Shown here: piece after piece, positions 1 through 64,000 of the stretch
Layout of the letters: the number at the start of each line of letters is the position of its first letter
How positions within the stretch are numbered: position 1 is the first letter of the stretch
Assembly: GCA_950097015.1 (NCBI GenBank)
Contig: CATNEN010000003.1
Location: 3,720,001-3,784,000 of the forward strand
DNA length: 64,000 nucleotides
Origin: Macrostomum hystrix
Lineage: Eukaryota > Animalia > Platyhelminthes
Reading direction: 5' to 3'
Program-made: the position numbers and the translations under genes
The notes under the pieces: generated by a model
Database searches by the model: none
Told to the model about the DNA's origin: nothing
Seen by the model: the letters and a program-made list of their open reading frames with translations, nothing else

Positions 1-40
1 AACAGTCAGAACTCTGTGTGAGTGTTCTTGATGCGTACAG

Positions 41-698
41 CACGGGCGGAGCCAGGGGAGGCAAGGCGTCCCCCTGTTAGTGGCGTCGCCCTTGTAGTGG
101 TAACCCGGTAGTACTCGCGCCCCCCCTAGTACTGACGCCCCCTAGTACTGGCGCTCCCCCTAGTACTGACGCCCCCTAGTACTGTCGCTCCCCTAGTACT
201 GGCGCTCCCCCTAGTACTGACGCCCCCTAGTACTGGCGCTCCCCTAGTACTGGCGCTCCCCTAGTACTGGCGCTCCCCTAGTACTGGCGCACCCCTAGTA
301 CTGGCGCCCCCGTAGTACTGGCGCACCCCTAGTACTGGCGCTCCCCCTAGTACTGGCGCTCCCCTAGTACTGGCGCTCCCCTAGTACTGGCGCTCCCCTA
401 GTACTGGCGCTCCCCTAGTACTGGCGCACCCCTAGTACTGGCGCTCCCCTAGTACTGGCGCACCCCTAGTACTGGCGCTCCCCTAGTACTGGCGCTCCCC
501 CTAGTACTGGCGCTCCCCTAGTACTGGCGCTCCCCTAGTACTGGCGCTCCCCTAGTACTGGCGCACCCCTAGTACTGGCGCTCCCCTAGTACTGACGCCC
601 CCCTAGTACTGGCGCTCCCCTAGTACTGGCGCCCCCCTAGTACTGGCGCCCCCTAGAGGCACGTCCACCCCAAGAAAATAATCCTGGCTACGCCACTA
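41..698. mobile_element. hAT-type MITE with internal 19-bp minisatellite
   Basis: Imperfect TIRs CACGGGCGGAGCCAGG (41-56) and CCTGGCTACGCCACTA (683-698). Exact 8-bp TSD GCGTACAG at 33-40 and 699-706; 8-bp TSDs are typical of hAT. Confidence 0.85.
105..655. repeat. ~19-bp minisatellite (CTAGTACTGGCGCTCCC[C])n
   Basis: About 28 visible tandem units, each containing the palindrome TAGTACT; lies inside the MITE. Confidence 0.95.
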
Positions 699-848
699 GC
701 GTACAGTATCAGCGTGCTCAATATTCAGTGGAATTGGCAGAAGCACCTACTCGCTGGCTTCAGGTCGACTTTAGTTTTTATAATGATATAAATTCGTACA
801 GAGTTATTATACACGTTTAACGCCAAAACCATTTTGTGCTAGGTGTAC

Positions 849-3234
849 CTGCTGGAGAGTCCTCTCCATCAATGCTAGATTCGGCTCGTCAAACAGCATG
901 ATCCAAGCCACTCCGCCAGGTAGGGAGTTGGGATCATACCTGCTGAAGGCGTTGTAAATATCACTATCTGAGCTGCTGTTATCCACCTGGTGAACGCTGA
1001 ACAGACGAGTGGCGAAATTAACCAGGAATTGACTGCTAGCTGCAAAAAAAGCAATCCAATTCAAAGTTTAAATATATAAAAATAAAAACGGCCCTTTCAA
1101 GGACACTTTAATTTTCGGATTTTGAGTAATTTGAGCAAACCGAGGGAGGTTGTAGCCTAGTGGTTAGGGCGTCGATCCCACGACTTGAAGGTCGGGGGTT
1201 CGATTCCCGACTCCACTGAAACAATTTGTGTCCTTTAGCAAGACACTTAACTCTGCATTGCTTCAGTTCACCCAGCTGTTAAATGCGTACCAGCATCAGC
1301 TGGGATAATTGAAGGTGGTTGTGGCGTACGCCCAGTCCATGGACTGAACAGCTGTACGCAGCCTTCAGATGCGCCGCGCATTAGCTGCGGCCGTGCTATC
1401 GGCTGCACACCTGACCCAATCGGGGCAGGTATAATCAATTAAATTAATTCTTAATTGTCCCAAAAATATCACGAAAAAAGTGTTCAAAGGTTCGAATTAC
1501 CAGGGGTACCATCGGACACCGCAACGAGCGTGTTCCATTTGTAGACAGCTGATACATCGTACAATGCGACACTCAGATGAAAATTGTCTATTTCAATTTC
1601 GAATATATTCGGCGTGCCTGGCGGAAAGTTGAAGACCTTCTTGCGGATGACAAAGTACGGAATGCCTAGAGAATAGGACGCAATGGCCAGACTGATGTAA
1701 TAGTCTGAGATCACGGCCGCGACACCGAAGGACACAAGACTCGATTGAACTGAAATCGGCAATGAAATCTATTAGTCACTTGTTGATAAGTTAGGCCGAT
1801 AGTTGAAATTCAAGCCATTTCTAACCGGTTTGCGCGCCAGAAACACCCTGCTGATTGGCATCGATTGATAACAGGACAAAGTCGACAGATAGGCCGGTTT
1901 TAGCAGCGTAGGGAAATCTGGCCCTGGACAAGCTGGGATTGCTGACCAGTGTCTTCAGGTAAACAAACACGTTGAAGTCTTCCACGGCTGCAGAGGGATT
2001 TTGCGATTGGTACACGAGTTGAACGTATATTGAATATTTGAGAATATTACATTCATCCGGAATGGATTGCTAGTCTATTCGATTGAAGTTAATAGAATGG
2101 ATTGCTAGTCTATTCGATTGATGTAAATAGCATGGATTGCTAATCTATTCGATTGATGTCAATAGCATGGATTGCTAGTCTATTCGACTGATGGAAATAG
2201 AATGTATTGCTAGTCTATTCGATTGATGTCAATAGCATGGATTGCTAGTCTATTCGATTGATGTCAATAGCATGGATTGCTAATCTATTCGATTGATGTC
2301 AATAGCATGGATTGCTAGTCTATTCGATTGATGTCAATAGCATGGATTGCTAATCTATTCGATTGATGTCAATAGAATGGATTGCTAATCTATTCGATTG
2401 ATGTCAATAGCATGGATTGCTAATCTATTCGATTGATGTCAATAGCATGGATTGCTAATCTATTCGATTGATGTCAATAGCATGGATTGCTAATCTATTC
2501 GATTGATGTCAATAGAATGGATTGCTAGTCTATTCGATTGATGTCAATAGCATGGATTGCTAATCTATTCGATTGATGTCAATAGAATGGATTGCTAGTC
2601 TATTCGATTGATGTCAATAGCATGGATTGCTAGTCTATTCGACTGATGGAAATAGAATGGATTGCTAATCTATTCGATTGATGTCAATAGCATGGATTGC
2701 TAATCTATTCTATTGATGTCAATAGCATGGATTGCTAATCTATTCGATTGATGTCAATAGCATGGATTGCTAATCTATTCGATTGATGTCAATAGCATGG
2801 ATTGCTAATCTATTCGATTGATGTCAATAGAATGGATTGCTAGTCTATTCGATTGATGTCAATAGCATGGATTGCTAATCTATTCGATTGATGTCAATAG
2901 AATGGATTGCTAGTCTATTCGATTGATGTCAATAGCATGGATTGCTAATCTATTCGATTGATGTCAATAGAATGGATTGCTAGTCTATTCGATTGATGTC
3001 AATAGCATGGATTGCTAATCCATTCGATTGATGTCAATAGCATGGATTGCTAGTCTATTCGATCCAATCGCAATAACATAGTACCAAGAAAGTAAAATCC
3101 AAGCTAAACGCACCAATAACCAAGCTCCGGGTGCCTCTAGTTGCTTGAGCATCAACTCCTGTTGGTGTGAAACACGCCAGCACCAGAATCAGCAGCAACA
3201 TGCAAGTGATACATGTGTGACAGTTTGTTATCAT
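849..3234 (-). CDS. uncharacterised secreted protein (multi-exon, 3' end uncertain)
   Basis: Phase-consistent GT-AG model: exons 3234-3114, 1987-1826, 1749-1501, 1039-849 (three phase-1 introns, then a phase-0 donor). Hydrophobic signal-like N-terminus MITNCHTCITCMLLLILVLACFTPTGVDA. Possible last exon 768-760. Family not recognised. Confidence 0.6.
1144..1440 (+). mobile_element. tRNA-derived CORE-like SINE (family 1)
   Basis: Pol III A box TAGCCTAGTGG and B box GGTTCGATTCC, followed by GTGTCCTTTAGCAAGACACTTAAC...CTTCAGTTCACCCAGCTGTTAAATG, which resembles the MIR/CORE domain; AT-rich tail; intronic. Confidence 0.8.
2060..3062. repeat. 35-bp minisatellite (GATTGATGTCAATAGCATGGATTGCTARTCTATTC)n
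   Basis: About 28 tandem units filling most of the first intron of the secreted-protein gene. Confidence 0.95.
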
Positions 3235-3719
3235 TGTAGCTAGGGCTCTTAGTAGCGCCAAGGCTCTGTATTGAAAGTCTTAGTTCAAGAATGTCTTGCA
3301 AAAACTATTAAGAAGAAGATGTGAATATATAGGCCACTCTCTTTATCTGTCTCTCTGCTTAGCAGTTGAAGGTAAAGACAGAAGAGTAGAAGGGACAATA
3401 GAGAATTATAACAAAAACACTGGACCCTCAGCTCCAGCTGTACAGTAAGTTGTTTTCGACAAACCTTTCTCATTTGATAAAGCTTGGCGCCCATTCTTCA
3501 TTGCTCAATTCTCATCTCAACATTGTCTAGTTTTATTATTGTTCAAAAACATTGCGCATCTTCCCAATGTCATTGCAAATACTTAATGCTCATATGCGCT
3601 TTCAGACAGATAATGCCCATTGTGTCAACATCAAAGACATAAGATGCAAGTCATGTGAAAATGCTACCTGGATTTGCAGGCCACTTAACAGAATTAGCTG
3701 AAAACCGCGTCTCTAGGAT

Positions 3720-4980
3720 GGATGGGATAATAGTCCTATCCCATTAGAATCCCAGTGGGAAAATACTCCTATCCTATTAGAATCCCAGTGGGAAAATACT
3801 CCTATCTTATAAGAATCCCATTGGGATAATACTCCTATCTTATAAGAATCCCATTGGGATAATACTCCTATAATATAAGAATCCCAGTGGGATAATTATC
3901 CTATCCCATCAGAATCCCATTGGGATAATACTCCTATCTTATAAGAATCCCATTGGGATAATACTCCTATCTTATAAGAATCCCATTGGGATAATACTCC
4001 TATCCTATTAGAATCCCAGTGGGGATAATACTCCTATCCTATTAGAATCCCAGTGGGATAGTTATCCTATCCCATAAGAATCCCATTGGGATAATACTCC
4101 TATCCCATAAGAATCCCAGTGGGATAATACTCCTATCTTATAAGAATCCCATTGGGATAATACTCCTATCTTATAAGAATCCCATTGGGATAATACTCCT
4201 ATCTTATAAGAATCCCATTGGGATAATACTCCTATCTTATAAGAATCCCAGTGGGATAATCTCCTATCTTATAAGAATCCCATTGGGATAATACTCCTAT
4301 CCTATTAGAATCCCAGTGGGGATAATACTCCTATCCTATTAGAATCCCAGTGGGATAATACTCCTTTCCTATTAGAATCCCAGTGGGATAATACTCCTAT
4401 CCTATTAGAATCCCAGTGGGATAATACTCCTATCCTATTAGAATCCCAGTGGGGATAATACTCCTTTCCTATTAGAATCCCAGTGGGATAATACTTCTAT
4501 CCAATTAGAATCCCAGTGGGATAATACTCCTATCCTATTAGAATCCCAGTGGGGATAATACTCCTATCCTATTAGAATCCCAGTGGGGATAATACTTCTT
4601 TCCTATTAGAATCCCAGTGGGATAATACTCCTTTCCTATTAGAATCCCAGTGGGAAAATACTTCTATCCAATTAGAATGCCAGTGGGATAATACTCCTAT
4701 CCTATTAGAATCCCAGTGGGGATAATACTCCTATCCTATTAGAATCCCAGTGGGGATAATACTCCTATCCTATTAGAATCCCAGTGGGGATAATACTCCT
4801 ATCCCATTAGAATCCCAGTGGGGATAATACTCCTATCCCATTAGAATCCCAGTGGGGATAATACTCCTATCCTATTAGAATCCCAGTGGGGATAATACTC
4901 CTATCCCATTAGAATCTCAGTGGGGATAATACTCCTATCCCATTAGAATCCCAGTGGGATGATACTCCTATCCCATCCCA
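3720..4980. repeat. 33-34-bp minisatellite (GAATCCCAGTGGGATAATACTCCTATCCTATTA)n
   Basis: Tandem units with the dyad core ATCCCA-n-TGGGAT. Confidence 0.95.
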
Positions 4981-5388
4981 TATATTTTACTAGTGGGATA
5001 ATACGGCACCTGTCGCATAAGGAAGAATGTTTTAAAAGCAGCAAGGCACTAAAAAGAAAGCATGGTTCGAATTAAACCAGAAACAAATAAATGCTTTAGC
5101 AGTAGAAAAATATTTCGAAATGTACTCGTAGCACCGATATGTCTATTTTTAGTCACCGACAAAACTTCCGAGATCAACTTAGTTCACACAGAATTACAAG
5201 TGAACATCGAGCTTTAAAAAATCGATTGCTAAAGTAAATCGAGCATAAAATGCGCACGGTTCAATGGTACTTCAAAAAATGGTACCAGAATAGTCGCTAT
5301 AAATTCCAGCAAATGGTTTGTCAGTACTCGTGTTGAGCTGCCAGGTAAGATGAGAAAATCATCGTCAATTCAATAAAGGCCGTAAAGT

Positions 5389-7902
5389 TCACGCGGACAC
5401 GAAGCGGTTCAACTTTAGACGCAGAGGTTGCACAAGGACAGCTGCTGACGGAACAGGGCCAGGCGAGTTGCTCCAGCTCAACAGACGAGCGCCTGTTCTG
5501 TCGGCTCTACCCCAGCCGACCGAGGCCAGCAGCGGGCAGGTCGGCAGGTCGGGGTCGATGCCGCGGTCAAGCCAGTCAGACACTGGCCAGAGAAAGTCTG
5601 GCTTACCGCCAGGCAAGTTGATGACAGCCAGTGGCTGCGGCGACAGCGGGTGGTACAGAGCGATGCGGTGAGCTTTGAGCAGGCTCACGCAGAGAAGCTT
5701 CTTGCCGTAGCCAAGCAATGTGGGCTCTGCGGCCACCGTCTCGGAGGACGGCACCGGGCAGCTGTACAGGAACTCCTCCGGCTTCACCGAGCAGTTCCGC
5801 CCGGTCAGCAAGTGCCGGGTCACGCGGAGTCTACGAACCTGACCACGAAGTGGGTTGGTGATCACCATGGTGACGAGGACGCCATCCGAATCGGCGACGA
5901 AGCCGCACTCCGAGCCGCCGAGACTGCTGGGTCCGCGGACAAGGCTGAGGCGGTGGCAGTCGCAGCACACGAAGGTGACCGCAGAGGCGGAGGACGAGGC
6001 GCCGCAGCTCAGGATTGCAAAGTAGCGGATTCTGTCATCGTGTGAAGCCTCGAATGGCGCTTTGACCTCCAGGATCATCAGCGTCGCGTCTCCGCTGGCC
6101 ATCGGGGGCAGGTCAAGGACAAAGTCTGGCTTACCAACCGATAATGGCTGCCGATAATGCCAGTTGATATCGAGAGGGACTGAGTAAAAGTTCAGACAAT
6201 CGAAGGGTGACAGAACCAGCAGGTGAGCTGCGTCGCACTCTTGGCACAGGCGGATTGCCAGGAAACCTCGCGAAAGAGACTCGCAAACGCGCTGCAGAAG
6301 TGGCACCTGCAGATCGACGACATCCTTGAGACTGCCTCGCCTTTTGCACAGATAATTATATCGATCGTAACTGCGGCGCAGTTCCCTAACAGTTTTCTGA
6401 ACAATGAACCAGTTAAGCGCCCACCTGCGCAGCACTAGCTCAATTATTCTGCCAGCGCTTCGAAGAGGCTCCTGGACAAAATATTGAAACAGGAGATAGC
6501 GATCCTGACGGTTCAGCAGGAAATCGGCGACCGCAGGCTGCTCCAAGTCTTCGCTAAAAATGGCACTAAACACATCAGCCTGTGGGGTGATATAGTTGAA
6601 GTTGAATGATCAACAAACCTGGCTAAATGAAGATCATTGTAAAGAACTTTTAGCGATCATTATTACACACTTTTCAAGTCTAACTTGTAATTGCCAATTT
6701 CCATTACGCAAGATAAAGCTCTTACGAACAAACAAAAATAGCCATGGAATGTACATTACGAGCGCAAAGTAAGAACAGGTAGCAAGAAAACATAGCAAAA
6801 TTCTGAAAGAAGATTAGGGGAGATGAGATGAGAAAGGATGAGATGAGAGGAGATGAGATTAAAGGATATGAGATGAGATGAGAGGAGATGAGACGAATGA
6901 AGATGAGATGAGATGATATAATATGAGATGACACGAGATGAGATGAAAGAAGATGAAATGAGATGAGATGAGATGAGATGAGATGAGAGGAGATGAGATG
7001 AATGAAGATGAGATGAGATGAGATGAGATTAGATGAGAGGAGATGAGATGAATGAAGATGAGATGAGATGAGATGAGATTAGATGAAGAGGAGATGAGAT
7101 GAGATGAGATGAGATTAGATGAGAGGAGATGAGATGAGATGAAAGAAAATAAGATGAGGTGAGATGAGATGAGATGAGATGAAAGAAAATGAGATGAGAT
7201 GAGATGAGATGAGAGGAGATGAGATGAATGAAGATGAGATGAGATGAGATGAGATGAGATTAGATGAGATGAGATGAGATGAGATTAGATGAGAGGAGAT
7301 GAGATGAGATGAAAGAAAATGAGATGAGGTGAGATGAGATGAGATGAGATGAGATGAAGAAGATGAGATGAGATGAGATGAGATAAGATGAAAGAAGATG
7401 AGATGAGATAAGATGAGATGAGAGCTGTCTGCTTAATCAGTTCACCCACCCCATCTCTCACCCAATCAAATAGAATTAAAAGAGTGATATAATAGCAGCT
7501 CAAAAGTGTATTAAATTGACCGGATTGTGGAGTAGAAATTCGACATAATCAACCATTGCTTACATCGATCAGTATGCCAAGCGCGTGTGTACAGTTTTGA
7601 AACATATCTCGCAATTCAGCAGCTACAGTTTCCACTTCGAGTTTATTCAACACAACGCAACTCCGCGCAGCCAGCCGACTCGCCTGCCTGACAGTGTAGT
7701 CGCTGCGGCTGCCGCAGAGCCGCCAGGATGTCAGCGTAGCGGAATTCAAAACACCGCTGGCGTCCACACGGGAACGCCAGGTGCGACTGACGAGACGGCA
7801 ATTGGCCAGACTGCGAGGGTCCAGACGGTGCAGGATGGCACTGAGAACCAGATCCGGGATGTGCCAAGCCATTGGATCGCGCCTGGCTGACCTTGTCTGC
7901 AT
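5389..7902 (-). CDS. F-box domain protein (~509 aa, 2 coding exons)
   Basis: Exon 1 7902-7564 (alternative ATG at 7872) encodes the F-box motif IPDLVLSAILHRLDPRSLANCRLVSRTWRSRV. Donor GAT|gtaagc and acceptor ccccacag|GCT join in phase 0 to exon 2 6579-5389, which is open to the stop. Confidence 0.8.
6815..7423. repeat. (GAGAT)n microsatellite
   Basis: Degenerate pentanucleotide run within the F-box gene intron. Confidence 0.95.
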
Positions 7903-8027
7903 TCCTCTATAGCTGCAAAAATGCCAGTTCCAGATTTGCTGATAGATTTCAAAAAATGTAGACAACTAGCTTGAAATAGGTTGATACGAAAGAAGCCAGG
8001 AAAGCAAGAAATCTATTATTTACACAA

Positions 8028-8262
8028 TGGGGGTGAGTGGCAGAGCGGCTAACGCGTTTGCCCCTCGCACCGAGGTCCCGAGCTCGATTCCGCGGCGAGG
8101 CCACATTCATTTGAGGCGCAGCCGCGGAGAGAAGGCTTGCGGGCTGGTCGTGAAATTCACGCCCTGTAAGGCCAACCTCAAAGGCACAGTAAAAGTGTTA
8201 AACTGCCTGACGATGAGAATGTCAGGGGCAGATGTACACACCTGTGTGAGCGTGTGCCTGCC
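8028..8262 (+). mobile_element. tRNA-derived SINE family 2, 3'-truncated
   Basis: A box TGGCAGAGCGG and B-box-like GCTCGATTCC; aligns by eye to the full copy at 43207-43582. Confidence 0.8.
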
Positions 8263-8482
8263 TGAAATAGAAAACAAACAAGAACACAGACGGACAAAGG
8301 AAAGGCTGTAAACAAACAATTGAAACAGTAGCTCGATGTATTAAAATGTTTAAACTGAAAACTAAGCCTACAACCATTTGTAGGTTTGCTGACGTCACAC
8401 GACTTGGAAAGTGCGTTGATCGTAAAGTTCGGAACATTTCGATCCATGATGTGGACTTTCACGAATGTCAGTCATTCAGTCA

Positions 8483-9150
8483 GTCACCGCCGGGCAGGCT
8501 GACTAAAATAAGAGGCTGTGGAAATTTTGGTTTCTACAAGAGTCACGCAAATCAGCTGGTTGACGTGGCCAATCAGAGCAGGCTTGGCAGCCGACACCTC
8601 GGAGAATGGCACCGGGGCAGTTGTACTGGAACTCTTCCGGGCGCATCGAACAGTTTGGCCCGGTCAATACGTGGCGAACAATACGAAGTCTTCGAGGCTG
8701 ACCTATCTGCTGTTTGGTGATCACCATGGTAACGAGAACGCCGTCAGTGCCGTTGATGAAGCCGCATTCGTCACCTCCAAGGCTGACTCGGCTGCGGATG
8801 AGGCTCAGTCGGCGGCAGTGGGAGCGGACAAAGATGACGGTGTCTTGGTGTCGCCATCGTTGCTTCTCATGATGGCGAAGGCGGCAAAGTCTGACCTTCA
8901 GGACCTGCATACCCTCTTCATCTCAACCCACAATGCCGCCAGGCAAGACGTCGTGCGGCTGGTTGATGACTGACGGACTCTTGCCATAGCTGCTAGAGGC
9001 TGGGGGCAGAGACCAGAGCTTGAGCTGCACGACCTTGCTCAGAAACAACAGCTGCGTCTGCTTGCAGGTCGCGCACTCGTGCGTGGCCATTGTGGATTCA
9101 AGGACGAGAGCCTCAGGCAGGCCGATGACGGCGTGCGTAGAAAATGCCTT
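8483..9150 (-). pseudogene. decayed paralog of the F-box gene C-terminal exon
   Basis: GGDECGFINGTDGVLVTMVITKQQIGQPRRLRIVRHVLTGPNCSMRPEEFQYNCP matches GGSECGFVADSDGVLVTMVITNPLRGQVRRLRVTRHLLTGRNCSVKPEEFLYSCP. In-frame TGA at 8925-8923. A frameshift near 8615 is followed by PVPFSEVSAAKPALIG in another frame, then a further indel before VSLPGG. Confidence 0.85.
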
Positions 9151-11070
9151 ATTAGTAAACGGAGCAGATTCAATAGGGAAGCAAATGTCTTGCCTAAGGA
9201 CACAAATAGCTTTCCTAAGTGCTTATCGATTCGAATTGTCGGTCAGAAGTTCGAAGCTTTAAAAGCTGAGCTACAATAACTTCCAGAATCGCAAAACATC
9301 GGCATCGTTGAGATATAGTTCTGGAGCCGATATGTTACGAAAAACTAAAAAAACGCAACAAAAGAAAATAATCCGAGCGACGAAACTACGAAACAATTAT
9401 TTAGTAGCAAATCTATTTCCGCCATACAACACAGATCATACTAAAAGTTGTTTGACACAAAAAATACGAAAGTCATTAACTTAACAAAAGTTCGCTTAGT
9501 TTGGACTTTTAACTTAGCGTTTGTATATTTTCTCAACTGATCGAGTAGGTATATCAATATAGTAGTACTCCTTTATTATTCAAGAATCCTGGCTTTTCAA
9601 AACACACACATACAGACAAATAGAATTGTTGCAAGGCATTTATAATACCTAGCTAATGTTTTTGATCTTAATTTGTAAAATTGCTTTAAACTGTATTTCT
9701 TTCTGTCTGGCTTGTACTGGATTATACAATCAAAGCAAGGAACAAAAAAACTAACGCAAGCAACGTAGAGCGTTAAAAGTAACGAATTTATGTTTTTCAA
9801 ACACTTTATAGGATAGAAATTCATACTTATCACCAAAAATACAGAATAAAAGCGACAAAAAACCGACTAATCGCAGTGCCATTGTGTGTGTGAGTTAAAG
9901 TGAGTCAGTGCTGTCTGTGCCTTTATTCACAGCTTCAGGGATAAATAAATATTAATTAGCATTCGCAAAGCCAACAGCGCAAACTTAAAGAGAATATCAA
10001 CATGATAAACCAACTACACTACACTGTAGATGCTTGTGCTCATATGTGCCAAATAATATAATGAAATTGGTGTGATCTGTGTTTTACGTATGTTTTATTC
10101 TTTTTATAGTACACAATTTTATGCGCCTCTGGGCAAAAGGAACAATGAGATAATCGTGATTTCTAAGAATAATAATAAAGCGCATCATAAAACAGCGGTT
10201 ATCTAACAAGAGAAGCGCAAAAAGAACACAACAAACCAATGTACTTTTACTAAAAGTACACAATTTTAATTTGCAGCCTAAAAAACAACGGATAATTGGA
10301 CCCGCGTATAACTTAGTATTTCCTACCTACTATGGTGGTATTGCACGATTGGGCCTGTGTAATTCTGGATAAATATGATAGCTGACTTGACAGTATATTT
10401 TTCTAAAACAGAAAAACAGGGAAATAAAAAATGTATTTATTGATAAAATTCGGAATAAGAAGACAATTAGACGAAGCAGCAGGAGCAGCAGCAGTAGCAT
10501 AAGTAGCATGTTAGCAAAACAAACTCCAATCTAACAGTAACCAAAGATCAGAAATAAGCTTAGTAACTTGTTATTATGAAGCATAGCAGACGGAATCATC
10601 AGCTCAGTTGGATGACTGAGTAGGCGAAATTAAGAGCATTCACTCTTTTAAATATTTGCGAAATATCTGAGCCATCCAAATGCTGTGCGACAAAAAACTT
10701 TGATACAAATAATTAAATTCAATTGGCTATATAAACACCAATATACTACTGCAAGTAACTAATGAGTTAAGATTTCTGTTAAAGTGTAAGGTTGTACGAG
10801 CGATATGACAATAAAGGTAAGTTTAAAATGATTATCAATAATGCAAATAATCCATACTATTTGTGTGTTATAGCCGCAGACGAGAAATATCATTTAAAAA
10901 ACTCATTAAAGTGGCTAAAAACAAATTCAAGACAAGCGGAGATTCACATTTATAACAAACTTAACTATTTTCGGCAATTAGGGGTAATTGTTAGTTTTTT
11001 AAATTAAAATCAAAATGAAGAAGAGTAGAGTAGACATGGTTAGGCCTAAATATTGATAGAACGTTAATAG

Positions 11071-11266
11071 TAGAGGTCGACTAAAAAATTAGTTCGTTAT
11101 TGAAATTTTACGGGTTTAACGATTTTACAGTTACGTAAATTTTCCGGGTTTGCCCGTTTAAAAGTTACGGAAATGTTCCAATTTTAACCACTTTTAAGTG
11201 CCGTAAATTTTCCAGATATTTTTCAATTCTTTAATAAAGGAATTGCATTTATTTTTTCGACCTCTA
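11071..11266. mobile_element. possible old MITE
   Basis: Perfect 10-bp inverted termini TAGAGGTCGA / TCGACCTCTA with adjacent A and T tracts; no clean TSD. Confidence 0.4.
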
Positions 11267-11958
11267 GTAAAAACATTAGATTTTGTTTTATATTTTTTAA
11301 CGGGTATACTTGTATACACGCTAACACCTCTTATAATATACTATAGAATGCAAAACCAAAAAGTTGACAGACACGGGTTTTTCATAGAGATGCAAGCGTT
11401 AGCTAGCTTCCTATACCAGCTGTCATTGCTAGAAATAAAATCAACAACAACAACAAAATTAGGAGATCTATTTCAAGACTAAAACGACACCAACTCTAAT
11501 AACACAATAAGCACGATATTTTTTAATGACAATAACAGCAATGTTCAGTTTTTTATGGTACGAGAAAGACGAGCTTAAGAATGCGAATATTTTATTTAAA
11601 CTAGTTTATAACTAACGAAAACAAAAAGTTAATTTAAAAGAAAATGGCCTCTGCTCCAGGGTAAATTTTAGATTATATAAATTAATTAACATGGCGACCA
11701 GTCTATAAAACATGGGCAAGTTAAAGCAAAATTAAGCAAAATATTAATTAGAACAAGAATGCATAAACTCAAGAAACTCTCAGGTTATCTTCATAACTAT
11801 TTGTTTCTTTTTCAGAAAAAACCCTCCAGATAACCCTTCTGCAGACTTTGCCGAGAAATCTCTTATTTTGTCATTTGTTTGTCAGAGGAAAAAAAGAAAG
11901 AAACAAACATTTAAAGTATAATAAGCACGGAGATTTTGTTCTTGTTGTTTCAACATCT

Positions 11959-14900
11959 TCAAACCATCGGCGATGGAGCAGCAGAGGCAGCAGCGGGCCG
12001 CGGTTGTCCGCCGCCTCCGCCGATGATCTTCTTGGGAATCTTGGCTCCACCGCCGCCGAGTCGACCAGCCGGATTGGCATTCTTATTCTTAATGACCATC
12101 TCCTTGATGCGATCAACCTCAGCCTGGTAGCGCTTCCTATCCCGCATGGCGCTCTCCTTGGCCTCTTTAAGCGCGGACTCTAGATCTTTGACGCGCTGAG
12201 CGGTGGCTTTCAATCGTTTCTCCATCTTGGGCACCTCGCAGCGCAGGTCGGCATTGTCCCTAACTAGCTGCTTGTGAACATTAGTCAGTGAGTCCAGATT
12301 CTTCTCCAGGAATAGAATCTTCTGCTTCTGGGCTAGCGAGCCAGATGGTTCCTCGTCTTTCTCGTCCAGCTCACCGCTCTTCTTAATGCGCTGCTGCAGA
12401 TCCTGCAGATTTAGCCATCGGAAATCCACTCGAATGTTATTATTATTGAGGGACAATGTGGCAGTTGAGGGACAATGTGGCAGTTGAGGGACAATGTGGC
12501 AGTTGAGGGACAATGTGGCAGTTGAGGGACAATGTGGCAGTTGAGGGACAATGTGGCAGTTGAGGGACAATGTGGCAGTTGAGGGACAATGTGGCAGTTG
12601 ACGGACAATGTGGCAGTTGACGGACAATGTGGCAGTTGAGGGACAATGTGGCAGTTGAGGGACAATGCGGCAGTTGAGGGACAATGTGGCAGTTGAGGGA
12701 CAATGTGGCAGTTGACGGACAATGTGGCAGTTGAGGGACAATGTGGCAGTTGAGGGACAATGTGACAGTTGACGGACAATGTGGCAGTTGAGGGACAATG
12801 TGGCAGTTGACGGACAATGTGGCAGTTGACGGACAATGTGGCAGTTGACGGACAATGTGGCAGTTGAGGGACAATGTGGCAGTTGAGGGACAATGTGGCA
12901 GTTGAGGGACAATGTGGCAGTTGAGGGACAATGTGGCAGTTGAGGGACAATGTGGCAGTTGAGGGACAATGTGGCAGTTGACGGACAATGTGGCAGTTGA
13001 GGGACAATGTGGCAGTTGACGGACAATGTGGCAGTTGACGGACAATGTGGCAGTTGACGGACAATGTGGCAGTTGACGGACAATGTGGCAGTTGAGGGAC
13101 AATGTGGCAGTTGAGGGACAATGTGGCAGTTGAGGGACAATGTGGCAGTTGAGGGACATAAAGGGCCAAACCCCAAAGGCTCAGTGAAATTGCACACTGC
13201 CTGACAATGAGGATGACGAAGTCAAGGCAGATGTACACACGGAATGGGAAGAATTGGCTCTTCTAATTAGCTGTTGCCCTTCTACAAATATCATATTTTA
13301 TTTATTTATCATTTATCAACAATTAGGCAGTTGAGAAATGTGTCAGATACATTAGTCTAATACGGCATTTTTTTAAATAAAATGCTGACTTTTAATAAAT
13401 TTTTTTCGGCTGACATAATAATAATAATTGCAGGAGGGCTGCGGGCAATGGCACATCATTTGGTGACACTAGACCCGCAGCCAGCGAGGAGGCAATTCTG
13501 CCCATTTAGCTGACTCCTGAGCACACACGCACACAGATACCGTACGCAGGCATACGCTCACACAGGTTTGTACATCTGCACTGACTTTCTCATCGTCAGG
13601 CAGTGTACATTTCACTGTGCCTTGGAGGTGGGCCCTCAAGGGCATAAATTGCACGACAAGCCCCCAAGCCTTCTCTCCGTTGCTGCGCCACAAATAAATG
13701 TGGCCTCGCCGTGGAATCGAACTTAGGGCTCGTGGTGCGAGAGGCGACCGCGATAACCGCTCTGCCACCGACCGCCTTGGCAGTTTTAAATTTTTTATTA
13801 AAAATAATAATAATACTTCCATCCGAAACCCACCTGAACAAAGAGTTTACGCAGCTGGTGCAGTGTTCTCAGCTCTTTGAGCACAGTGTCCTCCAGGCCC
13901 TGCAGATCCTGTCTAGCCTGTTCGTGACGCTCCGCTTTGCGCTCGAGTACGCTAATTCTAGCGGTGAGATCCTCGGCCCGCTTCTCAGCCTCGGCTTTGC
14001 TCTCAGAGATCTGGGTATTCAGGTAGGTGAGGTGGGTGTTCTCCTCTTTCAGCTCCTCCAATCGGCGCTGTCGTTCGTGTAAGTCGTCGCGCAGTTTGTG
14101 AATCTCGTCAGTTAGCTGGGAGCTCTGCGATTTAACAATGGTCTCAAGCATCTTGTCCATCTTGGTTTTGAGCTCCTCGGAGTTGGCGGCGGACACTCCG
14201 CGCTCCTCAAGCATCTGGGCCAGCATCTTGTCCTTAGTGCGCAGCTCCGATAGCTCGGCATTGACCTTATCAAGCTGGGTCTCCTGCTGATTTCGTTCCT
14301 GCTCAATCTCGCCAATGCGAGCTGTGAGCGTCTCAACTCGAGTCTCAGCCTCTTTCAGTTTAAGCTTGGCCTCGCCTAGATCAGCCTCGGCCTTCTTAAC
14401 CCGGCCGCTATCGTTGGTCCGCTCGTTCTGAAGATGTTCAACGTGCGAGCGCAGGCTAACAGCTTCGGACTTCATCTTGGAGATGTTCAATCGCAGCACG
14501 GTGAATTCCTCTTCAATCTTATCCGCGCCGCAGAATGACGGGGATACAATGCCGAGCGAATCAGCTAGCTCGGCCAGCTCCTTCAGCAGCGAGTTCATCA
14601 TTTCGACTTGCTTCTTCTTGCCCGTGGTAACTGTGTCCCGCAGTTCCTGCAGTTGGCCCTCTTTGACACTGTCCGCGGCGCGCTGTCGCTGCATCTCTTC
14701 GAGGAGAGTTTCATTCTCGTGCATCTAGAAAAAATATCGTTAATAGTTACTATCATTAAAAAGTATCGATAGTAACAGACGTTACTTTTATCACACAAAA
14801 TTGTTTACCTTCTCAGTGAGCTCATTGTTCTTCTGATCGTAGCTCATCGCCAACTCCTCTAGGGCCTGCAGCACCTCCTTGACTTCGGCTTTGGAAGCTT

Positions 14901-17900
14901 CGTTTTCGCCTTGAATTCGCGTCAAATCGTTGAACATGGCGTCGTTTTCAGCTTTGAATTTCTTGCTCAACTCATCCTGCTGTTTGAGCTGATTCTCCAG
15001 CTTGCCAATAGCCTGCTGCAGTTTGTTAATCTCTTCGTCCTTCAGGTCCAGCTCAGCGTAGAGCTCTTCTACTTTGTTGGGATCATCGGTGGCGCTAGGC
15101 CTGGCCAGGATAGAGCTGGGCTGCATGATGGGGGCCGGCACAGCGCCTGGACCTGCGGCCGGCGTGCCAACAGCCGAGTCTGGAGCCTCAACATCGGCGT
15201 CCGTCACCTGCGATGATTTGGATAGGTCGAGATATTCAGCGACTGTTGTCGAAGACCCTGGTGATAAGGACGACTAACATTGCTCTGCTAAAAAACAAAA
15301 TTGTCTATTGGATCCCGACGAGAATCGTTTAATATCTTGGCGATGTTGATATTATTCTAGAATTTGTATAATCAAATTGTAAAGAAAAAATTGCCCGTGT
15401 TCTGAATTTTGCTTGGTGATTGGTTTAATATTTTTAAATATTAAAACTGATGCATTACAGAGTTAAGTATCGTGCTATAAAGGATACAAATCATTTCAGT
15501 GGGGTCAAGAATTCGTGAGTCCGAGTTTTTAAGATACACTAAATAAAAGAATAACTGGGATTAATGAAATAACTAGGAACAACTGTACACTAACCTGCTC
15601 ATGCGCCTCCACCCGCTCGCCCTGTCGCCAGCGAACTAGTTCGGCGCGCAGAGCGGCCACAATGCCCAATAGTCGGTCATTCTTGGCCTTCTCAATCTCG
15701 TAGCGCCTCTGCCATTCCTCGGCTGTGAGTTGAATCTGTTGAGCCACCGAGTTCTTGATAGTCTTGGCCCGGACGCCGAACATCAGAGTAGACTTAGTCT
15801 CGGAAGCATTGTAGGACGCTGGAGAGCAGCAGATTAGCATAGTAGTCTTGGCGTTGCCACCCAGCGACTCTTGCAGAATGCGAGTCAGCTTGGAGTCACG
15901 ATATGGCACGTAGGCATTGTTCTCAACCAGGGCGTTGATGACATTGCCCAGAGTAGATAGAGATTTGTTAATCATCTTGGCCTCGTCTAGGGTGACACCT
16001 TCGGCGCCAGTCTTTGACACCTTCTCGGAGCCGGCCAAGTCGACCAGGTGGAGCTTGCCGAATAGAGTCTGTTGATCCTCAGTGTTGGTGCGCTTGATTT
16101 TGATCATGAATACTCGGTGACTGCGAGAGCTGACAGCGTTCATGTCTGCATTGAGCCAATAGGAGATAGGGTAACTGCCGTTATCATGCGTTTAGCATTG
16201 ACTTAATCATAATGGGATCATAGTCTGTTTGATTTGAGGATAATGGAATAAATGAGGATCTATTCGACTATTTTGGGATAACAATATTTCGAAATGATGG
16301 AATGACAACAGTTTGATTTGAGGATAATGGGATAAATGAGGATCTATTCGACTATTTTTGGGATAACAATATTTCGAAATGATGGAATGACAACAGTTTG
16401 ATTTGAGGATAATGGGATAAATGAGGATCTATTAGACTATTTTTGGGATAACAATAGATTGATTTCGACATGATGGAATAAAAACTGTTTGATTTGAGGA
16501 TGATGGGATAAATGAATGATAGAGGACTTTGGGACAACGAAAGATTGATTCCAGTAGGATGGAATGACAATTGTTTGATTTGAGGATAATCGGAAAACAG
16601 TCTACTTATTTGTAGATATTGGGATAACAGTCGATTTACGTGGGGATAATTTTGGGGATAAAATAATAATTCGATTGATTTGGGGATAATCTGATAAAAG
16701 CTGTTTGATTGGAGGATTATGGGAAAAAAATCTTGTTGATTTTGGGTATTTGGATGTACTAACCAATTGGTTTTTGGTATGATAATATGAGACAAAATGA
16801 TTAGTAATAAGAGAATTTCAGACGATGAAGTTAAGCTAAAAAGCATCGAATAAATAGTTTGAATTGAATTTGGAATGTATGCCAAATAACTAAAAGACAT
16901 CCACACACAAAGTTTGGGTCATTATGATGCCTCTAGCGATTTGGTAGTGATAATTTAGCACAGGTACTACACCGATGGCGACATTTTTTTCAATTAAGCA
17001 GTCACCATGGCTCTAGGATGTGCTTTGTTGTGTTTGCGGCTTCAGAAACTATAAATAACTCACTCGTAGCTGTCACGTGACAGTTCATGCGACCCTTCTG
17101 GATGGTCTGGAAGATTTCGTCCGGATTCCACACTTGCACTTCGGTGACGCCCTGTCATTTGAAGAAGTTTTAAGAGGGTTCATATAATGTTTATAGGGTA
17201 TAAAGACAACAAAATAAAGGAATAAAAAAAAGAACAACAGGAAGAGCAGCAAGAGGGGGCTAAAAATTGCTAGTCCGATATACTAAATACGCCATAATCC
17301 AAAATCTAAGTACTATTATTAACAGTACTTAGAACTACCAAGGGTCCCAACTGATTTTTGTCCTGCACCCGAAAGAAACAACGCAAGCACATTAAACTCA
17401 AGAATACAGGCCAACTTTTTGTTGCGCATCTTCTGAAACAATAATCAAGTCACTAGCTTGTCAGACCGTCGATATTTTCAATGTTTCTGGCCGAATGTCA
17501 GATTTTTCCCATAAGTGTTACTGTTAGTATATTTCATACACCCCAATACACGAATTAGCACTGCGCCTCAGTGTGGCCTTGCCAGACCTTCAAACTTTAT
17601 CAACATGTCACCCGAATGTGCCTGCATCATCTCCGACTTCGGTGACCAACCTTTATCTACCTTTTTTAGAACATTTTTAAGCTTTTATCTTAAGCTTTTT
17701 TAAGGACAGCGCAATGCATAATTGGGATTCAAATACTATAAATATTCAACCACAGTGAAATCAAATTCAAAGTGAGTTCTTACCTTAATATAGGGTACTC
17801 GCTTCTCTGTCTCGTGAATTGGTAGATTAGTATTAGAACTATTTAGCAGATCTTGAATCTTTTCCATGTAGAGCTCCACATAAGAGACTTCGATTTCGAA

Positions 17901-20900
17901 TTCAAAACGCGAGTCTAGACCATAGATGTAGCCGAAAATGTCTTGAATGATTCTGGGAATAATTCCCTGATTAACAGGATCGTCTAGGTCGCCCTCCATT
18001 GAGTGGGTCTTGCCAGACGATGTCTGGCCATAGGCGAAGATGGTCCCATTGTAGCCATTCATGACGTCGTCAACAATCGGCTTGGCAACAAAGTCGTACA
18101 CATCTGCCTGACTGTCGTGTGGCCCAAACACCCGATCAAAGGTGTAGTTCTTACCCTAATTTTGTTAGAAGCAATACGATTGAGATTAATTCCATATTAT
18201 TATTTAACTTATTAATTTAAACTCATAAGTTTTTAACCCCTCAGTTCTGGGGTATAATTCGGTGTCAAAACATGTAATCATTTTTAGTAAGACAATTAAT
18301 CATTTCTATCTCATTAACTTTTGTCTTGTTCTGACTAACATAAATTTAACTTGGAGTAATTTAGTTTAGTGTTTGATAGTTTAGCTATATGAGATTTTAG
18401 GCTATGTAGAACATCAGACATCATTCTTATTTTTAAAGAAGCTTTGGAGATATTATGTAATGAAATTTAGCTTTCTGATGAAGGAAAAAAGTTTCTAAGT
18501 AAACTTTTTTTAATAAATGTAGTGACATAAGATTTCAACTATTAAAATTATAGACTTTAATACTACAATTACCTTTGTTTTAGATTTAGTCACAATACTA
18601 TTATATCAGTGTATTATTATTCAATGTATTGATTAGAATAAAACAAAATTACAGACATTCTTTATAAACAAAATTCTAATTTAGTTTTTTCTAATGCAGT
18701 ATATACAATGTCTAAGCTATAAATTGGCTCTTTGGACAAAGAATAATAAAGCATTTATTCATTTTTAGATATTATTACTTGGTGTACCTTATGCTTTTTC
18801 ATGCCTTGTTATATGATACAAAGAAGTTGTGAGCAGTAGACAAAAAATATAAAATTATCTTAAATGTTTAAGATATAGAATTATGTCAAATAAACATATA
18901 GACTGCTAAGTCATTTTTAAAGCTATAATTAGGAAATAAAATTTTGCTTAAACTACTCCAGTAGAGAAGTGGTTTGAGCATACATGGGGTTCATATTAGA
19001 CATAGTAGTATTGGCATTGTAAAGCCAGGGAGATTGTAGCCAATTAGAATATAAGCCTTTCCTGGGAATCAAGACTTTTGGGGTGAAACCCCTTCTCACA
19101 AATCCACAACATGCATTTATATGTGGCAGTAAAATCTTAATGGCTCGACTCCCCAATGCCACAGCAGACAGCAGGGAATTGAGTTTCCATTGTAGGCAGT
19201 CTAAATAAGTGCCTTTGTTATTAATCATCTAGCATCTTATCTAACATTACAACACTAATAGTTAACAGACTGTTGAAAACCCTACCACACAATTTGCATG
19301 TGGGATTGAAATTCTGAAGGGCTTAAGTTTTGAATACCAAGGAATTAAGAGTTCCTATTTTGGGCTATCTATAGTTGTCTTCACATTTCCTGTTTGACAT
19401 TTGCCAATATGGGGATCTCAAGACCTAATCAAGTCTAATTTGTCTAATCAAGACCATCCACATATTACAAAAAACAAACAGACAAGCATTATTGTATACA
19501 TGCACACCCAACACCCATCCAAACAGGGTGAAATAGTTCCTAGCCAATAAAATATAAAACTAAATGAAAAATGAAAATGAAAAACAAAAGATAGGGATAG
19601 GAGAAACTAAGTTGTAATTGGGAGGAACTAAGTTGTAATTGGGAGGACCAAACAACAATTTGGTAATGGATATTATGGTAATAAGACAAGGACAGGGACA
19701 TTTAGGTTATACTCTGTAAATATAGGTAAATTTTTTCATTGTATATTGTATATTGTATATTGTATATTGTAAAATTTTTTAATATTGCAAACCTGTTGAT
19801 CTTTAGCTAAGCTTTAGCTGAACACAAAATGTAGTGTTACATTTTACATAAAAAGCAACCATGATTGGGGTATGTGAGGGACTATTTATCAATAACTATT
19901 AATGTAACCCAAATGTCTCAGAATCTTAACAAAATGTACTGATAATCTATATATATAAAAGTGAAAACTCTGTCTGTCTGTCTGTCTGTGTGCAACCATT
20001 TTGTCTTTATAGACGCCGAAACCGCTCAACCAAATCGCACCAAACTTTGCACATACCTAAAACCACCTACGCTGAGTGCAATAGGCTACTCAAATTCCCG
20101 AAAAATCATTTCCTTCCTGCTCAAAAGTGCAAAAAACTGCTCAAAAATCGTCAAAAAATCACTCAATTCGACATATTGTCGCCCCACTTTGTCAGATTTT
20201 CTCCAAATTTGATCCACTTACACTTTACATGTTTTCCAACAATGCTGTTAATTTTGAACATCTCTACTCAATCCAGAGCAAAGCTGCATCATCTCAAAGT
20301 GAGTCACTTTTTGTTTTCCGAGGACAGCCACCCCAACTCCCCTCCGCCACTCTGCGGGCCAAATTTTATTACAGCCACCCCCTCCCTTCCCCGGGCGCCG
20401 AAGCCCCAGACTGTACATTGTATTTCAAGCCGTGAATGTACACAGCCCAAACCCCTAGACTGTCTACTGGCCCCCAAGCAGCACTGAGACTGAGTGCGGT
20501 GAGTGCGGTGGCATCCCAGTGCGCAGGGCTCTCCGGTCGATATTTCTCTCCAGCCAGCCTGGGATAGAAGAGTGAGGCTGGCGTTGACTGGCTGTCAGAG
20601 AGGGCAATTCTGTGTCCTAGAAATGATGCCGCCAATGAAATTAACTACCAACTGCTTCAGGAGTTGCCAGGTGCAGTTTTCACCTACAAGTCAATTGATA
20701 CAACGTTGACTGATGACACCGCTGTGGAGTATCTGTGTTGAGTTTCTGAACTCTCTAGATCCTCCTGGAACTCCATCGCACAACTTGCAGCTGAAAGTTG
20801 GGGCACCAATTATGCTCCTCCGCAACCTGAATGCGCCAAGGCTGTGTAACGGCACCAGACTGATAGTCAGGCGGCTCTTCCCACATGTGATTGAGGCCAC

Positions 20901-23668
20901 GATACTGACTGGATCTGGCAGAGGAGAGTCTGTGTTCGTTCCCCGGATTCCAATTATCCCCACAGACCTGCCATTTCAGTTCAAGCGACTGCAGTTCCCT
21001 GTGAGAGTGTGCTTTGCGATGACTATTAACAAGGCTCAGGGACAGTCGCTGAAGGTGGCTGGCATCACCCTGGAGACTCCTTGCTTCTCGCATGGGCAGC
21101 TTTATGTCGCCTGCTCCCATGTTGGAACTCCAGCTGGCCTATTCATTTTCGCACCAAGGGGAAGAACGAAGAATGTGGTGTATCCCCAGGCCTTGAGGTG
21201 ACTCGCAAGCAATTAATAGAAAAGTAGTCACGAATTGACCTTGACCTGTCTAACTCTGAACTCTGAAACAGTTTAATTTTGTTTCTTTGACATTGTTATT
21301 GTTATGCCATGGCTATTTTCCTTATGTGTACGCGTGTACATGCATACTGTACACAGAGGCAGATTTAGGGGGGGGCGGGGGGCAGTCACCCCCCCCCCAA
21401 AATTTTAATCATGGGAATAAGATGCCCCCACCAGGGGCGCCAGTCGCAGCACTGGCTCCCATTTTTCAGCCACTGGCGCCCTGCCCTTTCTTGGCTCCTG
21501 GCGCCCTTTTACGGCCGCTGGCACCCCCTCTGTGATTCTCATGGCGCTCCCCTGACAGACTGCCCCAAAACAAAATTCCTGGATCTGCCACTGACTGTAT
21601 AGAGAAGTGGCTAATAGACATGTTTCTAAAGAAGTAATCAAGAGGGGGCTGTTTGGACAAACTTTTCACTTATTTTTTACTTAATACGCCCTTAAACAAA
21701 CTCTTCACTTTTCATTAATGCAGTAAATAAATAAATGGTGACCTTCACTATAAAGTTAATACAGAGACGTGAATTGCTTACTGCTTTGCTTTAAATTTCT
21801 GCCCCAAAAACAAAGGGCAAAAAAAGCTATTACCTATATGTACCTATCTTGTTACCAGAATATATATTACCCAATTTTCTTGCCCCAATTGAGAAGAACT
21901 AATTTGCAGTCAGGAGGAACTAAGTCCCAATTAGTAAGAACTTAGTTGCAATTGGGAGGAACTAAGTCACAAAACTTGACAAAAGTAGGTTTCACCAAAC
22001 AGGAAAAACTTTGAGGTGGGCATTTATGGTTAGGGTTATGTATCATCAACTGAACAGTGTATCTTCAAAACTGAACAAGAATTTTGACTCTTTCTTTGGT
22101 CTTGTGCGAGACAGAAACAAGCTATTGTGTTTCACAGAACAACTAATTTGAAAGTCAAAGAAATTACCTACAAGCTGAGGCATGACATGCAATGAAGCAT
22201 TAAGAGGAAAGAAAGATATTGATGTTTCAGTAAAATTATTTATCTCAAAAGCATAATTTTTAACAACATTTTTCAGTATGTACTTTAGACTAAGATTGTA
22301 TATGGTTGCTTTCCAATTAAATGACCATAAATGTAGTTATTTATAGAGCATGAAAAATGCTTTCAAATGACATAATTTATGATAGTTCACTCCTTAAAAT
22401 AAGATTAAACCACTCACTCAAATTGTAAAACCGAACATCAAATTCTCTGTTTGGTTTGAAGATACATGAAAATCATTGTTCCGTTTTAGATAAAAAACAC
22501 AAATAACTTTTTTTCTATTTGACAAGAAAGCAAAAGCAGATACTTTTTAGAAAGATATAACTGTTTTCTATAACTTGGCTTTTGATTTATCATGATATCT
22601 TAAATAGAAAATTTGTAGCTTAGGTTTGAAGTTAAAAAAATACACATTCTTGTTTGGTTAATGATACATTACCCTATATAGCACATAGGGCAGAGCCAAA
22701 ATATCCAGACAGGTTTAGTCACTTTCCTAAATATGGCATGTATGACAAGAGTTAAGGCTTTCTAGAAGCCTTATACATTAAAATTACTAGTTTTTGTAAG
22801 GTTGCTTTGGGTCTAAGAAGAACAGACAAATGGAGAGTTAGTTAGCTAACATGTTATAGACCACCAAAATGTATACAAAAGTGATCATAAACTTAGGTAA
22901 ATAAAACTAATATTATGCCCAAAATGTTTTCCTTTTTATCTAAACTTAGTAAGAAATTCTCTACTAGAGAACAAAAAAGGTTAGGCCTATAATTAACTCA
23001 ATTAAGAAAAATTATTAGTATGTTGATCAATACATTTATTTATTGGTAATAAAGCAAGCTAGGCCTACCTTAGGTACCCAAGAAAACTTGTGTTCTTTCT
23101 AGCTTCACTGAAAAAATTGATACTAAAATGTGTAAAATTTATATAAGAAACCATATAGAAATGTATTCAATAAGTCATACAGAAAACTATAAAAAAGCAT
23201 GCAACATTTTTTTGCTGAAACCTATGACTATGTGAGAAAGTTTGCAGAAAAATGGAGGGATAAGTAAAATGGCTAAAATTTCCTTTATCAAAAAATCAAT
23301 AGGGCAAGGGAAATGATAATATATAGCTGATGTTTTCAAATACAATGACTCACTTTATGTATTAATTAAATGGAGACATGATTTGATAGCTGTGTTAAAA
23401 TGACAAATTTCATTAAATTTTTAATTCACTTAATATTAACAATGTTTATACAAATAGAGATAGAATTTAAAAGTCAATTGAAGAGAAAGTTTGAAAACAA
23501 TACGGCTGTTAACATAGCGAGTAGGTAAGGAGAATTACTTACCTGAATATTGACTGTTGTTTCATTTACCAGAGAGAGGCAAAACTGACTTTGGAGTGCT
23601 AATTCATTATTTAAAAGAGGGCGAATGCGACACACAACTTTGATATTCTCAGCTTTTGCTTCCACCAT
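11959..23668 (-). CDS. Khc: kinesin-1 heavy chain (~955 aa, 7 coding exons)
   Basis: Exons 23668-23543, 18155-17784, 17151-17064, 16145-15595, 15207(or 15273)-14809, 14724-13834, 12402-11959; all GT-AG and phase-consistent. Motifs: [11 protein letters not shown]-loop [52 protein letters not shown], and the kinesin-1 tail [31 protein letters not shown]. Confidence 0.95.
12446..13158. repeat. 19-bp minisatellite (GTTGAGGGACAATGTGGCA)n
   Basis: About 37 nearly identical units in the last Khc intron. Confidence 0.97.
13160..13258 (+). mobile_element. SINE family 2 internal fragment
   Basis: AGGGCCAAAC...CAGTGAAATTGCACACTGCCTGAC...GGCAGATGTACACAC matches the central part of family 2. Confidence 0.65.
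13416..13776 (-). mobile_element. SINE family 2, full length
   Basis: Reverse complement of the 43207-43582 copy, with A box, B box (AAGTTCGATTCC) and an (ATT)n tail at 13416-13429. Confidence 0.9.
16222..16790. repeat. degenerating ~85-bp tandem repeat
   Basis: GTTTGATTTGAGGATAATGGGATAAATGAGGATCTATTCGACTATTTTGGGATAACAAT... recurs about 3 times nearly intact, then decays; Khc intron. Confidence 0.8.
20583..21201 (+). pseudogene. Helitron RepHel PIF1-helicase C-terminal fragment (frameshifted)
   Basis: [13 protein letters not shown]...LCNGTRL...[24 protein letters not shown]...FSHGQLYVA. Indel near 20733 relative to copy 2; no Rep domain. Confidence 0.9.
21354..21593. mobile_element. hAT-type MITE nested in Helitron copy 1
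   Basis: TIRs CAGAGGCAGATTTAGG / CCTGGATCTGCCACTG; 8-bp TSD ACTGTACA / ACTGTATA (one mismatch). Confidence 0.85.
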
Positions 23669-26097
23669 ATTTGTCTTGAACTGAACACAGGTTAAAATGA
23701 ATGTATTCAATGCCTGCAAAGTAGGATAGTTAAATAATTACTTTTTACGACGATTATGTAGTTTAGCAGGTCAAGGTAGTATACTTCAAAAAATAAACAA
23801 TCATTTAAATATTTTGCAGTAAGTTCTTTTTTGATACGAAAACAAGTTTTTAAACCAAAGAAGTGTAACAATGCGTTTTGTATTTAATACGAATAACGTT
23901 TGGTGGCAAATAATAATAAAAAGTTGCTTAACTGCTTAAGACACATTTACAATAATTTAAATTGCTTTCTGGTTGATTTTAAATACCTTTTATCATAGGA
24001 ACAAAATTTATATAAACTAAATCCCACTAAGTCCTATTAGTACTACATAACTAATGTATACCTTGTGAATCATGAAAGTAAGCTGAGTAGTCCACTTATT
24101 TTTTAGGTCATTTTGTCACGTATCACGACCAGGAACAATTTTTATACGGCGATACCTTTTCCCACTAACTGCTTAGGCCTACCTACATTAAAACTTTGCA
24201 CGTCGCAAGCAACTTAAATATTTTTTCGGCACATAAACTGTCATTAGGCCTATTCGTTCTACTTATTGTAAAATATTTAACTACGAAACCTCACTAAAAT
24301 GGATAAAAAATAGGCCCCTACTATTAGCTAGGCTTTGGGCAGGCTAGTCTTTACCTTGTTACCTTGTAAAATGGACCCTAAGTGTAGTTCAGTTTTTTCT
24401 CAAATATAACTTTAACTAAACCTAATTGCGTAGGACGGTAGTGCCTAATGTTAAAAAGAGTTTCTAATTTTAACTTTTAATATAGAAATTAAATTCTAAT
24501 TGATTTTAGGCCTATAATGACAGTTTTTTTATTACTTCTTTTAAAAAGAATAAGCCTCCTGTTCTATCCCATCATGTTCTATCCCCTATTTTGGCCTTTT
24601 TGCCTATGTGACTTTAAAGTATAACTAACAATGAAACAAAGACAACCAACTGTTGTTGTTGCACTATCAACAGTGTATTAGACAAGTAGAGTAGATAGTA
24701 GATAGTAGATAGATAGATACCTTACAAGTAGATAGATAATCTTTTTTTTCAGGCGTGCAGCCAGCATGATCTGGACTATGGAGATATTGTAGATACTAAA
24801 GGACAAGTTGTTTCCCTGACCCTTAGCCATGATAGTCTTGGGATGTAATAGTCTTGGTCTTACGCTGATTTTAAGAGTAGAAAAGCCATAGCCAAACACT
24901 TTAATTTTTAATTAAGGTGACTTTAATTTTTACTATTCATACATGGCAACACCTGGTAGATCTGGCTGAATTAGCTGGGTGAAACTAGGGCCAGAAAAAG
25001 TAAGTCACAAAAATCAACAGGCAAAAACTCAAAGGTTGGACCAAGAGACCAAAAGAAAAAAGAAAAAAAAGAGAGAAAGACAAACAGAGAAAAAGATTAG
25101 ATATAAGAAGAAGAAAAGAGAAGGCAAGGATGTGAAATTTGGGCTAAAGAAACACAGTTGTAGATGAGTGAAAACTAAGTAACAGTTAAGGGAAAACTCC
25201 AGTTACCAATTTAAGAATCTTCTGTGCTCCTCAAAGGAAGGAAAAACTAACTCAAATTTAGTTTTCTCTTTTCTTGAACTTTGTTTGTTTCATAGGTTTA
25301 ATTACAACTTCATTTTGACAAAATTTATTATGACTTATTTTCATGTCTTAATCTTCTCAGATTTTCTTCTCTTCTACTCTTTGGTTTTCTCTCTCTATTC
25401 TACTTCTACTCTCTTTGGTTTTCTTCTCTTTTTTTCTCTCTATCTTCCTTTCTTCTCTAATAGCTAATTAACCAAATATTCTAAATATAATTTTGTATAA
25501 AATAAGGCCAATCACTTTAAGAAGAGAACCCTTAATTGTTTTGCTCTTATTATTTTACACTTGAAATCCAAAAAGCTATTGAACTGTTTATTTTATAACA
25601 TTAGGCCTAGGCAATGTTAAGAACAATAATCTTAGCTTATACCTTGCTGTGAGTATTAAGCATTTGAATTTAAAAGGTAAATTTTAGACTATTGTATATT
25701 AGTCTGTTTTGGCAAATAGTTTTCTCTGGTTCAATTAGTTTCAAATAGTTTGGCAGTCTGTTATCTCTAATAGTCGCTAGTGAAAAAAGCTTCTCTTAAT
25801 CCTTAATCCTTCCTACTAGACACTTCTCACAATCTGTATGAGTCAGTATTATCAATTTTTATGACCCTAAAAGGGCAGTTTTTACTATACTGTACCTGGT
25901 ACTGAATCTACTTGGCACCAGTGGTAATAACTTCGAAGGCCCACTTAAATTCCGCTTCCAGTGGGCACTCCTTGGTCATAGGGTCGCAGTCTTGATCAAT
26001 AAAAAACTGCTTTTTTTCTCTATCTTAATTTGATCTAGTTTTTTTGATACTTTAGTTGATATCACTTACAGGTAAATTAGGCCGGCTAGCTGCTCAA

Positions 26098-29000
26098 ATG
26101 GAGTCAGATTATGAGAAGCGCCTATTTGGCTCGCCACGCAATTCGCCTATTAAAGCCCTGACTAGTCCATCTACTACGCCGTTGAAAGATGGCTATGGGG
26201 ATCGATTCGTTTCCATGCGCAGTCCGCGTACCGCAGTTGCCAGGCGCGGCATCATCTTTGGCTGGCAGGATGGAGGCTCTCCCGCCGCTGCCGCCAACGC
26301 CGCCTCCTCCGCCTCAGCCTCAGCCTCAGCCAACACTGCTACTACCGCTTCAGCTTCCGCTACCAATGGTAGCGGAATTTCAGTAAATTTGGAAACTTAT
26401 CGCGCCCTACTAGACCAGGAGCTTAGCAACTCTGCTAATACTAATGGCCTAGTTGGCGGCGTTAGCAACGGAGTCGGTAGCACAATGCCCAACCAGTGTC
26501 CTGGTCACAGTCGCGTGCTTATGGCCAGAGAGACCAGCAGTCTGTTCACTGTGAGTTGCGATGCATTGCTAACAGTCTGCTCCTCTGCTCTGAGTAAAAT
26601 CATTTTTAGTTTTTATTTTCATTTTTAGTACAATCATTGGGATAAATCTAATCTGCTAACTTGTTCCTCATGGGATAACTCTAATCTAGTAACCTGTTCC
26701 TCATGGAATAACTCTAATCTAGTAACTTGTTCCTCATGGGATAACTCTAATCTAGTAACTTGTTCCTCATGGGATAACTCTAATCTAGTAACCTGTTCCT
26801 CATGGGATAACTCTAATCTAGTAACCTGTTCCTCATGGATTAACTCTAATCTAGTAACCTGTTCCTCATGGGATACCTCTAATCTAGTAACCTGTTCCTC
26901 ATGGGATACCTCTAATCTAGTAACCTGTTCCTCATGGGATAACTCTAATCTAGTAACCTGTTCCTCATGGGATAACTCTAATCTAGTAAGCTGTTCCTCA
27001 TGGGATAACTCTAATCTAGTAACCTGTTCCTCATGGGATAACTGTAATCTAGTAACCTGTTCCTCATGGGATAACTCTAATCTAGTAACTTGTTCCTCAT
27101 GGGATAACTCTAATCTAGTAACCTGTTCCTCATGGGATAACTCTAATCTAGTAACTTGTTCCTCATGGGATAACTCTAATCTAGTAACCTGTTCCTCATG
27201 GGATAACTCTAATCTAGTAACTTGTTCCTCATGGGATAACTCTAATCTAGTAACCTGTTCCTCATGGAATAACTCTAATCTAGTAACCTGTTCCTCATGG
27301 GATAACTCTAATCTAGTAACCTGTTCCTCATGGGATAACTCTAATCTAGTAACCTGTTCCTCATGGATTAACTCTAATCTAGTAACTTGTTCCTCATGGG
27401 ATAACTCTAATCTAGTAACCTGTTCCTCATGGATTAACTCTAATCTAGTAACCTGTTCCTCATGGGATAACTCTAATCTAGTAACCTGTTCCTCATGGGA
27501 TAACTCTAATCTAGTAACCTGTTCCTCATGGGATAACTCTAATCTAGTAACCTGTTCCTCATGGGATAACTGTAATCTAGTAACCGGTTCCTCATGGGAT
27601 AACTCTAATCTAGTAACTTGTTCCTCATGGGATAACTCTAATCTAGTAACCTTTTCCTCATGGGATAACTCTAATCTAGTAACTTGTTCCTCATGGGATA
27701 ACTCTAATCTAGTAACTTGTTCCTCATGGGATAACTCTAATCTAGTAACTTGTTCCTCATGGGATAACTCTAATCTAGTAACCTGTTCCTCATGGGATAA
27801 CTCTAATCTAGTAACTTGTTCCTCATGGGATAACTCTAATCTAGTAACCTGTTCCTCATGGGATAACTCTAATCTAGTAACCTGTTCCTCATGGGATAAC
27901 TCTAATCTAGTAACCTGTTCCTCATGGGATAACTGTAACTGAGGTCTAATGCGTTCAATCCGTTTCTCAATATGATAATCATCACTGTACATTAAATTTC
28001 CAGTTTCGCTCCCACCGGCAAAGCCCTCACGAATTTAAATCGGCGCCCTACATGCTTTCGCCAATTAGCGATGAATCGCAAAGAATTCTCAGTTCGCCAA
28101 AGCGGGTGAGTGTTTCTTAGTTTTCGACTACTTACTGAGCTTAATTAATTATAACAAGTATTCAGTGTTTTTTTGCTATCTACGTTAATTGCAGCAAGTT
28201 CGCAAAATACCTAAGCTGCCCTACAAAGTACTGGACGCGCCAGACTTATTGGACGATTTTTATTTGAACCTGGTGGACTGGTCTTCGCGCAATACACTGT
28301 CTGTTGGTCTGGGCAATTGTGTCTACCTGTGGAATGCCTATACTAGTCAGGTGAGATTTCTAATATTTATTTTTTTATAATCTCAGAACTACTAAGACTA
28401 CTTTCATTGATTTACATTCAATTGGTTGTGTTTTAGATGTTTCTCGAGCGATATGTTTTGAAAAACTTATCTTTAAGCCATCAAGGTTTAGATATTTAGA
28501 TGTTTTAGATGTTTCTTGAACGATATGTTTCGAAAAACTTATCTTTAAGTCATCAACGTTTCTATTCATTATGTTTTACAATATTTGTCAGAAGCGCCAT
28601 CTTTAATAATGATAATGATTGCCGGAGGGCTGCGGGCAGTGGCACACCATTTGGTGACACTAGACCCGCAGCCAGCGAGGAGGCAATTCTGCCCATTTCG
28701 CTAACTCCTCAGTACACAGGCACACAGATACTAAACGCAGGCACACACCCACACAGGTGTGTACACCTGCCCTGACTTTCTTATCGTCAGGCAGTGTACA
28801 TTTCACGGTGCCTAGTCACCATATTTAGGTTTCCTTATTATGCCAATTTTATGTATCACCCACGATATGTATCGAAAAAAACATTTTAGGTGACTAGACT
28901 GTGTGATCTAAGCACCGAGCACGACAGTGTTTCTTCGGTGGCTTGGTCTGAAAAAGGCGACCTAGTTGCTGTCGGCACCCACCGCTGTCAGGTACAAATC

Positions 29001-32000
29001 TGGGACGTCACCACGACAGAGAAAGTGCGCGTCTTCGAAGACCACAACGGCCGAGTCGGCGCACTGGCCTGGAACGGCGACATTCTGGCCAGTGGCTCCC
29101 GCGACCGCACCATCCGGCTTTGGGACCATCGGCGCTCCGGCGGAGGCGGCTCCTCGGGTGGATTCTCTCGACCAGCGCCGACGCAACGGCTGACAGAGCA
29201 CCGCCAGGAGGTCTGCGGTCTCAAATGGAGTCCGGATCATCAGCATCTGGCTAGCGGCGGCAATGATAACAAGCTATTGGTCTGGTCTACTCATTCTACT
29301 CAGCCTTTGCTCACCTACGACGATCACGCTGCCGCCGTCAAGGCCATCGCCTGGTCGCCGCATCAGCACGGACTGCTGGCTTCTGGCGGTGGCACGGCTG
29401 ATCGCTGCATCCGCTTCTGGAATACCCTCACGTCCCAGCCACTGAACTGCATCGATACCGGATCACAGGTAGGACAGGAAACTCGCTGATTCTGATTGGA
29501 TAAGAATATGCTAATCTGACCTTGTGCGAGTGAAATTATGTAGCTTGCCAATATTTTCCTATGGTTGTGGCGTTATCCCATATAGTGAGCATGATTTTAT
29601 TTTCCAATATGAGTTGTTACTATCCCATCGATAGCTAATCTACTCGCATATCAGGTGTAATTATCCCATCGATAGCTAATCTACTCGCATACCAGGTGTA
29701 ATTATCCCATGGATAGCTAATCTACTCGCATACCAGGTGTAATTATCCCATGGATAGCTAATCTACTCGCATACCAGGTGTAATTATCCCATCGATAGCT
29801 AATCTACTCGCATATCAGGTGTAATTATCCCATCGATAGCTAATCTACTCGCATACCAGGTGTAATTATCCCATGGATTGCTAATCTACTGCCATACCAG
29901 GTGTAATTATCCCATGGATTGCTAATCTACTGCCATATCAGGTGTAATTATCCCATGGATTGCTAATCTACTGCCATATCAGGTGTAATTATCCCATGGA
30001 TTGCTAATCTACTGCCATATCAGGTGTAATTATCCCATGGATTGCTAATCTACTGCCATACCAGGTGTAATTATCCCATGGATTGCTAATCTACTGCCAT
30101 ATCAGGTGTAATTATCCCATGGATTGCTAATCTACTGCCATACCAGGTGTAATTATCCCATGGATTGCTAATCTACTGCCATACCAGGTGTAATTATCCC
30201 ATGGATTGCTAATCTACTGCCATACCAGGTGTAATTATCCCATGGATTGCTAATCTACTGCCATACCAGGTGTAATTATCCCATGGATTGCTAATCTACT
30301 GCCATATCAGGTGTAATTATCCCATGGATTGCTAATCTACTGCCATATCAGGTGTAATTATCCCATGGATTGCTAATCTACTACCATATCAGGTGTAATT
30401 ATCCCATGGATTGCTAATCTACTGCCATATCAGGTGTAATTATCCCATGGATTGCTAATCTACTCGCATACCAGGTGTAATTATCCCATGGATTGCTAAT
30501 CTACTCGCATACCAGGTGTAATTATCCCATGGATTGCTAATCTACTCGCATACCAGGTGTAATTATCCCATGGATAGCTAATCTACTCGCATACCAGGTG
30601 TAATTATCCCATGGATAGCTAATCTACTCGCATACCAGGTGTAATTATCCCATGGATTGCTAATCTACTGCCATACCAGGTGTAATTATCCCATGGATTG
30701 CTAATCTACTGCCATATCAGGTGTAATTATCCCATGGATTGCTAATCTACTGCCATACCAGGTGTAATTATCCCATGGATTGCTAATCTACTGCCATATC
30801 AGGTGTAATTATCCCATGGATTGCTAATCTACTGCCATATCAGGTGTAATTATCCCATGTATTGCTAATCTACTGCCATATCAGGTGTAATTATCCCATG
30901 GATTGCTAATCTACTGCCATACCAGGTGTAATTATCCCATGGATTGCTAATCTACTGCCATATCAGGTGTAATTATCCCATGGATTGCTAATCTACTGCC
31001 ATATCAGGTGTAATTATCCCATGGATTGCTAATCTACTCGCATACCAGGTGTAATTATCCCATGGATTGCTAATCTACTGCCATATCAGGTGTAATTATC
31101 CCATGGATTGCTAATCTACTCGCATACCAGGTGTAATTATCCCATGGATTGCTAATCTACTCGCATACCAGGTGTAATTATCCCATGGATTGCTAATCTA
31201 CTGCCATACCAGGTGTAATTATCCCATGGATTGCTAATCTACTGCCATACCAGGTGTAATTATCCCATGGATTGCTAATCTACTGCCATACCAGGTGTAA
31301 TTATCCCATGGATTGCTAATCTACTCGCATACCAGGTGTAATTATCCCATGGATTGCTAATCTACTGCCATATCAGGTGTAATTATCCCATGGATTGCTA
31401 ATCTACTGCCATATCAGGTGTAATTATCCCATGGATTGCTAATCTACTGCCATACCAGGTGTAATTATCCCATGGATTGCTAATCTACTCGCATACCAGG
31501 TGTAATTATCCCATGGATTGCTAATCTACTCGCATACCAGGTGTAATTATCCCATGGATTGCTAATCTACTCGCATATCAGGTGTAATTATCCCATGGAT
31601 TGCTAATCTACTGCCATACCAGGTGTAATTATCCCATGGATTGCTAATCTACTGCCATATCAGGTGTAATTATCCCATGGATTGCTAATCTACTGCCATA
31701 CCAGGTGTAATTATCCCATGGATTGCTAATCTACTGCCATACCAGGTGTAATTATCCCATGGATTGCTAATCTACTGCCATACCAGGTGTAATTATCCCA
31801 TGGATTGCTAATCTACTGCCATACCAGGTGTAATTATCCCATGGATTGCTAATCTACTCGCATACCAGGTGTAATTATCCCATGGATTGCTAATCTACTG
31901 GCATAACTGATATATTTCAACAATCATTCACAATATTCGCAGGTGTGCAACATTGCCTGGTCCAAGCACTCGAACGAGTTGGTTACCACTCACGGCTACT

Positions 32001-32221
32001 CGCAAAACCAGATCCTGTTATGGAAGTACCCGGCCCTGACCCAGATTGCCAAGCTCACTGGTCACAGCAGCCGGGTACTCTACCTGGCTGTTAGCCCCGA
32101 CGGCGAGTCCATAGTTACGGGGGCCGGCGATGAGACCCTCCGTTTCTGGCACGTGTTCAGCAAAGCCAAGCAGGGCAAAACTAGCCACTCTCAGTTGGGA
32201 CTATTCGCCGGCGTGCGATGA
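26098..32221 (+). CDS. FZR1: fizzy-related / Cdh1 APC/C coactivator (~522 aa, 5 coding exons)
   Basis: Exons 26098-26550, 28004-28105, 28195-28350, 28890-29468, 31943-32221, all phase 0. N-terminal MESDYEKRL, RKIPKLPYKVLDAPDLLDDFYLNLVDWS, WD40 repeats HRQEVCGLKWS and LLASGGGTADRCIRFWN, and GAGDETLRFW are Cdh1-type signatures. Confidence 0.95.
26635..27938. repeat. 33-bp minisatellite (CATGGGATAACTCTAATCTAGTAACCTGTTCCT)n
   Basis: About 39 units in FZR1 intron 1. Confidence 0.97.
28604..28812 (-). mobile_element. SINE family 2, 5'-truncated
   Basis: 3' half of family 2 with its tail, in FZR1 intron 3. Confidence 0.85.
29620..31905. repeat. 41-bp minisatellite (ATCCCATGGATTGCTAATCTACTGCCATACCAGGTGTAATT)n
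   Basis: About 55 units filling FZR1 intron 4. Confidence 0.97.
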
Positions 32222-33002
32222 AGCTTTATAACTTGGGATCTACTTTGTCAGCTGGTTTGACGGGCATTTCAATGGGAGTGCAGATGATTACCATTTCTAT
32301 TGCTTATGTAGTAGCATCGGCGAGACAGTTTTTGTTAATTAGTCCAAGCAATAAACATGTACAATGTGTGTACATATTGCTGCATTATTTTCCTTCACTC
32401 ATTTAAACAATCTGTGTTGTATCTTTGAAAACTTTGTACAACTTTTCTCTTCTTTTTTTTAGCTGCTCGTAATCGAGCACCAATAAACGCACTGCAATTT
32501 GATTGTAAACATTATATTTCTATTTTTATGTGCGGTGTAAATGTGCTTATTTTAAACTTCGCACGATAAGCTGCGGCATCTTCAAGATAATTCTGATGAC
32601 ACTACTGTCCACCTAGCTAAAACGAAAGATAAGTAAATGATTTTGTACGTCAATTCGGCAACAACTTTTTTTAGTAGAGCGCAAATTTTCTTCAACCTTC
32701 TACTATTAGTAGGTACGCTGGTGCTAGTGTCGAGCGCGACTTTTTGCTATTTCAGTTCTGTCACTAAAATGATCCATGTGAAAGCAATGAAAGTGTAAAA
32801 CATTATAGTGCGAGAAGCCTAAATACTTATATTATACTGCGCTCAATTGAATAGCCTGCTACACAATCTTTGTTGGCTCTGCTCACACCAACAACTAGCA
32901 CACTACCATCAGTGTGTGTCAATTCTTGCTTTTGATGTAGTCGCATTTCGGTCTTTGGTTTTACTTTACTATTTATCTATTCTGGGCATAACTCAGTTTC
33001 CC

Positions 33003-34399
33003 CACATCAACTCCCAGTCTCTGACATCAACTCCCAGTCTCTGACATCAATCCCCAGTCTCTGACATCAATCCTTAGTCTCTGACATCAACCCCCAGTCT
33101 CTGACATCAATCCCCAGTCTCTGACATCAATCCCCAGTCTCTGACATCAACCCCCAGTCTCTGACATCAATCCCCAGTCTCTGACATCATTCCCCAGTCT
33201 CTGACATCAATCCTCAGTCTCTGACATCATTCCCCAGTCTCTGACATCAATCCTCAGTCTCTGACATCAATCCCCAGTCTCTGACATCAATCCCCAGTCT
33301 CTGACATCAATCCCCAGTCTCTGACATCAACCCCCAGTCTCTGACATCAATCCCCAGTCTCTGACATCAATCCCCAGTCTCTGACATCAATCCCCAGTCT
33401 CTGACATCAATCCTCAGTCTCTGACATCAATCCCCAGTCTCTGACATCAATCCCCAGTCTCTGACATCAATCCTCAGTCTCTGACATCAATCCCCAGTCT
33501 CTAACATCAATCCCCAGTCTCTGACATCAATCCCCAGTCTCTGACATCAATCCCCAGTCTCTGACATCAATCCTTAGTCTCTGACATCAATCCCCAGTCT
33601 CTGACATCTTTCTCCAGTCTCTGACATCAATCCCCAGTCTCTGACATCAATCCCCAGTCTCTGACATCAATCCCCAGTCTCTGACATCAATCCCCAGTCT
33701 CTGACATCAATCCCCAGTCTCTGACATCAATCCCCAGTCTCTGACATCAATCCCCAGTCTCTGACATCAATCCCCAGTCTCTGACATCAATCCTTAGTCT
33801 CTGACATCAACCCCCAGTCTCTGACATCAATCCCCAGTCTCTGACATCAATCCCCAGTCTCTGACATCTTTCTCCAGTCTCTGACATCAATCCCCAGTCT
33901 CTGACATCAATCCCCAGTCTCTGACATCAATCCCCAGTCTCTAACATCAATCCCCAGTCTCTGACATCAATCCCCAGTCTCTGACATCAATCCTTAGTCT
34001 CTGACATCAATCCCCAGTCTCTGACATCAATCCTTAGTCTCTGACATCAACCCCCAGTCTCTGACATCAATCCCCAGTCTCTGACATCAATCCCCAGTCT
34101 CTGACATCAATCCTTAGTCTCTGACATCAATCCCCAGTCTCTGACATCAATCCTTAGTCTCTGACATCAACCCCCAGTCTCTGACATCAATCCCCAGTCT
34201 CTGACATCAATCCCCAGTCTCTGACATCAATCCTTAGTCTCTGACATCAATCCCCAGTCTCTGACATCAATCCCCAGTCTCTGACATCAATCCTTAGTCT
34301 CTGACATCAATCCCCAGTCTCTGACATCAACCCTTAGTCTCTGACATCAATCCCCAGTCTCTGACATCAATCCCCAGTCTCTGACATCAATTCCCAGTC
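33003..34399. repeat. 20-bp minisatellite (CTGACATCAATCCCCAGTCT)n
   Basis: About 70 units in perfect register. Confidence 0.97.
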
Positions 34400-35186
34400 A
34401 GTAAATTGATTGGCTCTATAGCCTTTTAATATATCTATATATATAAAAGTGAAAACTCTGTCTGTCTGTCTGTCTGTGTGTGTGTGTGTGTGTGCAACCT
34501 TTTGTCTTTATAGACGCCGAAACCGCTCAACCAAATCGCACCAAACTTTGCACATACCTAAAACCACCTACGCTGAGTGCAATAGGCTACTCAAATTCCT
34601 GAAAAATCATTTCCTTCCTGCTCAAAAGTGCAAAAAACTGCTCAAAAATCGTCAAAAAATCACTCAATTCGACATATCGTCGCCCCACTTTGTCAGATTT
34701 TCTCCAAATTTGATCCACTTACACTTTACATGTTTTCCAACAATGCTGTCAATTTTGAACATCTCTACTCAATCCAGAGCAAAGCTGCATCATCTCAAAG
34801 TGAGTCACTTTTTGTTTTCCGAGGACAGCCACCCCAACTCTCCTCCGCCACTCTGCGGGCCAAATTTTATTACAGCCACCCCCTCCCTTCCCCGGGCGCC
34901 GGAACCCCAGACTGTACATTGTATTTCAAGCCGTGAATGTACACAGCCCAAACCCCTAAACTGTCTACTGGCCCCCAAGCAGCACTGAGACTGTGCGGTG
35001 AGTGCGGTGGCGTCCCAGTGTCTGTCTTTTGTCTTTATAGACGCCGAAACCGCTCAACCAAATCGCACCAAACTTTGCACATACCTAAAACCACCTACGC
35101 TGAGTGCAATAGGCTACTCAAATTCCCGAAAAATCATTTCCTTCCTGCTCAAAAGTGCAAAAAACTGCTCAAAAATCGTCAAAAAA

Positions 35187-35850
35187 GCTCAAGGCAAAAG
35201 TTTACCCGAACCTGATGGTTCGATATGCTGACGTTGACTGGCTGTCAGAGAGGGCAATTCTGTGTCCTAGAAATGATGCCGCCAACGAAATTAACTACCA
35301 ACTGCTTCAGGAGTTGCCAGGTGCAGTTTTCACCTACAAGTCAATTGATACAACGTTGACTGATGACACCGCTGTGGAGTATCCTGTTGAGTTTCTGAAC
35401 TCTCTAGATCCTCCTGGAACTCCATCGCACAACTTGCAGCTGAAAGTTGGGGCACCAATTATGCTCCTCCGCAACCTGAATGCGCCAAGGCTGTGTAACG
35501 GCACCAGACTGATAGTCAGGCGGCTCTTCCCACACGTGATTGAGGCCACGATAATGACTGGATCTGGCAGAGGAGAGTCTGTGTTCGTTCCCCGGATTCC
35601 AATTATCCCCACGGACCTGCCATTTCAGTTCAAGCGACTGCAGTTCCCTGTGAGAGTGTGCTTTGCGATGACTATTAACAAGGCTCAGGGACAGTCGCTG
35701 AAGGTGGCTGGCATCAACCTGGAGACTCCTTGCTTCTCGCATGGGCAGCTTTATGTCGCCTGCTCCCGTGTTGGAACTCCAGCTGGCCTATTCATTTTCG
35801 CACCAAGGGGAAGAACGAAGAATGTGGTGTATCCCCAGGCCTTGAGGTGA
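35187..35850 (+). pseudogene. Helitron PIF1-helicase C-terminal fragment (open frame)
   Basis: [12 protein letters not shown]...YPVEFLNSL...[12 protein letters not shown]...[11 protein letters not shown]...TKNVVY; lacks Walker A and the Rep domain. Confidence 0.9.
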
Positions 35851-36002
35851 CTCGCAAGCAATTAATAGAAAAGTAGTCACGAATTGACCTTGACCTGTCT
35901 AACTCTGAACTCTGAAACAGTTTAATTTTGTTTCTTTGACATTGTTATTGTTATGCCATGGCTATTTTCCTTATGTATACGCGTGTACATGCATACTGTA
36001 TA

Positions 36003-36281
36003 CAGAGGCAGATTTAGGGGGGGGGGGGCGGTGGGGGGCAGTCGCCCCCCTAAATTTTAATCATGGGAATAAGATGCCCCCACCAGGGGCGCCAGTCGCA
36101 GCACTGGCGCCCCTTTTCGGCCGCTGGTGCCCCTTTTTCAGCCGCTGGCTCCCGTTTTTCAGCCGCTTGCGCCCTTTCTTGGCTCCTGGCGCCCTTTTTC
36201 GGCCGCTGGCACCCCCTTTGTGATTCTCATGGCGCTCCCCTGACAGACCGCCCCAAAACAAAATTCCTGGATCTGCCACTG
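36003..36281. mobile_element. hAT-type MITE nested in Helitron copy 2
   Basis: Same TIRs as 21354-21593; perfect TSD ACTGTATA at 35995-36002 and 36282-36289. Confidence 0.9.
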
Positions 36282-36939
36282 ACTGTATAGAGGAGTGGCT
36301 AAGAGACATGTTTCTAAAGAAGTAATCAAGAGGGGGCTGTTTGGACAAACTTTTCACTTATTTTTTACTTAAAACGCCCTTAAACAAACTCTTCACTTTT
36401 CATTAATGCAGTAAATAAATAAATGGTGACCTTCACTATAAAGTTAATACAGAGACGTGAATTGCTTACTGCTTTGCTTTAAATTTCTGCCCCAAAAACA
36501 ACGGGCAAAAAAAGCTAGTATATATATATATATAGCCTATAGCATTGAATCATTTTCCTTTCATTTTCAAACGAATTATAGGTACAGGGCCAATAAAGAG
36601 CTGTAAATATCTGTCAAGTGTAATGCAAACAGACAAAAAAAAGTTAAAGATCTACGAGTAATAAAAGCTTCGAAGAACATTCTCCATAATGCTTCCGAAT
36701 GCATTCAGACTAAATTGGACTCATTGTAGATTTTTTAGCAAATAAAGTAACGTATAAATAAATAACGTATGAGACAAAACCGAGACAGACAAGCAGCTTG
36801 ATGACATTGTTATGGAAACACAGAGACTTGTGTTTGAACAATCGATAATATAGCTGTGCCAAATTAATCATCCGGATTACCAAACATAGCTACTTGCAAT
36901 ATCTCTGAATTTTTATCTCCACATCTGACACTTCCTCTT

Positions 36940-39900
36940 TGACTCTCCACTAATTCCCTCACTGACTCTCTACTATCTCCCTCACTGACTCTCCACTAAT
37001 TCCCTCACTGACTCTCCACTAATTCCCTCACTGACTCTCCACTATCTCCCTCACTGACTCTCCACTAATTCCCTCACTGACTCTCTACTATCTCCCTCAC
37101 TGACTCTCCACTAATTCCCTCACTGACTCTCCACTAACTCCCTCACTGACTCTCCACTAATTCCCTCACTGACTCTCCACTAATTCCCTCACTGACACTC
37201 CACTAATTCCCTCACTGACACTCCACTAATTCCCTCACTGACTCTCCACTAATTCCCTCACTGACACTCCACTAATTCCCTCACTGACTCTCTACTAATT
37301 CCCTCACTGACACTCCACTAATTCCCTCACTGACTCTCCACTAATTCCCTCACTGACACTCCACTAATTCCCTCACTGACACTCCACTAATTCCCTCACT
37401 GACTCTCCACTATCTCCCTCACTGACTCTCCACTAATTCCCTCACTGACTCTCTACTATCTCCCTCACTGACTCTCCACTAATTCCCTCACTGACTCTCC
37501 ACTAACTCCCTCACTGACTCTCCACTAATTCCCTCACTGACTCTCCACTAATTCCCTCACTGACACTCCACTATCTCCCTCACTGACACTCCACTAATTC
37601 CCTCACTGACACTCCACTAATTCCCTCACTGACACTCCACTAACTCCCTCACTGACTCTCCACTAATTCCCTCACTGACTCTCCACTAATTCCCTCACTG
37701 ACTCTCCACTAATTCCCTCACTGACACTCCACTAATTCCCTCACTGACACTCCACTAATTCCCTCACTGACTCTCCACTAATTCCCTCACTGACACTCCA
37801 CTAATTCCCTCACTGACTCTCTACTAATTCCCTCACTGACACTCCACTAATTCCCTCACTGACTCTCCACTAATTCCCTCACTGACACTCCACTAATTCC
37901 CTCACTGACACTCCACTAATTCCCTCACTGACTCTCCACTAATTCCCTCACTGACACTCCACTAATTCCCTCACTGACTCTCTACTAATTCCCTCACTGA
38001 CACTCCACTAATTCCCTCACTGACTCTCCACTAATTCCCTCACTGACTCTCCACTAATTCCCTCACTGACACTCCACTAATTCCCTCACTGACTCTCCAC
38101 TAATTCCCTCACTGACTCTCCACTAATTCCCTCACTGACACTCCACTAATTCCCTCACTGACACTCCACTATCTCCCTCACTGACACTCCACTATCTCCC
38201 TCACTGACACTCCACTAATTCCCTCACTGACACTCCACTAATTCCCTCACTGACACTCCACTAATTCCCTCACTGACACTCCACTAATTCCCTCACTGAC
38301 ACTCCACTATCTCCCTCACTGACACTCCACTAATTCCCTCACTGACACTCCACTATCTCCCTCACTGACACTCCACTATCTCCCTCACTGACTCTCCACT
38401 AATTCCCTCACTGACTCTCCACTAATTCCCTCACTGACACTCCACTAATTCCCTCACTGACTCTCCACTAATTCCCTCACTGACTCTCCACTAATTCCCT
38501 CACTGACACTCCACTAACTCTCTCACTGACTCTCCACTAACTCCCTCACTGACTCTCTACTAACTCCCTCACTGACTCTCCACTAACTCTCTCACTGACT
38601 CTCCACTAACTCTCTCACTGACTCTCCACTAATTCCCTCACTGACACTCCACTATCTCCCTCACTGACACTCCACTAACTCCCTCACTGACACTCCACTA
38701 ACTCCCTCACTGACACTCCACTAATTCCCTCACTGACACTCCACTAATTCCCTCACTGACACTCCACTAATTCCCTCACTGACACTCCACTAATTCCCTC
38801 ACTGACACTCCACTAACTCTCTCACTGACTCTCCACTAACTCTCTCACTGACTCTCCACTAATTCCCTCACTGACACTCCACTATCTCCCTCACTGACAC
38901 TCCACTAACTCCCTCACTGACACTCCACTAACTCCCTCACTGACACTCCACTAATTCCCTCACTGACACTCCACTAATTCCCTCACTGACACTCCACTAA
39001 TTCCCTCACTGACACTCCACTAATTCCCTCACTGACACTCCACTAACTCCCTCACTGACACTCCACTAACTCCCTCACTGACACTCCACTAATTCCCTCA
39101 CTGACACTCCACTAACTCCCTCACTGACACTCCACTAACTCCCTCACTGACACTCCACTAATTCCCTCACTGACTCTCCACTAACTCTCCACTAACTCCC
39201 TCACTGACACTCCACTAATTCCCTCACTGACACTCCACTAATTCCCTCACTGACACTCCACTAATTCCCTCACTGACACTCCACTAATTCCCTCACTGAC
39301 ACTCCACTATCTCCCTCACTGACACTCCACTAATTCCCTCACTGACACTCCACTAATTCCCTCACTGACACTCCACTAATTCCCTCACTGACACTCCACT
39401 ATCTCCCTCACTGACACTCCACTAACTCCCTCACTGACACTCCACTAACTCCCTCACTGACACTCCACTAATTCCCTCACTGACTCTCCACTAACTCTCC
39501 ACTAACTCCCTCACTGACACTCCACTAATTCCCTCACTGACACTCCACTAATTCCCTCACTGACACTCCACTAATTCCCTCACTGACACTCCACTAATTC
39601 CCTCACTGACACTCCACTAATTCCCTCACTGACACTCCACTAACTCCCTCACTGACTCTCCACTAACTCCCTCACTGACTCTCCACTAATTCCCTCACTG
39701 ACACTCCACTAACTCTCTCACTGACTCTCCACTAATTCCCTCACTGACACTCCACTAATTCCCTCACTGACACTCCACTAACTCTCTCACTGACACTCCA
39801 CTAATTCCCTCACTGACACTCCACTAATTCCCTCACTGACACTCCACTAATTCCTTCACTGACACTCCACTAATTCCCTCACTGACTCTCTACTAATTCC

Positions 39901-40510
39901 CTCACTGACACTCCACTAATTCCCTCACTGACACTCCACTAATTCCCTCACTGACACTCCACTAATTCCCTCACTGACACTCCACTAATTCCCTCACTGA
40001 CACTCCACTAATTCCCTCACTGACACTCCACTAACTCTCTCACTGACTCTCCACTAACTCCCTCACTGACACTCCACTAATTCCCTCACTGACACTCCAC
40101 TAATTCCCTCACTGACACTCCACTAACTCCCTCACTGACACTCCACTAACTCCCTCACTGACACTCCACTAATTCCCTCACTGACACTCCACTAACTCCC
40201 TCACTGACACTCCACTAACTCCATCACTGACACTCCACTAACTCCCTCACTGACACTCCACTAACTCCCTCACTGACACTCCACTAATTCCCTCACTGAC
40301 ACTCCACTGTCTCCCTCACTGACACTCCACTAATTCCCTCACTGACACTCCACTAATTCCCTCACTGACACTCCACTAACTCCATCACTGACACTCCACT
40401 AACTCCCTCACTGACACTCCACTAATTCCCTCACTGACACTCCACTAATTCCCTCACTGACACTCCACTGTCTCCCTCACTGACACTCCACTTATTCCCT
40501 CACTGACACA
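36940..40510. repeat. 23-bp satellite (CTCACTGACACTCCACTAATTCC)n
   Basis: About 3.6 kb and roughly 155 units. Confidence 0.97.
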
Positions 40511-41374
40511 ACATTCCTTCTTTGACAGTCCACTTTCACGTCTGACATGTTGCTTGGTTTTTAGTCGATAAAAGTATGGCGCTTAACTAATTATCTTAAG
40601 TATTAATAAGCAGTCCTTCATCGGATTTAATTCTTACAGTTGATTTCATAATTTTTCTTTCAAGCAAATAGTCTAATCCGAATGGGTCTTTTTCTGGCGA
40701 ACAAGCCTATTGATTGTTTCTAAGACGTTTTTCCGCATAGAAAAGCTTGTCACGCACGGTCACACATGCTTGCGGCCGGCATAGCAACCAATTGACTGCG
40801 GTATCCATGACAATTTTGTTTTGCTTAGCCACCTCCCCGAAGGCATTCCATTGATTCTGCCTTTACCTGTCTTTACGAGGGTATGCCTGGTATTAAGCAA
40901 TTCATTTTCTATTCCTGTGCAGCATTGGCATGACTAAGAGATTTCTTCATTCTCTAATATAGAAAGCTTCACTATACTTTGTCCGTGGGAAAAAACTGCT
41001 CAATCGCGTGACTTGACAAAGGTGCTGAAGAGCAGTTCTCAAAACCGCTCTCAAACTGCCCCGCACCCCGGATACTCAAAGTTAATGAGGAGAGTTTTTT
41101 AAAAGCTTGAGAATTTTTTGTCATGTCTTGCAGCACAATTGTGGAGCAAAAGTTGAGCTGTTGACAACTATTTTTTTCTAACTAAGCAGCAAAGTTTAGC
41201 TGCAGGTGTTTTGACTGACAAGCTAGAAGATGCGTTTAAGATTTCTGCATGCTAACTCACATACTCGTACTTTTAGCACTTTGTGTTGCATGTTCGCAAA
41301 TTACTGTTCACCAGGGGAACTTCCAGTAACCTTTGTAACCTTTTAGTAAAAAATGTTTGCCTTTCTGAACTGTG

Positions 41375-42545
41375 CTAAACAATCAAAGCTCTGTGTCAGA
41401 CAATCAGCAGCTCTGTGTCAGACAATCAGCAGCTCTGTGTCAGACAATCAGCAGCTCTGTGTCAGGCAATCAAGGCTCTGTGTCAGACAATCAGCAGCTC
41501 TGTGTCAGACAATCAGCAGCTCTGTGTCAGGCAATCAAGGCTCTGTGTCAGACAATCAAAGCACTGTGCTAAACAATCACAGCTCTGTGTCAGACAATCA
41601 CAGATCTGTGTCAGACAATCAAAGCTCTGTGTCAGACAATCAAGGCTCTGTGTCAGACAATCAAGGCTCTGTGTCAGACAATCACAGCTCTGTGTCAGAC
41701 AATCACAGCTCTGTGTCAGACAATCACAGCTCTGTGTCAGACAATCACAGCTCTGGGTCAGACAATCACAGCTCTGTGTCAGACAATCACAGCTCTGGGT
41801 CAGACAATCACAGCTCTGTGTCAGACAATCACAGCTCTGTGTCAGACAATCACAGCTGTGTGTCAGACAATCACAGCTCTGGGTCAGACAATCAAAGCTC
41901 TGTGTCAGACAATCAAAGCTCTGTGTCAGACAATCAAGGCTCTGTGTCAGACTATCAAAGCTCTGTGTCAGACAATCAAGGCTCTGTGTCAGACAATCAA
42001 GGCTCTGTGTCAGACAATCAAAGCTCTATGTCAGACAATCACAGCTCTGTGTCAGACAATCAAAGCTCTGTGTCAGACAATCACAGCTCTGTGTCAGACA
42101 ATCACAGCTCTGGGTCAGACAATCACAGCTCTGGGTCAGACAATCAAAGCTCTGTGTCAGACAATCAAAGCTCTGTGTCAGACAATCAAGGCTCTGTGTC
42201 AGACTATCAAAGCTCTGTGTCAGACAATCAAGGCTCTGTGTCAGACAATCAGCAGCTCTGTGTCAGACAATCAGCAGCTCTGTGTCAGGCAATCAAGGCT
42301 CTGTGTCAGACAATCAAAGCTCTGTGTCAGACTATCAAAGCTCTGTGTCAGACAATCAAGGCTCTGTGTCAGACAATCACAGCTCTGTGTCAGACTATCA
42401 AAGCTCTGTGTCAGACAATCAAGGCTCTGTGTCAGACAATCACAGCTCTGTGTCAGACAATCACAGCTCTGTGTCAGACAATCACAGCTCTGTGTCAGAC
42501 AATCACAGCTCTGTGTCAAACAATCACAGCTCTGGGTCAAACAAC
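41375..42545. repeat. 21-22-bp minisatellite (CTGTGTCAGACAATCACAGCT)n
   Basis: About 55 units ending about 300 bp upstream of WSC gene A. Confidence 0.97.
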
Positions 42546-42705
42546 AAGCCTTTCTCGAGAATTATGCAAAGAAATTCGTCAGACTATGTTATTTTTAGTG
42601 CAAATATAATTTTGTTGGTTATCTTAAGCCAATGTGATACATTTAAAGGCAAGAATAGAAATGAATTTCGTCTAATCTGAGACTTTCTGAGCCATGTTTC
42701 CCTGT

Positions 42706-42772
42706 CTGCTCCCATTGGTTGCTCAGTCAGGTTTAGTCTAAACTGAGCAGGAAAGACAGCAGTCTATAACAA
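42706..42772 (+). promoter_or_regulatory. putative CCAAT + TATA-like promoter of WSC gene A
   Basis: CTGCTCCCATTGGTnGCTCAGTC followed by TATAA. The same block lies upstream of B (about 48966-49036) and C (about 52765-52812), and TGCTCCTATTGGT lies upstream of D (about 55582). Confidence 0.55.
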
Positions 42773-42837
42773 GCCAAACCTGCTCATGAACCTGCAGCAT
42801 TACTTCAGGTATCTGAATTCTTAACTCTTAGCTCAGC

Positions 42838-45800
42838 ATGGTCAGTTTGCACTCGCTAGTATTGTTCGCAGGTCTGTGTGGGCTCATTGGAGTCCAATGC
42901 TACAGCCGCTATACATACAAATATCTGGGCTGTTTTGTTGACAACACTGGAAGCGTCAGGGACATCGACGGACTGATTGGTGTCAGCAAACTTGGCAACT
43001 TTCCGGTCAGTTCGTCATGGGCATTGTCATAGCCTTCATGCAGTATTCTTAATCCAATCACTGACGTTTTTCGCGCGGGCAATAGTTCCAATTTCTGCAT
43101 AGAGCTCTGAATCTAGAAACTGGACAGACAATCCCCGCCAAACTCTCATTTTCCGGACCAATATGGGCTGACTGGCTGTCCCGAAAATACACTGAGCAGA
43201 TTGGAAGGTGCAGGGGTCGGTGGCAGAGCGGTTGTCGCGTTGGCCTCTCGCACCACGGTCCCTAAGTTCGATTCCACGGCGAGGCCACATTGATTTGGTG
43301 CGCAGCCGCGGAGAGAAGGCTTGTGGGCTTGTTGTGCAATTTACGCCCTTGAGGGCCAACATCCAAGGCACAGTGAAATGTACACTGCCTGACGATAAGA
43401 AAGTCAGGGCAGGTGTACACACCTGTGTGAGTGTGTGCCTGCGTTTAGTATCTGTGTGCCTGTGTGCTGAGGAGTCAGTGAAATGGGCAGAATTGCCTCC
43501 TCGCTGGCTGCGGGTCTAGTGTCACCAAATGATGTGCCACTGCCCGCAGCCCTCCTGCAATTATTATTATTATATTATTATAAGCAGATTGGAAATTTTA
43601 ATGCAATAGTTGGTGAGAATCAATAATAACTTCTGCATCGTGCAACAGATTTTCAAAATGTTTGTGTTTTTGGAAAGCCGAATAAATTCTATACGTTTTA
43701 GTTGAAGCCTGTTCGTCTACTTGTTTTGTCTATAAGTGAGCTGTGCTTAAAAAAGTTTAGGCAAGACAAAAATGCATCTTCAAGACATGTATTGTTAGGC
43801 TCCGCGTGTTGAAACGAAGTTGAAGGCAGCCCGCCCGCTGCTGTTGTCTATGGTCGAATTCCATAGAATTCCATAGCTACACGCCTCGCTTCTATCAATA
43901 TTGGTATATTCTAAAATTTTTAATGCAGAAATGTTTCTTTTTTTCCACTTATTTTGAAAAGTCTAATTGTTCATTCGATAGGCATTGCTGTTTTCTACAA
44001 TATAAGCTAAATTTCACTAAAATTTGTTGTTTTATAAAAAACTGTCTGCATGACAGCTTTCAAAGAATGTAGGCTTCATTTTTTCACTTTTTTTATTTCC
44101 ATCTAGCACAGCTCACTATATAGACCTGGTTGACGCACAGGCTTCAGCAGAAACCTATGAAAAAAATTTCACGATACGGAAATTATTAGTTTTATAATAA
44201 CTATATAACTATATTATATCAAAATTTCGTATCTGCTTAGTGTATTTTCGGGACAGCCATAGCAGCCGATCGTTTAGGGGAATTTTCTCCCCAGTTTCCA
44301 GAAATTAGTATAACAGCAACTATGATAGCTTTAGATCTAAATTCTATTCTTTTATTTTATGATTCACGACTATAAAACAACTCCACTGGTGAGCTGCAAA
44401 CAGTTTGGACATGTATTTCTTGATTGCAAATATTTTATTCTCAGGTTGAAAATATTGCCGCGGTATTGGAACTCAGCCTCATGACGCCCAACTACTGCTC
44501 AGCCATCTGCTCAATGGGAGGCTTCAGCTACTTTAGTGTACAGGCTGAAGCCTACTGTTTCTGCAGCTGGGCGTACGGCAGGCAGGGTCAAGCTAGTGAG
44601 ACCGACTGCTGGAGTTCTTGTAGAGGAAATAACTCGATTAAATGTGGCGGCTGGGATCGGAACTCTGTCTTTGCGATGAACTACAATACAGGTGATGAAT
44701 GAATTTAATGTGACTCACTATTATATTGGGATCTCTACTCAGAGCTCTCGTGTCAAGTTGGGATCATTTATTTAAATCATTCGATTCCATTAATTCAGAT
44801 GATTCCTTATACGAAAGCCAAGTAACTGGAGTGGAAGCCTACTACTAAATTCCTCTTTTCCACACCTTACACCAGGGGTCGGAAAACTCCGGCCCGCGGG
44901 CCAGATGCGGCCCTCGAAGCTCCCAAATCCGGCCATTTGCCCCTTCCAACACCTATAGTATCCTGTCTTATCTCTCCCGTGTCTCATCTCTCCCATGTCT
45001 CATCTCTCCCGTGTCTCATCTCTCCCGTGTCTCATCTCTCCCGTGTCTCATCTCTCCCGTGTCTCATCTCTCCCGTGTCTCATCTCTCCCGTGTCTCATC
45101 TCTCCCGTGTCTCATCTCTCCCGTGTCTCATCTCTCCCGTGTCTCATCTCTCCCGTGTCTCATCTCTCCCGTGTCTCATCTCTCCCGTGTCTCTTTCTCT
45201 CCCATGTCTCATCTCTCCCATGTCTCATCTCTCCCGTGTATCATCTCTCCCGTGTCTCAACTCTCCCATGTCTCATCTCTCCCATGTCTCATCTCTCCTA
45301 TGTCTCATCTCTCCCGTGTCTCATCTCTCCCGTGTCTCATCTCTCCCGTGTCTCATCTCTCCCATGTCTCATCTCTCCCATGTCTCATCTCTTCCGTGTC
45401 TCATCTCTCCCGTGTCGTATCTCTCCCGTGTCTCATCTCCCGTTATCTCTGTCTCTTTCTCTCCCATGTCTCATCTCTCCCGTGTCTCATCTCTCCCATG
45501 TCTCATCTCTCCCCTTTCTCGTATCTCCCGTTATCTCTGTCTCTTTCTCTCCCATGTCTCATCTCTCCCGTGTCTCATCTCTCCCCTTTCTTGTATCTCC
45601 CGTTATCTCTGTCTCTTTCTCTCCCATGTCTCATCTCTCCCATGTCTCATCTCTCCCATGTCTCATCTCTCCCGTGTCTCATCTCTCCCGTGTCTCATCT
45701 CTCCCGTGTCTCATCTCTCCCGTGTCTCATCTCTCCCGTGTCTCATCTCTCCCTTATATCATATTTCTATAATGCGGCCCGCTGTCGTCTTTTAGATTCT

Positions 45801-47319
45801 CTCTTTGGCCCGCCAGCAAATAAGTTTGCAGACCCCTGCCTTACACACTGCTTAATTACCAGTTGACGCTGTAAATAGACGAGTTGTATAACACGAACCA
45901 ACCAGAGTGAAGACAAAATAGATTTATAAAAAAAAAATTTCTAGACTTGTCAAGTTGGATTAGGGGATATATCCCCCATTTTCCTGATTGAATGGTGGTG
46001 ATTATTATTCCGGAACGTGAGAATATTAAGGGTACATGATTTCTGCTCTAATTAAAAAAAACCAACTTTTTTGTTTTTTTCCTTACAAAAAGCAAAAGCT
46101 ATAGTCCCCCCGGCAATGGGCTGATCCCGTTTGGTAGCGAAGGAAAAATCTAGATTTAATGCGCAATCGGGATAGGCGAGGCAAAACAGCCTACTGTTGT
46201 GAGTAGCGCGATGCGCAATCAACTCTAGGCCATGGTAGCAGAGGTCGAAATGATCTAGGCTTTGCCACCCGACTCGAACTCAGACTGCACTCATCGAAAA
46301 CTCGAATTTACAGCCATGGCTGTCATACCCTAAGTCTTGCACATAATCAATAGTCTATGGTCTCTGCCACCCGACTCGAACTCAGACTGCACTCATCGAA
46401 AACTCGAATTTACAGCCATGGCTGTCATACCCTAAGTCTTGCACATAATCAATAGTCTATGGTCTCTGCCACCCGACTCGAACTCAGACTGCACTCATCG
46501 AAAACTCGAATTTACAGCCATGGCTGTCATACCCTAAGTCTTGCAAATAAGCAATAGTCTATGGTCGATGTCACTCTAATGATTCCCTCTCAGGCTGCAC
46601 TCTTCCAAAACCCGTATGTGATTTTGTATCGTGAGAAACCTGAAAAACATTGGAGCTTCATTTATAATACAAGACACTAAGGTTCATTTATACGAAAGAT
46701 ACCAGAAAGGGTATTGGGAGTCTGCACAAACATATTTCTAGGAAATACAAGACACATGAGTTTAACAAAGATAACAAAGCTTTACTTGATAGAACGAGTC
46801 GTGCGCCTTACTAACTGTCTTCAAGCTGCCTGGACAAAAGCTCTCCTTTGTTTGTGAGCCCCATCCGTGCAACTATAGGATTTTCCGAAGGGAGGGGCGG
46901 ACTAAAGTTGAATCATCCTGGACGCTTGCGGTGAAAAACTTGCTTGGTCCTCACACCGAAATATATTTTGGGTCAACCCGCGGAAGAAGGGCAGCACCCC
47001 CCTGGTTGCGCCAGTGAGCGCCACAATTGTCAGCACTGAAATTTAATTTCAAATACAACAATTCTTAGAAAACAGTTGCCCTTCGTTTCGTCTGGAGACC
47101 GGTCGGCCTCGGCTGGAGGTGAGCAGCTCTTACAGCCTCCAGACCTACTGGACGACGGCAGCCAACGACGCTCCGGACTGCGTGTCGAAGTGCGGCATCG
47201 CCAGTCGCTGCCAGGCGGTGCTGTTCCAGCGAGATGCCCGACTGTGCCACCGGCTGAGGTTCTCGCTGATGCCCGACCAGCTGGTGAACATCAGCGGCGA
47301 TTTCTTCGTTCGAGTTTGA
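42838..47319 (+). CDS. secreted WSC + PAN/Apple-like protein, copy A (~221 aa)
   Basis: Exons 42838-43005, 44445-44691, 47069-47319 (phases 0, 1). Signal peptide; WSC pattern YLGCFVD...MTPNYCSAIC...YF.VQ...CFC...C...C.G.....CGG..RNSVF; last exon with the C-x3-C-x5-C..V.F......C pattern of PAN/Apple-like modules. Confidence 0.85.
43207..43582 (+). mobile_element. SINE family 2, full length with TSD
   Basis: A box TGGCAGAGCGG, B box AAGTTCGATTCC, 3' stem-loop, (ATT)n tail, and a 12-bp TSD AGCAGATTGGAA at 43195-43206 and 43583-43594. Confidence 0.92.
44873..45838. mobile_element. hAT (Charlie-like) MITE with internal 17-bp minisatellite
   Basis: Termini CAGGGGTC / GACCCCTG, subterminal GGCCCGCGGGCC, and exact 8-bp TSD CCTTACAC at 44865-44872 and 45839-45846. 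Confidence 0.9.
44962..45753. repeat. 17-bp minisatellite (GTCTCATCTCTCCCGT[GT])n
   Basis: Tandem array inside the MITE. Confidence 0.95.
46263..46566. repeat. 102-bp unit x3
   Basis: TGCCACCCGACTCGAACTCAG... starts at 46263, 46365 and 46467. Confidence 0.9.
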
Positions 47320-47387
47320 GGAAAAATGATCACTAAAATCATGCGACGAAACTAAAACGAGATTTTTAGTTAATTGTTTTTGTTGGA

Positions 47388-47753
47388 AATAATAATTGCA
47401 GGAGGGCTGCACGCAATGGCACATCATTTGGTGACGTTTGACCTGAAGCCAACGAGGAGGCAATTCTGCCCATTGCGCTGACTCCTGAGCACACACACAC
47501 GCACACACACAGATACTGTACGCAGGCACGCGCTCACAACAGGTGTGTACATCTGCCCGGACTTTCTTATCTTTAGGCAGTGTACACTCTCACTGTGCCT
47601 CAGAGGTTGGCCCTCAAGGGCGTAAATTGCACGACAAGCCCGTTAACCTTGTCTCCGCGGCTGCACACCAAATGAATGTGGCCTCACCGCGGAATCGAAC
47701 TCATGGACCTTTGTGCAAGAGACAAACGCGTTAGACAGCTCTGCCACTCACCC
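47388..47753 (-). mobile_element. SINE family 2, full length (more diverged)
   Basis: Reverse complement with tail at 47388-47396 and A/B boxes at the right end. Confidence 0.85.
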
Positions 47754-47814
47754 TACAAGAATCACTGCTGAACACTTCATTTCCAACTGCTATAAAGATT
47801 TGCTTATCAGACCA

Positions 47815-48010
47815 AGGAGCTTGTATCTCTCTCTGAAAGGAGTGGTCATGAGTTCGAATCCCATGCAGACCTATTGAAACTTTTTTTGCCTTTGAGAAAG
47901 ATAATTGATTCCATTTGGTGCTTCAATTCACCCAGCTGTAGAATGGATAACTTCTAAGGTAAAACTATGGATGAAATTATTGGGAGCCCTCATACTGAAC
48001 GCATCGTTTG
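47815..48010 (+). mobile_element. degraded CORE-like SINE (family 1)
   Basis: B box GAGTTCGAATCC and TGCTTCAATTCACCCAGCTGTAGAATGG; homologous remnant follows gene B. Confidence 0.6.
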
Positions 48011-49104
48011 GATGATCAACCCATTTTACCATATTTAGTTTTACTTCTCTTTTCCAGTTTGCTCTGTGTGTGTAATTTCCTTTTGTTCTGAATTCTCGCC
48101 TTATTTTTTCACTTCTCAATAAATATAAGCTGGACAACATCTTCTTGATTTCCAGGTTTTTCTGGAAATACTTAAACATTTTAGCAGGTTATTTTGCTTA
48201 TTTTTTACTTTTTATCTGACCTAATGTCACAGCAAAACATGATCCTATGGCCATGGTTGTAGACATGATGAACAGTTCCTTGAAGAGCAGGCAGGCTGGG
48301 TCTTCTCCCAACATGGTCGGTCAGCATCTCGCCTATCAACTTCGAAGGCCGACGATCACCGACGCCGCCGCTGCTGTCCAGTCAAGATGACGTACGGATC
48401 CCTCGTTAGGCTCCAGCAGCAGGACGTCTGGCACTTGCGCTGTAACTGAAGCTGGTCGAAAAGTGCTTCGGAGTCGAACTCCAGACGGCCAAACTGGGGC
48501 GTCCGTGACGATCGGCGAAGGCCGCCTCGAGACCGGCCTGGCCCGGCTTCCGCTGTCGTTTAGCATGTTAGGCGTCCCGCCGGGACGGATGATCCAAGAA
48601 GCGGCCGCCAAAAAATTTCCACGAAAGCTGAGTGTCACGTCCTGCAAACTACTATAGTAGTGACGCAGCGTGATAGGCCCGAACATCGCAACCGGACAGC
48701 AGCGGAGGCTGCAGCAGCCGCAGCCGGGCTGGAAGAGGCCATCGGTATCTTCAAGCCGATACGATCTGCAGGCTGCTATTCGAATCTGGAGCTATTTTTC
48801 AGAAACTCTAATTACCAACCAAATGCCTTGACGACCACGCTATGGCTCAGCACTGACAGCAGTTAATCGACAGAGTGTCATCTGGATCAATGTTTAACGG
48901 TCAGAGCATAAGGATCTTAAGACAGTTTGATTGATACATATGAAGGCTAGGATTGAAATAGCACCTGCTCCCATTGGTCGCTCAGTCGGGGTCAGTTTTA
49001 ACTGAGCTGGAAGGAAAGCAGCTAGTTTGTTTATAACAAGCCAAACCTGCTCATGGACCTGCGGCATAGCTTCAGGTATCTGAATTCAGAGCTATTAGCT
49101 TAAC

Positions 49105-51202
49105 ATGGTCAGTTTGCACTCGCTAGTAATGTTGGCTGGTCTGTGTGGGCTAATTGGAGTCCATTGTTATACGTACAAATATCTAGGCTGTTTTGTTGAC
49201 AATGCTGGCAGCGTCAGAGACATCGACGGACTGATTGGCGTGAGCAAACTTGGCGACTTTCCCGTGAGTTCTGAGAATTTTCATTGTCTCTATACAGTAT
49301 TTTAAATTCCACCATAGTTTGAGTCTCTATGTATCCCCCATTTTCCCGGCAAAGGCAAGAAATTCATTATTTCTCTCGTCCCAACGAACCATAGACGAAC
49401 TACAAAAACAGCAAACGGGCGATACATGCAATACTTTCCGAATGATTCAGTTGTCTAGGGCAAAGGCTCGAGGTGTCGCGATTATTGTCCGAGATAAATT
49501 ATTTAGTGTCGCGACATCAACAAGGGTCTAATCCAAGTGATGAATGCCTGCACTATTTTCCATTTATCTCGTGTACAGGACAATAAATGTTTAGGCAGCT
49601 CGTTTGAGCGGTAAACCGCTTTCAATGTTTCACGTCACTCAAAGCAGGTTAGAATCAGACAAGTAACCAGTTGAGACATTTGGGACAACGCAGGTGATAT
49701 TGCTAGATCTGAATTCTACCCTTTGTTTCGATTCAGGGCTGTTAAACGAACTTTGTAGGCTGCGAAGCATAAAGACATGCATTTTCGATTGCAAATATTT
49801 GATCCTCAGGTTGAAAATATTGGCGCGGTACTGGATCTCAGCCTCATGACGCCCAACTACTGCTCAGCCATCTGCTCAATGGGAGGTTTCAGCTACTTCG
49901 GTGTACAGGCTCAAGCCTACTGTTTCTGCAGCTGGGAGTACGGCAAACAGGGTCAAGCCGAAAATGCTGATTGCTCGCACAGTTGCAGAGGAAATAACTC
50001 GATTAAATGTGGCGGCTGGGATCGAAACTCTGTCTTCGCGATGAACTACAATACTGGTGATGAATGAATGAGGCAGTATTGTTGTGTTGATTTTTAGCTG
50101 TGTTAAATAACGGAAATAGCAGTGGTTGGGTTGTATTTGCTTTTTGGAAAGACAGTTCCGATAGCTGTCCCTCAGCCGGAGACAGGGTCTGACGTAGAGA
50201 AATGCATGATATTGAATGTAACTATGAATCGAAGTGTATATTTATAGAGATGAAAAATGACGGTTATGGGAATGGCGCGTGGATGAAAATGCCTGCTGCA
50301 AATTGGTACTGCCTTATCTGCTGTAGCTACATCCGGAGACTTTAGGCTTTAGCCAGGCTTTAGATGCCTGATAGAAACGGCTTCTTCCTGCCCTGGTCTC
50401 ATTTTCATGTTGAAGAACTATGTGCTGTGCCTGACGACATTGTAGCGTCCGGAGTTTGGGCTCTTCCAATGGCGAAACATTTCCTATTTTTCGTGGGCTC
50501 CGGAGTCTTGACTAAGACGTGTGGGAAGCGCTGGGTTTTTGCGGGTTAATCTCGTGAATGGGTTAACTCCTATTTCTTTGGTTGAGATGTGCATTGGTGT
50601 AGAGCTAGGGTTGATCCTTGTTCCTTAAGCATTGCTTCAACAGTAAAAAAACAACGCTACTGGGGAAAGACCAAGGGGATATTTTAAATACCCACAGCCC
50701 ACTTCGCGATAGCTCCCAAAATTAGCTCCCAATACAAGCCTGAATGGCGAATCCATATTGGTCCGATCAACGCGCCAAGATCCAGGGTCAGATAAAAAAT
50801 AAACGATTTTAATTAATGCAGTATCAAAAACCAACAATATTCGGAAAAAACTACATTTTGCTCAACCTGCCTTCCAGAAACCAGCAGAAAAATGTGCAAA
50901 AAAACGTTTTTGGAAGCACTAAATTTTAATTTCAAATATAACAATTCTTAGAAAACAGGTGCCCTTCGTTTCGTCTGGAGACCGGTCGACCTCGGCTGCA
51001 GGTGAGCAGCTCCTACAGCCTCCAGACCTACTGGACGACGGCAGCCAACGACGCTCCGGACTGCGTGTCGAAGTGCGGCATCGCCAGTCGCTGCCAGGCG
51101 GTGCTGTTCCAGCGAGATGCCCGACTGTGCCACCGGCTGAGGTTCTCGCTGATGGCCGACCAGCTGGTGAACATCAGCGGCGACTTCTACGTTCGAGTTT
51201 AA
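49105..51202 (+). CDS. secreted WSC + PAN/Apple-like protein, copy B
   Basis: Exons 49105-49263, 49810-50056, 50952-51202; same phases and Cys pattern as copy A. Confidence 0.87.
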
Positions 51203-51299
51203 GGCACAATATTGCAGGATTAAAATCATGCGAGGGATCTATAGCTATATTTTTTTTAACAGTTTCTCACTTTACGATGACGAAAATGACGAAAGTTGC

Positions 51300-51495
51300 G
51301 TGCATCTCTCTCTGAAAGTAGTGGTTATGAGTTCGAATCCGAGGCTCCCCAATCGAGATGATGCGTGTCCTTAATCAAGACACTTAATTTCGTTCGGTGC
51401 TTGAGTTCATTCAGCTGTAAAATAGATACCAGCTAAGGTAAAAATTGTCTTGGTGAAATAGCGGCCTTCAGACTGAACAGCCTTACACAGCCGAA
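51300..51495 (+). mobile_element. degraded CORE-like SINE (family 1)
   Basis: GAGTTCGAATCC ... GTGTCCTTAATCAAGACACTTAA ... TTCATTCAGCTGTAAAATAG ... GACTGAACAGC, matching 1144-1440. Confidence 0.7.
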
Positions 51496-51793
51496 TCTGC
51501 AGGTGAAATTTCTATCCACCTATCTTACTAGAAAAGTAAAATAATTTTCTATTCTCTATTCAGTTTGCCCTTTCTGTATTTTCGCTGTGTCCTAATCTTG
51601 CACTTCTAAAGAAATAAACCCTTGACAATATCTATCAGTTTTTTGTCAAATATTGCAACTTGTTGCGAATCCCGTGTCTGTGTGTTAATCAATCAAATCA
51701 AGTCACTTGATTTGCTACCGACAACTCTAAGGAGCTGACTGTGACACAAAATATCACTAGAATGCTTTTTCGTTTTTTCTTCTAGACCGATAC

Positions 51794-52506
51794 TGATGCG
51801 CGCGTAAGCTACTCTCTCTGTGAAGAAGTGAAAGTAGCCATAGACTATCACCGAATTGATGCGCGCGTAAGCTACTCTCTCTGTGAAGAAGTGAAAGTAG
51901 CCATAGACTATCACCGAATTGATGCGCTCGTAAGCTACTCTCTCTGTGAAGAAGTGAAAGTAGCCATAGACTATCACCGAATTGATGCGCGCGTAAGCTA
52001 CTCTCTCTGTGAAGAAGTGAAAGTAGCCATAGACTATCACCGAATTGATGCGCGCGTAAGCTACTCTCTCTGTGAAGAAGTGAAAGTAGCCATAGACTAT
52101 CACCGAATTGATGCGCTCGTAAGCTACTCTCTCTGTGAAGAAGTGAAAGTAGCCATAGACTATCACCGAATTGATGCGCTCGTAAGCTACTCTCTCTGTG
52201 AAGAAGTGAAAGTAGCCATAGACTATCACCGAATTGATGCGCTCGTAAGCTACTCTCTCTCTGTGAAGAAGTGAAAGTAGCCATAGACTATCACCGAATT
52301 GATGCGCTCGTAAGCTACTCTCTCTCTGTGAAGAAGTGAAAGTAGCCATAGACTATCACCGAATTGATGCGCTCGTAAGCTACTCTCTCTGTGAAGAAGT
52401 GAAAGTAGCCATAGACTATCACCGAATTGATGCGCGCGTAAGCTACTCTCTCTGTGAAGAAGTGAAAGTAGCCATAGACTATCACCGAATTGATGCGCGC
52501 GTAAGA
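51794..52506. repeat. 63-bp minisatellite x~11
   Basis: Unit TGATGCGCKCGTAAGCTACTCTCTCTGTGAAGAAGTGAAAGTAGCCATAGACTATCACCGAAT. Confidence 0.97.
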
Positions 52507-52861
52507 ATTTCTGCAAAACCTAAAACCAACGGTAATAGTCTATGGCTACTTTCATGTCATCACAGAGATATTAGCTTACACGTTGTCAATAGAAATCTGC
52601 CAAAAACGACAAAATGACAATGGACTTTCAAAATAATTGTCGATGACTGCCCTCTGCAGCCTCTGCAGGATTTGAGGGGTTAGGGCCATATTATACATTT
52701 GAAGGCTAGAATTAAAATAACTTTTGTCTAATCCTGAGACCCTCTCTGAGCCATGTTTCCATCTCTGCTCCCATTGGTGGCTCAGTCGGAGCAGGAAAAA
52801 TAAACTTATAAGCAGTCAAAACTGGATTTCAAGCATCTGAATTTAGAGCTCCTTGCTCAGC

Positions 52862-53871
52862 ATGCTCAGTTTGCACTCGCTAGTATTGTTCGCAGGTCTG
52901 TGTGGGCTCATTGGAGTCCAATGCTACAGCCGCTATACATACAAATATCTGGGCTGTTTTGTTGACAACGCTGGCAGCGTCAGGGACATCGACGGACTGA
53001 TGGGTCTCAGCAAACTTGGCAACTTTCCAGTGAGTTCTGCATTGGCATTGTCATCCATTGTCTCCATGCAATATTCTAAATTCCATCTATGACTTAGAAC
53101 TTCTCGATTGCAAAATTTTTTTTATTCTCAGGTGGAAAATGTTGGCGCCGTACTGGACCTCAGCCTCATGACGCCCAACTACTGCTCAGCCATCTGCTCA
53201 ATGGGAGGTTTCAGCTACTTCGGTGTACAGGCTCAAGCCTACTGTTTCTGCAGCTGGGAGTACGGCAAGCAGGGTCAAGCCAATAATGCTGATTGCTCGG
53301 ATAATTGCAGGGGAAATAGCTCGATTAAATGTGGCGGCCAGAATCGGAACTCTGTCTTCGCGATGATCTACAATACAGGTGATGAATGAATGCGGATGCT
53401 GGTATTGTGGGCTTACTGTTCTATTGAGATCAATAGTCAAGGCCTCTCGTATCTCGTATCAATCTTATTTAAATACGTGGAAAGCGTTACATATGAACCA
53501 AAGAATTAACAACTTGCTTGTGAAAAAAATAAAAAAACGTGCAACAATGTCTAAAATATTGTCTAAACTAAATAAACTAAATCTAAACTAAAATATGGTT
53601 TAAAATCTAACAATTCTTAGAAAACAGTTGTTCTTCGTTTCGTCTGGAGACCGGTCGACCTCGGCTGCAGGTGAGCAGCTCCTACAGCCTCCAGACCTAC
53701 TGGACGACGGCAGCCAACGACGCTCCGGACTGCGTGTCGAAGTGCGGCATCGCCAGTCGCTGCCAGGCGGTGCTGTTCCAGCGAGATGCCCGACTGTGCC
53801 ACCGGCTGAGGTTTTCGCTGATGCCCGACCAGCTGATGAACATCAGCGGCGACTTCTACGTTCGAGTTTGA
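52862..53871 (+). CDS. secreted WSC + PAN/Apple-like protein, copy C
   Basis: Exons 52862-53029, 53132-53378, 53621-53871; compact introns; phases 0, 1. Confidence 0.88.
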
Positions 53872-54559
53872 TGAATGAAACATTTGTTTTGGATTTGAAC
53901 TACTTGAGGTAACTACAATAGTAGGTTTGATTAATTTTTTTGTTTGCAGGATGACGAAACGAATACCAGCCAAACGGAAACCAATGTTCCCGCCTAATGA
54001 ATCACCTTGATTCCATAATGCTTCTGTTTATCTTAGCAACAGACTATACCCATCTATTTTGTAAGAAAGTTATAGTATGCTTTCCTTCTCTATATAGTTT
54101 GCCCTAAAGAACTATAAGCAGGACTTTAGACTTCTTGTGATGAATTTTTACTTTATGACAGAACTTATGTCCCGACCAATGCTATTTGTCATGCATGTGT
54201 GAGCTGATATGGAGTTTCCATTGGCTCACGCATTTATTGCTCGGAGAATAAAACGTCCGTTGCATCTATCATTGCCCACTTTTGTATCAAATTATCTAAG
54301 TAGTTATCTCTAGCTCAGCTGAAACAATAGTTGCAGATGGCTGTACGGAAGCGAAAGATAAAATCGGTATTTTATTAGCTTAATTATTAAACTCTGAGCT
54401 GAGGACAATGTCCTGGCTTGGTCAACGCGGGCAATGGCTTCTAAATGATGGTAAAGCCAGCATTCTATTAGCGAGTAAAAATGTAATTAATGTGACGATG
54501 CCAAACAGTGCCTGCCTGAAAACAATAAAAAAAGTCAACCACCCACATCAAGGAAAAAT

Positions 54560-55450
54560 TATCAGCTAGCCTCAGAACACATTCATCAGCTCAGAACACA
54601 TTCATCAGCTCAGAACACATTCATCAGCTCAGAACACATTCATCAGCTCAGAACACATTCATCAGCTCAGAACACATTCATCAGCTCAGAACACATTCAT
54701 CAGCTCAGAACACATTCATCAGCTCAGAACACATTCATCAGCTCAGAACACATTCATCAGCTCAGAACATATTCATCAGCTCAGAACACATTCATCAGCT
54801 CAGAACACATTCATCAGCTAGCCTCAGAACACATTCATCAGCTCAGAACACATTCATCAGCTCAGAACACATTCATCAGCTCAGAACACATTCATCAGCT
54901 AGCCTCAGAACACATTCATCAGCTAGCCTCAGAACACATTCATCAGCTCAGAACACATTCATCAGCTCAGAACACATTCATCAGCTCAGAACACATTCAT
55001 CAGCTCAGAACACATTCATCAGCTCAGAACACATTCATCAGCTAGCCTCAGAACACATTCATCAGCTAGCCTCAGAACACATTCATCAGCTAGCCTCAGA
55101 ACACATTCATCAGGGAGCCTCAGAACACATTCATCAGCTAGCCTCAGAACACATTCATCAGCTAGCCTCAGAACACATTCATCAGCTAGCCTCAGAACAC
55201 ATTCATCAGCTAGCCTCAGAACACATTCATCAGCGAGCCTCAGAACACATTCATCAGCGAGCCTCAGAACACATTCATCAGCTAGCCTCAGAACACATTC
55301 ATCAGCGAGCCTCAGAACACATTCATCAGCTAGCCTCAGAACACATTCATCAGCGAGCCTCAGAACACATTCATCAGCGAGCCTCAGAACACATTCATCA
55401 GCGAGCCTCAGAACACATTCATCAGCTAGCCTCAAAACACACTTATCGGC
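54560..55450. repeat. 19/24-bp minisatellite (AGAACACATTCATCAGCT[AGCCT]C)n
   Basis: 19-bp units on the left and 24-bp units on the right. Confidence 0.97.
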
Positions 55451-55705
55451 TAGTAGAAGGAAGGCAATTTTCTTCGGCATGTACTTCATACTATAAGTAG
55501 TGTAGTTGTGATATAACTATTATACTCACTGATAGATAGAAAATACACACTGAAGATACGTCGAAGATACTTGTTTGTGTTTGCTCCTATTGGTTAATAG
55601 CTTCTCAGCATCGAAGCCTAAATAAATGAATTATTTATTGTGCCTTTTCTGCTCAACAACGTACCTCTTTAATTAGTGATTAACGAGACAACTGTAAACT
55701 TCAAC

Positions 55706-58700
55706 ATGCTATCGGTGATTATATTTGCTGGCCTATTCGTTAGTGCAAGCTGCTACACCCGATTTTCCTACGTCTATCTGGGCTGTTTCGCTGACAACAC
55801 AAACCAAGTTAGGGACATATTCGGACTATTTGGCGTCGAGAAACTTGGCGACATTGTGGCGAGTATTTTATGAGATGGCTGTTCGACTTGCAGTACTTGA
55901 ATCAGAGCTGTTTTCTGTGTTGCCTAGACAACTTACACCGGAAAGCAGTGAAGCAAACAGGGAAATCATAAAATTGGAGAATCCCTTGTCCTATCATATA
56001 CAATCGGAGGGATATCATAAAATTGGGGAATCCCTTGTCCTAGTATATACTCGTACAATCAGAGGGATGTCCTAAAATTGGGGAATCCCCTGTCCTACTA
56101 TTTACAATCGGAGGGATATCCTAAAACTGAGGAATCCCTTGTCCTGGTAAATACAATCGGAGGGATATCCTAAATTTGGGGAATCCCCTGTCCTACTATT
56201 TACAATCGGAGGGATATCCTAAAATTGGGGAATCCCTTGTCCTAGTATATACAATCGGAGGGATGTCTAAAATTGGGGAATCCCTTGTCCTAGTATACAC
56301 TCGTACAATCAGAGGGATGTCCTAAAATTGGGGAATCCCTTGTCCTGGTAAATACAATCAGAGGGATATTTCCTAAAATTGGGGAATCCCCTGTCCTACT
56401 ATATACAATCGGAGGGATATCCTAAAATTAGGGAATCCCCTGTCCTACTATATACAATCGGAGGGATATCCTAAAATTGGGGAATCCCTTGTCCTATCAT
56501 ATACAATCGGAGGGATATCATAAAATTGGGGAATCCCTTGTCCTATCATATACAATCGGAGGGATATCATAAAATTGGGGAATCCCTTGTCCTAGTATAT
56601 ACTCGTACAATCAGAGGGATGTCCTAAAATTGGGGAATCCCCTGTCCTAGTATATACAATCGGAGGGATGTCCTAAAATTGGGGAATCCCTTGTCCTTAG
56701 TATATACAATCGGAGGGATGTCTAAAATTGGGGAATCCCTTGTCCTAGTATATACTCGTACAATCAGAGGGATGTCCTAAAATTGGGGAATCCCTTGTCC
56801 TGGTAAATACAATCAGAGGGATATTTCCTAAAATTGGGGAATCCCCTGTCCTACTATATACAATCGGAGGGATATCCTAAAATTGGGGAATCCCCTGTCC
56901 TACTATATACAATCGGAGGGATATCCTAAAATTGGGGAATCCCTTGTACTATCATATACAATCGGAGGGATATCCTAAAATTGGGGAATCCCTTGTCCTA
57001 TCATATACAATCGGAGGGAAATCATAAAATTGGGGAATCCCTTGTCCTATCATATACAATCGGAGGGATATCATAAAATTGGGGAATCCCTTGTCCTAGT
57101 ATATACTCGTACAATCAGAGGGATGTCCTAAAATTGGGGAATCCCCTGTCCTAGTATATACAATCGGAGGGATGTCCTAAAATTGGGGAATCCCTTGTTC
57201 TAGTATATACAATCAGAGGGAGGGATATCCTAAAAGTTAGGGAATCCCAGAGGGATTATCCTACAGTTTGGGGAATCTCTCCCCAGCACTAAGGATTGGA
57301 AGGATATCCTACAGTAACAAAGGGACAATGTGCTAAAATTTCAAACGTCAACAATTACCAGGTTATTAACGGTGTGGTGCACAACACAACCAGCATGACC
57401 CCAGTACTGTGCTCAACCGTCTGCTCATTTGGGGGTTTCGCTTACTTCGGCCTTCAGGCAACAGCCTACTGCTTCTGCGGTTGGAACTACGGCTCGCAGG
57501 GTCGGGCAGCTGAGACCAGTTGCTATGAGAGGTGCACAGGAAATATTTATGAAATATGCGGCGGCCAAAATAGGAACTCGGTCTACGCGCTGTCCTACAA
57601 TACCGGTGCGTTTAATACCGGAGTGTAATTAGCAATTGGGTCGATTAAAATAATCCTTCCAATATAATTATCAGCTACTAAAAGCCGGGGCACTACAGAT
57701 ATAAAAGCACATCCTGTCACTAAGCGATTCCTTCAGACACCAGCCCCACCAAACCAGTTTTTGATGACACACTGTGTATTGTGAACCTTCTTAATAGCTG
57801 AAGCAGAATTGTCAATTTCTGTTTGAGAAGCTGTATTTGTGGGTGGGTGGAGACTGTATAGTAGACCAGCTATTGATTCAGTGAAGTGAAGCCAAGCCAA
57901 AAATGTCGTTTTGGTTGGTGCTTGCTCTGCAGCAGATGGTAACAAAGCTGTTAGAACAAAATCAATATTGCAATATTGCTTACACTCGCATCACTTGCGA
58001 GGCATTACACCAGACCACTTTTTAGAGAAGCTAAAATGCGAATAAGGATTGTATAATAATAAAATAAAACTATTTTTATGCATTTTCAAGTCTCCATCTC
58101 TCAAATTATCATCATAGTGCTTTTGATAATTTGCTAATGACGTGTCCATCATTGATGTTAACAATAATGATAAAATTGCAGGATGCAGGATGCAGGATAA
58201 TGCAGGATGACTGCAGACAATGGCACATTATTTAGTGACACTAGACTTGTAGCCGGCGAGGAGGCAATTCTGTCAGGATGACACAGGGGAGAGATGAGAC
58301 AGGGGAGAGATGAGACAGAGGAGAGATGAGACAGGGGAGAGATGAGACAGGGGAGAGATGAGACAGGGGAGAGATGAGACAGGGGAGAGATGAGACAGAG
58401 GAGAGATGAGACAGGGGAGAGATGAGACAGGGGAGAGATGAGACACGGGAGAGATGAGACACGGGAGAGATGAGACAGGGGAGAGATGAGACACGGGAGA
58501 GATGAGACAGGGGAGAGATGAGACACGGGAGAGATGAGACACGGGAGAGATGAGACAGGGGAGAGATGAGACAGGGGAGGGATGAGACACGGGAGAGATG
58601 AGACACGGGAGAGATGAGACACGGGAGAGATGAGACAGGGGAGAGATGAGACACGGGAGAGATGAGACAGGGGAGAGATGAGACAGGGGAGAGATGAGAC

Positions 58701-59504
58701 AGGGGAGAGATGAGACAGGGGAGAGATGAGACAGGGGAGAGATGAGACAGGGGAGAGATGAGACACGGGAGAGATGAGACAGGGGAGAGATGAGACAGGG
58801 GAGGGATGAGACACGGGAGAGATGAGACACGGGAGAGATGAGACACGGGAGAGATGAGACAGGGGAGAGATGAGACACGGGAGAGATGAGACAGGGGAGA
58901 GATGAGACAGGGGAGAGATGAGACACGGGAGAGATGAGACAGGGGAGAGATGAGACAGGGGAGAGATGAGACAGAGGAGAGATGAGACAGGGGAGAGATG
59001 AGACAGGGGAGAGATGAGACAGGGGAGAGATGAGACAGGGGAGAGATGAGACAGGGGAGAGATGAGACAGGGGAGAGATGAGACAGGGGAGAGATGAGAC
59101 AGGGGAGAGATGAGACAGGGGAGGTGAGACACGGTAGAGTCGCTGTTGAAACGGGGTTGCGAATTTAGGGGGCCACAAGTGGGACGCGGGTCGGGGGGTT
59201 GCCAACTGCTGACTTAGGCGATGATATCGACTTCGTGATGCCTGACTTTCCAGAAAGCAGTTGTCCTTTGTTTCGTCTGGAGACCGGTCGACCTCGGCTG
59301 CAGGTGAGCAGCTCCTACAGCCTCCAGACCTACTGGACGACGGCAGCCAACGACGCTCCGGACTGCGTGTCGAAGTGCGGCATCGCCAGTCGCTGCCAGG
59401 CGGTGCTGTTCCAGCGAGATGCCCGACTGTGCCACCGGCTGAGGTTCTCGCTGATGCCCGACCAGCTGATGAACATCAGCGGCGACTTCTACGTTCGAGT
59501 TTGA
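55706..59504 (+). CDS. secreted WSC + PAN/Apple-like protein, copy D (divergent WSC)
   Basis: Exons 55706-55858 (GC donor G|gcgagt, or GT donor after 55855), 57362-57605, 59254-59504; WSC cysteines conserved. Confidence 0.82.
55960..57280. repeat. ~50-58-bp minisatellite (AAATTGGGGAATCCCTTGTCCTAGTATATACAATCGGAGGGATATCCT)n
   Basis: About two dozen units filling intron 1 of copy D. Confidence 0.95.
58200..58272 (-). mobile_element. SINE family 2 3'-end fragment
   Basis: TGGCACATTATTTAGTGACACTAGAC...GCGAGGAGGCAATTCTG; cut off by the 17-bp array. Confidence 0.65.
58276..59132. repeat. 17-bp minisatellite (GAGAGATGAGACASGGG)n
   Basis: Reverse-complement relative of the 44962-45753 array; intron 2 of copy D. 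Confidence 0.97.
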
Positions 59505-59844
59505 TGAACTGACTGGCTGAAACAGGATTCACAATTTTTTCCATCGTGACTAAATAAATATTCAATTATATCAGTCTGTTCAGGTGTGCTTGTTTTTACG
59601 CTCGCATTGGCCACAGGTTTGGACTCCTAAACGAGAGGTCAGGAGTTCTTGTCGGAGTGCAAAATAAATAAGTTTCTGCCATTGAGCAAGACACTAAATT
59701 TCTCTTTGCTTGAGTTCAATCTTTAAAAAAATATAAAAAGTGGTTGTGAAAAGATGGTAACAAGCATTTGCTTGGGTTGAAATCTACGAGTAAATGAATT
59801 TCTAGAAATACAGGGACTCTGTTACAAAACGAATTAAATGACAA

Positions 59845-60470
59845 GGAATTCCTTAGCTGAGGGAGTTCCCTATAATTACCGAATCCAGTTGAAATGGAAT
59901 TCCCTCAGCTAGGGAGTCCCCATAATTAGTAAATCCAATTCAAATGGAATTCTCTAAGCCAGGGAATCCCATAACTAATAAATCATATTCAAATGGAATT
60001 CCCTAAGCCAGGGAATCCCATAACTAATAAATCCAATTCAAATGGAATTCCCTAAGCCAGGGAATCCCATAACTAATAAATCCAATTCAAATGGAATTCC
60101 CTAAGCCAGGGAATCCCATAACTAATAAATACAATTCAAATGGAATTCCCGAAGCCAGGGAATCCCATAATTAGGTTATCCAGTTCAAATGGAATTCCCT
60201 CAACTAGGGAATCCCCATAATTAGGTTATCCAATTCAAATGGAATTCCCTCAGCTAGGGAGCCCCCATAATTAGTAAATCCAATTCATATGGAATTCCCT
60301 CAGCCAGGGAATCCCCATAATTAACCATAACTAGTGAATCCAATTCAAATGGAATTCCCTCAGCCAGGGAATCTTCACAGTTAGCGAATCCCGAAAAGTC
60401 ATTCAGTTAGGGAATCCCCATTAAGCGAAGCAAATTCAAATGGATTTCATTAAGCTAGGGAATTACCAGT
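59845..60470. repeat. ~49-bp minisatellite (AATGGAATTCCCTAAGCCAGGGAATCCCATAACTAATAAATCCAATTCA)n
   Basis: About 12 units with degenerate edges, upstream of copy E. Confidence 0.9.
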
Positions 60471-60961
60471 AATTTGAGAAACCGTAAATAAGTGAGTAAA
60501 TTAGTTTCAAGAGTTGTAAAACAGAGCACAATTCTCTGCAGTTTCTACTAAGCAGTAGTTGCTTCGCTGCAAATGACTATATCCCGATGTAAATCTATGG
60601 AATAGAAATTCCATAGTCTGGTTCCTAGGATTTTGTTAAAATATTGGGCCCATGGCAACGCAATTTTACAATAAACGAACAGAAGCAAGCTCAATCTAGA
60701 AATTGTCAGAGAGAGACCATTCTCAAGGTTACCTATTGAGTTCTGAAATATTTTTGTTACAATGCACTGGCTATGGACAGTAGCGGTGCAACTGACTGCA
60801 ATTCAACAAGTTCTTGGACATCGCCAGTACGCTTATAACTTTGTTGCTGCTACATTGACGATGTGGACAAACGGGACGTCAACGGACTGGTTGGTGTCTC
60901 GAGAATGGCCGACTATCTTGTGGGAATCTGTGGGTCCTTTTGGCATCCATACTAAACTGGA

Positions 60962-61519
60962 AGAGTGACAGGATGAGAGTGACATAGTGAGAAAGTGACA
61001 TAGTGAGAGAGTGACATGGTGAGAGAGTGACAGGGTGAGAGTGACAGGGTGAGAGAGTGACATGGTGAGAGAGTAACATGGTGAGAGAGTGACATGGTGA
61101 GAGAGTGACAGGGTGAGAGAGTGACAGGGTGAGAGAGTGACAGGGTGAGAGAGTGACAGGGTGAGAGAGTGACAGGGTGAGAGAGTGACATGGTGAGAGA
61201 GTGACAGGGTGAGAGAGTGACAGGGTGAGAGAGTGACAGGGTGAGAGAGTGACAGGGTGAGAGAGTGACATGGTGAGAGAGTAACATGGTGAGAGAGTGA
61301 CAGGGTGAGAGAGTGACAGGGTGAGAGAGTGACAGGGTGAGAGAGTGACAGGGTGCGAGAGTGACAGGGTGAGAGAGTGACATGGTGAGAGAGTGACAGG
61401 GTGAGAGAGTGACAGGGTGAGAGAGTGACAGGGTGAGAGAGTGACAGGGTGAGAGAGTGACAGGGTGAGAGAGTGACAGGGTGAGAGAGTGACAGGGTGA
61501 GAGAGTGATATGGTGAGAG
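60962..61519. repeat. 16-bp minisatellite (GTGAGAGAGTGACAGG)n
   Basis: About 34 tandem units. Confidence 0.97.
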
Positions 61520-61560
61520 TTATGGGAATCAATTGGAGGGATCAACGAAAATAAAGGGAT

Positions 61561-61943
61561 CCCATTCCTAGTGAACCCCTTCAGAGGAACATCCTACTGT
61601 AGGGGAACGCCATTCCTAGTGAAGCCCTTCAGAGGAACATCCTACTGTAGGGGAACGCCATTCCTAGTGAAGCCCTTCAGAGGAACATCCTACTGTAGGG
61701 GAACGCCATTCCTAGTGAAGCCCTTCAGAGGAACATCCTACTGTAGGGGAACGCCATTCCTAGTGAAGCCCTTCAGAGGAACATCCTACTGTAGGGAAAC
61801 CCCATTCCTTGTGAAGCCCTTCAGAGGAACATACTACTGTAGGGGAACTCCATTCCTAGTGAACCCCTTCAGAGGAACATCCTACTGTAGGGGAACTCCA
61901 TTCCTAGTGAACCCCTTCAGAGGAACATCCTACTGTAGGGGAA
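61561..61943. repeat. 48-bp minisatellite x8
   Basis: Unit CCATTCCTAGTGAAGCCCTTCAGAGGAACATCCTACTGTAGGGGAACG. Confidence 0.97.
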
Positions 61944-62985
61944 CAGCGAGATGCCCGACTGTGCCACCGGCTGAGGTTCTCGCTGATGCCCGACCAGCTG
62001 ATGAACGTCAGCGGCGACTTCTATGTTCGAGTTTGATGAACTGACTGGCTGAAACAGAATTCAGGTGTTTTTTTCCATCCTAAAACACATTGTAGTTTTT
62101 TGTTAGAGGTTTGAACCCCTAAGAGGTTTGAACCCCTAAACGTGAGGTCTGGAGTCTCAAGAGGCTGAGGTTATCGAATGTGCCTATACAGTTGGAGGAA
62201 ATGATTTGTGACTTCTGTGTTCCAAACTGAGTAGAAATCTAATGTGCATATTTGTTGATATCAATGTTAAGTTGTGAGATGTTAAAATACTGTAGTAATC
62301 TATTATTGACTCATTCACACAGACATTGTACGCAGGCACATAACTCGAGCCTTCCAGAAATATCGCACAAATACAGGAAGACAGGACTATGTCAGCTAAT
62401 ATATTGTTGATTATATTTTTTATTGCTCGCCACAGAGCGTGTTTAGTCTAAAATGATGCAGGTATTCGGGGTCTATGCTCACTGCAAATTAATTTTTCTG
62501 TATTCTATATCTATCTCCGCCATTACTTTAGCATTCATTCATAAAGTCAAAGTTTTGAAGGCCCTCATAAGTTTATTCTGCCTCTAATTATTTATTGTCG
62601 TTATTATTTTGTAATTTCTCTTCACTAAAATAGGAAAATATCTCTTTACCATTGAATGACAAATTAATTTCTTTAGTCAGGATGCAAAAAATTTCACCGA
62701 CTCTTTACTGTCCATACGCTCGTATGTGCTTTGGTCACCTGTTTATCAGGATGTACATTTTTCAAGCAGTCTGATTATTTACGGTGTACATTTTATATGT
62801 CCACTGATCTGAAACATCTAGCTCGTTATAACAAGTGGCTATCCGCTTGGTAGCTTGCCCATAAGACACTCTGCCAAATGATAAACACTGCTGGTAGCAA
62901 GACTTTCCTGACATGAAAATTCTTTTTAGAATTTCGCTAGGACCAAAAACTTCTAACAGTAGGTAACTCGATAGGTCCAGCAAGC

Positions 62986-64000
62986 ATGCTACCAGATCCT
63001 AGTATCAAACTTTATCGCACCAGCTTCATACTACATGCGATTCTAACATCAATTCTGCCGCTTGCTGTCACAGCGAACCCCAGCTTCCGAGGCAGGGTAA
63101 TCACCAACGGTTGTCCCGTATCCGTGCTGGACTTCGGGCCCAACCTTGAAGGCACACAGGGCCAGCGAGTGTGGTCTGTTGAACCCCTGATGTGTGTCAC
63201 AGCCAATCTAAGCGAGCTGAAGCCTAGCTTCGATCCGGTGACGCGTAGGACGTACCTGAGTGTGCCGGTACTGCTGGCGGACAAAGGCGAGATGTTGATC
63301 AACGCTGCGCGCCAGCTCGGTCTTCTGGATGCTAGGCAGCTGACGTATGCCGGCATCGCCGATATAACAGTCCTGGGCGACGCCTTTGGGCTGGAAACTG
63401 ATCTCATTGTTGCGCTGGACTTTGTGTGGACACCGCCGCAATCTCTTGGTTTCCTGTGGCTGGGCTGTCGAACTGCGAATCGCTGCGATGAATTGTGAGG
63501 CTGCTTGGAAGAAACAGATCTGATGATGTTTTACTTTTTAAAAAATTGTTTTTTTAAGAGGGTCGTGGTCTTGTGGTTTGAGCATTGATGTACGAGCATC
63601 AAGCTGTGAGGTGTAATTTCTATCTCTTTAACCCTCAACCAAAGATAGATTTACAGATAGATAAAACAGAGAGATTGATAACACCTAGCCCAGTTCTGCT
63701 GCAAGCTCCAACCAATGGCTGTGTACAGCTGTTCAAACCACCGAGTTTGAGTTCCAAGCTTCCTGACCCAAAGTCCTGACCCAAAGTTGAAATAATTTTT
63801 TTTAATTCAGGCTTGTAGCCCACCAGGCCGAGGCAATTGAGAGCACCCGATTGTCGGCCTCTCTCTTGGGACTCACCGGAAACGTCAGCTCGCCTTTCAC
63901 CTATCGTCTGACTCTAAAAAACCAAGCCTACTCTGCTGTGGACAGTACAGGCAGTCACGGCATGATTCGACCGCCAATTTGTCGCCAACTGCGACCTATT
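62986..64000 (+). CDS. uncharacterised secreted/membrane protein, 5' part (runs off window)
   Basis: Exon 1 62986-63494 with hydrophobic leader FILHAILTSILPLAVTA. Phase-2 donor TT|gtgagg joins acceptor ttcag|G at 63811, and the frame stays open to 64000. Confidence 0.7.

Follow-up and report, generated by a model that had tools for sequence, protein, structure and literature searches.

A tandem cluster of WSC-PAN genes lies within a 64,000-nt window (the whole stretch of DNA analyzed) of the Macrostomum hystrix genome and consists of four intact genes (A to D) and a decayed relic (E) on the same strand. The copies share a nearly identical last exon, which in gene D follows two strongly diverged upstream exons. 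The best explanation, to which we assign a probability of roughly 80%, is recurrent interlocus gene conversion limited to exon 3, which forms an island of homology. The locus belongs to a very large family of small secreted proteins in a Macrostomum flatworm, of which it is a single local cluster. It cleanly illustrates a familiar process, gene conversion, and is not a new variable-plus-constant recognition system.

Each of the four intact genes has three exons (exon 1, 168, 159, or 153 nt; exon 2, 247 or 244 nt; exon 3, 251 nt) and a predicted product of 215 to 221 amino acids (aa) made up of a signal peptide, a WSC domain, and a PAN/apple domain. The frames are open, and the introns are of the GT-AG type, except that D exon 1 has a GC donor at the homologous position, with a GT 3 nt farther upstream. 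The splice of gene C from 53029 to 53132 was seen in exon-only read contigs from runs X2 and X4, and the 3′ untranslated region (UTR) of this gene reaches about 54121. The preliminary description had counted five complete copies; the tandem same-strand layout stands, but no more than four copies are complete, and E is a relic. The features are as follows.

Gene A exon 1, 42838 to 43005, plus strand: signal peptide and start of WSC; ATG, open frame, and GT donor; 95% identical to C exon 1.
Gene A exon 2, 44445 to 44691, plus strand: WSC core; AG and GT borders; Pfam WSC E value of 8.5e-12.
Gene A exon 3, 47069 to 47319, plus strand: PAN/apple, homogenized; AG acceptor to stop codon; PAN_1 at 22.1 bits; 96% identical to D.
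Gene B exon 1, 49105 to 49263, plus strand.
Gene B exon 2, 49810 to 50056, plus strand: WSC core.
Gene B exon 3, 50952 to 51202, plus strand: PAN/apple, homogenized; 97.6% identical to D.
Gene C exon 1, 52862 to 53029, plus strand: A-like.
Gene C exon 2, 53132 to 53378, plus strand: WSC core, B-like.
Gene C exon 3, 53621 to 53871, plus strand: PAN/apple, homogenized, D-like; 4 differences from D in 251 nt; k-mer depth in DNA reads about 3 to 4 times that of the unique flanks.
Gene D exon 1, 55706 to 55858, plus strand: old, diverged; 62 to 65% nucleotide identity to A to C.
Gene D exon 2, 57362 to 57605, plus strand: WSC core, old, diverged; Pfam WSC E value of 9.7e-13.
Gene D exon 3, 59254 to 59504, plus strand: PAN/apple, homogenized; homology to A to C starts at 59252 and ends at 59508 to 59512.
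Relic E exon 1-like piece, 60762 to 60916, plus strand: frameshifted, with a switch of reading frame; tblastn E value of 0.001; 48 to 54% nucleotide identity to exon 1 of A to D.
Relic E exon 3 piece, 61944 to 62063, plus strand: last 93 nt of exon 3 (61944 to 62036) and 27 nt of D-like 3′ flank; 97.5% identical to D over 120 nt.
16-nt minisatellite in intron 2 of A, 44964 to 45753: 49.9 copies (TRF).
16-nt minisatellite in intron 2 of D, 58277 to 59139: 54 copies (TRF); ends about 115 nt before exon 3.
48-nt minisatellite in relic E, 61562 to 61944: 8 copies (TRF); replaces the 5′ two thirds of exon 3.

Exon 2 alone matches Pfam WSC (PF01822) with 45.6 bits in A and 48.6 bits in D, against a gathering cut-off of 27.8. 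In these searches, which were run exon by exon, the match covers profile positions 20 or 23 to 82, and exon 1 encodes the first part of the domain. The hallmarks of the WSC domain are eight conserved cysteines and a CGG motif (PMC9024836); in the alignment, all four genes have one of the cysteines in exon 1 (YLGCF motif) and seven in exon 2, together with KCGG or ICGG. PAN_1 (PF00024) matches exon 3 with 22.1 and 22.0 bits (E = 1.4e-4), barely above the gathering cut-off of 21.4, and a profile of the family PAN domain recovered weak PAN matches only (E = 0.01 to 0.1) among PDB sequences. The PAN fold is a beta-sheet that surrounds a single helix and is stabilized by core disulfides; an AF2 model of this domain from gene D (pLDDT, 84.8) has five strands and one helix, and four cysteines are invariant across 21 family members. 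The best Foldseek matches to the model were all PAN/apple domains (HGF N domain, SML-2, plasminogen, and MIC4), with probabilities of 0.99 to 1.0 for the top ones but E values of only about 1e-2. The WSC and PAN/apple-like assignments made at the outset are thus upheld by scores above the gathering cut-offs and by the PAN fold of the model. Judging from these domains, the A to D proteins most likely bind extracellular glycans or proteins.

Over the 251 nt of exon 3, C and D show exactly 4 differences (4 of 246 when codon aligned; dS = 0.017), and across all pairs the exon has a dS of 0.017 to 0.088 and a divergence of 1.6 to 3.6%. In contrast, exons 1 and 2 of D differ from those of A to C at 34 to 38% of nucleotides and at about 42 to 46% of residues (about 55% aa identity), with a dS of 0.83 to 1.30. 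For exon 2 of D, aa identity to A to C is 55 to 58% and dS is 1.06 to 1.22, and there was no blastn match. Among A to C, dS in exons 1 and 2 is 0.05 to 0.37. The preliminary description had estimated by eye about four differences between C and D in exon 3, silent sites included, and differences at about half of the residues in exons 1 and 2 of D, and it had named a dS near 0 in exon 3 and a high dS in exons 1 and 2 as the expected pattern; all of these agree with the measured values. For C and D, the contrast amounts to 138 differences in 396 nt of exons 1 and 2 versus 4 in 246 nt of exon 3 (Fisher P = 1.5e-28), and it persists for synonymous changes only (P = 2e-13). Fisher tests were used instead of a Sawyer-type run test, which considers polymorphic sites only; the converted exon has so few of these that the run test is uninformative for D.

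The introns and flanks of D share no homology with those of A to C by blastn, as had been noted for the introns, and the introns of A to C are mutually unalignable too, although their exons are close. Pairwise dN/dS in exons 1 and 2 is 0.11 to 0.59 (about 0.3 to 0.45 for D versus A to C). The WSC and PAN trees disagree for the same genes. In the WSC tree, A, B, and C form a clade (100/98) and D sits on a branch of 0.77, its path to C (1.63) being about equal to its path to family members located on other contigs. Distances among A to D in the PAN tree are no more than 0.046.

The tract common to D and A to C runs from the acceptor AG to 4 to 8 nt beyond the stop codon, and its flanks are without homology. 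Exon 3 contains 13 variable sites, five of which fall within the first 14 nt and five within the last 56 nt, and positions 60 to 190 are invariant; this is the distribution that repeated tracts within a homology island should leave. Private changes number 5, 2, 2, and 2 per copy, and two sites split A and B from C, D, and E, i.e., by neighborhood. A search of the 220-Mb genome found exon 3 DNA in only five places, all in the cluster. The exon-restricted gene conversion proposed in the preliminary description is supported by the near-identical silent sites, the discordant WSC and PAN trees, and a tract that ends at the exon edges. In exon 1, informative sites group C with A (A+C over B+C, 13:2), and in exon 2, they group it with B (B+C over A+C, 20:6; P = 2e-4). 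On these sites, gene C is a mosaic of an A-like exon 1 and a B-like exon 2, indicating that conversion reaches beyond exon 3.

The exon 3 piece of relic E is 96 to 98% identical to exon 3 of the other copies despite a strongly diverged exon 1, and it directly abuts the 48-nt minisatellite; exon 2 is absent from the relic. The 16-nt minisatellites of A and D belong to one unit family in opposite orientation, with translated motifs on opposite strands.

Several other candidate processes were rejected. The third-position GC content (GC3) of exon 3 (0.77 to 0.81) is typical of the family (means of 0.72 to 0.74) and gives no specific signal of biased gene conversion; that of exons 1 and 2 is low (0.51 to 0.63). 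A dispersed element is at odds with the restriction of exon 3 DNA to the five places in the cluster, and simple unequal crossover does not account for D, in which the exon is shared without accompanying intron or 3′-flank homology. Against cDNA-templated repair, the genes still have their introns, and the tract does not extend into the 3′ UTR, ending at the stop codon although the UTR of C continues to about 54121.

In the proposed history, D would be an old paralogue of A to C, because its dS is near 1. Introns and flanks would have turned over rapidly, largely through minisatellites, and the exon 3 copies, that of relic E included, would have been kept nearly identical by recurrent nonreciprocal copying between neighbors, each event being the repair of a break with a paralogous exon as the template. 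The converted tract coincides with the exon because the exon is the sole homology left, introns and flanks no longer aligning. High identity would then promote more conversion. Exons 1 and 2 of D would have dropped below the identity needed for conversion and then drifted apart under purifying selection. The mosaic structure of C arises because A to C are still similar enough to exchange exons 1 and 2.

The assembly was generated by canu from PacBio long reads, and Arrow and Pilon were used to polish it (PMC10468722). Where paralogues are nearly identical, polishing can remove the small differences between them. However, the k-mer depth of DNA contigs in the raw reads is 69 to 82 in unique parts and steps to about 225 (3×) where B, C, and D agree and to about 293 (4×) where A to D agree; the roughly 4× depth in the shared exon core indicates that the identical exon 3 is not an assembly artifact. 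In addition, branches of the read graph run out into the 3′ flanks of B and of D, which are distinct, each copy keeps its private differences, and polishing is unable to make 98% identity out of about 60%. The concern over an assembly or polishing artifact, raised when the cluster was first described, is thus not borne out, and the probability that Pilon or Arrow homogenized the copies is very small. It is very improbable that exon 3 gives the true, young age of a duplication after which exons 1 and 2 and the introns of D diverged very fast. The unalignable introns of A to C do attest to fast noncoding turnover, but the silent sites of D exons 1 and 2 are saturated at a dN/dS of about 0.3 to 0.45, the WSC exon of D is as far from A to C as from members on other contigs, and no germline mechanism is known to us by which two exons would mutate while a third is spared. 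A single recent event, in which D (and E) received an A-to-C-type exon 3 once, by conversion or exon replacement, would fit the low and similar divergence across pairs and private changes compatible with one recent coalescence. Such an event, which the data do not fully separate from recurrent conversion, is quite unlikely, given that it would need homology in a target by then about 40% diverged and that the tract is common to all five copies, two sites split by neighborhood, variation is concentrated at the exon edges, and separate exchanges occurred in other segments of A to C.

The preliminary description had proposed a candidate variable-plus-constant secreted lectin system, here read as a selected one, in which PAN is held as a shared effector or oligomerization part, WSC diversifies for recognition, and conversion is merely the means. 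The family was surveyed in 405 pairs with at least 150 matches per domain exon. A second discordant neighbor pair (C15:1916126-1919613) has a PAN block 92 to 93% identical over 240 nt and a WSC exon that aligns over only 81 to 99 nt at 77 to 79%. In this pair and in the cluster, PAN is homogenized and WSC diverged; the reverse was found in none of the 405 pairs, and PAN similarity is higher within than between clusters. Nevertheless, a selected system of this kind is unlikely. The sample consists of two discordant cases only, PAN is less conserved than WSC across the 405 pairs (mean identity, 0.475 versus 0.563), and the closest PAN exon outside the cluster is just 53% identical, so the “constant” module is not conserved across the family. 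The dN/dS of exons 1 and 2 is below 1, with no sign of diversifying selection, although pairwise averages could miss a few selected sites, and exons 1 and 2 of A to C have been converted as well. Furthermore, the converted piece is also present in dead relic E, so identity persists even where no protein is under selection. The pairing of a constant module with a diversifying one is thus not supported, and recurrent gene conversion remains the preferred reading.

Since both discordant neighbor pairs are PAN homogenized and none is reversed, a selective or mechanistic bias is conceivable. Proteins from one cluster may need PAN to bind a common partner or to assemble; alternatively, paralogous PAN exons may serve as the template when breaks in minisatellites beside the last exon are repaired. 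It is doubtful that this amounts to a directional, family-wide rule, with PAN evolving in concert within each cluster and WSC exons escaping. If it did, the family of at least 150 genes would be a natural system in which each cluster has its own “constant” module combined with diverged binding modules; were the PAN-exon bias general, the family would be a good model for what decides whether a given part of a duplicated gene escapes concerted evolution. The cluster itself is a read-supported example of how exon-confined conversion makes old paralogues mimic a “constant plus variable” design, and it is a useful warning for the interpretation of secreted lectin-like genes that occur in tandem families. 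The cluster also contributes to what can be said of the WSC-PAN family, which is very large, Macrostomum specific, and unstudied.

Variable-plus-constant immune-type families include snail FREPs, lamprey VLRs, and Dscam. The likeness of the cluster to these is superficial, in that the genes of a tandem family combine a shared module with a diverged binding one; unlike them, the cluster is without an excess of replacement changes, and its “constant” module varies across the family. Closer relatives are the “WSC domain-containing proteins” of Macrostomum lignano (149 to 219 aa; e.g., UniRef100_A0A1I8G2U8, 219 aa, and PAA93518.1), which carry Pfam WSC followed by PAN_1, so the architecture, for which the preliminary description knew of no described family, has a precedent. 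They were the best matches to exon 3 (50 to 51% identity) in a search of 1.84 billion representative proteins, and nothing closer than 51% emerged from the protein searches. Homologue searches with D exon 2 and C exon 3, restricted to a set length range, yielded no candidates within that range. They have the architecture and size of the cluster proteins but come from another species, at only about 50% identity, and are uncharacterized. The eight cysteines and CGG motif are shared with the WSC domains of yeast Wsc1 and human Kremen1, and the predicted fold of exon 3 matches the PAN/apple domains of HGF, plasminogen, Sarcocystis SML-2, and Toxoplasma MIC4; the WSC domain itself has a PAN/apple fold (PMC9024836). 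Unlike these, the cluster proteins are small, secreted, and two-module, without a transmembrane region, kringle, or protease part. WSC-domain candidates for prostate or seminal fluid proteins in M. lignano include Mlig-pro46 and RNA815_80.4 (PMC6953679, PMC4490696). These are secreted Macrostomum WSC proteins like those of the cluster, RNA815_80.4 having two WSC domains; the likeness is one of domain and offers a lead for the tissue of expression only. The process itself is best compared with the interlocus gene conversion mosaics of tandem paralogues such as human G-gamma/A-gamma globin, RHD/RHCE, and the red/green opsin exons. In those mosaics, as here, old duplicates share a sharply bounded, near-identical segment, silent sites included, different segments yield different trees, and the tract is bounded by nonhomologous or simple-repeat DNA. 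What sets the present case apart is that the tract is one whole exon, shared by four genes and a dead relic in a minisatellite-rich flatworm cluster.

The WSC-PAN genes lie in tandem on one strand at 42.8 to 62.1 kb of the window, with three exons each. Five tandem copies had been proposed from a first reading of the sequence; the same-strand array stands, but only four copies (A to D) are complete, and the fifth (E) is a relic from which exon 2 is absent.

Genes and relic pieces of the cluster (window coordinates, all on the same strand)
Gene A: exons 42838-43005, 44445-44691, and 47069-47319; protein of 221 aa
Gene B: exons 49105-49263, 49810-50056, and 50952-51202; protein of 218 aa
Gene C: exons 52862-53029, 53132-53378, and 53621-53871; protein of 221 aa
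Gene D: exons 55706-55858, 57362-57605, and 59254-59504; protein of 215 aa
Relic E, exon-1-like piece: 60762-60916; frameshifted, 48-54% identity to the other copies
Relic E, exon 3 remnant: 61944-62036; final 93 nt, directly behind a 48-nt minisatellite

The introns of A to D are GT-AG throughout, with the sole exception of the donor of D exon 1 (55853-55864), which is GC (GCGAGT) where A to C have GT, with an in-frame candidate GT 3 nt upstream. The N terminus encoded by exon 1 is hydrophobic, judged by eye to be a putative signal peptide, and is followed by the start of the WSC domain. All searches and the structure model were made with single exons. Comparison with Pfam bore out both domain assignments of the preliminary description: exon 2 matches WSC (E values of 8.5e-12 and 9.7e-13), and exon 3 matches PAN_1 with a score barely over the gathering cutoff. 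Four cysteines are invariant in an alignment of 21 family PAN exons. An AlphaFold2 model of the D exon 3 domain (pLDDT of 84.8) has PAN/apple domains as its best PDB matches, namely the HGF N domain, Sarcocystis SML-2, plasminogen, and MIC4; the highest-ranked have probabilities of 0.99 to 1.0, with weak E values near 1e-2, and profile-to-PDB sequence matches agree, weakly. The PAN/apple fold is also that of WSC itself (PMC9024836), and the proteins thus consist of two consecutive PAN-fold modules.

Exon 3 of C and D, estimated by eye to differ at about 4 positions, differs at exactly 4 of 251 nt, and its dS is 0.017 to 0.088 in all six pairs of A to D (Nei-Gojobori). For exons 1 and 2, dS is 0.05 to 0.37 within A to C but 0.83 to 1.30 between D and A to C (dN of 0.34 to 0.41), which is the exon contrast that the preliminary description had proposed to look for. 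Between C and D, 138 of 396 sites differ in exons 1 and 2 versus 4 of 246 in exon 3 (p = 1.5e-28), and the contrast persists with synonymous changes alone (p = 2e-13); it is therefore not due to chance. Per-exon trees are likewise discordant. In the WSC tree, A, B, and C form a supported clade and D sits on a long branch, its path to C (1.63) being about as long as those to family members of other contigs; A to D are within 0.046 of one another in the PAN tree. GC3 of exons 1 and 2 of A to D (0.51 to 0.63) is clearly below that of the WSC exons in the rest of the family (mean of 0.72; loci L011 to L055), whereas exon 3 is at the usual family level.

Recent duplication followed by rapid evolution of D exons 1 and 2 does not fit these data, because the silent sites are saturated; this suggests instead that D is an ancient paralogue with an overwritten last exon. 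The tract common to D and A to C starts at the acceptor AG (59252) and ends 4 to 8 nt beyond the stop codon; outside exon 3, blastn of D against A to C found no homology other than weak similarity (75%) in one block of exon 1. The tract coincides with the exon because the flanks lack homology. The absence of flank homology excludes an origin by crossover, and the retention of the introns, together with a tract that ends at the stop codon, excludes a cDNA template. The gene conversion part of the earlier interpretation is right, although its restriction to one exon is not general: gene C is a mosaic, with an A-like exon 1 (support of 13:2) and a B-like exon 2 (20:6; p = 2e-4), so that exchange is not specific to exon 3. 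A, B, and C have in common only their exons and 10 to 60 nt of flank.

Exon 3 itself would form a homology island within which conversion recurs. Its 13 variable sites are located toward the edges: 5 fall within the initial 14 nt and 5 within the final 56 nt, and positions 60 to 190 have none (windows picked post hoc). This is the pattern that repeated tracts in such an island would leave. Two exon 3 sites separate A and B from C, D, and E, that is, by neighborhood. The exon 3 piece of relic E retains 96-98% identity to the live copies despite its long-decayed exon 1. Together with the mosaic structure of C, these observations favor recurrent conversion and need no selection on a constant module.

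Where intron and intergenic DNA could be checked, much of it is made up of minisatellite arrays. In relic E, the 48-nt minisatellite directly adjoins the remnant of exon 3 (61562-62036), indicating that the array took the place of two thirds of the exon. One 16-nt family is found in A intron 2 (44964-45753), in D intron 2 (58277-59139), and within relic E (60962-61519). In D, its orientation is opposite, the unit being the reverse complement save for one base, and the array stops ~115 nt short of the converted exon 3. Upstream of the cluster (30000-42544) are very long minisatellites with units of 41 nt (46 copies), 20 nt (70 copies), 23 nt (~155 copies over 3.5 kb), and 21 nt (55 copies), which account for the strong negative GC skew at 32 to 41 kb. 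Farther upstream (11959-16143) is a putative kinesin-type gene, with a kinesin motor domain (E value of 2e-53) and coiled-coil-like parts encoded in minus-strand open reading frames.

The assembly (~220 Mb in 42 contigs) derives from PacBio reads of an inbred line, polished with Arrow and Pilon (PMC10468722), and an assembly or polishing error had been named as what could undo the reading. Since contig depth does not equal copy number, only ratios inside one DNA run (X1) were used, on gene C: k-mer depth is 69 to 82 in unique parts, ~150 to 168 in exon 1 (common with A) and the exon 2 core, ~225 where exon 3 of B, C, and D is the same but A differs, and ~293 where all four genes are identical. 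Past C exon 3, loose contig ends continue as the 3′ flanking sequences of B and D. These steps, up to three- to fourfold, and branch ends show that the reads carry the copy-specific pattern of the assembly, and the near-identical exon 3 copies are not an assembly artifact. Three runs from a separate 2020 study gave exon-only contigs and were taken as RNA. On gene C, these contain the 53029-to-53132 splice (GT..AG), exon 3, and a 3′ untranslated region to ~54121; gene C is therefore transcribed, with intron 1 spliced as modeled. One exon-only contig with a non-C variant in exon 3 hints that a second copy is also transcribed.

In the genome searched (220,453,370 bases, 42 contigs), each domain exon has at least 150 matches, with 396 first-look WSC candidates, and WSC and PAN matches are paired and clustered on contigs C1, C15, C38, C39, C33, and others. 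The only other strongly discordant pair sampled consists of two neighbors (C15:1916126-1919613; PAN exon blocks L034:1890-2128 and L049:1823-2061). Amino acid identity is 0.95 for PAN versus 0.51 for WSC; at the nucleotide level, identity is 92-93% in the PAN block, over 240 nt, and 77-79% in WSC, over only 81 to 99 nt. The direction is that of the A-to-D cluster, with PAN homogenized and WSC diverged, and the reverse was not seen in the family sample; with only two cases, a bias cannot be established. This two-gene unit is present three times, also as L032/L050 (C1, ~27.195 to 27.201 Mb) and L033/L048 (C15, ~0.706 to 0.712 Mb), and the WSC exons are 100% identical across the copies, suggesting that these are recent segmental duplicates or uncollapsed haplotigs.

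The proposed design of a constant PAN effector with a diversifying WSC recognition module is not supported. Across 405 family pairs, mean identity is lower for PAN (0.475) than for WSC (0.563); the closest PAN exon outside the cluster, among the own-genome matches listed, is 53% identical; and pairwise dN/dS for exons 1 and 2 is 0.11 to 0.59. Nor is the architecture unrecorded, although the preliminary description knew of no described family with it. Among 1.84 billion representative proteins, exon 3 has only eight matches (best identity of 51%), five of which are Macrostomum lignano “WSC domain-containing proteins” of 149 to 219 aa with WSC and then a PAN_1 match; the architecture is therefore already annotated, though uncharacterized. 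In M. lignano, WSC domains also occur in some prostate-limited seminal-fluid candidates (PMC6953679, PMC4490696), a likeness to the cluster by domain alone that serves as a lead for expression site only. The cluster adds a clean new case of a known process, from a flatworm gene family that is uncharacterized.
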